From positions 28,604 to 92,603 of IMG/VR virus record IMGVR_UViG_3300033141_004852: a stretch of DNA of 64,000 nucleotides. One strand, written 5' to 3'. Numbering within the stretch: position 1 is the stretch's first letter; each line of letters opens with the position of its first letter. The notes under the pieces were generated by a model. The model was not told the DNA's origin and ran no database searches. It saw only the letters and a program-made list of their open reading frames with translations. Positions 1 to 64,000 of the stretch are shown here, one piece after another. Made by a program: the position numbers and the translations under genes. This DNA is from a virus.

Positions 1-1226
1 ACTAACACCGTCAACAACGTCGTGTCCATCAACTCCACGAAGTCCAAACGTTGGAGGAGATACCATTCCGCAGTATGATGGGGGTGTTTCTTCGCGAGCT
101 TACCCCACACCGTCACCGCGCAGAAAGCAGGACCAGGGTCAACAGCGACGAATACTCGCTCTACCGGATACGCTAACGTCGGGCGTGACGATTGCTGCAT
201 CAACAACTGAAGCAACAAATCCTCCGCGGGGATACCCGTCTGCGCCACCACTTGCGGGTTGAGTTCCACAACTGAGTAATCTGAAATCTCAGGCTCTACC
301 GTACACGCTTCATACACTCGCAGGGGGAAACATGCTGCCACCGGGTCCCCCCATTGCCCGAGAGTGTTCCGCTTCCCATCATTGGAATACTGAGTGACGA
401 CAATCCGCCCCGACTTCGTGCGGTAATATGTACACCCGTTTTCTTCCAACACGCCCAAGAACGATTCCTGGGTTACCTTCGCGGAGAGGAAGGACGGAAT
501 ACGACGCTTCCATCGATACCAACGCCCTGCTTTGTTGTGGCACATTTCCGCGTATTTCGTCGTCCGATTACCATCGGGGACCCCGTAGTATTGCCAACAC
601 GCATCCCGATCCTTGGGATCGAAGGGGATAATCAGATCGACGAGGAACGTCCACCCCTTATCGGGGATGTCCTGCACCTCGTCCCCCCGAGCCCTCCGAG
701 GATGCTCCCCCTTGTACCCAATACCGCCCCGCCCGGGGATCAACGCCCGCAACCCCCAGCCGTTCTTCGCCTTGATCTCCCGCTTAGATTGTCGAACCCC
801 GGGCTTGCGCGGGTCCTCCTGCATCCACCACTTGAAGAAGGGGTGATCCAGGAGAAGAGCCACGACCTCATTGTATACCCGCATAGCGTGCTGATCCGTC
901 GGGCCGAGAACCCCCGTCTCCTGGTTAGGGTAGTTGATCATATCGAAGGCGGTCGCCCCCTGCAACCCCACAGTCGTCTTCCCAATCGCACGCCCCGCTT
1001 CGCAGAGGACCATCGGCCACAAGAGGAAGTAATACTGGTAGTACCAGACATCACGGGCGTGCTCGTCATCGTTCCAGATATAGTCCGCCAACGGTGCCGT
1101 CGACGCCGGGTCGGGGAGGAGGAACATCTGGAAAAGTACCGGATCCGTGAGGATCTCCCACAATGCTAGATCCTCATAATCAGGGGTTCGCTCTACCTGC
1201 CCAACTGCATCGCTAATCACCGTCAT
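1..1226 (-). CDS. terL: Terminase large subunit (3' end runs off window)
   Basis: Manually translated; absent from the ORF track because it is open at the edge. Walker A 'CEAGRAIGKTT', Walker B 'RARGDEVQD' and RNase H-like 'VFVAVDPG'; ATG at 1226 overlaps the end of the upstream ORF. Confidence 0.85.
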   Translation of the reverse strand, partial: MTVISDAVGQVERTPDYEDLALWEILTDPVLFQMFLLPDPASTAPLADYIWNDDEHARDVWYYQYYFLLWPMVLCEAGRAIGKTTVGLQGATAFDMINYPNQETGVLGPTDQHAMRVYNEVVALLLDHPFFKWWMQEDPRKPGVRQSKREIKAKNGWGLRALIPGRGGIGYKGEHPRRARGDEVQDIPDKGWTFLVDLIIPFDPKDRDACWQYYGVPDGNRTTKYAEMCHNKAGRWYRWKRRIPSFLSAKVTQESFLGVLEENGCTYYRTKSGRIVVTQYSNDGKRNTLGQWGDPVAACFPLRVYEACTVEPEISDYSVVELNPQVVAQTGIPAEDLLLQLLMQQSSRPTLAYPVERVFVAVDPGPAFCAVTVWGKLAKKHPHHTAEWYLLQRLDFVELMDTTLLTVL

Positions 1227-2124
1227 CACCAAACACTTGTGCCGCGCCACCCTCCACTCCCGCGGGCGCATCATCCTCCGGCACCGGCGACAGCCCATCT
1301 GCCTGCCGCCACGCCTGCCACATTTGATCCACCCCGGGCACGGATGTCTTGAGGATACGGGCCGCATCCTCCAAAGTCAACTTCGGGCGCCCACACTCGC
1401 ACTTCTCCTCCAACATCTCCCGCACAGCCGTGCTCCAAATCGGGAAAGTCGGGTGGTTGAGGAAAGCATGAGACCACGGCGTGTGGACGATCTTCCACTC
1501 GGCGGGGATACCATTCCCCTTCAAGGCGGCTATCACCGTCTCCGCCAACACGGTGTCGATCCCACGCCGCTCTAGAATCTGCTGAAACTGCGTCCAGTCC
1601 GGTCGGTACTCCACGCTCATCAAAGCGTAAACCATCTGAATATGCCCACACGCTCGGCATGCATACGCCCGCTCCAAGCCGTGCTTTTCCATGAAGCGCC
1701 CCACCCGCTTCCGCAACGCTTCCACATAGCGCATCGGATCCTCGCGGTCCGCGGAGGATCCAACGATGCCCATCTTCACGTACATATCCAGGAGATCCCG
1801 GCGGAGTCGGCGCGCCTCAGAGCGGAATCCCGAACTCACCTTCAAGTTCGGTACGGGCTTCGCATCCTCCATGCGCGCCTTCGCATCCAGGCGCAGTACA
1901 TCCAACTGCATCTGCAACAACATCCGCAACAAATGAGCGTTTGATACCTGCTGGAAGCTCTGGTAGCCCTCAAGAAGATTACGGAGAGCACTCGCCATCT
2001 CCGCCCGAAACTCCGCAGGGCAGTCAAGACTCGAACCATCGGGGAGACGCAGATCATCCTCCGAGACTATGGGAGCCGTCGGATCAACCTTCCCCGTGAG
2101 AGTGGCTTTGGAACTCCGCCGCAT
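1213..2124 (-). CDS. Hypothetical protein with CxxC/CxC motifs, possible terminase small subunit
   Basis: 303-aa ORF directly upstream of and overlapping terL; helical N-terminus, CRACG, CECG and an HTH-like C-terminus. TerS call rests on position only. Confidence 0.4.
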   Translation of the reverse strand: MRRSSKATLTGKVDPTAPIVSEDDLRLPDGSSLDCPAEFRAEMASALRNLLEGYQSFQQVSNAHLLRMLLQMQLDVLRLDAKARMEDAKPVPNLKVSSGFRSEARRLRRDLLDMYVKMGIVGSSADREDPMRYVEALRKRVGRFMEKHGLERAYACRACGHIQMVYALMSVEYRPDWTQFQQILERRGIDTVLAETVIAALKGNGIPAEWKIVHTPWSHAFLNHPTFPIWSTAVREMLEEKCECGRPKLTLEDAARILKTSVPGVDQMWQAWRQADGLSPVPEDDAPAGVEGGAAQVFGDDGD

Positions 2125-2551
2125 CCGGCACCTCCTCTACTCGGTAGTAAATCTGCTTCAACCTCGCTTGTGCTACCACCTGTTCAATTCGACATCCCTT
2201 GGAATCACCCCACCCGGGAAGAAACAACACAGCATCGGAACGATACAGCCACGCAATATCTGCCGGAAGCACGCGGTCGTAATCCGCCCACCACTCCAAC
2301 TCCGCCCCGTACAGGGCCGTTACGTGCGGACAGTACACCGCCCAACCCTTACGAGATACCTCGAAGAAAGCAGCCACAGCCGCCGCAACGTTCCGTTCGA
2401 GAATCGCCCGCCGACACGCTGCATCCGCAGGCGGGCTAATCGGCCCCGCCAAGTACAATGTAGGTATCTCCAGAGCCTGCTTACCGTACATCTCCGCGAG
2501 ATCCCAAATATGATCGTCCGTGCCCTTGGGAACTACGATGTTATCACTCAT
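2084..2551 (-). CDS. DUF4406 / nucleoside deoxyribosyltransferase-like protein
   Basis: 'LYLAGPIS...CPH...DIAWLYRSDAVLFLPGWGDSKGCRIE' pattern; start taken at MSDNIVV. Confidence 0.7.
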   Translation of the reverse strand: MSDNIVVPKGTDDHIWDLAEMYGKQALEIPTLYLAGPISPPADAACRRAILERNVAAAVAAFFEVSRKGWAVYCPHVTALYGAELEWWADYDRVLPADIAWLYRSDAVLFLPGWGDSKGCRIEQVVAQARLKQIYYRVEEVPDAAEFQSHSHGEG

Positions 2552-3323
2552 CAGCACGCGGCCTCCAATCCCGAATCCGCCGCCACACCCCGCCAGGACA
2601 AGCATCCCACGACCAGAAGTTCGCTCCCAACAGCTTGGTATCATCGCACGCTTGGAGAAACACCTCGAACTTCTTGATCGCCTCCGATTGTTTATCCTCC
2701 GTCGGAGCACCCATCCCCGCCCAATATGCCGCGCCTGTGGGAATCAGAGGAATGTCGTCCCAGAAACCAACGTCTCGATACTGGCGGATACTCTCCGCCA
2801 ATGCCCACTTAGGATCATGTGAGTACCAATACACCTGCGGCATCACGAAGTCTACTTGGCGAGCGAACTCCCGCCAGGGAACACTCGCGTGCCGATGCGG
2901 GAGATAATACGATGAGAGGCCGATTCGCGTCTTCGCCCGCGCTCCCGACAACAACCGACATCGTAAGTGGCGGAGAAACTTCCGCACATCCTCGGGGTGG
3001 TTCTCCACCTCAACTTCCGCATCCACAACATACCAATCCACGTGATAATCATGGATGACCGACGCCGCCAACTCCGCTTCGAGAACATCCATTTCACAAG
3101 TGTGATACCCCCACAGCATAGGGATAATATCCGCTTCACGGAGTGCCCAAACTAGGTCCCCCAATTGCTGAGAATTGTAGCGATGTAGCCCCCGCGTCGT
3201 CGCCACCGCCTTGATCAGCACATACGACAACCCCGCGCGCTGCGCCTTCGCCACAATCTCCCCCACATCTCCCTCACATGCTTGGGAGATCTTCCAAATC
3301 CACATTCCCTTGCCAGTCAACAT
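2544..3323 (-). CDS. GH25-like TIM-barrel glycoside hydrolase, putative endolysin
   Basis: 'GKGMWIW...AGLSYVLIK...WGY...VVDAE...PQVYW' with a DxE catalytic-type motif. Confidence 0.6.
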   Translation of the reverse strand: MLTGKGMWIWKISQACEGDVGEIVAKAQRAGLSYVLIKAVATTRGLHRYNSQQLGDLVWALREADIIPMLWGYHTCEMDVLEAELAASVIHDYHVDWYVVDAEVEVENHPEDVRKFLRHLRCRLLSGARAKTRIGLSSYYLPHRHASVPWREFARQVDFVMPQVYWYSHDPKWALAESIRQYRDVGFWDDIPLIPTGAAYWAGMGAPTEDKQSEAIKKFEVFLQACDDTKLLGANFWSWDACPGGVWRRIRDWRPRADE

Positions 3324-3327
3324 AGCC

Positions 3328-3903
3328 TTACTCCTCGTCGGCAGTCACTCGCCGCAACGCCCCATCATCCTGAATCTGATAGACACGCAAGGCGCCGCAG
3401 CGAACGAACTCCCGGGACAGGTCGTCGTACCACAACCCCACACCCAGCGTCTCCTGGACAATAATGTCCCTAACGCCGACCTCCACCAAAAAGGCACAGC
3501 ACTTCCCACACGGCACCCCACAGTCACAAACAAGCACCGACCTCGCCAAGGTCTCTGGGGACACCCCCACATCCAGTGCTTTCCACACGGTACGCACCTC
3601 CGCATGTATGGCGGGGCAACCAGAGAGATCACTGCGGAAGGCGCGTCGGTTGAGAGGCCAGCGACAACCCATAGCGCACAAACCACTCGCCGCCGCAGGC
3701 GGTCCGTTCCAGCCCTCAGCAATAAGTGCCGCTTTCCGCGTTACCAGCACGCACCCAATCAGGCGGGAGTAGCATGTTCCAGTCCACACACCTACTTGGT
3801 GTGCCCGCCGAAACAAAGACGGTAGCCGCTCCACTAACTCACGATGATTGCTCAGATCGTCTTCTAGCTCGGCGTCGCTCAGCCTTTCGTCGGTTGTACT
3901 CAC
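3328..3903 (-). CDS. dCMP/cytidine deaminase
   Basis: 'EGWNG', 'HAE' and 'PCGKC' zinc motifs; GTG start at 3903 after a GGAGAGG RBS. Confidence 0.85.
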   Translation of the reverse strand: MSTTDERLSDAELEDDLSNHRELVERLPSLFRRAHQVGVWTGTCYSRLIGCVLVTRKAALIAEGWNGPPAAASGLCAMGCRWPLNRRAFRSDLSGCPAIHAEVRTVWKALDVGVSPETLARSVLVCDCGVPCGKCCAFLVEVGVRDIIVQETLGVGLWYDDLSREFVRCGALRVYQIQDDGALRRVTADEE

Positions 3904-4285
3904 GAATCCTCTCCTTCCGACACTTCTCACAGAGTTTCTTCCCCTTCTCACGCGGGCGGTTACAGGAGATACACCGCCAAATACCAAGTTGGCGGCGAAG
4001 TTCCCGCAGATGGCTCACCGAATACCCGGTAGCCCGCGCCACCTCGTCAAGCGTCAACCCCGAACGAAGGAGCCGGCGCGCCATCTTAGCATAGTCGGGG
4101 AGTCCCAGAGTCTTTCTCCCACCCGCGCGACTAACTACCTGCTGCACGTAGGAACGGCTGACGCCTACCTTACGCGCCACCGCAGCGTAGCGACCGCGGT
4201 ACATGGGGTCCAGGCCCGTCAGAAGTTCGAGGACCTGATCCTTCTTCGATTTACCAGTAGTGGGAGCCATTACGCACCTCATCAT
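3839..4285 (-). CDS. HTH DNA-binding protein with C-terminal zinc finger
   Basis: Two HTH-like segments (VARKVGVSRSYV; EVARATGYSVSHL) plus CISC/CEKC. Confidence 0.55.
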   Translation of the reverse strand: MMRCVMAPTTGKSKKDQVLELLTGLDPMYRGRYAAVARKVGVSRSYVQQVVSRAGGRKTLGLPDYAKMARRLLRSGLTLDEVARATGYSVSHLRELRRQLGIWRCISCNRPREKGKKLCEKCRKERIREYNRRKAERRRARRRSEQSS

Positions 4286-4421
4286 GCCAATGCGGACGTT
4301 GTGTAAAGTCCGTGTTCTGTTGTCGTCGTTGCGAACTCGGCAGGTTGTATCGCTTCGATTGCTCGTTGAGGATGTGGAATACCACCCAAACGAGAAAGCC
4401 CAGGATCACGATGCCCCACAT
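4251..4421 (-). CDS. Small single-TM membrane protein (56 aa)
   Basis: Manual translation MWGIVILGFLVWVVFHILNEQ...; fills the gap between neighbouring genes. Confidence 0.5.
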   Translation of the reverse strand: MWGIVILGFLVWVVFHILNEQSKRYNLPSSQRRQQNTDFTQRPHWHDEVRNGSHYW

Positions 4422-4907
4422 CTAGATCACCACCTCGTCGGTGCCGTATGCCTTCCCCACCTTCTGGCGAACAGCCTCCGCCACAGTCGTCTGCGACTCA
4501 CGTAGCCGCATCGCCACCACAATCGCCGCCAACCAGAGAATGTCCTGCAACGACTCCACCCAATCCTCGTTGGCGGGCGAGACCTCGCCCTTCCCAAGAA
4601 TCCGCGAGCGAGTATCTTGTCCGATTAGATTGAGGAGGCGGATTGCCTTCTCCCCCAACCGCCGCGCCGGGGCGTGCCAAGGAGGACTCCCCTCACTCCG
4701 CGCCTGTGCAGTGTAATTCCAGAAGGTGTCCCCATCCGTGCCGTAGTCCTGCCCCTTCCGCACCGCCAACCCCGACACCACATCCAACATCGCCGCCACC
4801 GCGAGCACGCGGTCGGGGGGCATCTGCTGCAACTGCGCCAGTAGTTCATCGAAGTCGATGGTGAAGGGCCCGGCTACCAACGTTCGGTCTCGAATCTGCG
4901 CCGTCAT
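4422..4907 (-). CDS. DUF1599 / nucleotide-modification-associated domain protein
   Basis: 'RKGQDYG...NY...EKAIRLLNL...ESLQD' pattern. Confidence 0.65.
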   Translation of the reverse strand: MTAQIRDRTLVAGPFTIDFDELLAQLQQMPPDRVLAVAAMLDVVSGLAVRKGQDYGTDGDTFWNYTAQARSEGSPPWHAPARRLGEKAIRLLNLIGQDTRSRILGKGEVSPANEDWVESLQDILWLAAIVVAMRLRESQTTVAEAVRQKVGKAYGTDEVVI

Positions 4908-4973
4908 CGCAAACCTCCTCCAGGAGATGTGTGAGGGCCCGCCAGAAACGACGGGCCCCCGGCCAAGTGTGCA

Positions 4974-5483
4974 TCAGAACCGCACGGAAACCCCTGCGGC
5001 TACAGCCACGGCCCAGTTCGGCAGGCCGATCGGATCAAGGGTGTAAGAGCTGAGTTCATCGGGGACGAACTCCACGTAGATATTCAGCGAAGCACCCCGA
5101 ACGCTTCCTGCTTTAGTGCCCACTCCCATGCCGAGACGCCCCTTCGCCGGTTCCTTGGTCAGGACCCCGATGTTTCCCAAGAAAGGGGCGCCGTCGTAGC
5201 TACCGAAGCCGGCCTGCACGCCGGATAACACATTCGTGTCTCGGTCACCAGTTACGTACAGTAGATTCCCTGCATCAGGGGATTTGACCGCATCGGCGAG
5301 GAAACTCGCCCCCTCGGCCACCGCACCAGTCGCCACGACACCCGTATCCAGGGTATCGAGCAGGAACTCCGACAGCACGCTCGCCGTCGCCGGAGTCGTA
5401 GTCATGCTCACCATGCAAACGAGCAGGACCGTCAGCAACAACCATCGCATGAGTCGCATAGCGACCTCCTTCCGCCCCATCAT
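4974..5483 (-). CDS. Secreted/outer-membrane-like protein
   Basis: N-terminal signal peptide (RWLLLTVLLVCMVS...ATA) and a C-terminal beta-strand ending in Phe (AGVSVRF). Confidence 0.5.
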   Translation of the reverse strand: MMGRKEVAMRLMRWLLLTVLLVCMVSMTTTPATASVLSEFLLDTLDTGVVATGAVAEGASFLADAVKSPDAGNLLYVTGDRDTNVLSGVQAGFGSYDGAPFLGNIGVLTKEPAKGRLGMGVGTKAGSVRGASLNIYVEFVPDELSSYTLDPIGLPNWAVAVAAGVSVRF

Positions 5484-6490
5484 GTATGGGACACGTAGTC
5501 TAGTACGCGGTCCACGAACCGCGGCACGTCCTCACACGCAAAATCATAAGCCGGTGGAATCGTACCCCCGGGATCACTCATACTCGCCCCGTGCCGTACC
5601 GAGTACACGAACAACTGCGCCCGGTTCTCAGCGGCGCGGGAGAGAGCCCATCGCATCGCCCAGTGATTCCCGACATCCACCACGTACTCCACCGCCCGCT
5701 CCAGAAGTTCCACCGCCCCGAGATCATCGATACTCACCCACGGCTGCCGCTGCGGTGGCTTCGTCACATCCGCCGCATCGAGGGCAATCACCACATCGGC
5801 ATAGACACTATCCCGCGAGCCGTCAGCGGGACGCGGGTGTGGATTATCATGCAACAACGACAACAACGGGAGCGCGCACCCAACCCCACCGTCCCAGTAC
5901 CCACATGGTCGCCGAACTCCCGCCTGTGCCCCCACAATAGTCTCATGCCGGAAACCAAAGGGAATCGCCGTACTCGCGCGCACCGCCTGCGCCACCTCCA
6001 CCGGCTCGGGAGTCAACTGCGGGCCCATCATCGTCGTGACTCCGCAGTTGATGTTCCAAGCGGGAATGTACAATGCCGTCGACAAATCCTCAAAAGTGAC
6101 ACGCCCTATATGCCTACGCACCCACTCACGGATCTTGCCCCCCTCCAAGATTCCCGTAAACCCGGGGAGGAACTTCCGCTTCCACAAACTACGAAAGAGA
6201 GCGGTGTACACTCGACGACGGTTCCAATCCTCCCACACCGCACGAGAAGTAATGCCCAACAACGCCCGCTCCATATCCGCCGCAGGAAGACCCCGTGCGG
6301 CCAATGCCGCCCACGGCGCCGAACCACTCGACCCCGCATACGCCACCACGCGCCGCCGAAGCCCACGCCGCTCGAACTCGCGTACCAACGCCACGTACGC
6401 AGCAGCGGGCTTCAAACCACCGATAGAGCCTGTAATCGCAAAGGTATGCTTAGTCACCGAGCGCTCACCCACGTTTTCCCTTTCCCGCAT
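5480..6490 (-). CDS. Patatin-like phospholipase
   Basis: Gly-rich loop, nucleophile elbow 'AGSSGS', 'AVRASTAIP' and 'WDGGV'. Confidence 0.8.
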   Translation of the reverse strand: MRERENVGERSVTKHTFAITGSIGGLKPAAAYVALVREFERRGLRRRVVAYAGSSGSAPWAALAARGLPAADMERALLGITSRAVWEDWNRRRVYTALFRSLWKRKFLPGFTGILEGGKIREWVRRHIGRVTFEDLSTALYIPAWNINCGVTTMMGPQLTPEPVEVAQAVRASTAIPFGFRHETIVGAQAGVRRPCGYWDGGVGCALPLLSLLHDNPHPRPADGSRDSVYADVVIALDAADVTKPPQRQPWVSIDDLGAVELLERAVEYVVDVGNHWAMRWALSRAAENRAQLFVYSVRHGASMSDPGGTIPPAYDFACEDVPRFVDRVLDYVSHT

Positions 6491-6872
6491 TCTCCCGTTC
6501 CCACTTCTTCATCGCACTCCGCACAGCCGTCTGTTCGTGCTGCGCCTGCAACTGCTCGATCACTTCACCCTTCGACATTCTCTGCCAATCCGCCGTGCGT
6601 GAGCGAACTCCGCAGATCCCACACGTCAGATACTTCGGCAAAGGATCCGCAAACCGACGGATTCCCCGCTCACAACGAGGACAACGAAGCCCGAACGGGG
6701 GCGCTGGCGCATCATCGGTTACCATGATCTTCTGCTCCTTTGAGAACGAAGGTAGTAGGTGATACCACTGTGGTCCGGTATCTTCGAGTCCTACCCGCCA
6801 CACCTTGGGCATATCGACCCCGCACAGAAGCGCTCGAAGTCGCGTCTGGTTCCCGTAGGGGAACTTTGGCAC
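6465..6872 (-). CDS. Zinc-ribbon hypothetical protein
   Basis: CPRC...CGIC motifs. Confidence 0.4.
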   Translation of the reverse strand: MPKFPYGNQTRLRALLCGVDMPKVWRVGLEDTGPQWYHLLPSFSKEQKIMVTDDAPAPPFGLRCPRCERGIRRFADPLPKYLTCGICGVRSRTADWQRMSKGEVIEQLQAQHEQTAVRSAMKKWERENAGKGKRG

Positions 6873-6911
6873 GAGGTCTCAGCGCGGCCTGCCTCCTCTC
6901 ACCCACTACTT

Positions 6912-7442
6912 TCAAAATACTGTACCATCCAACGTCTGCAATACCATTCGCGCCGCTTTCCGCGCACGGCACAAACGCACCCGCTCCTTCCCGCGCAGAC
7001 TCTCACCCACCAGAGCCCTCTGAAGAATCTCCTGATAGTGCCGTGGCAACTGCGAGCAAACAGCGCCGAACAAACAACGCGCCACAGCATCGGCCTCCAC
7101 ATTTACTCCCGCACTCACCGCCCCCCGTTCTCCCGTCGGCAACATCCGTATCTCCGCATCCTCATCCGGCAACTCCATAACGGGATGGACACTCATCGCC
7201 CGCACCCAATTACTCGCCGCGCCCCGCAGCGACGCCCACACGTAGCCCCATTGTTCCCGAAGTGAGCGTGTACTATCAACCCGCGGAAGAATCAACGCAT
7301 ACAACGCCTCGATCAACGCCTCCTCCAGATCCTGATACTCAACTTCATCCTGCACCGGCAACCATTTCCGACTAAGCCTCCCCACAACTACCAACCACGT
7401 CTCCCCCGATACATCCTTCGGTGCTACCTCTTCCAGAAACAT
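6912..7442 (-). CDS. Divergent sigma-70/ECF-like factor
   Basis: Region 2-like 'QDLEE...WGYVW' and region 4-like 'QLPRHYQEIL...VRLCRARK'. Confidence 0.5.
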   Translation of the reverse strand: MFLEEVAPKDVSGETWLVVVGRLSRKWLPVQDEVEYQDLEEALIEALYALILPRVDSTRSLREQWGYVWASLRGAASNWVRAMSVHPVMELPDEDAEIRMLPTGERGAVSAGVNVEADAVARCLFGAVCSQLPRHYQEILQRALVGESLRGKERVRLCRARKAARMVLQTLDGTVF

Positions 7443-7451
7443 TCTGGCCTC

Positions 7452-7784
7452 CTAAGCCGCCCACTGCAATCGCTTCGCACCACAGAGTGGGCACCGTTTA
7501 TCCATCAACATCGCATCGGGTTTCAACAACACCCGCGACGTTCGTCCACACGCACGACACAACACCTCCGGCAACTCCTGGAGGAATTGCCGCACCCGCT
7601 CCGTCCGCAAGTACACCACCGAGGGTCCGCGTGTACCTCCGCTGAATAGCACTTCCGCCGTCAACCCCCGGACCAACAGGGTCCGCTTCCCGCTGGCAGC
7701 CCGTCCGAGTATCACCGTGAAACCGGGGCTACCTACGCGCTCCGCGTCTCGACATCTCCTTTCCAAGTCCACTAGACTCACCAT
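7452..7784 (-). CDS. Hypothetical protein with C-terminal zinc ribbon
   Basis: CRAC...CPLC motifs. Confidence 0.45.
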   Translation of the reverse strand: MVSLVDLERRCRDAERVGSPGFTVILGRAASGKRTLLVRGLTAEVLFSGGTRGPSVVYLRTERVRQFLQELPEVLCRACGRTSRVLLKPDAMLMDKRCPLCGAKRLQWAA

Positions 7785-7786
7785 TA

Positions 7787-7815
7787 TCTATACCACATTT
7801 AGCCTGAAATGTCAA
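7787..7815 (-). promoter_or_regulatory. Sigma70-type promoter
   Basis: Minus strand TTGACA-N17-TATAGA with TGG immediately before the -10, same layout as the right-arm promoters. Confidence 0.6.
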
Positions 7816-8176
7816 GTGCTAATTTCACCCGCTGGAGAGACCGTACCCGCTCAATAGGTACTTCCAGAAGTCGCGACGCCGACTCGTGGTCCCAGGGCAT
7901 CAACGCCTGACACTTTGCCTCCGCCGCACGGTAGTTCGTCCGCACAGCACCCTGAAGCCACCGTAGGGCGTCCTGCGCCAACACCACCGAAGTCCTCGCC
8001 CCACTCAGATAGCGCCGGTACAAATTAGCGCGCACCAAATCGGCAGTCCACGGCCACACCCAAGACCAACGGCGGTCCACCAACCCTAGCGGAAACGCGT
8101 CGTCAAAAAGCCCCGATACACCATACTCGATCAGGAGATCTCTGCCATCGGCGTCGAGGAATTGGTAGCTATGCAC
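7799..8176 (-). CDS. Hypothetical protein
   Basis: 125-aa ORF in the tightly packed minus-strand operon. Confidence 0.45.
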   Translation of the reverse strand: MHSYQFLDADGRDLLIEYGVSGLFDDAFPLGLVDRRWSWVWPWTADLVRANLYRRYLSGARTSVVLAQDALRWLQGAVRTNYRAAEAKCQALMPWDHESASRLLEVPIERVRSLQRVKLALDISG

Positions 8177-8619
8177 GGCGCATGTTCTCCCTGTCGCGGA
8201 ACCACGCGAATATACACATACAACCCCACTTGCTCGTCCTTATCGGGGTAGAATTGCCACACTTCCGCCTGCACACATACTCGCGGATATTGAAGCCACT
8301 CAGACACCTGAGTCGCCACCCCCCGCTCCCACTGATCCCGCGCATCCTCCCCACAGTTCGGACAATGAGAATACTCGTAATCGGGGAATGTCTGCTCGCA
8401 AACATGACACAGCGCGCGGTTCGGAAGGTAGCCGACAAACTGCCACCCATCACCTACCCAAGCATGGACTTGCACTGCATGGGAATCATGGGAGTTTTCC
8501 GGTTCGGGGACCAACTGCAACACATGCGGCCACATCCGCCGAAATCTCCCGAGGGCCCCCTGTACCTCCGGGCGGCGAGTCCCAACCAAGTGAGTATACC
8601 AGAAACGGAGGATTTTCAT
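8131..8619 (-). CDS. HIRAN-domain protein with zinc-ribbon insertion
   Basis: 'LVPEPENSHDSHAVQV...VGYLP' HIRAN signature; CHVC/CPNC insert. Confidence 0.75.
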   Translation of the reverse strand: MKILRFWYTHLVGTRRPEVQGALGRFRRMWPHVLQLVPEPENSHDSHAVQVHAWVGDGWQFVGYLPNRALCHVCEQTFPDYEYSHCPNCGEDARDQWERGVATQVSEWLQYPRVCVQAEVWQFYPDKDEQVGLYVYIRVVPRQGEHAPCIATNSSTPMAEIS

Positions 8620-9407
8620 GGCGACGCTCCCGCTACTGCATACTTCGTCTGATCATCGTCACCCATACACCAACGCCGCACCCGCTCCACCGACCGGCGT
8701 ATCCGCGCAGCAACCGTAGAAGCCGGGAGTCGATACCCAATAGCCAACTCCCGATACGACTGCTCATCCACATAGTATCCCCACACCAACTCACGATCAA
8801 GTGGTGGGAGGCGTTGCAGTCCATCCATCACCGCCACGCGACGAAGAATCCGATCCTCGAAACGCTCCCCCGTCTCCGAAGTCACCACATCCTGCAAGGT
8901 AGCGGGGGTTCCACTCTCACCACTATCCAGTGGTAAGTCAAGGCTCGTGACATTGGTGCAGATGTACCAGATCTGCGAGAGGCGCTCCACCATCTCCCCC
9001 GTAATTTGCTTCCCCAATACGGTGGCCTGCACATCTACCGCAATTTCCTCCGGGGTGGGTTGTCGGCGGAGCTGATCCGCCAACCGCTCCTGTGAGCGGT
9101 GAATCTTTGACATGATCTCCTGAATCCACGCAGGGCGCCGGATAAGGCGTCCCCGATCCCGGAGGTAATGCTGCATCCCACTGCGGCCGCGGTTCACCAA
9201 CCAGGTCACGATAGACGACTTACTCGGGTCGAACCACGCCATCCCACTAAGTGCCGACACCCACCCGGCCTGCACAAGATCTGCCCACTCATCCCGCGGC
9301 GCGCCCCACTTCCTCGCCAGATACCAAAGCGACTGCGTCACCTGGGCGATAACCAGAGGATTCAGATCCGACAGCGGAGAATCATCGGTAGCCATGCTAC
9401 TCAACAC
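8616..9407 (-). CDS. RNA polymerase sigma-70 family factor (SigB/F/G-like)
   Basis: 'DLVQAG...FDPSK', 'RQPTPEEIA', 'SLDLPL' and region 4 'LPPLDRELV...SYRELA'. Confidence 0.85.
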   Translation of the reverse strand: MLSSMATDDSPLSDLNPLVIAQVTQSLWYLARKWGAPRDEWADLVQAGWVSALSGMAWFDPSKSSIVTWLVNRGRSGMQHYLRDRGRLIRRPAWIQEIMSKIHRSQERLADQLRRQPTPEEIAVDVQATVLGKQITGEMVERLSQIWYICTNVTSLDLPLDSGESGTPATLQDVVTSETGERFEDRILRRVAVMDGLQRLPPLDRELVWGYYVDEQSYRELAIGYRLPASTVAARIRRSVERVRRWCMGDDDQTKYAVAGASP

Positions 9408-9763
9408 CCCTTACCATGTCGCAAAGGTCTGCACTCGTTGACACCCATTTTCCGCTCCACCGCCGCGCCCATATCCATCCCAACCGCTGCCGTGAGATCG
9501 AGGAGGCGAATCAACGTGTCGGCGAGTTCCTCCTCGATAGCATGGCGCGCAGCCTCATCTCGACGAGGCAGCCAGAGTCGGTAGGCTTCCATCGCCTCCC
9601 CCAATTCCGTGACAATCAACATGAGTTTCTCGGGGAAGTTATGCCAGCCGGTAGTGAATCCCTTCCTCTGCCGCCAGTCGGTGATATATTCCGAAAGCGA
9701 GCGTAATGCTCGCCGCACCCGTCGCCAGTCAGCCTGTGTCAACCTCGTACCATTCTCCATCAT
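9401..9763 (-). CDS. MazG-like NTP pyrophosphohydrolase
   Basis: 'LIVTELGEAMEA...EEELADTLIRLLD...KMGVNECR'. Confidence 0.8.
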   Translation of the reverse strand: MMENGTRLTQADWRRVRRALRSLSEYITDWRQRKGFTTGWHNFPEKLMLIVTELGEAMEAYRLWLPRRDEAARHAIEEELADTLIRLLDLTAAVGMDMGAAVERKMGVNECRPLRHGKGC

Positions 9764-9766
9764 GTA

Positions 9767-10246
9767 TCACTCCGTGACCACCAAACGCTCGTCATCCCCC
9801 TCCCGCATATCCATCTCCGGCATCCCCGCGGCGCTGTGGTCATCCGTATAATACGCCGCCAAGAAAGCTCGCGTCAGCACCTCGACAACACGCTCCTCCA
9901 CATCCTGCACCCAGGCAATCCCGACGCGCAACGACGCGTCAATCCCCTTTCCCAGAATCCGCTCCGCGACGCTCACCCCCGCCCACGTCAGATCCGCCAC
10001 CAGGATATGAACGACCTCGTGGCAAGCAACTCGCCGACTGGGCTCCGCGCCGCGGGGGATCGTCACCGTCGCCATCCGGTAGTTGACCCACTCAGTGTCA
10101 GTCTCCGCGTCCACTTTCGCTGGTAAGTCATCCCCCCACCGGACACGAATCATCCAACCCGGGTCGCGTAGCAACCGAGTGGCCCAAACCCGGATCAGTT
10201 TCTCCCACACTGCTAGTTTATCGACTTCGGCGTCCGCCATAGTCAC
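9767..10246 (-). CDS. HExxH metallopeptidase-like protein
   Basis: 'ACHEVVHIL' and a downstream 'EE'. Confidence 0.5.
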   Translation of the reverse strand: MTMADAEVDKLAVWEKLIRVWATRLLRDPGWMIRVRWGDDLPAKVDAETDTEWVNYRMATVTIPRGAEPSRRVACHEVVHILVADLTWAGVSVAERILGKGIDASLRVGIAWVQDVEERVVEVLTRAFLAAYYTDDHSAAGMPEMDMREGDDERLVVTE

Positions 10247-10247
10247 C

Positions 10248-10898
10248 TCACTTCATCTCGTGTACGGTAATCTCCACCACACACCCCTCACAATACCACA
10301 GAATCTCAGTTACTGCATCCCGCCGTGCAGGGAGACTGAAAGTCCGCCCCCGCCAATGCTCCCCTAGGGGACAAATATGAGCAACGTGGTTCTGATAGGA
10401 AACCAGATACTCCAGTTGCCGCCCACTATCCACCTGGCTCGTTGAGGGTCCCATTGTCATCACAATACGCTGGTCAGCAGGCTCCGGGCCCAACACGATC
10501 CCAGCTCCCACCTGATTCGCTCGAAAACGAGCGTACCGTAGCGGCCACACCTGCGCGGTCTCACGCGTCGCCCACCAGAAATCCGCCCACTTACGACGCG
10601 GAAGCCAGCAAGCAACGCGCTCAACCCGCACCCGCAAGTGGGAACCACTCCAGCGCAATGCCGCAATCGCCGAGCCGATCCCATCCCACTTCCCCACACG
10701 AACCTCATCCTGCGACCGCGGAGCCGCCAACTCCCATCGAGAATCACCGAGATAGGTCAGGCCTCGGTTATGTTCGGGTTTACCATCCCGACCCCAAAGG
10801 GGAAATACGCGGAGTGTGGACATTCTACTCAGCCTCCATCCGCCGAATCTTCGCCACCAACTCCTCCAACGATTCCCGAGACCACAACGTCCCCTCAC
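10248..10898 (-). CDS. Hypothetical protein
   Basis: ORF in operon; true start probably near 10823 (MSTLRV). Confidence 0.4.
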   Translation of the reverse strand: MRGRCGLGNRWRSWWRRFGGWRLSRMSTLRVFPLWGRDGKPEHNRGLTYLGDSRWELAAPRSQDEVRVGKWDGIGSAIAALRWSGSHLRVRVERVACWLPRRKWADFWWATRETAQVWPLRYARFRANQVGAGIVLGPEPADQRIVMTMGPSTSQVDSGRQLEYLVSYQNHVAHICPLGEHWRGRTFSLPARRDAVTEILWYCEGCVVEITVHEMK

Positions 10899-11667
10899 CC
10901 TCTACATAGGTACGCACCGCCCGCAAGGCTTCCAGTGCCAACTCCCTTCGCTTCACAAACGTTGTCAAGGACCGGAGCAGTGTCTCCACCTGCGAGACAT
11001 ACACGTCCGGGCCCAGAAGTTCCCGAGCGGCGTCCATAATCCGCCGGGCATCTCGCTCATCTTCCCCCTCCACCTGCGCGAGCCTCCGCGCAATATCAAC
11101 CCCCAACTTACGAGCCCGTTCCGCTAAGCTCGCGTTTTCCTCCTCAATCAGACGATCACGAAGCACCCGCACCGCACTCCGACGCTCATCTATCGCGAAG
11201 AGGAGCGACTGCCATTCCCACTGATCAAGTGAACACTCCCGCCGCTGCGCACTCTTCCGCACCGTCCACGTACCCTTCGCGGGATTGTAGAGAATCACCC
11301 CACACTCGACCGGGACTTCCTCCAAACGGACCAATCCTGTAGGGAACGCGAAGAAGAGGCGATTACACAACGGCAGATAACGGCGGTACTTTCCCTGATG
11401 AACATCCCCGCGGAAATCCGCAGCGGAAACCTTCACTTCGTACGCTGTAAGGTCGGGGCGAGTATAACTCCGCCGCATCGTGAAGACATCGGGAACGGGA
11501 ATCCGCCCCCGGGCCAACCACCGGCTGCCGATGCCTACCCCCTGCCACACCAGCATGTTGTTCATAGACTCACAATGTTGGACAAGCAGATCGCAGAGGT
11601 CGCCGTGGGAACCAGACCAAGTAGAAGACCGTTGTGCTGACAACACCCTACCAGTCAAGTGAGGCAT
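10825..11667 (-). CDS. MmcB-like PD-(D/E)XK nuclease
   Basis: 'PDV...YEVKVSAADFRGD...KYRRY...CNRLFFAFP'. Confidence 0.7.
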   Translation of the reverse strand: MPHLTGRVLSAQRSSTWSGSHGDLCDLLVQHCESMNNMLVWQGVGIGSRWLARGRIPVPDVFTMRRSYTRPDLTAYEVKVSAADFRGDVHQGKYRRYLPLCNRLFFAFPTGLVRLEEVPVECGVILYNPAKGTWTVRKSAQRRECSLDQWEWQSLLFAIDERRSAVRVLRDRLIEEENASLAERARKLGVDIARRLAQVEGEDERDARRIMDAARELLGPDVYVSQVETLLRSLTTFVKRRELALEALRAVRTYVEGEGTLWSRESLEELVAKIRRMEAE

Positions 11668-12173
11668 CAGCGCTCCCCCCTCGGCATCCCCTGCTGATAC
11701 CACCAGAGGATCCCCAAGGCGTCGGCCTCGTTATCATCGGCGATCTCCCTCCCATAATGCTCCGACACCGCCGCCATCATTTCCGCCTTACCAGCATTCC
11801 CCCTTCCCGTCACCGCCTTCTTCAGGGTGCCCGACGGAACACTATCATGGTCTGCCCCGCGCTCCGCCGCCCACTCTATCACGCGCGTGACCATCCCCAC
11901 ACATACAGCAGTGGCGGCGCCACCACGATGGTGCGCCGCCTCGAAAAGCACGAGATCCCCCGGACCGATGGGGAAAGTCTTCCGCAACCATTGATTGAAT
12001 CGCCAGAAACGCATTCCCGGCGACTCGTCCCGCCCTACAGCGAAACTCTGTACCCCTGATTCAATCACCTCACCATCCCAAACCGCCCACCCGGTATGGG
12101 TGGCCACGTCCAAGCACACAACCAACGGATGTGACCGCGCCGGTATCACCCTGCCGGTCAATTCCGGCATCAA
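11667..12173 (-). CDS. ruvC: RuvC-like Holliday junction resolvase
   Basis: 'CLDVATHTGWA', 'FE', 'LKKAVTGRGNAGKAEM' and 'DDNEADAL'. Confidence 0.85.
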   Translation of the reverse strand: MMPELTGRVIPARSHPLVVCLDVATHTGWAVWDGEVIESGVQSFAVGRDESPGMRFWRFNQWLRKTFPIGPGDLVLFEAAHHRGGAATAVCVGMVTRVIEWAAERGADHDSVPSGTLKKAVTGRGNAGKAEMMAAVSEHYGREIADDNEADALGILWWYQQGMPRGER

Positions 12174-14483
12174 TCAAACCCCTCCACACACCCATAGCAA
12201 TAGGGTGCCAGATCCGCTTCGAAGGCCTCCGGCGCTCGCAACCAAGTCAGAATCCGCCGTATTTCCTCAGCGAACTCCCGATTTCCCGCTTTCTCCACCG
12301 CATCCGCATACGCCCGCATCGCCTCCCGAGCGCAGGGGTCCTCGTCCAACCGGAGCACGAAGTAGATGGCACGCGGATCTACTGCCGAACCGTCAGCGTG
12401 AGTAATGATGTACTTCCCCTTCTTCCACCCACCATCCAAATAATCGTGATCAGCCATGAGACACCTCCTGTACTCGCGGAATACGTACCACCGTCACGAC
12501 CACCCGCACCACTCCCAACCACACCGACAGCGACCACACACCATTCCACCGCACGGCGCCGCAACCGAACTCCATCGTCCAGCAACGCCACCCCCGCCAC
12601 AAACCAGATCCGAAACAGATAATGTCGCCCCACTTACCCAAAGTCAGGCGCCGCCACCACAATCGGTGCTCCATGCTCATACTCCTTCATTCCACGGGAA
12701 AATCGCGGGAGACGACCAGTACGGCGAAACTCCTTACGTTCTCGTTGAGAGCGATCCTCCGCTTCCTCGGCAGTTTCCACCTCCTCCGCCCCACATTTGG
12801 AGCACCCCCACCGAATCCGCTGGGTGGAAGTAGTGGCGATATAGTACATATACTCCCCACAATGTCGAGGAGAATGTAGACTAGCCACCGATACCTCCCT
12901 TGTAGAAACTCTCCGCGGAGAAGGCGTGTAAGGTGCTGGAGATCAAGCAAACAGCTGCACAAGCGAGAGCAGCACAAGATTCGCAAGCAGAGCACCCATG
13001 CGTACCTTCTCCGCGGAAAGGTCGACAACCTCGGTTGCCAACTCATCTCCACTTATACACTTGTCAAACTTCGGGGGAGGACAATCCCACCCACAGGCTT
13101 ATCCTCCCCCCGGACTGCATCCCGGAGCGGATGCACTCACCTCAGCACTCGTTTCCCCTGTGGGGGAGTATCACGACCAGCAGTGCATCGGGTACTCCCC
13201 CACATCGGGGACCGCGGGGGACGGCCAGGCGCGCGGGAAATCTCAACGCACATCACCCGCACCCACCACCGTGATATTGCGCTGCTTGATTGCCGACCCC
13301 ACACGGCATTGCCCATCCTCGCCGATCTCCAGAATCCCCAAGCGTGCCAGGGTAGTAAGGAGTCTCTCGATCTCCTGCCCCACCCCCTGACGCTGCTGTT
13401 CAAGCGCCTTCATCACCGCTTGGTGGAGTTGCTGCATATCCGCCACGGCAGCCTGCACCTGCGCCCGCAACTCAGCCAAATCCTTGCCGATTTGATAGGG
13501 GTCCGTCACCAACCGAACTTCCGAGATCTTCTGGTCGTTATCAGCCACGATGAATCCTTTCCTTTCTCACACCCTATATACCGACGACTCGCTGAAATGT
13601 TACATCCACTCGTAGCCGCAACAACCCCACCAACAGTACCTCATCCAGCATCCCCCAGCGCCTCCCCCACCTTGTCGGGAAGCAACCATCGCCCATCATG
13701 CTCCTGAAGCCATCCGCCAAGACGCTGACGTGAGGAGAAAGGTTTCTCAGGAGGAACCACTCCAGCAGGGAGAAGAACTACGGCATCTAGGTGACCGGAA
13801 GCGTCGCAACGATCCACCCAAAACGCCCCCGACTTATCATTCACCAGGCGCAGATAGTATTCACACGGTTGGCGGGTTTCCGAGTTCCCCGGACTCCAGA
13901 TCACCACTCCGAACTCCCATTGACGATACAATTCCCGCTGTCCTTCCAATGGCATAAATCTCAGCCTCCTTTTTCGCACCCACAAGCCCTACCACTAGGC
14001 GCCTCATCCAGTTCTGCCAACGCCGCCTCGACTGCCTCCGCCAAGCCCTTATCCGTTACCAGCGGAGTAATCACGCAATATTCACCTTTGGGGCATCGAT
14101 AGACCATCCCCACCTTCGATGAATCCGCTGCCCATTGTATCTCCAACACCGAGACCTTGCCATCTGGAGTCGGAGGGCCAGCAACGGGGATACATTTGAA
14201 ATCAGAAGCGGCATGATGCATCATAACTACCTCCAGAAATACCTACACTACCAACATGTACCGATTGCCAACTAGAAAGTTACACTCCCGACCTCCTACG
14301 CAACCGTCGTATTCGAGAGGCTAGAAGCCGCGCACATGTCCGCGCACCCCGCAACACATCCAATGAGGCAGTATTCGGATTCCCAGCCTCAATCACCAAC
14401 TCCAACTCCGCCGCTATGTAATCGGGGTCATGGCGGCGCATCCGCGCAATTTGTTTATCGTAGCGTTCCTTGAGACTACTCAC
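12170..14483 (-). other. Run of small hypothetical phage ORFs (12170-12457, 12450-12680, 12634-12888, 13243-13548, 13641-13985, 13961-14224, 14280-14483)
   Basis: Abutting or overlapping minus-strand ORFs, several with GGAGG-type RBS. Confidence 0.45.
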
Positions 14484-15411
14484 GGTGTGTCGCCTTCTCC
14501 CTCAACCCAAGGCTGCGACAAACACCCCCCACCTCATGTAACCGACGACGAGCCACACCCAACCACTCTTGGCATATCTCTATACCTATACACTTACGCC
14601 CCGTCAACTGTGCCGCGACCGCGGTAGTGCCGGAACCAAGAAAGGGATCCAAAACTATCTGCCCGGGGCATGTAAACAACTCGATCAAGTGCGCGAGCAA
14701 CCGCACCGGCTTGACGGTTAGATGTGTATTGTAAGCCTCTTTCGTCGGCTTCTCAACGTACATCAAAGTTGTGGGAGACGAACCATCGAGGGTCTTTGTA
14801 CTGTCTATCAGACCTACACGGTATCTGAGCCAGTTCTCGATAAATGACCCCTCCCGCGGTTTCATAGCCAACATGATAGTCTCGAACTGAGGACGAAGTT
14901 GAGGTGTCTTCCTACCCCGTAAGTCTGCAAGTATCTCCTCTTTCTTCTTCTCAGACAGGTCCATCTTCCTGACAAAGTGGGTCATCGAGAACGCTTTGAA
15001 CTGCGCACGCTTCTTATAGTGCCAGGCAAGCAGATCTCGTATCTCAAACCCAGTGTTTTCGGCTGCCACTGCTAAACGATGATAGAGGCGAGGCTGGCTA
15101 AAACAAAGGAAATATCCACCCGGGACCAACACCCGAAATAACTGCGAAGCAATAGGCTCCATAAACTCCTGAAACGCCACAGCCTGCTTGCGGTCAAACT
15201 TCATACCAACCGGCAAACCTCCGACCACCCCCGTTGCCCGCGGTGCAGCCCTACCACCCTTGCGCCATCGCGCGTCCAACCCATCAAGGAAATACGGTGG
15301 ATCAGTTAGCACCAACTGAATCGAAGAATCGGGTATCTTTTTTAGCCGATCCCTGCAATCACCGAGCCACAATTGACTAGTCATAAAGGTCTTCTTTTCA
15401 CGTAGGTTCAA
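14476..15411 (-). CDS. DNA amino-methyltransferase (N6-A/N4-C, beta class)
   Basis: 'LTDPPY' followed by 'VLDPFLGSGTT'; likely start at MTSQLW. Confidence 0.9.
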   Translation of the reverse strand: MNLREKKTFMTSQLWLGDCRDRLKKIPDSSIQLVLTDPPYFLDGLDARWRKGGRAAPRATGVVGGLPVGMKFDRKQAVAFQEFMEPIASQLFRVLVPGGYFLCFSQPRLYHRLAVAAENTGFEIRDLLAWHYKKRAQFKAFSMTHFVRKMDLSEKKKEEILADLRGRKTPQLRPQFETIMLAMKPREGSFIENWLRYRVGLIDSTKTLDGSSPTTLMYVEKPTKEAYNTHLTVKPVRLLAHLIELFTCPGQIVLDPFLGSGTTAVAAQLTGRKCIGIEICQEWLGVARRRLHEVGGVCRSLGLREKATHRE

Positions 15412-15464
15412 GTTGTGCCTTTATCACCACACCGAAGACCAACCACCCTCCGCTTCATTTCCCC

Positions 15465-16256
15465 TCATCCCCCAACTACCCGCAAATGAGTCGCCACCAC
15501 ATAAGCCGCCTGGAAACACACAACCACGTCCTCGAAAACCACCCTGAGTTCCCGCTCCTCTCGCGGGCTAGTATGCCAGTAGATCATCTGCACCCCGCGC
15601 GAACCCGCCTCATACACCGTCGGCACCAACACATCCGGCGCCCGCCCTTGGGGATGATTATCCTGGACATAAACATCCATCACCACCGCCCGCACAATCT
15701 CTCCACCTGTTACCTTCTCCATCGTTGACTCCTTCTGAGCAAGCAACCGCCAGTAAAGTTCCTCGCCTTTACTCACCGAAAGTAAAGGTATTTGCGAACG
15801 CGCCCCACAACTACTAAGGCATCTAGTACAAAGCGGCATCCGAGGACGACGGGGGAGAAGCGTCACGCGGATATACTCAGGACCATCATCCTCCGAACCC
15901 ATCTCCCAAAAACTCCAACACATCTTCGCCCACGCGCCATATTTTACCGCCATGACGCAATTCAATCCTCATAGCACGTCGTCCTCATCCACGATCTCGT
16001 AGTCTTCCCCCACGCACTCCACCCCCAACGATTCCGTCAATTCGGGGTCCCGCAACATAGCGTCCACATGCCAGGGCCAATCCGGCGACTTCGCAGGATG
16101 ATCATCCGGTAGCCGGACCATATCCCCACTCGTCCCCTCGAAGTCCTCCAGCGGCGGATGGTGGACACCCCATTTGATCCCATAGCCGGTAAGACCGTGG
16201 AACACCACCGTCCCCACACGCCTATCCAGTAGTCGTACAAGCGTACCGATCTCCAT
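15465..16256 (-). other. Two hypothetical ORFs (15465-15965, 15969-16256)
   Basis: Packed minus-strand ORFs with RBS. Confidence 0.45.
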
Positions 16257-17074
16257 TATCCACTTTCCTCCTCAGCAATCTCCACCAAGCGTTGGCGGTC
16301 CCTGCACTCCTGCTCCTGGGCTTCCTCCCAAGCACCCTCATCGGTGATATGCTCACGCACTGAATCCTCAATCAATTTCTCCAACACATCCGGTGGCAGA
16401 GCATCCAACTCCACCGTGTCCTCACCGTGCGCCGCGAGGAAGCCCGCTGTCCGACTATCAGTATCCTTCGGCGGCGTCGGAGGAAGTTGATGACGCTCAA
16501 TCTGCTCGGGGAGCAGCGCTACCCGCTTCAGCGATACCCGCCATCCCCACGTTACCCGCAATTCCTCCTCGATAGAGCGGTTGATGTCAACTCCCGAGGG
16601 GTCCCAATCCCCGAAGTAGAGGATATTCCGCACCCGCCGATCCTTCGCCGCCACCAAGGTGCTCACCGAAGGATAGCCTCGACAAATCTGCAACGTCACT
16701 TGGAGGCGGTCTACCACCGGCAGGAACACTGTCGCCAGCGCCTGCTTCTCCAACCATACCTCTGGAGGTGAGTCCTGCTCCGCCCAATAATCGCGGCGGT
16801 AGCCATTCACCAACCCTCGCAAGAAATCACCCAAATCCGACCAACCACCGTGGTGCTGGGGCATCCGCGTCAAATCGGTGAAGGCATGAGGGGAAAGTTT
16901 CCCGTTTTTCCGCCACCGGGTCAGATGCGCGACGAGACGCTTGTACGAGCGCAGCGAGTTCGGAATGACTAGCCCTGCCACAAGTCGATAATAAAGTTGT
17001 CGGACGGTAATCGCCGAACCGTATTCGGCCAATACACACCGACACGCTCGCAAGAGATCGTCAGTCTTACTCAT
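16256..17074 (-). CDS. Topoisomerase VI-A/Spo11-like Toprim protein
   Basis: 'TVRQLYYRL', 'EVWLEK', 'RGYPS', 'YFGDWDPSG' and 'ELDAL'. Confidence 0.75.
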   Translation of the reverse strand: MSKTDDLLRACRCVLAEYGSAITVRQLYYRLVAGLVIPNSLRSYKRLVAHLTRWRKNGKLSPHAFTDLTRMPQHHGGWSDLGDFLRGLVNGYRRDYWAEQDSPPEVWLEKQALATVFLPVVDRLQVTLQICRGYPSVSTLVAAKDRRVRNILYFGDWDPSGVDINRSIEEELRVTWGWRVSLKRVALLPEQIERHQLPPTPPKDTDSRTAGFLAAHGEDTVELDALPPDVLEKLIEDSVREHITDEGAWEEAQEQECRDRQRLVEIAEEESG

Positions 17075-17417
17075 TCTACCACTCCATCCTGTGCCAAATC
17101 TGCCTCGGCATCCACGTCCCCCGGATAATAATCCGGGAGAAGAAAGACAGTACCCCACCACTCCCCATTATGCACCCGACAATCCCCGCATTGTCGCGGA
17201 TGGGCACACTCAACCCCACACTCCCCCGACCCCTCCTTCCAAGTGAAGAGGTACATGTTAGCCGTGAAGAAAACGGTGCTACAACACCGCTCACACCACG
17301 CCCATCGTACCTCATACGATAACGAATAACTCCTGACAACGCCTTGCTTCCGCGGGTGACCAAATAGGCGACACAACAACCTACCCCATGCCAACGACAA
17401 CCGCTGCCAGAATCTCA
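17071..17417 (-). CDS. Cys-rich hypothetical protein
   Basis: MRFWQRL...LLCRLFGH...CERC; coordinates approximate. Confidence 0.35.
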
Positions 17418-17942
17418 TCAACTCAACTCCTTCATCAGACGACGTAGCACGGGCCTCAGCAGCCGCCAACTCGTTACATGGAAAATCAACGGAGCAGGCT
17501 CTCCCAGACGCTCCTGCACCGCCTCCGCGATCTCAAGTTGGTCTTCCAAATACAGACACGGCAATCGGCTAGATACCCTGGGGATCACAGTCAGACAAGA
17601 TACCTTGTGCTCCACAGCGTCTAACCACGGAGGGCGCATACACAAATCACCATATGGAACATCATGCTCGCGCAACCACTCGACAGTCAGGTGCATAAAA
17701 CGGGCTTCCCGAGCCGTCACCAAGCGAATATACCACCCTGCCTCGTGAAACTCCCGCAACAACGCGAGCGCATCCGGGTCCGGCAGTGCTCGCCGGAGTA
17801 GCCGCTCCGCCAACCGCGTCGCGACGAGGAACTTCCACACCGCGTCTCCGAGGCGCCGGTGTCCACGTAGGAACGACAACTCCTGCCTCGTCAGCGTACC
17901 ATCGATGTCGCAGACCACCACCGGCCGCGTATCAGTCATCAA
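17418..17942 (-). CDS. HAD-superfamily phosphatase (5'-nucleotidase/PNK phosphatase-like)
   Basis: 'CDIDGTL', 'VTAR', 'K' and 'LED' HAD motifs. Confidence 0.8.
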   Translation of the reverse strand: MMTDTRPVVVCDIDGTLTRQELSFLRGHRRLGDAVWKFLVATRLAERLLRRALPDPDALALLREFHEAGWYIRLVTAREARFMHLTVEWLREHDVPYGDLCMRPPWLDAVEHKVSCLTVIPRVSSRLPCLYLEDQLEIAEAVQERLGEPAPLIFHVTSWRLLRPVLRRLMKELS

Positions 17943-18609
17943 CGGGCTCCTTTCTTCGAGTAGATGGTATCCACGCTAACTCGCCAGGCTCCGGCGGGAA
18001 GTCGATCACTCGCGGCTCCCCATCCTCTCCCGAGACCCGCCTTACGTAGCAGGGAACGCCTGCCTCGCGGCATTGCTCCTGAATAGAGCGGAACCACGCG
18101 CACTTCGCTCCACCATCGTCCCCACACCCCGCCACCACCTGTCGGAGATCCCGAAGATAAGGAGTAAGATCCACTTCCTCCCATAGAGGTTCCAATACCA
18201 CGCCTCGATTACCGTGAGCGATCTCCAGCAACTCAGGTACACGCTCGTTCACATCCGCCTGCGTCGAACAACGCACGAGAAACCACACGTTCTCCCACGC
18301 GGGGACTTGGCCATCACTGCGGTGGATGAAACTCGCGAGGGACCACGACTCCAACTCCCGCCGCAACTCCACCACGTGAGTAGTCACGACCAGGAAGGTA
18401 TGCTGAGGGTGTCGCAGCATCTGCCCAAACACGCGGTCGCGAGTATCGCCATCCACGCCACCACCCAGGAGATCCATGCCCACGAGTACAACCAGCGGTG
18501 CATAGATGTCCGGGAACGTCGGCTCCGCCCGCGGGTTCCAGATTCGAGACCAAAATGCTAGTCCTGTACCGATCATTCTAAGTCCTCCAGATCCTCCCAT
18601 CGTCTCCAC
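17932..18609 (-). CDS. DUF5131 (phage gp37/gp68-like) protein
   Basis: 'HPQHTFLVVT', 'NVWFLV...QADVNERVPELL', 'LEPL' and 'IQEQCREAGVP'. Confidence 0.7.
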   Translation of the reverse strand: METMGGSGGLRMIGTGLAFWSRIWNPRAEPTFPDIYAPLVVLVGMDLLGGGVDGDTRDRVFGQMLRHPQHTFLVVTTHVVELRRELESWSLASFIHRSDGQVPAWENVWFLVRCSTQADVNERVPELLEIAHGNRGVVLEPLWEEVDLTPYLRDLRQVVAGCGDDGGAKCAWFRSIQEQCREAGVPCYVRRVSGEDGEPRVIDFPPEPGELAWIPSTRRKEPVDD

Positions 18610-21600
18610 CCCTCACCTGAGCGCCGCTCCCACACCTGCAAGACCGCGACAGTCTTGACGACTCGGAAATCATCCCCTTCACCAGAGCACTCATGCCACG
18701 GCGGCGGCCCATACTCGGGAATAGGAAGCAGCGGGCCGCCCCAACGTACCTGCACCCGCATCTTCCTCCCACAATGAGGGCACTTCACCGCCAGGAGTGC
18801 CACCTGATAGTAGTAAGGCGCCGGACACACGTCGGGGTGGAACTCACCGTACCGGGGCGTGCCGTTGAAGTCCCACCACGATGGTGGCTCCGCTATCCGC
18901 GACAGAATATCCTCGTACCGTTGGTGCATCATCATTCGGTCTCCACTCCCTCAAGGACACGGCGAACTTCCCGCTCCCTAGCACACACACAGCGCCTACG
19001 TCGCAAATGTTCTCCCGCGGGCAGTCATCCAGCAAGTCGTAGTGGTGACACTCACAGCGGAGACTCCTTTTCAACGCCGCCCGTCGTGCCTTGTCGATTC
19101 GGTCGCGTAGTTGATCCCGCTCGGCGACAAGATGCTCCAGGGCCTGCCCCATATCGAATATCCAACTCGTTATGACATCTGCATGACGCGCCGCGGCACT
19201 CGTCAAACCCAATGCCGTACATGCCGCCCCATGCTTCGGACACTCATACTGCTGAGTCGCCGCATCCCCATCACCCTCGAAATCTTCGGCACCCTTCACT
19301 ACGAGTTCTTCACCACACCAACAACTAGGCATCGCTATCATCCTCCTTCGGGTACTTCTCGCAGAGGGATTCGTGGGCGAGGAGGGATGTGCAACGCGGA
19401 CAGGAACACTCGCGAAGCGGCACGTCCCAAGACCGACGAGTAGAGACGCGCAATGCCTCCGCCAACCTCTCCGCGTCTGCTCGCCAGGCGTCGCGCTCGT
19501 CCTCTAGGCGGCGATAGCATTCTCTGCTGACGGGCATCATGGCCGCGAGTTCCTCTGGGCCCCATGTGCCTCCTTCCACGTCCGTATTCTCTTTCATCAT
19601 TCCTCCTTCATTGCGGAATATCAGGGGCCGCCTTGGCGTCAATACCACGAAGTACGCGTGCCAATTCATTCCTCGCCGTTGCCCGTCTGCTGGAACTGAC
19701 GTTTACTTCTATAGTGGTAAGTCGCCCATCAACCCACGTTCTCCGATAAGCAGATTCCTCGCATAGAGTGAAGGAGTTCCACTGAGTATGACGCGGGGTA
19801 CAATACACCCACCCCATCTCCCTAATAGTTTGCTCAAAATCTCTTATGCCCTTTCCCTTCATTCGCTCTCCTTCCCGCCGAGGGCGCGGGGTGCTTCCTC
19901 TACACATTTCATCATTTGGGTATGTGTGGAGTGAACACTTAGTGCTTGCAACCTTTCCCGCGCCTTCCTCACGCACCCTTCCTCCGGCTCACCCTCGAAG
20001 CCGTAGAACTTGTTGGCCGCGCGGGCAAGCACGCCATATCTCATGCGTATCGGTTCGGGTGCAGTCTTCCAATCACGCTCGGCATCCTCAAACTCTGCGC
20101 CTCGGTATGCTTGACAGAAATCTGCGTGGTGTATTGCCTTCGCCATCTCCTCAAGGCTCATCTCATGCTCCTCCACTACCGGAGAATAGCCCACAACGCC
20201 AACACCACGACTCCCAGAACGAAGCACGCCGCCGAATTGCGACGATCTCTATCCCCAAGCGGCCGGTAATGCACCCAGAAAACAAGGGGGACCAGCACCC
20301 CCAGGCACGCGAGAGTTCCCCCCAGAGCCAGCAACACGCGGAGAACCAGGGCGTGGAGGTCAGACATTCAGGGCCTCCAGATCATCCAACACCCGCCGCA
20401 GGGCGTCGAGCGCCGATTCCGCCGTGATACGACCGCACACGACATACCGCGCGATCATGTAGGGTTCCACATCCACCAACTCCCCCGACGGAGCATCGCA
20501 GACGTAGTCGCGCTCGCACAACTCCGTCGCCGGACACGTCGCATGGCAATCTCCCGACTCCACTAACCCGGGACCGGCAACCTTACAGAAGGGACACTGC
20601 TCCCCGTTCGTGAGGGCCTCCGCGCGCTCCCACTGCCCCCGCTCCGCCGCCTTCACCGCGGCGCGGTACGCCCGAAGAGATTTCCGGTAAGCCTGCTTGT
20701 AGGTCATTTTCCCTCTTCCTCTAGCAAGCAAGGCGGAGACTAACCAACTCCGCACTCTCATCTATTTCGAGACGCTCTTCATCAAACCACTGCCCTTTAC
20801 CAGGCGCGCCCTCGATAACGACACGAGGCGTCACCTCCACACGCACGTTAGCAAACAGATACTCCGTGCGTCCTGTTACCACACCGGAGAATCCGCTGAT
20901 ACGATCCTTCACCGTCTGACCCAACCGCGTTGTCATCGAGATCCTCCCGAATGTCTTCTCCTCGGCTTTCGACTATAGGCACCGGCCAACCCCGCCAGTC
21001 GACGAGCAAGGTATCCCGTAGCGCTAGCGGCTTCGCGTAAGTCAGCCACCAACTCAGCGTCGCTTTGTCGCGTAGCGCCATTCTCTACCCACTCATGTAC
21101 AGCCCCCTGTGCCGCAGCCGCCATGACAACGAGTAGGGACGGCACCTCCCTGCCCAATGCCTCCAAACGCGACGCTAACTTATCCCGGTCAATGGGCTTC
21201 ATCAGATCTCCGACCGCCTTCCCCGCCGAGGGTGTGGAGTGCATCGCTGACAAACTCGGACGCGTCTCTCAGCGCGCAGCCGAGTATCTCACGTGGGTGC
21301 TCCCGACAATTTGGATACGGCCCCGCACCGCAGCTCTTACAGTTGTTTCGATGAATCACCAGCAGACTGTGCTTTGCCTGTCGCAGGAGCTCGCGGACAT
21401 GCTGCACACAACCCGCCTCGGGATCACCCTCGATACCGTAGAACTTACTCGCCGCGCGGGCGAGGGCATAACTACGGTCCCGGGCGTGCTGAGACGCTTC
21501 CGCCCACGGGATGGGAACGTGCTCCGACCACGCGTCCTCCCCAGACTGCTCATAACGATACTCCGGGGCCGCCTCGTATAGTGCCTTCGCCAGGTCCTCC

Positions 21601-22097
21601 CTCATTCCCCCATCCTCCCCACTCGCGCCGCCTCCTCCACACGTACCAGCACCTTCCGCAACTCGGCAATTTCATCGCGGATAGCGCACAATCGCTCATA
21701 CAGCACCAACCCCCAGCTGATCACGGACCCGAGGATGCCCGTGCAAACCAGGAGAATAAGATACAGCATACGTTCCTCAAACATCGTCTTCACCATCCTC
21801 TCCATCCCCGCTACCTACCGCGGGAAGTCCCAGCACCTCCCCGAAGTCGGCCCCGCAATTCCAGCACCTATTCGCACCCGGGGGACAGAGACCCCCGCAG
21901 CCGCCGTCGCGGGGATTACAGAGCAGCCTCTCCCGCCACGAGTCCGCCCGAATATCCCCACTGGACTCCACCACCGTCCCCAAGTTTACCGGATGTACCA
22001 CCTTCTTCATACGGAAGCCGCCCTCCTCTACCTCCGGTGACAATCGAGGTAATAGATGTTGTTGGGCTCGATTTTCATCATAATTGTCAACGCTCAC
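18573..22097 (-). other. Cluster of ~12 small hypothetical phage ORFs, many Cys-rich
   Basis: Overlapping minus-strand ORFs including 18573-18935, 18844-19341, 19608-19976, 19859-20227, 20176-20367, 20360-20761, 20721-20936, 20933-21253, 21189-21605, 21602-21805 and 21777-22097. Confidence 0.45.
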
Positions 22098-22099
22098 CT

Positions 22100-23030
22100 C
22101 CTATATACACCCCCGCACCCGAAATTGTTTCATCGAGACGGTGAAACTACCCCCCGAGGATAGTATTCCCATGTAGTGGGGGGGGGGGGGGAGCGTGGGG
22201 AATCTACCACCTACTACAACAGGAGATCCGGGGGGAACCCGCTGTAAAAAGACTAAGTACCCTAGTACCGCCATTTTCGTCATATTTATACCAAATGGGA
22301 CCCGTTTCAGAGGAGGAGCTTATTTCATCGCCGGGGGGAACTCCCGGTTGAAAATGATAGTCCCGTGCAGTTGGTAGCAGATCCCGCAACCTACGGCGAT
22401 TTTCTATCACTGAAAAATGACTGAGGGGGGATTGTAGGCGAACTTGCGACAACAACTTACGTCGAGGGGGATCCTACGAGGGGATACCAATTTGGTGCCC
22501 ATTGTGAATCTCGAAGTACCTATCTCCCTGTTCCCATCACATTGGGGATAGTATGGGACCCATTCTAGAGGTCGAAATTAGGGAGGGAGAATACAATATA
22601 GATCAGGATGTGCACGCGGGGACAAGGAACAGACTGGGAAGATTACCTTGGCACTCTCATTTTCGTCATATCTAGATAGTATGGGACCCATGCTAAGATG
22701 TTGAAATTGGGGAGGGTGTGCGTAGGAGGTGTCGATAATTGGTATGAGAATAGCCCACCCCTTGCTACCTCGGCAGGCGGAAACATGGGGGTGTACTGCA
22801 TAGGCCGGAGGGATAACGGGCCTTATCAACCTGGCCGCGCGGCCGCATGATCCGCCGTTAGCGGCCGGGAAGAGGGGCATTTTCGCCAATTCGGACAGGG
22901 GCAGATTCGGGCATGCTGAACACGCCGAAACGGTCCGCCGAATGGCGCGGCACACCCGAAGGTGTCTCCCCCTCTCCCCCTCACCACTACCCCCTTGGTG
23001 ATCTTTTATCCCGGATCGCCACAATTCCCT
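22100..23030. other. Non-coding junction between the divergent arms, with direct repeats and a G14 run
   Basis: Lower GC and no convincing ORF; CATTTTCGTCATAT at 22272 and 22658; GATAGTATGGGACCCAT at 22547 and 22675; G14 at 22178-22191. Confidence 0.7.
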
Positions 23031-23031
23031 G

Positions 23032-23060
23032 TTGACAGTTACGGCGATATATGGTATATA
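23032..23060 (+). promoter_or_regulatory. Early promoter P1
   Basis: TTGACA-N17(ending TGG)-TATATA followed by an AGGAGGT RBS. Confidence 0.75.
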
Positions 23061-24113
23061 AGGATAGTAGATCAGGAGGTAGAGCACAACAATGACTACT
23101 AGCAAAGCGCAGGCAATCGTGAACTACTACCGCGAACACCCTCGGCATGGTATCCGGGTATGGTTAGAGGAGGCAGATGTAGACGGACTCTACGCCGCGA
23201 TCATTGTCGAATCCGATGCGCGTGATTGGCGCCGGTCTATTCGGCGACTAGCACGGCGCCACCACCTGCGGGTTGAATCCTGGTATCAACCCCTACACCA
23301 GGGGACGCTAGTCTAAACCGGGATAGGTGTCCCGGAATCACTCTATGGAGGTAGAGGAAGATGGTAGCAAGACACACCTATCATGTGGCGGTATCAATCC
23401 GCTATGCCCGCCAGGTGCTGGACAGCATGGAGCAGGAAGGACGCGAGGTGATTCCCCCGTGTGAGAATGTGGACCGGGCAGGCAGATGCCGCGGCCACCA
23501 AGTAAAGGAGGGAGAATAATGGTGGGCGACAACACAATCCACCTGCATACAATCAGATGCTACTGCGATCCCGGCCGCGTGTGGATTGTCGCCACACGCG
23601 GCACACAATCGCGAATTATAAACCCCTGGCCTGCTACACCGCAGGAGGCGGCCAGGCAGATACAACGCCTACGGGAGAAACTGGAGGCGGAGGGAACATG
23701 CATACAATCCAGGTGATATTACGGGATTGTACCACGCAAGAGGACCATGTAGCCCTGCCGGAGGCAGGTAGCCGCGATCTGCGGGAGATGCTGGAGAGCA
23801 AGGGGGACTATGTGCTACAGCGCCTGGCCGCGGCGTTGTCGCCCGTTGTAGCGGCAGAGGAGGCGGAGGCGCGGGCGCGCGCCGCGCGCACCCTCACTCC
23901 TGCCGAACAGGGGATACTACAACGGGCCATACGCGCCGAAGGTTGGACAGTAGAGGCGATCACGCATGAAGGGCGCGTGATGCTGAAGATCAAGAACCCT
24001 CCCGAATCCGCCACCTGGCGGGCCGATGCCTATAGGGTGGCCAGGGCATTCGGGCTTCGCGTCCTGGAGTTTCTCCCGGAAAGGAGCGCGATCCTGTCCC
24101 GTTGATATGCCGG

Positions 24114-24335
24114 GCGCGCGGGTGTCCCCGCGCGCTCTTCCCTCTCTGCCTCCGGGAGGGGACAGAGAGGGAAGAGGTAGCACCTTGACAACGGAATACG
24201 CGCCTCTACTCTACCTCCGGGAGGGGAGGGACTAGGATCACCAATCCCCTCCTCTCCTGCTAGGGAATTAGCGATCCTAGTCCCCTAGCAGGAGGGCGCG
24301 ACGCGCCCTCCCGAATCTAATCTACGGAGGTAGAG
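24114..24335 (+). promoter_or_regulatory. Structured intergenic element: tandem hairpins plus an RBS-sequestering leader
   Basis: 9-bp and 14-bp perfect stems, two crossing 12-bp stems, and CTCTACCTCCG (24209) complementary to CGGAGGTAGAG (24325). Confidence 0.6.
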
Positions 24336-24906
24336 GCAGATGGTAGCAGGACAGCAACAGATAGTGGGTATGGACGTCCCGGCCCGGAACCTGCTGGACT
24401 TGGACGCGGACGCCGTGCGCGAGGAACTGAATCGCGCGCAGATGGTGCTGGAGGACGGAAACATTATCCAATCCGTGTACCTCGGCCAATGTTGGGTGTT
24501 GTGTCCCGACGAGGCCGAACTGCGCGAACTGTTCCCTGCCAACGCCGACGCGACACGCGGTGAACTCGAAGATTATTGGTGGCAGGAGGCGGAGGCGTGG
24601 ATCACGGAGAACATGCCAGGAGTGTTCCTGCAGCAGGAGGCGGGAGAAACATACCTCCAGCAGGTGGCCCAGGAACTCCACGAATGCTTGCAGGTAGACG
24701 AATGCCAAGGAACCCTCTCCTATGGCGGCCGCGTGGTATACCGTCTACCAGATGCCGCGCGGGAACACGTGGAGTGTGTGTTTGATGCCCTCCTGCGCGC
24801 CGCGACCAGGTGGTGTAGACGCAAAGGGTTTTGGCCATGGGTTGTGTCCGTAAATCCCTCCGGCGAAGTGTTCACGCACATCCCGCCCGTCAACGCGTAG
24901 AGGATC

Positions 24907-25154
24907 GGGCCGGCAACCTTGCCGGCCCCTCCCGGAAGGTGATCGCCACCAATCACCTTCCGGGAGGGATAGAGTAGAGGTGTAGATTCACACATTCGCA
25001 GGTGATCCGCTGATCCTGCGAAGTGTCTAAATTGTCCTGCCCGCGCGCCTTGCCGCGAAGCAAGCAAGTGCTAGGTTGGTATGATCGCAGAAGCAGGCAA
25101 GCACCTGGCCCCCTGGACACCTGCGGCAGGAGGCCGGGGGAGGTCGCGGGCAGG
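24907..25154 (+). other. Intergenic multi-hairpin region
   Basis: 10-bp stem 24907-24928, 17-bp perfect stem 24927-24968, further stems to 25154. Confidence 0.6.
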
Positions 25155-25417
25155 GGAGGTAACAGGGAGGTAACAGCACCTCGCGTAACACAACAGGAGG
25201 CCAGGTAAATGGACTACGTAGATGGTGGTAACGGGAATATCATTGTAACGCACGCAGGGAAACCTGTAGCGGTGATCCTCTCCGAGGGTGAACACCTCTG
25301 TGAAAACTGCTACAGGCGGCCCGCGGAACATACCCTCTATATTCCCGATGAACCCGACGGCGAGAACAGGCCATTCTCCACAGGAAACACCAAAAGGGGG
25401 TGTAACACAATTCCCTG

Positions 25418-25446
25418 TTGACAATTCGGGGGAATTGTGGTATAGG
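25418..25446 (+). promoter_or_regulatory. Early promoter P2
   Basis: TTGACA-N17-TATAGG; shares CACAATTCCCTGTTGACA exactly with P1. Confidence 0.7.
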
Positions 25447-26378
25447 TAGAATACCAACAGGAGGTAGGACACTATGGCGAGGTTATACGCAAGGCTGAAT
25501 GCCGACGCAAGCAAGCACGAGGTAACCCGCCGCGGCCACCGCCGAATCACCGCCCGCCTAGAGACGTGGGGTGGGGCGGTGGAGGTAACGCTATGCGCAA
25601 ACGGTTCCTTCACTGTCACGAAGGGGCCGAAACATAACCCGCAGGAGGTGATCGCCGTCGGAAGCCTCCCCCTGGAGTAACACCCCCGGCCACCCTCCCC
25701 TCTCCCGGTCGCGCTGATCTACACGGCAGGGAGAGGGGATGGGAGAACACATAATAGGAGGCAGGACAGATGCCGCCGTCACCGTATGAACCCGCCCCGG
25801 TAACTATCGGGGAGAAGTGGGCGCACGGACGCCCCTGCCCGGCAACAGATAGGTTTTCGCGGGCGCTCCTGTATCTGCGACAATTAGACAAAGATGCCGC
25901 GGACCGCGTAGAACACCACGCCGCGGCGTATGTAACAGTGCTCCACCAAAACCCCGACGACGTACAGGCCGATGAGAGAGTGTGGGAATACCTGCAAGAG
26001 GTATATACGCTGATAGAAGAGCACGCAGAGGCCTATACGTACTTCGGCGCGTGTCGCGAGGGAGGCCCCGGTGTCGGGTGTTGGCCGGATTGGGATAGAG
26101 TACAGGACGCCCTCGCGAATGGTGATCTGCTAACCGCAGATACGGTCCTTGCAGAGGATTCTCACACTATCAATAGCCCGCGTGATCTGCGCGAAGGCGC
26201 GCTGATATTCGCGGGCGACGCCGCGCAAAACACGGGAACCCTCTGGCAGGTGGTGGAGGTCGCGGGCGACCGCGTAACCCTGCGGAGGTGTTGGGAAGAG
26301 TAACAGGAACCTCCCTCCTGCGACTAGTGATCTGGCCGCAGGAGGGAGGGGACAAACACAGAAGGGAGGTAGGTAACA

Positions 26379-26722
26379 ATGGTAACAGCGTATGAAAAGG
26401 CCGTAGAACGGGGCGGTGAAGGTCTCGAAGGCTACACCCCGGTATCGGGGCGAACTGCCCGACGTGTTGCCGCAGGTGGGGCGTGGACGCTGAGGACGCC
26501 GCCGCGGTCGCCAGGTTCAGCGACCGTATCAGTGGGGGGGAGGTAGAAGAGGATGGTGGGTTTTCCTGGGCCGCCTGTGATCTGTGCGGAAGCACGTTGG
26601 GCGGGGATAGATTCGCGGCCCACGGATTCACCCCGGAAGGCAAACTGATCCACCTGGATATATGCATGGACTGTTTGCAGTACCTCGCCAACGGAACAAT
26701 CCCGGAAGAGTGGGAGGGATAA
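26379..26722 (+). pseudogene. Frameshifted Cys-rich early gene, paralogue of 29526-30218
   Basis: The RBS and ATG at 26379 are out of frame with the downstream 'ANCPTC...CDLCG...HLDICMDC...ANG' region; shift near 26430-26440. Confidence 0.5.
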
Positions 26723-27488
26723 CACTATGGACAGGTTTGAGAAGTACGCCCCTTATCACCCTTGGGGGGACGTTGCGCGGTATGCCGCGCGGTTGTACCC
26801 CAATGCCCACGAGATGCAAGCGTGGACACAAGCCACCGCGGCCGCCTGCGGCCGCGCGTACTTGGAGAATCGTGCGCTCCTGCGGCTTTATGCGCGTGAT
26901 TTGGCGAAGAAGGCCGTCACCCTTCTCCGAGGCGAGGTGACTGTAACGGAGGTGATCCCCGACTACCTCCGGGACGCGCCGAATGCCCCGCGGACTATCC
27001 CGGAAGCACTGGCGATCCTCGCCCAAGAGTCTATTTGGGCAGCAGCAGGACTATAGACAATCAAGAAGAAGGAGGTAGGACACTATGCGCGTAACAATTG
27101 AGTGGGGCCACCCCGACGCGGGGCAGAACTACGTGGAGCGGATTCGCTTGTGTCCCGCGTATCGGGACTACGTGAAGGACCCGCGGGAGGTGGTGCTGGA
27201 GGCCGACGGCGGCGACCTCGGCATGATTCGCAACGGCGGGCGCGGGTGGGTTTGCGTCCTCTATCCCGACGGTAACTGCCCACACACAGAACCCCGTAAC
27301 GGAGAATGTGCGGCATGTAAACTGACCTGCGCAGTCCCCGTGTTCGCCCTGGACGGGACACCCGTAGACGGGGAGGCCGCGGAGGTATGTACCCCCCAGG
27401 AGGCCGCCGCACAAGCGGAGGCGGCAATCCGCGAGGTAGTAGACGAATGGATTATTGACCTCGTGGAGGCCGCAGAGGAATAACCCTG

Positions 27489-27517
27489 TTGACAATTCGG
27501 GAGAATCATGGTATATA
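27489..27517 (+). promoter_or_regulatory. Early promoter P3
   Basis: TTGACA-ATTCGGGAGAATCATGG-TATATA. Confidence 0.75.
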
Positions 27518-30214
27518 CTACCGGGAGGTAGGAAAAACAATGGCGAAACGCGTAACTGCCGGAAAGTGGTATCGCTACACCGCCGCGCACTTGATGGATC
27601 GGGTGATTCACCCGCCCGACAACCTGCAACCGGGCGACCTCGTGCAGGTCAAGAACCTGACCGGGTGTCCCCCCTGTAACACAATGGGCATGGCGCACGT
27701 GGTACACCCCGACGGCACCCTTGGAGGACTGGTATACACGGCAAGCCTAGAACCTGCCCGCGCCCCCCAGAAGGAGAATGCCGCATGACTACTACCCACC
27801 AGGTAACAGGTTGGACTTCTGAGGAATGGCAACAAGCAAGCGTGATCGGTTACGGGGATTACCGCAACAGTATTCCCGGAATCACGTATGCCTTGACCGC
27901 GAATGGGGATGTACTGGTAGCCCGAAACGCAGGTGCTGATCTGCGCCTCCGCTACAACGTTCCCCCGGCTACCCCGGACTTCGGCCCCGCGGAGAGGGCG
28001 GCACTCGCTCGCCGTCGCCTGCGCGCCGACGGCTGGCCCCTGCGAGGGAGGTAACAATGAGAATGAGAACACCTCCCCACCAAGTGACAACGGAACCCGT
28101 GGACTGCACCTGCGCGAAGTGCGGTGGCCCCGCGGTTATCTACCCCGTCCCGCGACCGCGGGGAACCTGTATCTGCAAACGGTGTTCCCCACCGTGGGCC
28201 GCCGACTTCGTAAACTTTCTCCTGCAACAGGAGCAAGAAGGGGGCAAGTAACATGCGAATGATCTTCGCCCTCCAATACGCCGAGGGCTACCCGACGGCA
28301 TACCACGTTCCCGCGGAACGGTGGCAGGAGGCGTCCCGCCATACTCGCTACCCCGACGCGCTGATAGCGCAGAGGAAGCACAACCTGCGAACCGGGGGTA
28401 AATGTGTCTACCGCGTAGTGCCCCTCCGGGATACCTTCGCGACGTTTACCTTCCTCTGCCAGGGGGCGCGGGCAACGGACTATCGCTGCCCACACAACGC
28501 TCACGAGCGTGTAACAGTCCCCTGGCCCGCGGGGACACCGTACCCCCTACGTCCAACCCTACCAAGGTGGGCCGCCAGCAACCTCTGCATGGCATGCGCC
28601 AACGCGGCAGAGGTCGCCGACACACACAAGAAAGGTGAGGAAGAACATGCTCTTGACCGCAGAACTTTGGTATGAATCTCACCGCGGGAGTGGGCGCGTG
28701 ATCTGCCGATCTGCCGCAGAATTGAAGCGCGCCCTAGCACGAACCCGCCCGGACTATGCTAGCCTCACCGTCGCCCGGAGGGGTGCACCTGCCACCTCGT
28801 GGGATTCTGCCCACAATGCAAGGCAGAACTACACGCTGATCTGCGGGGGGGTGTATGATCTACCGCCCGCCAATTATGACGGGGATTTTTGATCTACTAC
28901 AGGAGGTAGGACCCTATGCTAGAGGAAGAGTGCAAGATTCGCACCACGTTTGAACTGTGCCGCCGGGGTGTAACAGTCACAGATGCCCTGCGCTTGTTCC
29001 GCACGGCACGGAGGCTACGCCGCCTCTGCCTGCACTATGCCGAACGCCCACTCACGCCCGGCGAACTCAGAAGACTAGTGGAGGCGAAGGCCGTCCTAGA
29101 AGCAGCGGACGGCGTGAGCACGCAGCGCGACCCGCGCTACACCGTCGCCTATCTAACGGTGGAGGGCGCAACGGGAGAGGAAGTCAAACTCCCCCTAGAC
29201 TGCTGATCTGTGAGGAAGGCTACCATGCCCACAGCGAATGATAGCGACGTAGCACTCACCCCGACGGTGCAAGTGGGGCCGGGGGGAATCACTTGGCGGG
29301 AGGCGTTAGCACAAGCACCGCCCGGAGGGCATTATCGGGCGATTCCCTATCCACAGGTTCCGGGCCTGCTTGTACAAGTAATCGTGGGGGCACGCGTGGT
29401 ATTCTCCGGGATGGTAGTATGCCGCCGCTCCCGATCTGATCTGGCGCGGTGGACGCGTGAGGTGAGGAAACTCCACGGATGGATTGTTCTGCCAAGTCAA
29501 ACACCGTAACAGGAGGTAGGAGAGAATGACACTAGGACTATACCAATACCTGCGCGACCTTGCCCCGAAAACCCGAACCTACGCGGGTAACGGGAACAAC
29601 AAGGTCGTACCGGGAGCGGCACCAAACTGTCCGACCTGCCTGCGCCTCTACGGACTGACCAGCCCACAAGCCTTCGCTGATCTGCTAGAGGTAGAGGGTG
29701 AGCCGGACCCCTTCACAGGTGGGGACCCCTGCGATCTCTGCGGGGCACCGCCGGGCCTGCGTGTAACAGCGCACGCTGAGGACCGCGAAACAGGAAGGCT
29801 AGTACACCTCGTGATCTGTGCCGACTGTGCCGCCTACTTCGCTAACGGCACCCCTCCGACCGACGTTGACCTCACGTTTGAGCGGTGTTGGACAGCGCCC
29901 ATAAACCCCGATGCCTGGGGCGTATGGTGGGAGGGCAAACGCTTTCCCGACGGGCGCGGAATCCTCTTCGTGGAGGTCGCCCGTAGTCCAGCACCACCCG
30001 ACCCGGCACTCGTGCAGGACGTGCTGAATAACGCGGGTGGCGATCCCGTGGAGAAAGTCCGGCATGGCGACGCCTGGATTCTGAAAACTTGGCATGACTC
30101 CCCGGAGCGAAAAGCGCTAATCGCTGCCCGCGTGATCCGACGCTGGCGACAAGGGTGGCGCCGCGGAGTGAATAGCATGTATAAGCACCACCCCGAATTA
30201 GCGACAATCACTAC

Positions 30215-30243
30215 TTGACAATTCGGGCGAAACATGGTATGCT
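30215..30243 (+). promoter_or_regulatory. Early promoter P4
   Basis: TTGACA-ATTCGGGCGAAACATGG-TATGCT. Confidence 0.8.
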
Positions 30244-30782
30244 GAGTAACAGGAGGTAGGAAAACATGTACTTGATCTTACAAGAGGAAAACGTCGGCGG
30301 GTGCGTTGTCCGTTTCGGCACAGATTGTCACGGAATGTATGAACTCACTATGCACCTGTCCAACGAATCCCCGCCTAACGCACCTTCGTTAGCGAACTTG
30401 ATAGAGAGGTGGGGCCTGTGTCCCCTCACTTCTGACACCCCCGAAGAAAACGCGACACGAATCCCCGTAGCCCCACGAGTCAGCGCGCAGGAGGTACTGT
30501 CCCGAATCCCGGAGGCACAAACACTCGCGGACCGGATGCCGGGGGGTAGTAGTATTATACTGTTGCTCGGCAAACAGCGATATGACGTAGTCCCCACCGT
30601 CCAATTCGCTCTCCCAAACTGGGCCGACCGCTATGCCGCGGTGGAGGTAGCATTCTGTGATGACTCCACCCGCGAATACGACCCCGAACTACGTCTAGGG
30701 CTACTCCAAACGCGCTGCGCAGAGTGCGGCCTAGTCCTTGACGACTGATCCAAAACACCATTAGGAGGCAGGAGGCGTAACA

Positions 30783-31412
30783 ATGCAAGAAGTGTCAGAG
30801 GTATTGGAGTTTGCGGACGGTGCAACGCTAAGAATCATGCCGGACCCCAACCCTCCGAATCCCCGCGAATCGGATAACTTGGGGAAGATGATATGCTGGC
30901 ATTCACGGTACAACCTCGGCGACCGCCACGACTTCGCGACCCCGCAGGACTTTCACGAGTGGGAGGCAAGCCCGGCCGGAGAGGGTGCGGAGGTTCTACC
31001 CCTCTACCTGCTAGACCACAGCGGTATCACCATGAGCACCAAACCCTTCTCCTGCCGGTGGGATAGCGGCTGCGTCGGATTCATCTCCGTAACAAAGACC
31101 CGGATTCTCCAAGAGTACGGAGAAGATACCAAAGAGGTACGCGCTCGCGTCCGCGAGGTACTACGGAACGAGGTGGCCACTTATGACAAGTGGCTCCGGG
31201 GGGACACTTGGGGGTACGCCCTATTCGGGCCTCCGGTCACCTGCGACAAGTGCGGACACACGGAGACCCCGCTCCTGGACTCTTGCTATGGGTTCTTCGG
31301 ATCGGACCACGAAGCGTCCGGCATGTTCGACAACCTCCCCGATCCCTACGGCAAGTGGGCAAAAGAAGGTAACTACACTGAGAAAGAGGACCGGACCCCA
31401 TGCAGAGTATAA
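30783..31412 (+). CDS. Conserved-looking phage/mobile-element hypothetical protein
   Basis: 'PPNPRESDNLG', 'PLYLLDHSG', 'WDSGCVG' and 'DSCYGFFG' recall a family common in phage early regions; function unknown. Confidence 0.55.
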   Translation: MQEVSEVLEFADGATLRIMPDPNPPNPRESDNLGKMICWHSRYNLGDRHDFATPQDFHEWEASPAGEGAEVLPLYLLDHSGITMSTKPFSCRWDSGCVGFISVTKTRILQEYGEDTKEVRARVREVLRNEVATYDKWLRGDTWGYALFGPPVTCDKCGHTETPLLDSCYGFFGSDHEASGMFDNLPDPYGKWAKEGNYTEKEDRTPCRV

Positions 31413-31656
31413 CCGCCATGATCTGCCGATTCGTGGACGTTGTCACAGACTGCATGGACGCGGCGACGCCCTACGTACCCTACGCTGGAGCGGCGATCCT
31501 CACGTACATAGCCTGGCGTATGTACGTTGGGATAGAGCACACTCTCGGACCCATACCCTAGCCGATCCCCCGCCCACCCCTGGGGGAATCGGTAGCGAAG
31601 GGAGGCGGAGACAATGTAATACTGATCCCCGATAATCGCGTGCTAATAGGTTGAAC

Positions 31657-31886
31657 GGGGAGGGTTCCCCCGGTCGGGGGGACTCTCCCCCAAGGAAGCG
31701 GGAGCACCGTATCCTTGGGGGAGGGGCTAGAGAAACCTTGACAACCTGGCAGGGTGAGTAACTTGTCCCCACGGGGGCACGGGAGGCATTCCTACCTCCG
31801 GGGACACCCTCGCGGTGCGGGGGTGTCCCTCCCTCCCGTGACGGTCCACGGGGATCGCCACGGGAGGGCAAACTACTAGGAGGTAG
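31657..31886 (+). promoter_or_regulatory. Structured intergenic element: tandem hairpins plus an RBS-sequestering leader
   Basis: Two stems, then ACCTTGACAAC, then CTACCTCC (31792) complementary to the RBS GGAGGTAG (31879), enclosing two hairpins. Confidence 0.6.
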
Positions 31887-32277
31887 TATCATGTACCGAG
31901 TGACGTTGGAGTCCGAAGAATATGGGGTAGAGGAGTTTCGCTACCCCACGCTAAGGGATGCGCGGGAAGCAGTAGCCCGCCTCAGTGAGGAATGTGTAAA
32001 TGCTCACAAGCGGGACGGGGTAGAACGTAGGATTGTCCTGCATATCCCCGCACGAAGTGCCGACCCCGCCGCCGCCAAAGAGGAGGCGGAATCATGCTGA
32101 AGTGCCTTCGCCGCCACCTTCTGTATCTGGAGTGGTGGTGCTACAAGACTGCCGCCGACGCCTTCGTGGCGCTGGCGCGGAGCGCGGGGGACGCGCTCCT
32201 GCAAATCCACGGATACCCGGCTGAGGAAGACGCTATCCACCGGGCCGCGACTCCCCCACACGCCCGCCCGAAGTAAC

Positions 32278-32306
32278 TTGACACCGCGGGCGAAACATGG
32301 TAACAT
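32278..32306 (+). promoter_or_regulatory. Early promoter P5
   Basis: TTGACA-CCGCGGGCGAAACATGG-TAACAT. Confidence 0.7.
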
Positions 32307-34634
32307 GCGCGAGGTAACAAACAGGAGGTAGCACAGAATGTATACCGCCGAAGACTTGAGTATCATCGCCGTTGGCTTCCGCCCCGAAGACCGGGACTTC
32401 ACGGTTGACGACTCCCGGTACTGGGTATGCACCACCATGCTCACGACCGAGCAAGAGCACCGCTACGGACTTCCCCTGTACCCACAGACCCCCACTTGGT
32501 GGCCGCTCGACTACGGTAGCGCCACCCCCACACCAGAGGAGAGGGCGGCAAAGCACTTGGGGGACGTGATCCTCAACAACCTCTCCACAGTCCTGCTTGT
32601 CCATGATCGGGAACAAGACGCGTACGGTATCTGCTACCGCGAAGAGAGGACGGCTCCAGAAGAGGTGATCGCCGCCTATCTGATCTGCGGACTCCTGCCA
32701 CCAGTCTCCCTCGTGGAGCACTTCAGTACCCGCCTCGACCCCCGCGGGAACCTCCCGACCTCCACTTATCAAGCGGTACTGGAGGCGTGTCACCTCACCA
32801 CGCGGGAGGCACGGCGAGGCGATACCGCGCAGAAGGTCGCCAACCTCTGGACCGGGTGGGTTCCGCCCTCGGAGATTGGCGGGGCTATAGAGCGGTGGAC
32901 AGAAACACTCCCCGTCGGCCCGCTCCAGGAACGGTTGGGGTTCTGGATTGATCTGAAAGACAGTCCCGACACAGACGAAGAGACGGGGGAGCCGCTCCTA
33001 CGACTGGCCGTCTGCACCGAAGCCGGGAACGTCCTCACCAGCACGGGGACGGGCGTCCCCGCCACCGCGACACCGGAAGAGCGCGCACAGGCGCTCGCCA
33101 ACGCCGCCGCAGCCGTCCACCGCGCCTTCGAGAAGGCTGCCGAGAAGATTGTCGCCCGCCTCTCCGGGAACGACTTCCGAGAGGGAGTGCCCGATGCCTA
33201 GACCGCACCAGGGAGCACGGTATACTTGGCCGAAGAAAGATGAGGAGTACCGCCTCTACCGACTACACCTGCGCGAAGACGGCGAATCCTGGACTGAGTA
33301 CATGCTCGTGTTGCAAGGGGATGATCACAAGGATACCAGAGGCCGCCCGGATGCCCTGGTTTGTGGTGTCCGCGGTGACCCCAACAGCCTCTACTTCGGC
33401 TCCGTAGACGTACAACACATACTAGGTTCATGCTCGCACAAGCGGGTAACATGGGATGAACTTCCCCCCGAATGGCAGGACGCCTATCTACGCTGGGGGG
33501 TAGACGCTTCAGCACGGGGCCTCCACCTCACCACGGAGCCGGATACTCCCGTCCACAAGGTCGCTGATCTGCTTTGGAGAATCCGACGCCTGGCGGTGGA
33601 CTGCGACCCCGCGGAAGAAGACCCACTGGCGGTGATCAATAACTTAGCGAAGGAAGCCCTCGCTACGCTACAGTCTGTCTCTACCTCCTAGCGACCCCCC
33701 GGTCGCGCCCGGTCTCTGGGCCGGGCCGTGCTCACCCCCACAGCGGGTACGGCCGGGCCTGGAGAAACCCAGGTAACACATACAGGAGGTAGCGAAGATG
33801 ACGTGTAGTATCTGCGAACGTACAGCGCCACTCACTCCATGCAAACTCTGCGACAGGATGATCTGCCACCAATGCTCCGTTCGCGTTGGGGAGCACACCT
33901 ACTGCGGACCCTGCCTTGTGCGGGAGCAACCGCCGTTCAATCCCCAGCGCGGACACGTCCCCCAAGTGGACCAGCGAGTAGTGGTAACGGACCCACCCGC
34001 TGATCTTCGACACCGCGCCCAGCAGGTCGGCGCCGTCCAGGCGATCACGTGGGAGTGGGAACCGGACGAGAATCTCGAAAACAAAGGGTACTGGGATGCC
34101 ATAACGGGGGTAGTTTTCCGCGATGGTAAGGTCGAAACAATCCCCTGCCGCTCCCTCACCCCGATCCACCAAGCACTTCGGGTAGTCCGCCGACTCGTCT
34201 GCCCGAAGGAGGCAACACACTTGCCGGATACGTACAATGACGACGTGTATATCGTCAATCCGCCGATCGGGGCAGGCAAGGACGGCGACTTGATCTACCA
34301 CGAGGTTGGCGTCTTACTGCAGGCAGACGGGACCTGCACGAATCGCTGGGCGGACGGCACCGTCGGCGTCCCCTCCAAACTGGCGGAATTGGTGGAGGAA
34401 CTCGCCGCCGATATTGACGGCGCAAACTGCGCCCACTGCGGGGAGATCGCCGAATGGCGCGACGTGGATGTGCCACTATGAAACAGGGAGCCTGCACGAT
34501 CTGCCACTCTTTCCCCGTTCCTACCCGCACCTGCCCCGGCTGCGGCAGGATAGTGGGGCAGGAATGCTTCGCCGACGCGGAGCGATGCCGACTCTGTGAC
34601 GAATGCTCAGAGCACCAAGAGGAGGTAACAAACA

Positions 34635-35819
34635 ATGGCGAAACCCGCCCTGGACTGCACCGTAACCTACGCTGATCTGAACAACGGCGCCGCCGTATCG
34701 CGCGTGATCGGTCGCGGTCGCTACGCCCTGCCGATCTGTGAAAATGTGGCGATCCGAACAGAAGGGCAGAAAATCCGGTGTTGGGCGTACCCCGCCGGAC
34801 CCGCTGCTGCTTGGGACTTCAACGCGCGGGTAGCAGTCAGTGGGGGAATCACCGTCCCCGCCCGGACCCTCAAACGCGTGCTCAAAGCACTGAAAACGAA
34901 GGCGCGGGAACCCCTGCGGCTCCAAGCACCGGACCCCTCTCACTTGACTATCACCGCGGGTAACACCCAAGTCAGCCTCCAGGGGCTCCCGATAGAAGAA
35001 TACCCGCCCCTCCCCCACATCAAAGACCCCTCCACCTACCAAGTCACGGTGGGGATTCTCCGTGAGGCATCCACCCGCCTACTCCCCCTCGCCAAAGCGG
35101 CGGTGGAGGAGAAGTGGCAGGGGATTCACGTCATCCCCACCGACACAGACGCCGTGGGCTTCTGGGCCACAGACAGATTCCGAGTAACGCACATACCACT
35201 CACCCCCACCGCGCAGACGGGGATGCAGCATATTCTAATCCCTACCGAGGCCCTAGAACACTTCCTCGCCCTCAGCCGCCGACTCGACGGCGAGGAACCC
35301 GCATACATCCACGCAGGACAGAGTGCAGAGAGAGACGATCCCGCACCGCGGGTAACACTCACCTGTGGCCCCCTAACTGTTACTGCAGGCTCCTTCACCC
35401 CCAAAGATCCCGGCTTCGCAGCCTGGACGGGGAAGCAGGTGCTGAAACCGCCATATGCCGTAGACCGAGAAGAACTCGCTGACGCTATCAGTACCCTTGC
35501 CGGAATCGCCCAGGATGTGGAGGGGAAGCGCGTCGAACTCCACTTCAACCCCCCGAACCTACGCCTAGGGACAGGAAACGGCGAAACAGGGCGCGCGGAG
35601 GTAACTATCCCCCTGAAGAACATCCCCAACGCTGAAACCAACCCCGAAACTTGTCGCCATGATATACATCATGGCTTTCTCCACGACGCCGTCGCATCCG
35701 TCGGCGGGAATATCGTCGCCATTTACCCGCCCGGAGACAAGTGGGGACCTCTTCTGATCCAATCAGTAGAGGACTCACTTCCTATGCAAGTATGGATTCA
35801 GCCGCTCAATCCAGAATAG
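34635..35819 (+). CDS. dnaN: DNA polymerase III beta sliding clamp-like protein
   Basis: 394 aa; 'ALPICENV', 'GGITVPARTL', 'EEYPPLP', 'ATDRFR', 'VDREEL' and 'QPL' follow the beta-clamp pattern. Confidence 0.75.
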   Translation: MAKPALDCTVTYADLNNGAAVSRVIGRGRYALPICENVAIRTEGQKIRCWAYPAGPAAAWDFNARVAVSGGITVPARTLKRVLKALKTKAREPLRLQAPDPSHLTITAGNTQVSLQGLPIEEYPPLPHIKDPSTYQVTVGILREASTRLLPLAKAAVEEKWQGIHVIPTDTDAVGFWATDRFRVTHIPLTPTAQTGMQHILIPTEALEHFLALSRRLDGEEPAYIHAGQSAERDDPAPRVTLTCGPLTVTAGSFTPKDPGFAAWTGKQVLKPPYAVDREELADAISTLAGIAQDVEGKRVELHFNPPNLRLGTGNGETGRAEVTIPLKNIPNAETNPETCRHDIHHGFLHDAVASVGGNIVAIYPPGDKWGPLLIQSVEDSLPMQVWIQPLNPE

Positions 35820-35830
35820 GAGGCACACCA

Positions 35831-36016
35831 ATGCTGGTCACGGAAGTCATGGTCTGTGCTATCTGCGGAGCACAAACAGACGGGCAGGGACCAACCTGCC
35901 CACACTGTAACCGCAACGTCTGCCCTAACTGCTTCGCTATCCCACCGGGCACCGAAGACGAAGATGATCCCGGCGTTTGCCGCGACTGCTTCCGCGGCTC
36001 CACGCAGAATAAGTAA
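35831..36016 (+). CDS. Small Cys-rich zinc-finger protein
   Basis: CAIC, CPHC, CPNC and CRDC motifs. Confidence 0.55.
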   Translation: MLVTEVMVCAICGAQTDGQGPTCPHCNRNVCPNCFAIPPGTEDEDDPGVCRDCFRGSTQNK

Positions 36017-36177
36017 CAAAACACACCACAAGATGTATATAAAGAGTGAGAGTCCGGGTTACCAAGGTGCTACCTCCAATGGATCATCCCGGACAAGTGA
36101 GGCCGGCTCTCGGTTTTCACCACGAGGCCCTTCGATCATAACCGGAGCCGGCCCCTCTCACTAGAGAGGGTAAGCCC

Positions 36178-36705
36178 ATGAAGACAGAGATACGCCGCAT
36201 TCACAGTAGTCACATCGCTGACTACGCCGCCTTCCTGGCGATCTGCCTACGCGACAGGGTATTCGTAGGCAGAACCTGCCTCCGCACTCTCCTGCCAATG
36301 CAAGTGCAGACACTCCTGAGTCACCTCTTCTCCGCAGACGCCCAATACTACCTCGTCTTGACCGGACGGGCACGCGGGCGCTACCCTACAGCATTCCTCA
36401 TCCTAGACCCCCAGCCGTGGGATACCGTGCAAATCTACTACTTCTCCCACCCGCGGCGGCGCCGCCAAACATTCTGGAGCGACCTCTGGCCACAGGTAAC
36501 AGCGGCCGCCGTCGAAATGGGCGCCTTCCGCCTGGAGATCGAAGTCAGTAGTGCCCACGAGAGTTTCCTGGAGGCGCTGAAAGCACGCCAATCGGAGACG
36601 GGCCTCCGCCTGGAGGGAATCCGACGCCTTGCCGTCCTCGATGCAGACGGTAACCGTCGCGACCTCTACCTCTTCGGGAAAGTCCTCGGAGATCACGGAG
36701 GGTAA
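36178..36705 (+). CDS. GNAT (RimJ/RimL-like) acetyltransferase-fold protein
   Basis: C-terminal 'GLRLEGIRR...DGNRRDLYLFG'. Confidence 0.55.
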   Translation: MKTEIRRIHSSHIADYAAFLAICLRDRVFVGRTCLRTLLPMQVQTLLSHLFSADAQYYLVLTGRARGRYPTAFLILDPQPWDTVQIYYFSHPRRRRQTFWSDLWPQVTAAAVEMGAFRLEIEVSSAHESFLEALKARQSETGLRLEGIRRLAVLDADGNRRDLYLFGKVLGDHGG

Positions 36706-36709
36706 CAAC

Positions 36710-37741
36710 ATGTACCCCGAACTCGACCAACTCCTCCTACCGGAGTTTCAAGCGTACATCCGCGCACTCAAAGGGCACCGGAGCCCACAAACTGTGCGGA
36801 TATACCGGAGCCGCCTGCGGTGGCTCTCCCGCAAACTACAGGAGCGGGGGCTGAAGCCGTTGGAGGTAACGGAGGCAGACCTCACGAGACTCCGGGAGGA
36901 TACCTTCGACGAGATCACCCCCTCCATGTGGAATCAAACACTCCACGCGGTAACGCGCTTCTATGAAGAGGCCGTCCGCCGGGGGGAGATCGCCCAATCT
37001 CCACTCATTCCCCGCCTATTCCGGCAAGAAACCCCCAAACCACCCAGGGAGCCTCTGACACAGGAGGTCCTCGATGGGATACTCGCCGCCGCGCGGAAGG
37101 AGGGGATGCCCTGGCCTCTGGTGATCCAGGTCATGGCATTCGCCGGCCTCCGCCGCGACGAAGTATGCCGCCTGCGGCGCCAGCACCTTCTCATCAGTCA
37201 ATATCGGGAAGACCACGAGGACCCAAGCACCGCCTATAGTCTGTGGGTGCTCGGTAAGGGTAACAAAGGCCGCTCGGTGGCAATCCACCGCAGTCTCTAC
37301 GAGGCTATAGAGGCATATCTAGCATGGCGGACACACGAGATGGACGATCACGATGAGCACATGTTCGTCTACTATCACCCCGGCTCGTGGCGAGCAACGG
37401 GGAAACCGCGCCACCCCCGCTCGAAAGCGGAGCCGCACCCCCTGACTGGCGACCTGATCTGGAGACGCGTGCGGGAGTTTGCCCGCGACACCGCGAACCC
37501 GCGGGTAACGCCCCATGATCTCCGTGCCCACTTCGCCACGCGGGCACTCATGCGCGGTGTACCCCCTAGCCTAGTGAAATTGTGGATGGGGCATAGCCAC
37601 GAGCGCACCACGATGGGCTACTTCCGCCCCGCCGGGGATACCATCGCCGCCATTCCCGGCATCATCCTGGCGGATGTAGACCTAGAAAGGTTGGAGAGAG
37701 AATGCAGAGAACTCCTGACTCCTCGCACACACCACGAGTAG
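36710..37741 (+). CDS. Tyrosine recombinase (XerC/D-like)
   Basis: Catalytic R (GLRRDE), K (GKGNK), HxxR (HDLR), H (MGHS) and Y (TTMGY). Confidence 0.9.
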   Translation: MYPELDQLLLPEFQAYIRALKGHRSPQTVRIYRSRLRWLSRKLQERGLKPLEVTEADLTRLREDTFDEITPSMWNQTLHAVTRFYEEAVRRGEIAQSPLIPRLFRQETPKPPREPLTQEVLDGILAAARKEGMPWPLVIQVMAFAGLRRDEVCRLRRQHLLISQYREDHEDPSTAYSLWVLGKGNKGRSVAIHRSLYEAIEAYLAWRTHEMDDHDEHMFVYYHPGSWRATGKPRHPRSKAEPHPLTGDLIWRRVREFARDTANPRVTPHDLRAHFATRALMRGVPPSLVKLWMGHSHERTTMGYFRPAGDTIAAIPGIILADVDLERLERECRELLTPRTHHE

Positions 37742-38409
37742 GAATCTACGGAATCCCCTACACACGCAATCCCTATCCCGGGAAGTTTGTCGTGGTGGAG
37801 GGGCCCGACCGCGTGGGGAAGAGCACCCTTGTCACCCGCCTAGCCGCGGCCCTCGAAGAAGAAACCAGCGAACCTTGGCACACACTCGCCGCAACCGACG
37901 GAATCGGAACCGTCCCCGGTTTGCTAGAACTGCGAGAGTTCCTGCTCCACAGTGGAGAGTGTCTCCGGCAACCCGTCCTCTTCGAGTACGTCACATCTGC
38001 TGCCTGTTGCCTAACACAAACAGAATTACTACTCCCAAAATTGGCTATGGGGATCAACGTCCTCATGGATCGGTGGTTTCCCTCCGCCTTCGTCTACGGT
38101 CAGCAGCAGGGGCTAGACCTGAGTTTCCTGATCGCCCTCAAGCAGCCCCTGCTTGTCCCCGACACCCTCCTCATCATCAGCCGCGACCGCTGCCTACCCC
38201 GACGAGGTAACAAGCAAGACGCGTGGGATGCCAACGAGCAACAGCACGCGATCCGGCGCCTCTATGAGTGGCTCCTGGGATGGTGGAGGGAGAACGTCCC
38301 CACCTGCCCGGCGGGGATGCTGAAACTCAGCGTGAAAGACAACCGAGAAGTCTCCTACCACCGCGCCCGCCGCCGTCTTTACGATCTCTGGGGAGGGAAA
38401 CCACGGTGA
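37702..38409 (+). CDS. tmk: Thymidylate/dNMP kinase
   Basis: 'VVEGPDRVGKST', 'MDRWFPS' and 'PD'. Confidence 0.85.
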   Translation: MQRTPDSSHTPRVGIYGIPYTRNPYPGKFVVVEGPDRVGKSTLVTRLAAALEEETSEPWHTLAATDGIGTVPGLLELREFLLHSGECLRQPVLFEYVTSAACCLTQTELLLPKLAMGINVLMDRWFPSAFVYGQQQGLDLSFLIALKQPLLVPDTLLIISRDRCLPRRGNKQDAWDANEQQHAIRRLYEWLLGWWRENVPTCPAGMLKLSVKDNREVSYHRARRRLYDLWGGKPR

Positions 38410-39995
38410 ATACCGTGCGAATCATCGCCGGGCCCGTGCGCGGCGCCATTCAAGGGTATCAGCACCTCCCTCCCGACGTGAAAGCAGCACTCTCCGCCCG
38501 GACACAATTCGAGATCGAGGGAGCCTGGTACGTCCACGCGGCGAAGGCGGCGAAAGCCGCCGCTGAGGGCCAAGACCCCGACACCGTATGGGATGGGCGA
38601 ATAAGACTCCTGACCAACAGTGGAACCTACCCTGCAGGACTGACGGCAATCCTCGTAGAGGAACTCCAACGCCTGGGTTACTACGTGGAGGTCGTTCAAC
38701 CTCGAACTGCACCACCCCCAACGGTAACAGGGGGGCAGCCGCAGATGACCCTCTACCCGATCCAGGAAGCGGCAGTAATCGCCCTACTCCAGGAGCGAGT
38801 TCCCCCGCGGGGTATTCTCCACGCAGCCCCCCGCTCGGGGAAGACCCTCATGGCGGCGGAGATCGCCCGACGCCTAGGGCAGGAGCGCACCCTCTTCCTC
38901 TGCGAACGCTTGGATATAGCCCGCCAGGCCGTGGAGAAGTTTCGCGCCTACCTCCCCGAACACTGGACCATCGGCCACGCCTACGATGGCGAGTTTGAGC
39001 CGGGTAACATCGTCATCGCGACGGTGCAGACACTCTGCCACGTCCTCGGGATCGTCTCGTCCTCTAAACGCAAGAAGGGGGATGTAATAGAACAACCCCT
39101 CCCCGACTCCCAGCGAGCAGTAATGGCGGACTTCGCCCACAAGGCGACGGTTATTCTCGTCGACGAATGTCACCACGCCGCCGCTGAGAGTTACCGCGCG
39201 GTACTCAAGCGCTGCACCAACGCATACTGGGTCTACGGGTTGTCGGGGAGTCCCTGGCGAGATGACGGAGCCGATCTGTGGATGATCGGCGCCATCGGGC
39301 CGATCCTCTACACAATCGGCCGCAAGCAGATGATCGACGCGGGGCTCCTCGTCCCCTGCCACATCTACCTCGTGACCTTGCCGAAAAAGCGGTTCCCTAG
39401 TAAGTGGAACTACGCTCAGAGGAGGGCGGAGTACGTCATCCGCAACCCCGTCCGAAACGCCGCCATCGCCGAGTGGACAAAGTACCACGTCGAAGCCGGG
39501 CACTCGGTGATGATCCTCGTCGACTACATCACACACGCGCGCGTGCTCCACAACGCCCTCGACCAATATGGGGTGCCACACGCGGTGATGACCGCCTCCT
39601 GCCAATTCGCGAAGGAGGGCGACCAACGCCCCCAAGTGTGGCAGGACCTCCAGGACAAGAAGGTGCCGTGCCTTATCACCACCCTCGCCAACGAGGGTAT
39701 AGATGTCCCCAGCCTCGACTGTGTGGTAATCGCCGGGGGTGGAGAGAGTACGGTGCAGGCGGTACAACGCCTGCGTTGTATGACCGCCTACCCGGGGAAG
39801 CAGTGTGGGTACGTGTTGGACTTCAACGATCAGGCACGCTACTTCTCCACGCACGCGCTGGAGCGCCTACGCACCTACCAATCGGAAGATCCGGGGGTTT
39901 TCGAGATCCACCACGTTACCTCGTTCGCCGACCTTACGGAGGACGAGGCCGAAAGGAGACTAGCCGATGCTACGAGCGCATCTGACGATCAGTGA
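38406..39995 (+). CDS. Superfamily 2 helicase (UvsW/Rad25-like)
   Basis: 'APRSGKT', 'DECHH', 'GLSGSP' and 'EGIDVP'; GTG start overlaps the tmk stop. Confidence 0.9.
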   Translation: MNTVRIIAGPVRGAIQGYQHLPPDVKAALSARTQFEIEGAWYVHAAKAAKAAAEGQDPDTVWDGRIRLLTNSGTYPAGLTAILVEELQRLGYYVEVVQPRTAPPPTVTGGQPQMTLYPIQEAAVIALLQERVPPRGILHAAPRSGKTLMAAEIARRLGQERTLFLCERLDIARQAVEKFRAYLPEHWTIGHAYDGEFEPGNIVIATVQTLCHVLGIVSSSKRKKGDVIEQPLPDSQRAVMADFAHKATVILVDECHHAAAESYRAVLKRCTNAYWVYGLSGSPWRDDGADLWMIGAIGPILYTIGRKQMIDAGLLVPCHIYLVTLPKKRFPSKWNYAQRRAEYVIRNPVRNAAIAEWTKYHVEAGHSVMILVDYITHARVLHNALDQYGVPHAVMTASCQFAKEGDQRPQVWQDLQDKKVPCLITTLANEGIDVPSLDCVVIAGGGESTVQAVQRLRCMTAYPGKQCGYVLDFNDQARYFSTHALERLRTYQSEDPGVFEIHHVTSFADLTEDEAERRLADATSASDDQ

Positions 39996-40805
39996 ATGTG
40001 AAGAAGTGTGGGCCCCCATCCCCCAGAGGAGCACGCGCGCCGACGCGCTAGCCAACCCCACCACCTGGATACCCGCCGATGAAGGGGAGCATCAAGGTCT
40101 GAAACGAGAACACTGCTACATCGCCTACCGCGTGGTTGTGCGCGTGATTGTGGGGACCACCGTCTACGAGTGGGAATACGTCGTCTCCGATCTCCACGAA
40201 CTCGCCCGACTCCTCGGGCGTCTCGACCACCCAGCACACCGCACATACCAACGCCGGGCTCATACCGGACCGCCCCAGGCAACGAGCGCCAGCACACTCC
40301 CACCTCCTATCCCAGGACCCACCACACCCCAGCGGAAGGAGCCCGTCTAATGCCCGTCCACCCAACACGACGCCGACCACGAAGCCGCCACCTCGGAGGC
40401 TTTTGGCGCCAAGCATACTCCTGGCGGTGGGATGCCCCACACCCCGTACCGAAGAAGGAACAGCGGTGGTATATCACCGCCCACGCGGCACTGAAAGTCC
40501 TCCGCGAGCAAGAGGGTATAGACACCACCTGGCTGAGGAACTTCATCACCTGGTACTTCACCTGGTGGACGTTCCACGGCAAGGTAGATGCCGCCTCCAT
40601 GCGCCTCTACAGCGAACACCCGCGGACACTCCTCGCCCGCAGCCAGGACGGCACCTACTTCATCCTCGAAGCCTACAAGGCGTGGACTCAGCAGTACGCG
40701 CACATGCTCGCGCAGGCGTCGATCCCCGAGATCGCCCAGCAGTACCGGACGGTTCCGCACACGACTCACCACCCCGGACCGTGGGAGACAGAAGATGTTG
40801 ACTGA
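39967..40805 (+). other. Two hypothetical ORFs (39967-40350, 40350-40805)
   Basis: Translationally coupled ORFs in the replication operon; the second could be the initiator. Confidence 0.45.
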
Positions 40806-41928
40806 TCAGCAGTGGCAGGCTTTCCTACACTGGTTCAACGGCTACTACTTGGAGGCACTGGCCGACACCTCCCTAGTGGGGGAGGCGCGGATCAGGGAGA
40901 ACCTCCACATCCTCTACCCGCTCTACCAAGCATGGCAACGCTGCCAGCAGTGTCAGGAGGGTAACGGGTGCAACGGGCAGAAGATGGAGTTGGATGTGTC
41001 CGCCTCGCGGTTCTATGGGGAGTACCTGCCGAAGATCACCCCCTGCCCAAACTTCCCCCGCCCACTAGTTGACGTTTTTACTGGTTTACAGGGTACGGGG
41101 TTTTCAACTCCCATGCTCAACAAAGTGGTCCAGAAACTGACAAAAATGTCAAGCGATTCGGACTTGACAAAAATGGAACAAAAAAACGGCTTGACAAAAA
41201 CGGAGCGTTTTTCCGAAATTACAAACGGCTTGACAAAAACGGAAGGACGCGGCCGAAACTGCAAAAACGACGAAATCAGGGGTGAAAAATCAGATCAGGG
41301 ATGGGAAAATACCCCTATTTCACTTATTTTGTCAAGGCTGGAAACAGAGGGAGTGGGGAGGGAATTACTCGTGAATGGGGGACTCGTTGTCTTACCACTG
41401 TCGATTTACGGCGGCAAAGGGGTACAAAATGGGGCTGAAGGGCGAATAGAAAGAATTATATCTCTAGGTAGTAGAGAGAGTATTACTACCACGCGCGCAC
41501 GCGCGCACGCGAGGGCCTACGAGATTCCGATTTTTGGGGATGGTGTAATTCAGGCTTCGGGAGTGAGTGCCCACGAACTCGGTCATTGGTTGGGGGTGTT
41601 CCTCGCTCTCCACGGAGTGGCCGCGGGGTTCCTCGATGCTCTCGGGATGCACGCCGCCGGTGACTGGGGGGACTCCCCCCTCGCGCAGTTTCTCCAATAC
41701 AGCGAGGAGGTGGGCGCCCTCGTGGTAACGAACTACGATCACCTGCCCCCCGGGAGGCAGTCGACATCCCTGGTGTTGGCGGCGCTCTCGCGTTTCCTCT
41801 CCGAAGATGGAATACTGTGGGTGGTGATCTCGCAGCCGCCGGAGCAGATGCAGGTGCGAGATCCCCTGGAAACCCCCGTTTGGAGTGAGATCCTGGAACT
41901 GCCACGATACGAGGTAGTCAACCCATGA
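40795..41928 (+). CDS. Degenerate DnaC/DnaI-like helicase loader with an AT-rich in-frame insertion
   Basis: N-terminal Cys cluster; C-terminal AAA+-like strand pattern lacking an intact Walker A; directly upstream of dnaB. Confidence 0.45.
   Translation: MLTDQQWQAFLHWFNGYYLEALADTSLVGEARIRENLHILYPLYQAWQRCQQCQEGNGCNGQKMELDVSASRFYGEYLPKITPCPNFPRPLVDVFTGLQGTGFSTPMLNKVVQKLTKMSSDSDLTKMEQKNGLTKTERFSEITNGLTKTEGRGRNCKNDEIRGEKSDQGWENTPISLILSRLETEGVGRELLVNGGLVVLPLSIYGGKGVQNGAEGRIERIISLGSRESITTTRARAHARAYEIPIFGDGVIQASGVSAHELGHWLGVFLALHGVAAGFLDALGMHAAGDWGDSPLAQFLQYSEEVGALVVTNYDHLPPGRQSTSLVLAALSRFLSEDGILWVVISQPPEQMQVRDPLETPVWSEILELPRYEVVNP
41137..41336. repeat. Iteron cluster / putative replication origin
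   Basis: (C/T)TGACAAAAA x4 (41137, 41164, 41191, 41230), including an exact 21-bp repeat AAACGGCTTGACAAAAACGGA at 41184 and 41223; inverted TGTCAAG at 41147 and 41330; AT-rich. Confidence 0.7.
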
Positions 41929-43346
41929 CGGCGCGGACTTCCATCCTCGCCTATGTTGTCGACTTCGAGGGAGAACTCGACCCGCAATGGGCGGCGATTC
42001 TCCACGCTGAGTCGGTTCTCCCAACCTACCTGCATGAGTACGACATCCAGCGCGAGCAGTGGGTGAATACCTGGCAGGCGGTGATCTACAAGGCGGCGAT
42101 GCACTACTACCTCCGCACCGCCCGCCTGGTCACGCCGGAGATACTTACCTCGTTACTACCCCAGTACGGTGTCCCCGCCGCCCACGTCCCCGGTTACCTG
42201 ACGGCGCTGGAGGAGGCGCGCCTCCATCGGCCGCTTACGGAGGCGAACATCCGCCACCTGATCGGACAACTGCGGGTCTACCGCACCCAGCGCGAGTGGG
42301 AGCGCATTGCCATCGAGGCGGGGGAACTCATGCAGCGTGACCCCCACGCGGGTATCGAGTTCGTGCAGACACACCTCGCCGCCTTGCAGGAGGAGACGCA
42401 CCCGACTACGCAGATTTGGGACTTCCGCGCCCGCGCCCGCGAGCGCTGGGAGCGCCACGAGCGCTTCGCCGCGCAGGAGAATGTCCACGGGCACTACACG
42501 GGGCTGCAAACCTACGACCAGCGCACGCGGGGGATGCTTCCGGGGGAGATGCTCGTCCTCGCCGGGCGTACGAGTCAGGGGAAAACGGCGGTGTTGCAAC
42601 ACTGTGCCTGGCGCTCTGTCTGGCGGGGCTTCAACGTCGTGTTCTTCTCCGCGGAAATGGGGTGGTCGGCGGAGCACCACCCGCTGCTAGATCGTTTCGA
42701 GGCGATGGCAACCGGATGGTGGAAGGCACAGAGCCTCCGCTGGGGTACGCTCGGCGACGAGCAGCAACGTGCGGTGCTGAAGACTTGGTTCGACTTGTTC
42801 TCGCGCTTGAAGGGGAACCTCTGGATTGTACCCCCGCAACGATGTGGGCGCTTGCAGGAGATTGTCGCGGAGACCCGCGCCCTCGCCCGCCGCAATCCGA
42901 TCCACTTGCTGGTCGTCGACTACATCAACGAGATCACCGCGGGGCGTCGCGAGGTGTGGAAGGACAAGCATCTGGTGACAGAGGGCCTCAAACGCTTAGC
43001 GGAGGAGATCGGCTGCCCGATCATCACCGCCACCCAGGTCAGCCGCCACGGACACCTCCGGGGAGTAGATGCCGACGCCGCCGAGTTGGCGAGTGAGAGC
43101 GAAGGCATCGCGAAGGTAACGGACTCCATGATCTACCTCTACCGGGACAAGGTATCCCGGGACCGACTGATTTTCGAGGTCAAGAAAGCCCGCTTGGGGG
43201 AGACATCCTGGGCATTCAGCGCCTACGTGGATTTCTCCATCCCGTTGATCTCAGGATTCATCGAAACCCCCCTCAACGAGTTCCGGCGAGCGGAGGCGCG
43301 TATGGCACGCGACCAACGCCGCCTGAAGCGAAAGGACCAAGTCTGA
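41925..43346 (+). CDS. dnaB: DnaB-like replicative helicase
   Basis: 'LAGRTSQGKT', 'FSAEM', 'VVDYI', 'ATQVSR' and 'KAR'. Confidence 0.9.
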   Translation: MTARTSILAYVVDFEGELDPQWAAILHAESVLPTYLHEYDIQREQWVNTWQAVIYKAAMHYYLRTARLVTPEILTSLLPQYGVPAAHVPGYLTALEEARLHRPLTEANIRHLIGQLRVYRTQREWERIAIEAGELMQRDPHAGIEFVQTHLAALQEETHPTTQIWDFRARARERWERHERFAAQENVHGHYTGLQTYDQRTRGMLPGEMLVLAGRTSQGKTAVLQHCAWRSVWRGFNVVFFSAEMGWSAEHHPLLDRFEAMATGWWKAQSLRWGTLGDEQQRAVLKTWFDLFSRLKGNLWIVPPQRCGRLQEIVAETRALARRNPIHLLVVDYINEITAGRREVWKDKHLVTEGLKRLAEEIGCPIITATQVSRHGHLRGVDADAAELASESEGIAKVTDSMIYLYRDKVSRDRLIFEVKKARLGETSWAFSAYVDFSIPLISGFIETPLNEFRRAEARMARDQRRLKRKDQV

Positions 43347-43544
43347 TGGATGTCAGTGTCAGTCGTCTACACTCAGCGGTCATCGGCTTCACCGACCGCG
43401 AGCGCACGCAGTTGATCCACGCCCTGGATCAGTTGCTTGCCAACGGTGACGTCCCCCTCCGGTGGGAGGGGTTGACCGCCGACGACATCGAGTGCCTAGG
43501 ACGCTTGCGGACCGCACTCGCGGAAGCGGGAGGTTAGCACCCAG

Positions 43545-44081
43545 ATGGTGGTCGACCCCCTCCAGGGATTGGGAAACAATACGGAGGCCATCGTCCGCGC
43601 TCTCAAGATCGCGCTCCGACCTGTTGCTGGCGGTTTCAGCGGCCACTGCCCGCTCCCGGATCACGAGGATTCCACCCCCTCGTTCCAGGTTTATCGCGGC
43701 CCGGGGGGAGAAGACCGTGGTTGGTACTGCTTCGGTTGCGGGCGCGGCGGCGATGGCGCATCACTAGTCACCTACCTCCGCGGGGTATCCCGGAAGCAGG
43801 CGCTGGAGATACTTTACCGCGGGCGGGCTATCGCGGGATTGCGAGCGCGACTTCCCCGACCTGGCGAACCGGCACCGATGGAGTCGGAGACGCTGACTTA
43901 CTACATGCGGATCAATCACTGGCTTCGGCGTCTGCGACAGATACTACCGCGTGGTCTGTGGTATGAATTAGCACGGCGGGCGGATGAAGCCTGGCAACAC
44001 GACCCCGCAGATTTGATGGCTCTGCGGGAGGTCTACACCATGATCACCAAATGGGTTGAGGAGACACCCCATGCCGCTTGA
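43545..44081 (+). CDS. Stand-alone primase CHC2 zinc-binding domain protein
   Basis: 'CPLPDHEDSTPSF...WYCFGCGRGGD'; no Toprim domain follows. Confidence 0.8.
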   Translation: MVVDPLQGLGNNTEAIVRALKIALRPVAGGFSGHCPLPDHEDSTPSFQVYRGPGGEDRGWYCFGCGRGGDGASLVTYLRGVSRKQALEILYRGRAIAGLRARLPRPGEPAPMESETLTYYMRINHWLRRLRQILPRGLWYELARRADEAWQHDPADLMALREVYTMITKWVEETPHAA

Positions 44082-45222
44082 TTTGGAACAGATTCGCAAC
44101 CAGATTGTCGTCGCGGATGTGCGCGACTTCTGCCGAGAGATACCTCCCGAGACTGTTCACGCCATCATCACCTCCCCACCCTACTTCCGACAGCGAGTGT
44201 ACGAGGGGGTGGAGCCCAGCGTTTGGGGCGGAGCGGGCATCTGCGACCATGAATGGGAGCAGATCCGCGTGCGTGATTCCAACCTCGGTGGAGGACGCGG
44301 TGCCCGGAGTAAGAAGCAGGCTCAAAATCCTGGGTCCTACCAAACCGACCCCAATCGACGCTACCTGTCCTCGGAGTTATGCCGCCACTGCGGAGCTTGG
44401 CGGGGAACTCTCGGCAACGAACCCACTGCCGAGCAGTACGTCGCCAATCTACTTGAAGTAGCACGCGGGTGGTGGCGGGTACTCCGCGACGACGGCAACT
44501 TGCTCATCGTACTCGATGGAAAATACAACGGTAGTGGGGGAGCGGGTGGCGACTACAACCTCGGTGGTTCCCGCGCGGGGCAGCCGCGGTATCCCCGCAC
44601 AGCGGTCCCGAGATACAAACACAAGGATTGGATTCCCATCCCCTGGTTGGTGGGAATCGCTTTCCAGCGTGCGGGGTGGTATCTCCGCCTCGACATCATC
44701 TGGCAGAAGAATCGGCTTTGCGAATCAGCGAAGGACCGTTTCAGTCGTGGTCACGAGTACATTCTGCATCTGACGAAGCGGCCCCGCAATTACTGGAACT
44801 ACGAGGCCGGATGTGTTCCCGCGAAGCACACGGGGGATGGCCGCGGAGCACGCACTGACAACCGTCGGGGGAAGCCGGGCATCAACGCCATGCACGGAAA
44901 GACCCCCGCCCTCCGCAATCGACGGTCGGTGATCTACTTCCCCAACCAACCTTCGGGGGTTCCGCACTATGCCACCTACCCACCGCGGTTGATTGACTTG
45001 CTGGTGCAGGTGAGCACCCCACCGGGGGGAATCGTGTTCGACCCCTTCATGGGTGTGGGGACTACGGCGATTAGTGCCCTCAGACAAGGGCGCAGTTTCG
45101 TAGGGTGTGAAATCTCGTCCACATACGTGGAATTGGCCCGCCAACGCCTAGAAAAATCTGGTTTTGATGTAACAAATCGGCGTGAAACTGTTACATTCCC
45201 AACGGAGGAGAAACGCTTATGA
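44071..45222 (+). CDS. DNA methyltransferase (N4-C/N6-A, beta class)
   Basis: 'ITSPPY', 'HYATYP' and 'FDPFMGVGTT'. Confidence 0.9.
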   Translation: MPLDLEQIRNQIVVADVRDFCREIPPETVHAIITSPPYFRQRVYEGVEPSVWGGAGICDHEWEQIRVRDSNLGGGRGARSKKQAQNPGSYQTDPNRRYLSSELCRHCGAWRGTLGNEPTAEQYVANLLEVARGWWRVLRDDGNLLIVLDGKYNGSGGAGGDYNLGGSRAGQPRYPRTAVPRYKHKDWIPIPWLVGIAFQRAGWYLRLDIIWQKNRLCESAKDRFSRGHEYILHLTKRPRNYWNYEAGCVPAKHTGDGRGARTDNRRGKPGINAMHGKTPALRNRRSVIYFPNQPSGVPHYATYPPRLIDLLVQVSTPPGGIVFDPFMGVGTTAISALRQGRSFVGCEISSTYVELARQRLEKSGFDVTNRRETVTFPTEEKRL

Positions 45223-46478
45223 CTATGCCTGTGAATGCACCCCCACCGCCGCAGGCGACGGAGCCGGTTGACCCCGGCGCTATGCGGCCCGTCAACATGG
45301 ATGCTCTGAAGAAGGAACTCGTAGTGTGGGACCCCGAACATGTCCCACCCGGCTCGTGGTTCATCGCGAAAAACGGTAGCCGGGTAGTTCAGGTGATGTC
45401 CTACGAGGAAACCGGCCAACGCGACGCGGCAGGGAACATGATCTACAACACCGTCGTTCGCATCTACGGCACGGTGATTCCGACGACTGAGCAGGAGTTG
45501 CAGGAGTTCGAGGAACAGACCGATAATCAGTGCCCCGCAACGACTGCAACCGGAGAGTATTTCCAGGTGTGGTTACTGGAGACGCCGCCCATCGTGAAGA
45601 AACTCCAGGAGCAGGATACCCAGGTAGCGCAGGCAGCCCCTGCTCCACCACCCCCACCTGCCCCCGTCACCCCGGAGCCCCTCGCGGAGCCAACGCAGGC
45701 TGCTGCTCCCGTAACACCGGCACCGGCGCCGCCACAGGTGACCCCTACCCCCGTTACTCCGGGGGCCCCACCTCCACCATCGCAGCCTGCGACGCCTACT
45801 CCCGCTCCAACTCCGGTGCCGGAGCCGCAACAAAATGCGACCAATACACAGCCGGAGCCAGAGGGTGCGACACCGGCTGCGGGTGCTGCCGTAACACAGA
45901 CTGTATCCCCGAGTGGGGTTGATGCGGTGATGGCCCCGCCGCCGGTTGTACCTGCACCGCCAACTCCGGCAGAGTTTGCCCCCGCCCCACCTCCGGCGGC
46001 ACCGATGCAGACGGTGGACAAGTGCCCCGATCATCCCCGCTATCGAGGTAAGGGGAAGCCGAAGACGAAGTGTCCCGTGTGCTGGCAGCTACACCGCCAA
46101 GTTGCACCGGAAGACTGGCGGAAGCACTATGCTCGCGTCTTCGGAGACGACCCGGGACCTGCCAACGCGCAGGAACCGCAAACCTCGGAGGCACCGTCTC
46201 CCCCGACAACGGAACCCGCGCCCAGCGAGTCTGCAACGACTACGACTTCTGACCCCGAGCCGGGAACTACCACCCCACCGCAGCCTGACGCGGGTTTGAC
46301 GGGTGCTACTGAAGCAGTCACTCCCGCCAATACCCCGTCGGCACCGGGGTTCTCCATCCTGGTTGCCACCACGACAGGACGTGTGGTGGAGGTGGACGTC
46401 CTCGCCTTCATGCGCGCTCTTGGTCAGCACCTCACATATCTCCACGAGCGCATCGCGAAGTTGGAGGAGGGTTCCTAA
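45219..46478 (+). CDS. Pro/Ala/Thr-rich protein with a small zinc finger
   Basis: Long low-complexity linkers; CPDH...CPVC. Confidence 0.6.
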   Translation: MTMPVNAPPPPQATEPVDPGAMRPVNMDALKKELVVWDPEHVPPGSWFIAKNGSRVVQVMSYEETGQRDAAGNMIYNTVVRIYGTVIPTTEQELQEFEEQTDNQCPATTATGEYFQVWLLETPPIVKKLQEQDTQVAQAAPAPPPPPAPVTPEPLAEPTQAAAPVTPAPAPPQVTPTPVTPGAPPPPSQPATPTPAPTPVPEPQQNATNTQPEPEGATPAAGAAVTQTVSPSGVDAVMAPPPVVPAPPTPAEFAPAPPPAAPMQTVDKCPDHPRYRGKGKPKTKCPVCWQLHRQVAPEDWRKHYARVFGDDPGPANAQEPQTSEAPSPPTTEPAPSESATTTTSDPEPGTTTPPQPDAGLTGATEAVTPANTPSAPGFSILVATTTGRVVEVDVLAFMRALGQHLTYLHERIAKLEEGS

Positions 46479-46499
46479 GCGAGAGCAGGGGCGACCGCT

Positions 46500-49124
46500 A
46501 TGCACACAGCCTGCGATAGTTGTTCATTACATAAGACGGCTACTCAGATCGTCCGCCCCCGGGGTCCAGTCAGCGCTCCGGTGGTCTTGGTCGGCGAAGC
46601 TCCGGGGGCGGACGAGGACGCTCAGGGAGTACCCTTCATCGGCCCAGCTGGACAACGCCTGGAGCAGATACTCCGCACAGTCGGGGGTATCTTCGCCGAT
46701 GTGGGGAAGCCGGATAGTGGGCCGCTCATCTGCAACGCCGTCCAATGCCGACCCCCGGGGAATCGTACTCCCACACCTCGGGAAATCAAAGCCTGTGTGG
46801 CCACACATGTCCACAAGGTATTGACGGCGCACCCTCGCAAGTTGGTAGTTGCTCTCGGGAGTACGGCGTGGAAGTTCCTGTCCCCACACGCTTGGGAACG
46901 CGATATTCCCCACCCTAGCATTCGCACTATCAACGGCATCATCTCCGAGCATCCGGCTTACGGCCATGTAATGGCCACCTTCCACCCGTCGGCGGCCCTG
47001 CGTTCGGAGGTATATCACCAGCCACTGGTTGATGCGCTATTCCGCGCGAAGCAGTTTCTGGAAGGGCATGTCTTCCGCCCGAAATACGAGGTCGATTACA
47101 TCGATACTCTCGCCCGCGCGAACCAAGCAATCCACGCGATTCCAGACGGGTCGGATGTCTACCTCGATGTGGAGACGACGGGGCTCAACCCGCTGAAGGA
47201 CGCGCTGACGATGTTCGCCATCCGCGTCAAGGGACACTCGGTCGTCCACGTCATCAACTGGGCGAAGATCTACCGCGAGTTGCCACAGGGTGCGCTCAGT
47301 ACCATGCGCGTCTTCCTCATCCAGTTGTTCCAGCGCTGCCGTCTCCACAACCAGAATTGGAAGTTCGATGCCAAGTTCCTCTACCGGACCTTCCACCACC
47401 GGGTTTTCCTCGATGGTTGGTGGGGGGACCCGATGGTGAAGCACTTCCTCATCGACGAGAATAGCGGCCACGGGCTCAAATCGCGGGCGGCACTGGATCT
47501 TGGTGCATTGGACTGGGACGGTGCCATGCACCAGCGGTTGCAGGCTAAACCCACCGACGACACCAACGATTGGCTCCCGTTCCCAATCACGCTCGGGCAG
47601 GGGAAGAATCGGCGGTCGCTACTTCGGTGGATTCGCGGGCCGGAATTGGCAGAGTACGCGGCAGCCGATGTGGTGATGACTGACCACCTGGACACGATGT
47701 ATGACTCCCAAATGGAGGAAGAGTGCGTCCAGCATACCTACTGGCGGATCACGCGCCCGATCATCTCCATGCTCGCCCGCGCGGAGTTGCGGGGGATTCA
47801 GATCGACCGCGAGGGTCTGCAACAGTATCGAGAAGAGTTGGTAGCGCAACTCCACTGGTGTAATCAGCAATGGGAGCGAATCAAGCCGGGTTTCAACTTC
47901 AACTCCGATGCGCAAATCCGTCATCTGCTCTTCGATCAACTACGGCTCCCACAGGACCCCGAATTGGAGCGGACGGACACGGGGAAGATCAGCATCGCGA
48001 GCGACAACCTCCACCACCTGGCGCGGGTTACCGACAACGAGGTAGCCCGACAATGGATTCGCATCCTCCTCCGTAGCCGCGTCGTCCACAAACTCCTCAA
48101 CACCTACGTGATCCCGTTCGGCCAGCAACTAGACGAATATGGAATCCTCCGCGGCAGTTTCATCATCTGCCCCTCCGCCGAGCATTGGCGTGGCGGGGAC
48201 GATGCCAAAGGTGGGACGGTTACGGGCCGCCTGAGTTCCGCGAACCCGAATCTCCAGAATATCCCCGACATCATGCGCGGGCTCTTCATCGCCCGCGACG
48301 GTTACCAGTTGCTCGACGCGGATATTTCGCAGACGGAGGTACGCGGTTGGGCACTCCTCTCCGATGACCCGGCGTTACTCCAAGTAGTCGCTTCGGAGGA
48401 CGTTCACTGCGGCATGGCGCGGATGATTTGGCCGGAACTCGCCAACTGCTCTGACCAGGAAATCAAGACCCAGCACGCTGCCAAGCGTAAGATCGCGAAG
48501 ACGATAGTCTTCGCTGCCATTTATCAGGCGTCTCCGGGTCGCCTGGCTATCCAAGCGGGGATTTCGGTTGAGGATGCGAAGAAACTCATCGTACTCCTTC
48601 AGGAGCGGTTCACCCGGGGGTGGCGATGGATCCAAGAAGTGCAGACTTTCGTACAAAAGCACGGCTACATCGCGAGTTATTTCGGGCGCCGCCGCCGTCT
48701 TCCCGACGTTTGGAATGGGAATGAGGGAGTACGGGCGCGGACTCTCCGTCAGGCGGTGAACTCCCCCGTTCAGGGATTAGGTGCAGACGTCTGCTACCTA
48801 GCCGGTATTGGTGGGTTGCGCTGGCTACAAGAGCGGGGGTTCCATACGGGAGAAGTCGACAGCCCAGTTTGTGAACTTCTCACGGTTCACGATTCGTGGC
48901 TCTTCGAGGTGCGGGAGGACCTCGTGCCGCATATTGCCCCCCACTGGGCAGAGGTTCTCACGCAAACGTACAAAACGAGTTCGGGGGCGGATGTGCGCTT
49001 CCCCGCCGATGTGAAATTAGGTCGGCGATGGAAGGACCAGTGGGAAGACCTCCCAATTCCGAGTGTGGAGGCGTTGCGGGCACATATCAACAAGGCCTGC
49101 GCCCTCGCGGAGACTACGGCATGA
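46500..49124 (+). CDS. polA: Family A DNA polymerase with N-terminal family-4 uracil-DNA glycosylase domain
   Basis: UDG: CxxCxL, 'GEAPG..ED..G.PF', 'CRPPGNR', 'TFHPS'. Exonuclease: 'DVETTG', 'FD', 'YAAAD'. Polymerase: 'TGRLSS..PNLQN', 'DISQTEVR', 'RKIAKTIVF...Y', 'VHDS'. Confidence 0.92.
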   Translation: MHTACDSCSLHKTATQIVRPRGPVSAPVVLVGEAPGADEDAQGVPFIGPAGQRLEQILRTVGGIFADVGKPDSGPLICNAVQCRPPGNRTPTPREIKACVATHVHKVLTAHPRKLVVALGSTAWKFLSPHAWERDIPHPSIRTINGIISEHPAYGHVMATFHPSAALRSEVYHQPLVDALFRAKQFLEGHVFRPKYEVDYIDTLARANQAIHAIPDGSDVYLDVETTGLNPLKDALTMFAIRVKGHSVVHVINWAKIYRELPQGALSTMRVFLIQLFQRCRLHNQNWKFDAKFLYRTFHHRVFLDGWWGDPMVKHFLIDENSGHGLKSRAALDLGALDWDGAMHQRLQAKPTDDTNDWLPFPITLGQGKNRRSLLRWIRGPELAEYAAADVVMTDHLDTMYDSQMEEECVQHTYWRITRPIISMLARAELRGIQIDREGLQQYREELVAQLHWCNQQWERIKPGFNFNSDAQIRHLLFDQLRLPQDPELERTDTGKISIASDNLHHLARVTDNEVARQWIRILLRSRVVHKLLNTYVIPFGQQLDEYGILRGSFIICPSAEHWRGGDDAKGGTVTGRLSSANPNLQNIPDIMRGLFIARDGYQLLDADISQTEVRGWALLSDDPALLQVVASEDVHCGMARMIWPELANCSDQEIKTQHAAKRKIAKTIVFAAIYQASPGRLAIQAGISVEDAKKLIVLLQERFTRGWRWIQEVQTFVQKHGYIASYFGRRRRLPDVWNGNEGVRARTLRQAVNSPVQGLGADVCYLAGIGGLRWLQERGFHTGEVDSPVCELLTVHDSWLFEVREDLVPHIAPHWAEVLTQTYKTSSGADVRFPADVKLGRRWKDQWEDLPIPSVEALRAHINKACALAETTA

Positions 49125-49735
49125 ATATCGAGTACGCCCAACTCCGCTATCTACTCCGACTGAGTTCCGCCGCGTTGGTGGAACAAATCGGTCGCGACGA
49201 TTTCGCGACCTTGTTGACGGCGTATATGGAGAAGGCGCGCGCTGAGCACCAGACATTCCGTGAGGAGGTGCTGGCGCGGCCGGAGGCGCAGCGCGCCCTC
49301 AACTACGACTACGAAGCAGCTGCTGGACATTTGGAGGAGGCTACCCAACTCCGCCTCCCGTCGCAGATGTACTACTCCAACATGGTGCAGTGGTTGGGCA
49401 CCATCGAGGCCTGGCGAGAATACATCACATCTTACTACCTTGTCGCCACGACACATGCAGCCACTCTCGAAGGGGTGGTCAAGGTACTCGCCGCCGATTG
49501 GCAATCGAGATCCCTAGCGCAAACAGAGCAAGCCGCTCGGTCCGAAGCCATTGGAGTCGATAAGGACCTTCATCTAGTGCTCACTCGCGCTCAGAATCTT
49601 CGGGATCAGTGCCGCAGGGTATTCGAGCGCTTAGACCACCAGTGGAACACAATCAGTCGCATGGCGACGATTCTCCAGGATCAGGTTCGTACTGGGGACA
49701 TGGTAGTGCAAACACGACTACAGAGAGGAGATTGA
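49121..49735 (+). CDS. Helical hypothetical protein, possible UvsY-like recombination mediator
   Basis: Coiled-coil character and position between polymerase and SSB; function inferred only. Confidence 0.35.
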   Translation: MNIEYAQLRYLLRLSSAALVEQIGRDDFATLLTAYMEKARAEHQTFREEVLARPEAQRALNYDYEAAAGHLEEATQLRLPSQMYYSNMVQWLGTIEAWREYITSYYLVATTHAATLEGVVKVLAADWQSRSLAQTEQAARSEAIGVDKDLHLVLTRAQNLRDQCRRVFERLDHQWNTISRMATILQDQVRTGDMVVQTRLQRGD

Positions 49736-49740
49736 AGACA

Positions 49741-50796
49741 ATGCCTGTTCACGCGACGAGGCCGCGTTCTATGCGGCCGCAGGGAAAGTACCGTCTCGTA
49801 CTCCCCAAACCGGGGGAGCAGCGACGCATCCGCATCCTGACGAACATCATGCCCGATGGGCCGTATGGGACTATCCCATCCTACTCCGAGCACCGAGTGC
49901 CGAATCCGCAGCCCGGGCGATCCTGGCCGGTATCGGTCCCGTGTATCGAGGAGCGGCTACCGGGGCAATGTCGGCGGATTGCTCTGCCGGGTGGGGGTTG
50001 CCTCCACGACTACGAGGTCCGTGACCGGCCGGTCGTAGTCGTGTGGGACTACGAGCAAAACACCCCCGCAATTCTGGATCTGCGTTGGTCCATGTTCACC
50101 ACAATCATCCGCTGCTCGGAGATGAAGGAGTGGGGCGATCCCCGCAACTACGACTTCATCATCACGTGTGGAGTCAAGGCGGGGACAACGAATCAGCCTG
50201 AGCGTCTGCTGCAGGCCGTTCCCGCCCAACCGGCGGACCCTGCATGGTGGGCGCAAATCGAGCAGATACTGCCTCAGTACGAAGCCCACATGGACCCGGA
50301 CGTGACCGCGGAGGAAATCGCAGCGTTCCTCCAGGGGCAGGTGCTCCCCGAGGGAGCGGCACTCCCCGCACCAGCGGGTGCTCCCCCGACTACTGCGGGT
50401 GGGGTTGTTGTGCCCCCGGCTCCAGTAGCGAGCCCTGCCAACCCTCCGGCGGGTCCGGCTGCTCCCGTGGTCGCCCCGCCGCCGACTGTCCCTAACGCAG
50501 TGCCGCCCGCGGCCCCAGCTGCCCCGGGTCCTGTCAGCCCCCCTACGGCGCCTGTAGCGCCGCCGGGAGCCCCTGAGGCTCCCCCGACTCCTAGCGCGGC
50601 ACCGAGCGCGGCTCCAGCAGCCCCTACGGCGCCCGCTGCCCCCTCTGTACCGGGATCGGAGTTGCCGGGTCCGACTGCCGCTCCGGCAGCACCGGCGGCT
50701 CCTGCGCCTGCTGCACCAACGGCGCCTGCTCCGGCGCCTGCTGCTCCCACAACGGCGGTTCCCGCCCCTGACGGCATTCCGCCTACGTGGCAGTAG
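49741..50796 (+). CDS. gp32-like ssDNA-binding protein with a Pro/Ala-rich tail
   Basis: 'RIRIL...H...C...C...VVWD...WGDPRNYDFIIT' core; located before recA. Confidence 0.65.
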   Translation: MPVHATRPRSMRPQGKYRLVLPKPGEQRRIRILTNIMPDGPYGTIPSYSEHRVPNPQPGRSWPVSVPCIEERLPGQCRRIALPGGGCLHDYEVRDRPVVVVWDYEQNTPAILDLRWSMFTTIIRCSEMKEWGDPRNYDFIITCGVKAGTTNQPERLLQAVPAQPADPAWWAQIEQILPQYEAHMDPDVTAEEIAAFLQGQVLPEGAALPAPAGAPPTTAGGVVVPPAPVASPANPPAGPAAPVVAPPPTVPNAVPPAAPAAPGPVSPPTAPVAPPGAPEAPPTPSAAPSAAPAAPTAPAAPSVPGSELPGPTAAPAAPAAPAPAAPTAPAPAPAAPTTAVPAPDGIPPTWQ

Positions 50797-50880
50797 CACG
50801 GACTCCCTCGTGGGGTGGAGGCAGCAAGCGGTTCCGGTCGCCCCCCGCACTGCCTCCACCCCCGTTGAAAGGGGTACTCT

Positions 50881-51984
50881 ATGCGAAAATCATCGACGCA
50901 GAAGAAGTTTCTTGGGAATCCCATCAATCTACTAATGGACGAAGAGATTGAGGGTCCCCGCGTCATCAGCACGGGGAACTTTGATCTCGACTACCGCATC
51001 TTGACTATCGGTGGTGTCCCGCGAGGCATCATTACCGAGTTCTTCGGCGCCGAGCAGTCGGGGAAGAGTACCCTTGCTCTGAGTGTCATCGCCAACGCAC
51101 AGCGTGCCGGGCTCCGATGTGCTCTGTTGGAGACGGAGACCTTCGTTCGCACCCCCGAGGGGAAGAAGTGGGCCAAGGCGCTCGGGGTAAACCTAGCCCC
51201 CGAGTGGTTGACGTACTGGAACGAAGTCGGACCGGCGGAGTCATTGCTGCGGGGACTCCTCGATGTGATGAAGTCGGGAGAATACGGGGTCGTGGTGTTG
51301 GATTCGCTACCCTTCCTGCGAACTCAGAGTCAAATGGACGCCTATGGGGGAAGAGACGCCGACAGTCAAGGCCGAATAGCAGACCTCGCCAATACTCTTA
51401 CTTTCTTCGCTCCTGCATTGGCGTTGGAAGCCTACAACAACCAAGTGGCATTCATCGTGACGAATCAAGTGCGGGTTAGCATCACACCCGCGTCGCCGAT
51501 GGAGGCGCGCATGAGCGCGATGACAAAGGCGGCGAGGGGTACAATCCGCACCCCCGGTGGGCGAGCCTGGCGCCACGCGTGCTCTCTGCGGTTGTTCTTC
51601 CAACGCACGGGGGCACTCTTCGAGGGCGACGAACTCGTGGGTACGCAGGCGGAGGCTCTGCTTGTGAAATCCCGAGTCTCACCCCCACTCCGGCGAACGG
51701 GGAAGGATTGCCCGGAGATTCGCTTCTACTTCGATGGGCGGGTAATGGACGAGCCCGCGACTTTGTTGGATTACGCGCTCGCATACCAGCTGATTCAGCA
51801 GAAAGGTGCACATTACTTCCTCCCCGACGGCCAGCGTTTCCACGGGCGAGATGCACTCCGCGCGGCCTGCGACAACCCGACGTTCTTAGATTGGCTACGA
51901 GAGGCGACGTTGGCAATTGCCCGCGCGAACCCCAGTGGGGAAATGCAAGCCGTAGCCGCCGAGGAAGATCAGGTAGTGACATGA
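50881..51984 (+). CDS. recA: RecA/UvsX recombinase
   Basis: 'ISTG..DLD', 'GGVPRG.ITEFFGAEQSGKST', 'VVLDS', 'TNQVR' and 'TPGGRA'. Confidence 0.92.
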   Translation: MRKSSTQKKFLGNPINLLMDEEIEGPRVISTGNFDLDYRILTIGGVPRGIITEFFGAEQSGKSTLALSVIANAQRAGLRCALLETETFVRTPEGKKWAKALGVNLAPEWLTYWNEVGPAESLLRGLLDVMKSGEYGVVVLDSLPFLRTQSQMDAYGGRDADSQGRIADLANTLTFFAPALALEAYNNQVAFIVTNQVRVSITPASPMEARMSAMTKAARGTIRTPGGRAWRHACSLRLFFQRTGALFEGDELVGTQAEALLVKSRVSPPLRRTGKDCPEIRFYFDGRVMDEPATLLDYALAYQLIQQKGAHYFLPDGQRFHGRDALRAACDNPTFLDWLREATLAIARANPSGEMQAVAAEEDQVVT

Positions 51985-52727
51985 GTACGCCGCCGGAGTT
52001 TCTCCAGGATATAGTCCAGCGTGGAATCACGTATCGGGAAGTCATCCTTACCTTGCCCGAGGCACACGAGGATGGGCAGCGACTCCTCGCTTTCTTCCAC
52101 ACGCGGGGAATCACCTCCGACCAGATTTCCCGCTGGGGGTTGGGAATGCTTCCCCCCGAGTGGGCAGGTGAGCACTGTGCTGCCCTCAACCAACGACTTC
52201 TGATTCCCATCCGGGACGCTCACTACAACCTAGTGAGTGTCAGCGGACGGGCACTTTTCCCCGCCCAGGAACCGAAGTTCTGGCACTTCCCCTTCAACAA
52301 GCGTCATGTACTGTGGGGGTTGGGTCACCTAGCAACGCGCATCGAGGAGATGAACTTCGCCTTCCTCGTCGAGAGTTACTTCGACGTACTTGCACTGGAA
52401 CGATGTGGGTTCCCCGCGGTGGCGTTCATGGGGAGTTCACTCGCGATTGACCAGGCTGCACTGTTGGCGCGATATACCCAGCGGGTCTGTTACATCGCCC
52501 ACCGCGACAAAGCCGACCCCGGGGTTGTTGAGCGTCAAGTCCTCCACCCTCTGCGTAGAATGGGGATGAAGGCGGTGTGGGTGACGGTATCCCACGGGTC
52601 GGACTTCGACGAATACTACCGACTAGGCGGGCACGAGCACGCGGTAGCCAGCGCCCATGAAGCCTTTCGGTTACTCCAACCGCGTGCACCCACCCCGTGG
52701 AAACATCGTGTGAGAAAATATGCCTAA
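51981..52727 (+). CDS. dnaG: DnaG-type primase catalytic (Toprim) domain lacking a zinc finger
   Basis: 'RGIT', 'RLLIPIRD', 'SGRAL', 'PKF', 'VESYFDVL' and 'AVAFMGS'. Confidence 0.8.
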   Translation: MSTPPEFLQDIVQRGITYREVILTLPEAHEDGQRLLAFFHTRGITSDQISRWGLGMLPPEWAGEHCAALNQRLLIPIRDAHYNLVSVSGRALFPAQEPKFWHFPFNKRHVLWGLGHLATRIEEMNFAFLVESYFDVLALERCGFPAVAFMGSSLAIDQAALLARYTQRVCYIAHRDKADPGVVERQVLHPLRRMGMKAVWVTVSHGSDFDEYYRLGGHEHAVASAHEAFRLLQPRAPTPWKHRVRKYA

Positions 52728-53706
52728 GATCACCCGTATCGAGCTCACGAATGTGCAGGCACACGCCCACACGACGCTGGAGCCAGCGCCGGGGCTTACG
52801 TATCTGGTCGGCCCCACCAACGTGGGCAAGTCCGCTATCGTACGTGCTCTCCGCTGGTGTCTGGATGGGGGTGATGGATGGCTTGTCCTCCGACGCCGAG
52901 GACAGGAGGAAATCCAGGTCACGGTAGTCTTCGACAACGGATGGACGATTACCAGGCGGCGGGCGGAGTATGAAAACGTCTACGAGGTCACGGAGCCCAA
53001 CGGTAAGAAACACGTATTCGACAAAGTGGGGCGGGAAGTACCGGAGTTAGTCAGGAAGGTCACCGGCTTCCGCTCTGTGGTGTTGGATCGGGAGCCGTAT
53101 TTCCTGAATATCCTCCGCCAGCATGATCCCCTGTTCCTCATTACGGAGAGTCCCGTAAGTGTTCACCGGCAACTTTCGCGGTTAGTGGACACGGATATTC
53201 TGGAGGAGGCTAGCCGCGTTGCTCAATCCGACGCGAGAAAAGCCGATACGGAAATCCGCTATCTCTCCAATGAGATCGCCAAGTGCAGAGACCGCCTGAA
53301 GGACCTCGCGTGGCTAGACGCCACGGAGGAGATACTACCTACGCTGGAGACACACCTTGCGAAGCTGAAGACTCTGACCGCGCAGGCAACGGAGATGGAC
53401 CGGCTGCTGACGCGCCTGGTCCTCTATCAGCAACGTCAGCAAGCCTACGATGTGGATAGGCAGCGTGCGGGGAACATCGACGCCGCTGCCGCCGAGCGAA
53501 GCCTGCAACAGTGGGAACAGGCTACACAGCGTTTGCAGCAGATTCTCATCTACCAACAGCGAGCACAGACCATCCAACAACGGCAGGCGGCGACCTCCCG
53601 CGAGATCGCTAATATACAAGCACGTGCAGAGCAAGCGCGCGCCCTCCTAGCCCAAGTGCGGACTTGTCCTACCTGCGGACAGCCTGTCTCGCCGGAGGCA
53701 TTGTGA
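52720..53706 (+). CDS. SbcC/Rad50 N-terminal half (Walker A, coiled coil, zinc hook)
   Basis: 'GPTNVGKS'; ends with 'CPTCGQ'. Confidence 0.85.
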   Translation: MPKITRIELTNVQAHAHTTLEPAPGLTYLVGPTNVGKSAIVRALRWCLDGGDGWLVLRRRGQEEIQVTVVFDNGWTITRRRAEYENVYEVTEPNGKKHVFDKVGREVPELVRKVTGFRSVVLDREPYFLNILRQHDPLFLITESPVSVHRQLSRLVDTDILEEASRVAQSDARKADTEIRYLSNEIAKCRDRLKDLAWLDATEEILPTLETHLAKLKTLTAQATEMDRLLTRLVLYQQRQQAYDVDRQRAGNIDAAAAERSLQQWEQATQRLQQILIYQQRAQTIQQRQAATSREIANIQARAEQARALLAQVRTCPTCGQPVSPEAL

Positions 53707-54677
53707 TGGCGAAGTTCATCTACATCACGGATATACACGCCCGCCTCCGAGCCCCCGCCGGCCGCAGTGATCCCGACTTCCTGGAGACAGTAGACCAGAA
53801 ACTCTGGAGCATTCTCTCCTGGGGGATGCAAAATGGCGTCGACGCCGTGCTCTGTGGGGGAGACATCACCGACCATCCACTACCAGGATACCGGGTGCTG
53901 GCGATGCTCGCGAAGTTGATTCACTACAGCGAGATCCCCTGGTACGTTTGCCTCGGACAGCATGATGTCTTCGGCTACAACGTAGAGCAGCACGAGACCA
54001 TCGCCGCCCGTTTGTTGGAGACCACGATGCCGAAGCACTTTCACATTCTCCCCGACGGTTGGGCGGGGGAGGTACTTGATGATTTTGGGGTCCGTATCGC
54101 GGGGCTGCATGTCCGCTCCGACGGCCCCGACAAACTCCCCGAGGCTCTGAAATCGCTAGCGGGGAAGGCCGACATCGTGATAGCACATGTGATGGTGACG
54201 CCCAAATCCGCCATCTACCACCATATCGCGCTCGCGGACGTGCCCGCGGCGGTTCCCCTGCTTCTCCTGGGGGATTACCATCCAGGGTTCTACTGGCGGG
54301 GACAAATGGAGAATGGGCAACCGGCGACGATCCTCAACCCGGGGGCACTACTGCGTATGTCTCGAAGCCCCAGCGATATGGAGCGGGAACCCCGGTTCGT
54401 AGTTATCGATACCGACCATCTCGACCAGCCGCAGTTCATGCGGCCGGCGTTTCGGACAGACATTTGGCAAGCCGATCCCGACACGACGGCGTTGGAGAAG
54501 CAACGGTTACAGCAGTTCGTGACCGAACTCTCCACCTTGAGCACTACCGCCCCCAGTTATCAGGGGGTGGAGGAACTCCTACGCGTGGCGGCGAAGATGG
54601 TAGATGCTCGCCAGGAGGTAGTGGATTACGCGCTACAACTAACGAGAAAATGTCTTCAGGAGGCAGGTCGTGAGTAA
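53706..54677 (+). CDS. sbcD: SbcD/Mre11 nuclease
   Basis: 'TDIH', 'GGDI', 'GQHD', 'AH', 'GDYH' and 'NPGAL.R'. Confidence 0.85.
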   Translation: MAKFIYITDIHARLRAPAGRSDPDFLETVDQKLWSILSWGMQNGVDAVLCGGDITDHPLPGYRVLAMLAKLIHYSEIPWYVCLGQHDVFGYNVEQHETIAARLLETTMPKHFHILPDGWAGEVLDDFGVRIAGLHVRSDGPDKLPEALKSLAGKADIVIAHVMVTPKSAIYHHIALADVPAAVPLLLLGDYHPGFYWRGQMENGQPATILNPGALLRMSRSPSDMEREPRFVVIDTDHLDQPQFMRPAFRTDIWQADPDTTALEKQRLQQFVTELSTLSTTAPSYQGVEELLRVAAKMVDARQEVVDYALQLTRKCLQEAGRE

Positions 54678-54933
54678 TATTACCGCTGCACAATTCCAGG
54701 AAGCCCGCCGACAACTGGCGGAGGCACGCGAGACCCAGGCACGTCTGACAGCTACTCACGCGAGTTTACAGGAGGAGTATCAGCGCCTGGAGCAAGAGTG
54801 TCAGCAAACACTCGGGTGCTCCCTGGCCGAACTCGTGCAGAAGCGACAGGAAATCGAGGCTCAAATCACCCAAGCGCGAGCGGAGTTCTACGCTGCGCTG
54901 GGAAAGGTGCCCAATGCTTCCGCAACAATCTGA
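54670..54933 (+). CDS. Small coiled-coil protein of the split SbcC locus
   Basis: 87-aa heptad-rich ORF. Confidence 0.55.
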   Translation: MSNITAAQFQEARRQLAEARETQARLTATHASLQEEYQRLEQECQQTLGCSLAELVQKRQEIEAQITQARAEFYAALGKVPNASATI

Positions 54934-55555
54934 CGAGGAGCGAGCCCTGGTTGAGTTGCGGACCCGCGTCACATCCGCTCAGGGGAAGCGGGATCTCCTG
55001 CAATCACAACTGCGGGATCTACTCTCGCGGCGGGACGCCGCAAAGGGACGCGCTCACTTAGCGAAGGAGGCTGCGGCGCTACTACACCAGGCTACCTCGG
55101 CAGCGCGCACCCAACTCCAACGCCTGGTGGAGCCGTTGATGTCGGAGGCGCTCCAACAACTCCTCGGCGGGCAAGCGCGGTTCCACCTGCGCTTCGGCAC
55201 CAGTGCCGGTAAGGTAATAGCACGGTTGGTCACGATCACGGATAAGGGGTTGGAGGTCGAGGGGATCGATAGCTTCGGCGGCGGAGTCGCCGACCTGGAA
55301 TCGATGCTGTTCCGGCTAATCTTCATCGCGCGGTTGGGGCTGCCACGGGTTGTCATCCTCGATGAGCCGTTTCGGAACATCCACGGCCACGGGGCACTGG
55401 AAACTATCGCCGACTTCCTCCGCACTCTCGTCGACGAGCTCGGGTATCAGATTATCGTCGTGACGGGGGACGAAGACGTATCGGCGTCGGCTGCCGATGC
55501 CATCTTTCAGGTAGCACCCGACGACGCGGGCGCGGATGTTCAGCGCGTCCGCTGA
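54914..55555 (+). CDS. SbcC/Rad50 C-terminal half (ABC signature, Walker B)
   Basis: 'SFGGG', 'ILDEPF' and 'QIIVVT'. Confidence 0.85.
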   Translation: MLPQQSDEERALVELRTRVTSAQGKRDLLQSQLRDLLSRRDAAKGRAHLAKEAAALLHQATSAARTQLQRLVEPLMSEALQQLLGGQARFHLRFGTSAGKVIARLVTITDKGLEVEGIDSFGGGVADLESMLFRLIFIARLGLPRVVILDEPFRNIHGHGALETIADFLRTLVDELGYQIIVVTGDEDVSASAADAIFQVAPDDAGADVQRVR

Positions 55556-55567
55556 AGGAGAGAATCA

Positions 55568-56431
55568 ATGGCTGCGAGAATCGCTGTATGTGTACTCAAC
55601 TGGAATCGCCTGGAGATGCTCCAACGCTGCGTACGCAGTATCTTGGATGTAGATGCGGGAGCGGAGTTCGATCTAATCATCAACGACGTCGGTTCCACCG
55701 ATGATGTGCGGGAGGCGATCTACCGCGAGTACCGCCACGTCGCCCAACTCGTCTTCGATCCCCCGAGTGCCGAGGGACCGCCAACCCGAGGCTACGCGGA
55801 GTCTGTGAATCGCGTGCTACGACTGGCGTTCTCAGACAAGCATACAGAGTTCGCTTTCCCCCTCAACAACGACAACACCGTGACCCCGGGGTGGTTGGTG
55901 GGGTGTCTCCAGCGCTTCATCCGCGACCGCGAGATCGGACACGTGGGACCGATGGTCCTCTATGGCCCAAGCTGGCCGGAGAAGTATGGCTACGTCCAAA
56001 GTGCGGGGGCCTGCTTCGTGGAGGAACCGCAGCACGGTTGGGTGACGAAGAGTTACTACGAAGGTAGACCCTCCGACTACCCCGCGGTGCTGGAGGAGTA
56101 CGATGCTTGGTACACGGGGTTCGGTATGTACCGCCGCGATTTATTCGAGGAGCTTGGTGGTTTGTCGGAGGATTACCCCCCGATCTACTTCGACGACGCG
56201 GATTGGGGGCTTCGTGTATGGGCAAATCAGTACCGTGTCGCCTACACTCCCCACTCGATCATCTTCCACGACCACCCACCCGCGTTCCACGAAGATCCCA
56301 CCCGACAGCATCATATCACTACCAATGCGGGCGCGGGGAGGAATCGAGCACTGTTCCTCGAACGGTGGCAAGGTTTCCTCCGCAACGAAGATGGGATTCT
56401 TCCCCCAATTCCTGAAGGAGCACTGCGATGA
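55568..56431 (+). CDS. Glycosyltransferase family 2
   Basis: 'VLNWN', 'DVGSTD', 'LNND', 'GGLSEDY...YFDDADW'. Confidence 0.88.
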   Translation: MAARIAVCVLNWNRLEMLQRCVRSILDVDAGAEFDLIINDVGSTDDVREAIYREYRHVAQLVFDPPSAEGPPTRGYAESVNRVLRLAFSDKHTEFAFPLNNDNTVTPGWLVGCLQRFIRDREIGHVGPMVLYGPSWPEKYGYVQSAGACFVEEPQHGWVTKSYYEGRPSDYPAVLEEYDAWYTGFGMYRRDLFEELGGLSEDYPPIYFDDADWGLRVWANQYRVAYTPHSIIFHDHPPAFHEDPTRQHHITTNAGAGRNRALFLERWQGFLRNEDGILPPIPEGALR

Positions 56432-57216
56432 CACTCACACACGAATACTGGGAGACGATCGCCCAGAAGAATCAGCGGCTGGCAAGGCTCGCGGAGACGG
56501 GAGACCTCGGAGGCCTACGCCGAGCCATCGAGACCGAGGGTGGTAGCTGGCATGTGTCCGCCGAGGTTGGAACCCCCTTCAACTTCTATCTCCGCCATTG
56601 TGCGGCGGCGTGGCATCAGTGGTGCCCCAATGAGATCCAGGAGTTCCGGGAGTTGTTCAACCGTGTAGAGCCTCAACCGCACAGCATTCTCGATCTGGGA
56701 TTCGGTTATGGGCATATCTTGTTGGACTTGATGCAGACAGCCCAAGCTACCGATCCCAGCATTATCCGTCGATTGGTGGGTGTCGACTTAGCTCCACAGG
56801 CGAAGGAAAAACTCCAGCAGCAAATCAACGAGGCGTCCTTTATCCCTGTAGTCACCCCCGAGCTCCACACTGCCAACGCCTGCACAGTTCGGTTGGACGA
56901 GAAGTTCGACCTCGTACTTGCTATGCAGATCATCGAGCACCTCTCGCCCCAACAGGGGCAGGCGTTGCTAAAGACAGCGTGGGCGCATACACCACCCTCG
57001 GGTACTCTCATATTGAGCACCCGCCTCAATGAGAACCTGGGTCACGCTCTGGTACAATGTCCTGGGTGTGAGCACGTCTTCCACCCAGCTGGGCACGTCC
57101 GTAGTTTCTCGGAAGTTCTGTTGCGGGCGGAGTTGCTCATCGCCGGATGGTGGGTTGTTCATACTCATATTACCCCAGGAGTCATTCGAGTCCTATGTCG
57201 AAAACTTCAATCGTAG
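56428..57216 (+). CDS. Class I SAM-dependent methyltransferase
   Basis: 'ILDLGFGYG', 'GVDL', 'FDLVL...IEHL' and CPGC...H. Confidence 0.85.
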   Translation: MTLTHEYWETIAQKNQRLARLAETGDLGGLRRAIETEGGSWHVSAEVGTPFNFYLRHCAAAWHQWCPNEIQEFRELFNRVEPQPHSILDLGFGYGHILLDLMQTAQATDPSIIRRLVGVDLAPQAKEKLQQQINEASFIPVVTPELHTANACTVRLDEKFDLVLAMQIIEHLSPQQGQALLKTAWAHTPPSGTLILSTRLNENLGHALVQCPGCEHVFHPAGHVRSFSEVLLRAELLIAGWWVVHTHITPGVIRVLCRKLQS

Positions 57217-58142
57217 CGTTAGTCCTAGAGAGTATGGAGCCGGGGAATCTCCACACCGGCATCTACTGGGGCCTCCGCGATTGCGGGGTGCCCGTGTACC
57301 CAATTGTGCTTCCACGCGATGATGGGCAACATCAGGAATGGCGGTCGCGGTTGCTTCGGCGTCTATTGCGACAGTTACCAACGCGCTTCATAATTACGGT
57401 CGGTCCCAACGACCACTTGGAGGAGCAGGCATTCGATTTCCCTGGCACTTACATCGTCTCCATCCAAGTCGACGACCCGTGGGCACTGGACCATAAGCGT
57501 CTTCATCTACCTATAGGGTGCCGAGAGATACTCACGTCCTGCCCCGCGGATACGATGCCAGAACGCTATCGATGTTGGGCAGGTAATTCCGATCTGCGCG
57601 TGCACTATCTACGCTTCGGGGTGGATCTGCGCGTTTTCCGCCCTATGCCCGTAGGTCCCCCAGAATATCGAGGATTGTTCATTGGCACCGCTTATCACCA
57701 AAGACGGCAAATGGTGGAGGTACTCCAGCGTCGGGGAGTTCCCATTCAATGCTTAGGGCCGGGGAATAGTCCGGCGTGGGATAACAAACGCTTACCAGCT
57801 TGGGAAATCCCTCTCTATTACTCGCTGGCGGATGTGTGCATTTCTTTCTCTGATCAACCGGATGGAGTCGTAAGCCAGAAGATCCGCCCCTACGAAATCG
57901 CCGCCTCGGGAGGGGGCTGCCTTCTCGTTCAACGAGAGCCGACCGCCTGCGCGGAGTTCGACGAGGAGACGGCGGTCTTCTTCGATACCGTGCAGGAGTT
58001 ACAGGACCGACTTCAGTCGCTACTTGACGATCCCCCACGCCGCCAACGACTCACCCAATCCGCACTGAAACTAGCTCGGGCAAAGTTCTCCTGGGAGTCT
58101 CGCTTGCGCCCCCACGTCGAGCGCTGGAAGGAGATCTGGTAA
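57195..58142 (+). CDS. CgeB-like GT-B glycosyltransferase
   Basis: 'DDPW', 'FIGT...R', 'KIRPYEIAASGG' and 'FSWE.R'. Confidence 0.75.
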   Translation: MSKTSIVALVLESMEPGNLHTGIYWGLRDCGVPVYPIVLPRDDGQHQEWRSRLLRRLLRQLPTRFIITVGPNDHLEEQAFDFPGTYIVSIQVDDPWALDHKRLHLPIGCREILTSCPADTMPERYRCWAGNSDLRVHYLRFGVDLRVFRPMPVGPPEYRGLFIGTAYHQRRQMVEVLQRRGVPIQCLGPGNSPAWDNKRLPAWEIPLYYSLADVCISFSDQPDGVVSQKIRPYEIAASGGGCLLVQREPTACAEFDEETAVFFDTVQELQDRLQSLLDDPPRRQRLTQSALKLARAKFSWESRLRPHVERWKEIW

Positions 58143-59035
58143 TGCGTATCATCATGCGGTCGCACCATTTCCCTCTACCCCAGGATAGCATCCCCCACGG
58201 GGGAGTGCAGGAGCATATCTTCCAGGTCACGCGGGTTCTCCGCGACCGCGGGCACACCGTCGAGTGGTACTACCCCCACCAACACCCCCATACTCCCGGC
58301 GATCTGGAGGTGACCCACGACTACTCCGCCTGGGATTGGAAGCAGCATGACGCCCCGCGGACCCTGGTAGTATTCCACGGATGGGAGGGGAAGAGTCCCC
58401 CCGACCCAGCGGTCGTTGCCGAGCGGCAACAGATTTCCCACGCGGCAGATGAGACCATCGCCGTCGGGGAGTTCATTCCCCGTTGGTATGGGGGAAAGAT
58501 CGACCACGTCATCTGGGGTGGGGTAGAAATCCCCGAGAGGATTCCCACACCTATACCCGGTCGCGCTGTATGGGTGGGGAGATTGGCGCCGGATACGGGG
58601 GCTGTGTTGCTTATCCACCACGCGGTCTCCGCTGGATGGAAAGTCGATGTCCTCGGCGATGGCCCCCACGCGGAGAGCATCCGCACCTACCCCAACGTGA
58701 AGATGTGGGGATTTGTCCCCCAAGGCCTCGTGAGGGATGTAGTAGGTGAATCCACCATCGTCCTCGCGGCCGGATACTTGAGCATCCTCACTGGCTATGC
58801 CTACCAACGCCCTGTTTTCAGCATCATCCCCCCGGGGAATGAGGTCAAACGCGACTATCTGGAGCTGATGCCCCACCCGCCCACGATTATCGAGGGGCCA
58901 CAGTTGCTGGAGGAAATACTCCATACACAGTCATACACAACACCCTCGACTGAGGAGGCTATCCAACAGCGCTTCCAGTGGGCAACGCAACAAACCTGGG
59001 ATGCCGTTGCTGATCTATACGAGGATGCTGTCTAG
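58142..59035 (+). CDS. Glycosyltransferase family 4-like
   Basis: 'GGVQEH', 'WVGRL', 'GDGP', 'GFVP' and 'TWD.VA..Y'. Confidence 0.78.
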   Translation: MRIIMRSHHFPLPQDSIPHGGVQEHIFQVTRVLRDRGHTVEWYYPHQHPHTPGDLEVTHDYSAWDWKQHDAPRTLVVFHGWEGKSPPDPAVVAERQQISHAADETIAVGEFIPRWYGGKIDHVIWGGVEIPERIPTPIPGRAVWVGRLAPDTGAVLLIHHAVSAGWKVDVLGDGPHAESIRTYPNVKMWGFVPQGLVRDVVGESTIVLAAGYLSILTGYAYQRPVFSIIPPGNEVKRDYLELMPHPPTIIEGPQLLEEILHTQSYTTPSTEEAIQQRFQWATQQTWDAVADLYEDAV

Positions 59036-59036
59036 G

Positions 59037-60020
59037 ATGCGTATCGCAACCGTCAACCGCCCCCCGGAGCCGCTGGGGGGAGATGAGATACAACGACGAT
59101 ACCTAGCGCGGGAACTCGCGGCGTTGGGAGTCGAGGTCGTACACGCTCACACAGGAGCGGCAATCACCCGACTACCCTGCGTTGATCTCATTCACACCTA
59201 CAACCTCCATCTTCCGACGACGGAGCTCGCGGCGCGAGAAGCCCGCCACCGGCGGATTCCCCTCGTCATCTCCCCCATTGTCAACCCGGGAATCCATTAT
59301 CCGGCATGGGCACTGGATGTAGTGCGCCAATCGCGGTTGATCCTCGGGAACTCCCAGCAGACAGCAACCCACTTACAACGCGTTCTGGGATGTCCTGGCG
59401 AGGAAATTGCCAGCAAGTGCGTATGGCTTCCCGTGGGAATAGACCACGAATGGCTCCAGGAAACAGAGGGGTCGATCAACGACATCGCCACCCCTATTCC
59501 CATCATTTGCGTTGGGCGCCTGGAACCTCGCAAGCGCCAGCTGGCACTGTTGGAGACGATCCAGCGTAAGGATCCAGACATCCTCGGAGAATATGGGTTG
59601 GTATTCGTCGGACGATGCTCACCCACGGAGAAGAAGCAGTATCTCCATTTCCCCAATGTAGTCTTGGCCGGAGAGCGTTCTCACGAGGATGTGCGTTGGC
59701 TTCTCCACAACGCGTGGGTACATGTTCTCCCTACACAGTATGACAACCCCGGGCTAGTCAACCTCGAAGCCGCCGTCTGTGGATGTGAGGTTGTCACGAC
59801 GGACTTACCGGACATCCGCGACTACTTAGGCAGCTACCCCTACTATGTTCAGCATTTGGAGGAGTTCGTCCCCAAGATCCGCGAGGCACTGGAAGCCTCC
59901 CGCCGTCGACAGGGAGATACAACTCCCCCACCTATGGCGAAGATGCTCGCCCGACGATTTTCCTGGGAAAACGTGGCTGCTCGTCTGGTAGAATACTATG
60001 AGAGGGCGTTAGGACAATGA
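59037..60020 (+). CDS. Glycosyltransferase family 4
   Basis: 'GGDEIQ', 'VGRLEPRK', 'DNPGLVNLEAAVCG' and 'FSWE'. Confidence 0.85.
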   Translation: MRIATVNRPPEPLGGDEIQRRYLARELAALGVEVVHAHTGAAITRLPCVDLIHTYNLHLPTTELAAREARHRRIPLVISPIVNPGIHYPAWALDVVRQSRLILGNSQQTATHLQRVLGCPGEEIASKCVWLPVGIDHEWLQETEGSINDIATPIPIICVGRLEPRKRQLALLETIQRKDPDILGEYGLVFVGRCSPTEKKQYLHFPNVVLAGERSHEDVRWLLHNAWVHVLPTQYDNPGLVNLEAAVCGCEVVTTDLPDIRDYLGSYPYYVQHLEEFVPKIREALEASRRRQGDTTPPPMAKMLARRFSWENVAARLVEYYERALGQ

Positions 60021-60952
60021 CACCCAAACCCAATGTACTCATTATCGTCTTCGATGCTCTGCGGGGAGATGTGAGGATACCCGCTCTCCAGCAACTGGCG
60101 AAACAGGGGTGTACTTTCCCCCATGCACTCTCCGCCGGGACCGCGACCTGCTTCTCCGTAGCGGGGATGCTCTTCGGGGGCAAGGATCTCCTCGTCTATC
60201 ACCAGGGTAAGTGGAAGATGGCGCCGCAGGCACTCTCCTTAGCGGAGGTTCTGCGTGTATCCCACGAAACCGCATTCATCACCGGGAACTTCCTGCTCTC
60301 GAAGTTCGAGATGCTCCACCGCGGCTTCGACTACGTTCACACCCCTAAGCTCACGGGGATATTCTGTCCCGAGGAGGGGGCTCAGGTATTAGAGCACGCT
60401 CGTACCTGGAAGAAGCAAGTAGACCCCCGGGAACCGTGGTTCTGTTACCTGCACTTCTTCGAGCCACACGCTCCCTACACGACGCCGCTACCAGATATTG
60501 AGCCGCCTACGGAACGAGTGGCAGGGGGTTGGACACAAGATGACATGACCCCCGAGGAATATACATATCTCCACCAGCGATACACGCATCATGCGCAAGT
60601 TACGGTGCCGCCTTTGCTGGAGCAGGCACTCACCCTCGCCGACGAGAATACTATCATCGTCGTTACCTCCGACCACGGACAAGCCTTCGGGGAGAAGGGG
60701 ATGATCGAGCACGTCAACGCCCACGGCCCCAACATTCAGGAGGGCGTGCCTCGCTGGGATCTCCTCTGGCAGATCCCCGCTGTTCGCTCTGTGCCCCTGA
60801 TTATCGTAGGCCCGGGCATTTCCCCCGCGGTTGACCTCACCAGTGTCTGCACCGCGTGGTTGGGTGCCTACATCACCGCGTATCTCGGACAGCCACCCTC
60901 GGAGGACGACCTCGTAGCAGAGAAACTACGTGACCTGGGGTACATTGCATGA
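60017..60952 (+). CDS. Sulfatase-like alkaline-phosphatase superfamily protein
   Basis: 'IVFDALRGD', 'TATCFS', 'HFFEPHAPY', 'TSDHG' and terminal 'LRDLGY'. Confidence 0.8.
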   Translation: MTPKPNVLIIVFDALRGDVRIPALQQLAKQGCTFPHALSAGTATCFSVAGMLFGGKDLLVYHQGKWKMAPQALSLAEVLRVSHETAFITGNFLLSKFEMLHRGFDYVHTPKLTGIFCPEEGAQVLEHARTWKKQVDPREPWFCYLHFFEPHAPYTTPLPDIEPPTERVAGGWTQDDMTPEEYTYLHQRYTHHAQVTVPPLLEQALTLADENTIIVVTSDHGQAFGEKGMIEHVNAHGPNIQEGVPRWDLLWQIPAVRSVPLIIVGPGISPAVDLTSVCTAWLGAYITAYLGQPPSEDDLVAEKLRDLGYIA

Positions 60953-61851
60953 TTGACTCCTACGAGCCCCGTGTCGGAGCGCAGATACTCATCCATGCAC
61001 CGGAAGGCGATGTCGGTCGACTCACTACGCAGGCAGCCGCCGTCGCTGTGCGGAGCCTGTTCGAGAGTGACATCCCCTCAACCTTACTTCGCGTTGTCGT
61101 CGTTGACAACGGGAGCACACACCTCACATTCCACGAGTGGCTACAGGAGAAAGTGTATCCCAACCCGCAGGTGCGCGTCGTGCGTATTGAGTGCACATCC
61201 TTCAGCCGAGGACGAAATGTGGGGTATCGCCGATTGCTGGAATGGGACGAGTATCCTTGGGATATAGCGCTGGAGTTCGACGTGGACAACATCTTCCCCA
61301 AAGTCTGGTTTGAGCCCCTCCGGCGATACTTGGCAACCCACCCCCAAGTGGGACTTCTCTCCCCCGGCACGGTCATGTCCGATCACTGGGAACCCTGCGA
61401 AGTCCCCACGGCGGTAATCGACTACGAGACTATGCACTACGATGAAATGCGCCGCCGAGTCAATAAAGTATGCGCTATCTGCCGCGCCGCATTCGGTGGG
61501 AAGCGGGGGGTAGTCCGCCACCCCCCGGTATTGAAACGCCGCGTTTGTTTGGAGGACATCGGACTCTACGACGAAGGCTACGAGGGTGGAGGATGGGAAG
61601 ATTGGGACGAGGTAATGCGTGCTCACAAAGGCGGGTGGCTTACCCGTACTTGCCTTGATAGCTTCGTCTTCCACTGGACAGCGTGGTCGCATGTGCTCAA
61701 CAATGGCTGGGTGGGAGAAAATCCCGTGCGGCTGTACCAGCGCAACCAGCGGCGCTTCTTCTCCAAGTTCCCCGATAGTCACGACTTCTACCGCGAGTAC
61801 CTCCGAAACCGCGGACAACTCTATCATCCATCAGCGAGGTTGGAGATATGA
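60949..61851 (+). CDS. Glycosyltransferase family 2
   Basis: 'VVDNGST', 'GRNVG', 'DVD', 'IGLYDE.Y..GGWEDWD'. Confidence 0.85.
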   Translation: MIDSYEPRVGAQILIHAPEGDVGRLTTQAAAVAVRSLFESDIPSTLLRVVVVDNGSTHLTFHEWLQEKVYPNPQVRVVRIECTSFSRGRNVGYRRLLEWDEYPWDIALEFDVDNIFPKVWFEPLRRYLATHPQVGLLSPGTVMSDHWEPCEVPTAVIDYETMHYDEMRRRVNKVCAICRAAFGGKRGVVRHPPVLKRRVCLEDIGLYDEGYEGGGWEDWDEVMRAHKGGWLTRTCLDSFVFHWTAWSHVLNNGWVGENPVRLYQRNQRRFFSKFPDSHDFYREYLRNRGQLYHPSARLEI

Positions 61852-62471
61852 CCCAACCCACCTACCACCGACGAGAGGAACTCCCCCACTTACCCGCGGC
61901 GTTGCGGGTGTGCCTCGCGCGCTACTGGCTAGCCGCGGACCTCATCCACCTCTGCTTGGGCTCGGACATAGTGGTACTCGACGCCCCCTGCGGTATCGGG
62001 GAGGGGTCTGCTATCCTCGACCGCGCTTACCCCGAGCAGTGGCCACAGGTCTATGGTATAGATACAGAAGAGGATGTGATTATCACCGCCCAAGATACCT
62101 TCAGTCATGGAGAGATTCCTATTCACTTTCAGGTAGGGGACCTGCACGCGCTTCCCTACCCCTTCGCTTACTTCGACGCTGTGGTTTCCCTCGGGGGTTT
62201 AGACGGCTGCGACCCAGAATCTCTCGTCCAGGAGTTCAGTCGCGTCCTCAAACCCGAGGGGTTGTTGTTTGCGAGTATTTCCCGCACTCCTCCCCACTTC
62301 CCCACTCCTGAGTCCGTGCGGGAGCTGCTGAAACCGTGGTTCAGCGGGAGTATCACGCTGGGCACACAATGTCGTACCCCACGCGAGAGCCTATCCATGT
62401 CCCTGGAGCACGATTGCCTCGACGAAGCACACCTCTGCTCGGACTGGCTGGTCCTCGCACGAAAGGAGTGA
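61848..62471 (+). CDS. Class I SAM-dependent methyltransferase
   Basis: 'VLDAPCGIGEG', 'FDAVVS' and 'RVLKPEG'. Confidence 0.85.
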   Translation: MTQPTYHRREELPHLPAALRVCLARYWLAADLIHLCLGSDIVVLDAPCGIGEGSAILDRAYPEQWPQVYGIDTEEDVIITAQDTFSHGEIPIHFQVGDLHALPYPFAYFDAVVSLGGLDGCDPESLVQEFSRVLKPEGLLFASISRTPPHFPTPESVRELLKPWFSGSITLGTQCRTPRESLSMSLEHDCLDEAHLCSDWLVLARKE

Positions 62472-62476
62472 GGTTA

Positions 62477-63844
62477 GTGACATCCCAACCAGATCCCGTG
62501 CTCAACGAGATCATCCGGCGAGCACTGGAAAAAGGCGGCCCCGATGTCGCAGGCTGTACCATGAATGAATGGGCGCGGACCCACTGGCGAGTTCTCGGGT
62601 GCCAGTCCGCGAATGCTCTCCGCCTCCGTGCTACGAGACTACTTCGGGAAGGACTGGAGAAATCACAGAATCTCGTAGTAGCGGAGGACATCCCCACCGC
62701 CCCCGCGGAGGCGATTCGAGAATTGCGGGTGCAGCTCGAACGTGCCCACCAACGTAGCAAACGGACAGCCGCGTGGGAGGAAATCTTCCGCCGGACCGTG
62801 GAAGACTGTCTGACCAGCTTCCAGCCGGTGGAGATCCCCCAGGTACGCCCAACTCCGGCGTCGAAGGACCGCCTCCCGGAGTTGGCGGTCCCCATTGTCT
62901 CCGACATGCACACCGGAGCCTTCCACACCCCGGAGGAGACGGCGGGGCTAACGCAGTTCAATCAATCAATCCTCCTCGATGAGGTGCGGAGGTGGAAAAC
63001 GAACCTCAGCGACTGCCTCGCTGTAGTTCGCAGTGGAGTCCACGTCTCTCGTTGCCTTATGCTCTGGCTCGGAGATATGGTGACGGGGGAGGACATCTAC
63101 CCCAAACAACTCGCTGAAATCGATGCGAAGTTGATGGACCAGATTATCCTCACGGCGTACATCCTCGCGGACATGGTTCTCCACTGTGCCAAGACGTTCG
63201 AGAAAGTCGAGATCATCGCCGTCGAGGGCAACCACGGACGTACGCAGACGACGACGCTGAGTATCGACCGCTTGGTGTACATCATCGTGCAGCTGCTCCT
63301 CCGCGGGCAGAAGAATGTGACTCTGCATCTCAGCCAATCCCCGTTCGTAGCCTTCAGCGAGCCCTCCGTAGACCGCTCGGAGCCGTGGAACTACTTGGTT
63401 AGCCACGGTCAGGATGTCAAGGCATGGAACCGCATACCCTACTACGGTCTTGACCGTGCCCGGGCGGAGTGGATCGACCTCACGGGCCTCGTCTACGATT
63501 CCGTGATCGTGGGCCACCACCACCGCTATGCGGAGACAGCGGGGTGGATTATGAATGGAACCTGGGTGCCGGGGAGCAAGTACAGCGTCTCCAAGATGCG
63601 CGCTGCTTCACAAGCTACGCAGGGCCTCCTCTTCCACAACCCGAAGATCGGCTGGACTAGTCGTTGGCCTTTGTACTTGACTGAGCGTCCGCGTTACCCG
63701 CGTGTCGATGTCACGGATCTGACTATCCATACCCCCACAACCGACAGTTGGGCGAGTCTCCTCCGGCAGACACTCCCCCCAGACTTGCAGGAGGAGCCGC
63801 ATCTGGGGAAGCGTACCAAACGGGGGAGAAAGACCACGAAGTAG
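62477..63844 (+). CDS. Calcineurin-like metallophosphoesterase
   Basis: 'SDMH', 'LGDMV', 'GNHGR', 'HG' and 'GHHH'. Confidence 0.8.
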   Translation: MTSQPDPVLNEIIRRALEKGGPDVAGCTMNEWARTHWRVLGCQSANALRLRATRLLREGLEKSQNLVVAEDIPTAPAEAIRELRVQLERAHQRSKRTAAWEEIFRRTVEDCLTSFQPVEIPQVRPTPASKDRLPELAVPIVSDMHTGAFHTPEETAGLTQFNQSILLDEVRRWKTNLSDCLAVVRSGVHVSRCLMLWLGDMVTGEDIYPKQLAEIDAKLMDQIILTAYILADMVLHCAKTFEKVEIIAVEGNHGRTQTTTLSIDRLVYIIVQLLLRGQKNVTLHLSQSPFVAFSEPSVDRSEPWNYLVSHGQDVKAWNRIPYYGLDRARAEWIDLTGLVYDSVIVGHHHRYAETAGWIMNGTWVPGSKYSVSKMRAASQATQGLLFHNPKIGWTSRWPLYLTERPRYPRVDVTDLTIHTPTTDSWASLLRQTLPPDLQEEPHLGKRTKRGRKTTK

Positions 63845-63870
63845 TTCATCCATCGCAGCCTCCATACAGG

Positions 63871-63910
63871 GAAGAGAACCCCCTCCTATATCCAGGAGGG
63901 GGTTCTCATA
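63871..63910 (+). terminator. Intergenic hairpin (terminator or processing site)
   Basis: GAGAACCCCCTCCT-loop-AGGAGGGGGTTCTC, a 14-bp stem with no clear U-tract. Confidence 0.45.
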
Positions 63911-64000
63911 TCAGTGTCAGGAGGTATCGGTAGCGGGGGACTCAACGCCGTCGCGGGCGGAGATTCTCAATGTCAGGCAGACACGATTGGAAATCCTGCA

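Follow-up and report, generated by a model that had tools for sequence, protein, structure and literature searches.

A dense, one-orientation array of the pentamer GTAAC in the early region of an uncultivated phage: a possible Chi-like polar signal

The early-gene region of an uncultivated phage with a genome of 92.6 kb (G000) holds, over about 12 kb, a dense array of the pentamer GTAAC written almost entirely on one strand. In the window, the whole stretch of 64,000 nucleotides that was analysed, positions 25159 to 37510 carry 55 copies of GTAAC and 3 of GTTAC on the + strand. The array is a selected, polar signal that is independent of reading frame, and it recurs in a relative whose early genes are non-homologous. 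It is best explained, tentatively and with a likelihood still short of even, as a Chi-like polar DNA signal adjoining the end of the genome that enters the cell first.

The original prediction, made by eye, had given about 55 GTAAC against about 3 GTTAC, with roughly 8-10 of each to be expected from base composition. Exact counting gave the same figures, and the expectation for GTAAC was computed as 9.7 from base composition and 10.6 from a first-order Markov model. In 500 dinucleotide-preserving shuffles of 25159-37510, the mean was 10.5 (sd 3.0) and the maximum 20. Selection on the motif had also been proposed, and the excess does hold against codon-preserving shuffles, in which the coding part of the array has 35 GTAAC against 14.2 expected (z 7.1); the word ranks second among the 1024 pentamers, with TGATC alone above it, and it is the most strand-skewed 5-mer of the region. 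A second polar word, TGATCTG, was not conserved in the relative. One-letter variants of GTAAC are not enriched, which shows that the word is specific, and its flanks add little; the consensus is G-GTAAC-A/G, and between -45 and +49 around the sites only positions -1 and +6 are conserved (+7 too in the relative). The spacing is about one GTAAC per 225 bp, and the density across the two phages is 4-6 copies per kb. In 158 unrelated phage loci used as controls, among them helicase-profile matches from IMG/VR and metagenomes with at most 31% identity, the strand difference in any 6 kb was never above 11. Genome-wide, the ratio of GTAAC to GTTAC in G000 is 72:52, so both orientations are present.

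As foreseen, the sites are found in codons, stops and spacers alike: between 24 and 47 kb, 30 are read as GTA-ACN, 14 as NGT-AAC and 20 are intergenic, seven of the latter being G-TAA-C stops. Val-Thr pairs are twice as frequent in the array, where 24 of 35 are spelled GTA-ACN, against 0 of 26 in 46-64 kb. The assumption that GTA is an unfavoured Val codon was mistaken, as its share of Val codons is 32% in the array and 14-21% elsewhere. GTGAC is scarce in the array (4 against 16.3 expected), while GTSAC is no rarer there than elsewhere. The sense strand is A-rich.

The two arms of the window diverge from a non-coding junction at 22164-23091, which has a run of 14 G and, on the + strand, three copies of the 9-mer ATGGGACCC, also present in the junction of the relative; the junction is presumed to be a physical end or a regulatory hub. 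It is also the left border of domains free of certain restriction sites. No AGCT occurs between 22317 and 44394 and no CCCGGG between 21877 and 37777, and there are 4 TCGA sites from 22732 to 32507; each of the three domains begins at the 22-23 kb junction and extends rightward, which fits a first-entering end at that place. The first rightward genes, five small ORFs at 23092-24900 on the + strand, have no GTAAC, and the array begins only after them. A non-coding leader on the same strand (24901-25158) precedes it, with two strong hairpins that immediately follow the stop codon of gene 24340-24900 and, 3' of these, an extended -10-like element, TGGTATGAT, at about 25076-25085, all read from the sequence; the leader matched no Rfam family, and no known RNA families were found. 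The array opens with a tandem cluster of 5 copies in 91 bp (25159-25249, + strand), of which three fall within the leader of gene 25209-25421, and spans about 24 small early genes as well as beta-clamp and tyrosine-recombinase genes recognized with Pfam, the tyrosine recombinase gene being at 36629-37741. Two shared early ORFans are located at 25770-26303, a member of a phage protein family with sequences of about 150 aa and with no Pfam, PDB-sequence or fold match, and at 33194-33691, for which an Atlas search gave no usable match.

To the right, a sparse tier of the array at 38207-45895 (+ strand) has 9 GTAAC, the last at 45891, against 8 GTTAC, its coding copies numbering 9 against 4.9 expected; its genes encode a dNMP kinase, an SNF2-type helicase, a loader-like protein, DnaB and a methylase. 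No terminator marks the right border, since PolA starts at 46500, and the later rightward genes (46500-63844, + strand; UDG-PolA, RecA, primase, SbcCD and glycosyltransferases) have 15 GTTAC and no GTAAC, where 8.0 would be expected. The small genes of the leftward arm (1-22010, - strand) have 1 GTAAC against 14 GTTAC on the + strand; in mRNA sense, their coding sequence has 1 GTTAC against 10.4 expected and 11 GTAAC against 7.1. These values agree with the reversed counts predicted outside the array (1 against 14 in 1-22000, where about 13 GTTAC had been noted, and 0 against 15 in 46001-64000) and with the mixed state predicted for 38-46 kb (9 against 8 in 38001-46000). Other pentamers show depletions outside the array comparable in size to those of GTAAC on the + strand (none where 8.0 would be expected in 46.5-64 kb, and a single copy where 10.4 would be expected in the left arm).

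The sole relative found (G001/G002) has proteins 30-50% identical to those of G000 and almost nothing in common with it in the early genes. Searches with the clamp found no closer relative; megablast against phage records found none, tblastn with PolA gave at most 27% identity, the helicase profile in IMG/VR and metagenomes gave only relatives with at most 31% identity, and two scans of bacterial genomes (185,579 species genomes) gave no prophage relatives. A literature search on GTAAC in phages yielded nothing but primer sequences. The array of the relative has the word, strand, flanks and syntenic place seen in G000. Its GTAAC:GTTAC ratio is 34:5 in 4-10 kb and 15:6 in 10-21 kb, the first 4 kb have a single GTAAC, and the array also opens with a tandem cluster, here of six copies in 135 bp. 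On comparing the shared genes, it was found that none of the 12 sites of G000 coincides with any of the 10 of the relative; hence, selection acts on density and orientation and not on site position. A minus-strand integrase gene (Pfam E 3e-20) within the relative's array contains 6 + strand copies against 1.7-1.9 expected (P 0.001-0.0075), so the word does not report the sense or the translation of the gene in which it lies; a signal on the DNA strand, or one in a read-through transcript, is favoured over a local-gene signal. The flips proposed near 23-25 kb and 41-46 kb are statistically real in G000, but they are not conserved in the relative, whose polarity forms four alternating domains and a reversed minus-coded arm (36:11 against 8:27). 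Both independent assemblies of the relative break at the junction. The relative carries, at about 5065-5114 of L013, a tRNA-Arg(UCU)-like attP fragment of about 46 nt, a possible lead to the host.

Read on the other strand, GTAAC becomes 5'-GTTAC-3', in fuller form approximately TGTTACC, and would act as a distributed polar DNA signal that selection holds dense and uniformly oriented over the rightward early arm. Its likeliest reader would be a DNA-tracking enzyme entering from an end, of the RecBCD/AddAB helicase-nuclease type and presumably of host origin. The arm at the 22-23 kb junction would be packaged last, would be first into the cell and would be the free end at packaging. A nuclease loading at the junction would travel rightward on the strand that has its 3' end there, encounter the tandem cluster and then a site every ~225 bp, and might be attenuated or turned to recombination, so that the replication genes beyond would be spared. 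Several observations speak for this Chi-like reading: the size and specificity of the excess (55 against about 10), far outside the range of the 158 control loci; its recurrence in the relative at the syntenic place despite non-homologous early genes, with turnover of the individual sites and persistence through the antisense integrase; the tandem cluster at the opening of both arrays; and the coincidence at the junction of the restriction-site-free domains and the assembly breaks. The orientation is uniform (55:3 and 34:5), but the array starts 2-4 kb inside an end that is itself presumed, so that the first genes are not covered by it. The Chi sequences known so far are rich in G, and we know of no host Chi that resembles the AT-rich GTTAC. 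The depletion of + strand GTAAC elsewhere in G000 and the deficit of mRNA-sense GTAAC in the late genes of the relative are left unexplained, and the many copies beside ribosome-binding sites would be equally natural for an RNA signal. A published precedent comes from lambdoid phages in which Chi sites cluster near a DNA end with nearly all copies in a single orientation (LLS 20:3, MD8 32:0; PMC12315714). Such arrays are linked to the absence of an anti-RecBCD gene, and most of these phages also have no recombination module (PMC12315714), whereas G000 has its own RecA, SbcCD and helicases.

The main rival places the signal in RNA: GUAAC in the sense RNA of early and delayed-early operons would be bound or cut by a sequence-specific nuclease or regulator that sets message lifetime or translation, and later genes would avoid it. 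An AU-rich pentamer is a typical target of an RNase or an RNA-binding protein, in both phages it is the sense strand of the early operons that carries the array, and its density follows the likely temporal classes, being high in the early ORFans, low in the replication-initiation genes and nil from PolA onward. Low counts of the mRNA-sense word in later genes are seen not only in G000 but also in the relative (structural late genes 7 against 16.8 expected; 20.9-41.8 kb genes 5 against 8.3; left arm 3 against 6.5), and many copies adjoin Shine-Dalgarno sites or stops, including a GGGAGG-GTAACA-N-ATG cassette that follows an anti-SD hairpin at at least six genes of the relative. Their position relative to the SD and ATG, however, differs between the two phages, and the word is antisense in the relative's integrase, where 1.15 kb of rightward read-through of untranslated RNA would be needed. 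A target of the T4 RegB type would be present in sense in early genes and avoided later; this is true of the + strand genes of G000 and of the relative, but not of the integrase or of the G000 leftward genes, which do not avoid sense GUAAC (11 against 14.3; 11 against 7.1) and avoid GUUAC instead. Single-strandedness of the RNA at GUAAC was not supported, as the predicted accessibility is no higher than that of composition-matched pentamers (0.156 against 0.181; 0.129 against 0.199), nor was a rule of one site per gene, as the sites are spread over the genes no more evenly than by chance. A nuclease-like or RNA-binding protein was not found among the early products, the larger ones tested having no match of known function in Pfam or PHROG, although a nuclease could escape such searches. 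On balance, the RNA reading is possible but doubtful. Much the same standing is given to a broader idea: the pentamer may serve as a temporal or identity mark peculiar to this lineage and without described precedent, kept by density selection across fully turning-over genes. Such a mark may be an RNA tag through which a nuclease or regulator retires early messages, or a label of "self" on the DNA that enters first, whose reader would be a tracking enzyme of the phage or the host distinct from RecBCD/AddAB.

Readings tied to replication or segregation fare worse. Primases read 3-5-base words on one strand, and 5'-GTTAC-3' could be the template start of a phage DnaG-type primase, or a site of another replisome part, enriched on the lagging-strand template of a fork moving left from a putative origin at about 41-46 kb. 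G000 encodes a DnaG/Toprim primase, DnaB and a clamp, all conserved in the relative, and its whole-genome polarity agrees with forks that set out in opposite directions from 42-46 kb and converge at 23-25 kb. Nevertheless, we regard this as improbable: the five-fold excess is confined to a 12-kb zone, the depletion on the leading-strand template is left unexplained, the minus-coded arm of the relative has the opposite polarity, and in G000 replication and transcription would have to run head-on over 50 kb. Still less credence is given to a KOPS- or AIMS-like guide leading a DNA translocase toward a resolution site at the junction, together with an Xer-like tyrosine recombinase. The 5'-GTTAC-3' arrows of G000 do converge on 23-25 kb (16:1 and 55:3) with the wrong orientation counter-selected, and a tyrosine recombinase gene is at hand; but no FtsK-like gene was seen, the high density is one-sided, and conserved flips at origin and terminus only, which such guides would show, fit G000 and not the relative, where the polarity outside the array is not kept. 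Very unlikely too, and largely refuted, is the proposal that the word has no function of its own and is a by-product of copied RBS or promoter cassettes, of GTSAC avoidance in Val-Thr pairs or of local mutation bias. Repeated RBS cassettes do include the word, GTGAC is depleted in the array and the sense strand is rich in A, yet the cassettes cover at most ~6-10 copies per phage, flank conservation ends at 7 bases, GTTAC would avoid GTSAC equally and is depleted, Val-Thr pairs are themselves more frequent, and the word is kept in the relative's non-homologous genes and inside its antisense gene. Avoidance of Tsp45I/MaeIII sites (GTSAC/GTNAC) was rejected as a cause, GTSAC having no regional depletion, as was Type III or Type ISP restriction avoidance, given the five-fold enrichment and the presence of both orientations genome-wide. 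The stoperator alternative raised in the original prediction fails, as does any repressor operator array, since nothing resembling a conserved site of ~13 bp extends beyond ~7 bases. A promoter of a phage or alternative-sigma RNA polymerase was also rejected: there is no downstream element, and 55 copies in 12 kb, most of them in codons, are too many for about one per transcription unit; only 8 sigma-70-like sites were found, and the CGTC-like element expected ~17 bases downstream of an ECF -35 is absent.

Short polar words tell tracking enzymes direction and "self" on DNA or RNA, and to our knowledge few have been described outside model bacteria. A five-base word kept at such density in two phages with almost unshared early genes is a clean, testable case. 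If it is Chi-like, it would reveal the Chi of a GC-rich host and extend the end-clustered Chi-array strategy to a different type of phage; this strategy matters for nuclease escape and perhaps also for the acquisition of CRISPR spacers, for which E. coli uses the products of RecBCD. Should its reader act on RNA instead, the word would lead to a new regulator that shuts off early genes in a sequence-specific way. The domains free of restriction sites, for their part, predict which end first enters the cell.

Among known systems, KOPS and other architecture-imparting guides are 8-mers read by FtsK over megabases; like them, GTAAC in G000 alone is a polar word converging on a terminus with the wrong orientation counter-selected, and unlike them it is a 5-mer with flips that are not conserved in the relative and a one-sided density. 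The stoperators of cluster A mycobacteriophages are 13-14-bp repressor sites, ~20-35 per genome in both arms, and share with the array the many asymmetric sites in one orientation relative to transcription and near gene boundaries, but the array specifies only 5-7 bases and has two thirds of its sites inside codons. The T4 RegB endoribonuclease cuts GGAG in early mRNAs, also a short word by which early messages are marked, frequently at their ribosome-binding sites, and which later ones avoid, and a similar system would give temporal control; however, GGAG belongs to the Shine-Dalgarno site and is not densely written into codons, no RegB-like gene was found here, and the word runs antisense through the relative's integrase gene. 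In T7, EcoP15I sites are strand-biased, and the first-step-transfer DNA of T5 is free of EcoRI sites; there too, defence and polar DNA entry shape the orientation or absence of short sites, and the AGCT-, TCGA- and CCCGGG-free domains of G000 resemble the T5 case, although T7 and T5 show avoidance only and GTAAC is five-fold enriched. The words of LLS and MD8 are the known 8-base, G-rich Chi of their hosts, at ~0.5-1 per kb and genetically tested (PMC12315714), whereas that of G000 has 5-7 bases, is AT-rich and denser, and belongs to a phage with its own RecA and SbcCD. In both, a short asymmetric word is far over-represented, nearly confined to one strand and crowded into a single part of the genome, in coding and non-coding sequence alike; this part adjoins a DNA end in LLS and MD8, and a presumed one in G000.

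The source contig is a 92,603-bp IMG/VR phage with overlapping ends and a G+C content of about 60%, and the window covers its bases 28604-92603. Gene calls, here and in the relative discussed below, come from our own heuristic ORF calling. Two arms diverge from a 930-bp non-coding junction (22164-23091). The leftward arm, on the minus strand, carries the structural genes (genome 1-30 kb) and a set of small genes (window 1-22 kb), and the rightward arm occupies the plus strand from 23.1 to 63.8 kb. Pfam assigns to the latter a beta clamp (34635-35819), a tyrosine recombinase (36629-37741), a dNMP kinase, an SNF2-type helicase, DnaB, an N6/N4 methylase, UDG-PolA, RecA, a DnaG-type primase and SbcCD. 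The PolA gene (46500-49124) starts at the ATG at 46500 rather than at a later GTG, and the family-4 UDG motif GEAPG sits in the extra N-terminus; the product is thus an 874-aa UDG-exonuclease-PolA fusion. The interval 25.2-34.6 kb holds about 24 genes, all ORFans. One of them, 25770-26303 (counterpart L013:12657-13115 in the relative), is one of only two early ORFans common to both phages. Its family comprises phage proteins about 150 aa long that share the conserved motif FGAxEGDGxxxGxWPD, with 26 weak homologues among 1.8 billion representatives, and its product had no match in Pfam, PDB or a fold search (AF2 pLDDT 71).

Exact counting of the plus strand between 25159 and 37510 gave 55 GTAAC and 3 GTTAC, in agreement with the original prediction of a dense one-strand array. 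Base composition predicts 9.7 GTAAC and a first-order Markov model 10.6, while 500 dinucleotide-preserving shuffles averaged 10.5 ± 3.0 and reached 20 at most. When synonymous codons were permuted inside the region, with the proteins and its inflated GTA usage retained, 14.2 coding copies were expected and 35 observed (z 7.1, rank 2 of 1024), and comparison with other 5-mers showed GTAAC to be the most strand-skewed pentamer of the array region. The excess is specific to the word, ATAAC, CTAAC, GTAAG, GTAAT and GTAAA all being at or below expectation. The only informative flanks are G at -1 (29 of 55 sites) and A at +6 (32 of 55), no other position being conserved from -45 to +49. From 24 to 47 kb, 30 sites read GTA-ACN, 14 read NGT-AAC and 20 fall in intergenic DNA, seven of these last being G-TAA-C stops. 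The Val-Thr pair is twice as frequent in the array as elsewhere, and is written GTA-ACN in 24 of 35 cases there against 0 of 26 in 46.5-64 kb. A second one-strand word, TGATCTG(C/T), occurs at 25000-34700 (TGATCT 26:2, GATCTG 23:0; TGATC 33 against 11.4 by codon-preserving shuffles, z 7.7), in two reading frames and in intergenic DNA; the relative shows no enrichment of it.

The sole relative found in the searched collections is IMGVR_UViG_3300031669_000016 (G001, 75 kb), which a further contig of that phage, G002 (99.99% identical over 40.9 kb), extends to a 90.9-kb composite. The two phages are syntenic, with proteins only 30-50% identical and early genes almost all unshared. With the helicase placed on the plus strand, the relative has 34 GTAAC and 5 GTTAC in its early ORFans (4-10 kb), 15:6 from the recombinase to DnaB (10-21 kb) and 6:23 in the PolA-to-enzyme block. 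Codon-preserving shuffles predicted 6.1 and 5.3 copies where 12 and 13 were observed, and the flanks match those of the present array (35 of 50 sites have G at -1, and +6 is A or G). Seven shared genes hold 12 sites here and 10 in the relative, and no site of one phage aligns with a site of the other; hence site number and orientation, not positions, are kept by selection. In both phages the array has an abrupt onset, 2-4 kb from the start of the rightward arm and behind small genes devoid of GTAAC, and its first sites form a tandem cluster: five copies within 91 bp here, and six within 135 bp, with 27-bp repeats, in the relative. Among 158 unrelated phage or metagenome loci with a similar helicase, the GTAAC-GTTAC difference was at most 11 in any 6 kb (medians 4 and 2.5).

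Outside 25-46 kb, plus-strand GTAAC is depleted everywhere in the phage under study, irrespective of the coding strand: 46.5-64 kb has 0 where 8.0 are expected, the leftward small genes have 1 (expected 10.4) and the structural genes 7 (expected 15.8). Cumulative skew has its minimum at 23038 and its peak at 39004-45891. The predicted orientation flips are real in this phage, but the rule is absent in the relative, whose minus-coded arms hold 36 plus-strand GTAAC against 11 GTTAC, mRNA-sense GTAAC there being low (7 against 16.8 and 3 against 6.5). The structural-gene depletion belongs to a general NTTAC deficit, and depletions of comparable size occur for other pentamers, sense-strand GGGTC among them. 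Since these deficits are not particular to GTAAC and the relative's rule differs, only the array is regarded as conserved; the polarity elsewhere is taken to be real in this phage. In mRNA sense, GGGTC is depleted in genes of either strand, those of 46.5-64 kb excepted: the array has 0 where 10.4 are expected, the leftward arms have 23 (expected 42) and 11 (expected 22), and 38-46 kb has 3 (expected 8.9). Its complement GACCC occurs at the expected frequency, and the relative does not show the depletion.

The sharpest datum on whether the signal is read in DNA or RNA is an opposite-strand tyrosine-recombinase gene within the relative's dense array (L013:5248-6396; Pfam E 3e-20). It bears six plus-strand GTAAC, that is, six GTTAC in its own sense where 1.7-1.9 are expected (P 0.001-0.0075), and lacks own-sense GTAAC. 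The orientation is thus that of the DNA strand, or of a transcript reading through rightward, and not that of the local gene; a signal for local-gene translation is thereby excluded. The placement of GTAAC with respect to the Shine-Dalgarno and ATG points in the same direction, as it differs between the phages, lying mostly immediately upstream of AGGAGGTAGG here and between GGGAGG and ATG in the relative. Per-gene placement was no more even than random, and predicted accessibility of sense-RNA GUAAC, a weak test, did not exceed that of composition-matched pentamers. The relative's early region (reverse complement of L013, at about x 5120-6050) also repeats a ribosome-binding cassette, CCCTCCGGGGYCTGGTGGGAGGGTAACA, in at least four genes, with the start codon next and a Shine-Dalgarno able to pair with an upstream CCCTCC. 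Adjoining its integrase gene, about 46 nt (L013 ~5065-5114) resemble the 3' part of tRNA-Arg(UCU), with T-arm and CCA end; ARAGORN detected no whole tRNA there, and the fragment is absent from the window. It is likely an attP core, and the relative is therefore probably temperate.

Three palindromes vanish in nested domains that start at the junction and run rightward for different lengths. TCGA has 4 sites in 22732-32507 against about 45 expected from the rest-of-genome density (about 4-5 per kb), and there is no CCCGGG in 21877-37777 and no AGCT in 22317-44394. The pattern suggests an arm that enters first and meets host restriction before protection is made; the classic first-entry case is the first-step-transfer DNA of T5, which lacks EcoRI sites. 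The corresponding region of the relative shows merely two-fold deficits of GATC and TCGA, and both of its assemblies break at the junction. Across its 75,174 bp (loci L010-L013) TTAA occurs zero times, and the 21.6 kb examined contain no CCCGGG; site avoidance is thus strong and genome-wide, with a different avoided set. N6/N4 methylase genes, one per arm (14476-15204, minus; 44071-45222, plus), could bear on these patterns; the relative has a single fused protein of 864 aa. The 9-mer ATGGGACCC, a candidate operator, cos-binding or origin site, lies in both junctions, on the plus strand at 22295, 22553 and 22681 here (0.8 expected per whole window) and once in the relative (L013:14889-14897). 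A G14 run also lies inside the junction (22178-22191).

The main rival to a polar DNA signal is that GTAAC tags early messages as RNA, by analogy with T4 RegB and GGAG. Such a tag would fit the density tiers, the proximity to ribosome-binding sites and the avoidance of the word by later rightward genes and by the late genes of the relative; it would require read-through over the antisense integrase gene and is without a candidate reader, and it is considered possible but doubtful. Primase sites fit less well than either a Chi-like signal or an RNA tag and are improbable; a KOPS-like guide, which has the same shortcoming, is more improbable still, as is a by-product of cassettes or site avoidance, again the poorer fit.

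In the Chi-like geometry, taken from the original prediction, an enzyme would enter at the junction end, move right and read 5'-GTTAC-3' on the strand with its 3' end there. Several points count against this: GTAAC is an AT-rich word, the arm's first 2-4 kb would be left unprotected, the phage encodes its own recombination genes, and the outside depletions are not accounted for. Lambdoid phages with abundant Chi sites have been described, and the absence of anti-RecBCD genes has been tied to phage Chi arrays (PMC12315714). In LLS (20:3) and MD8 (32:0), almost all Chi sites are oriented to be active for RecBCD entering the free right end, near which they cluster (PMC12315714). Because the GTAAC array has the same anatomy as these published arrays, a Chi-like polar DNA signal is tentatively ranked first among the readings.
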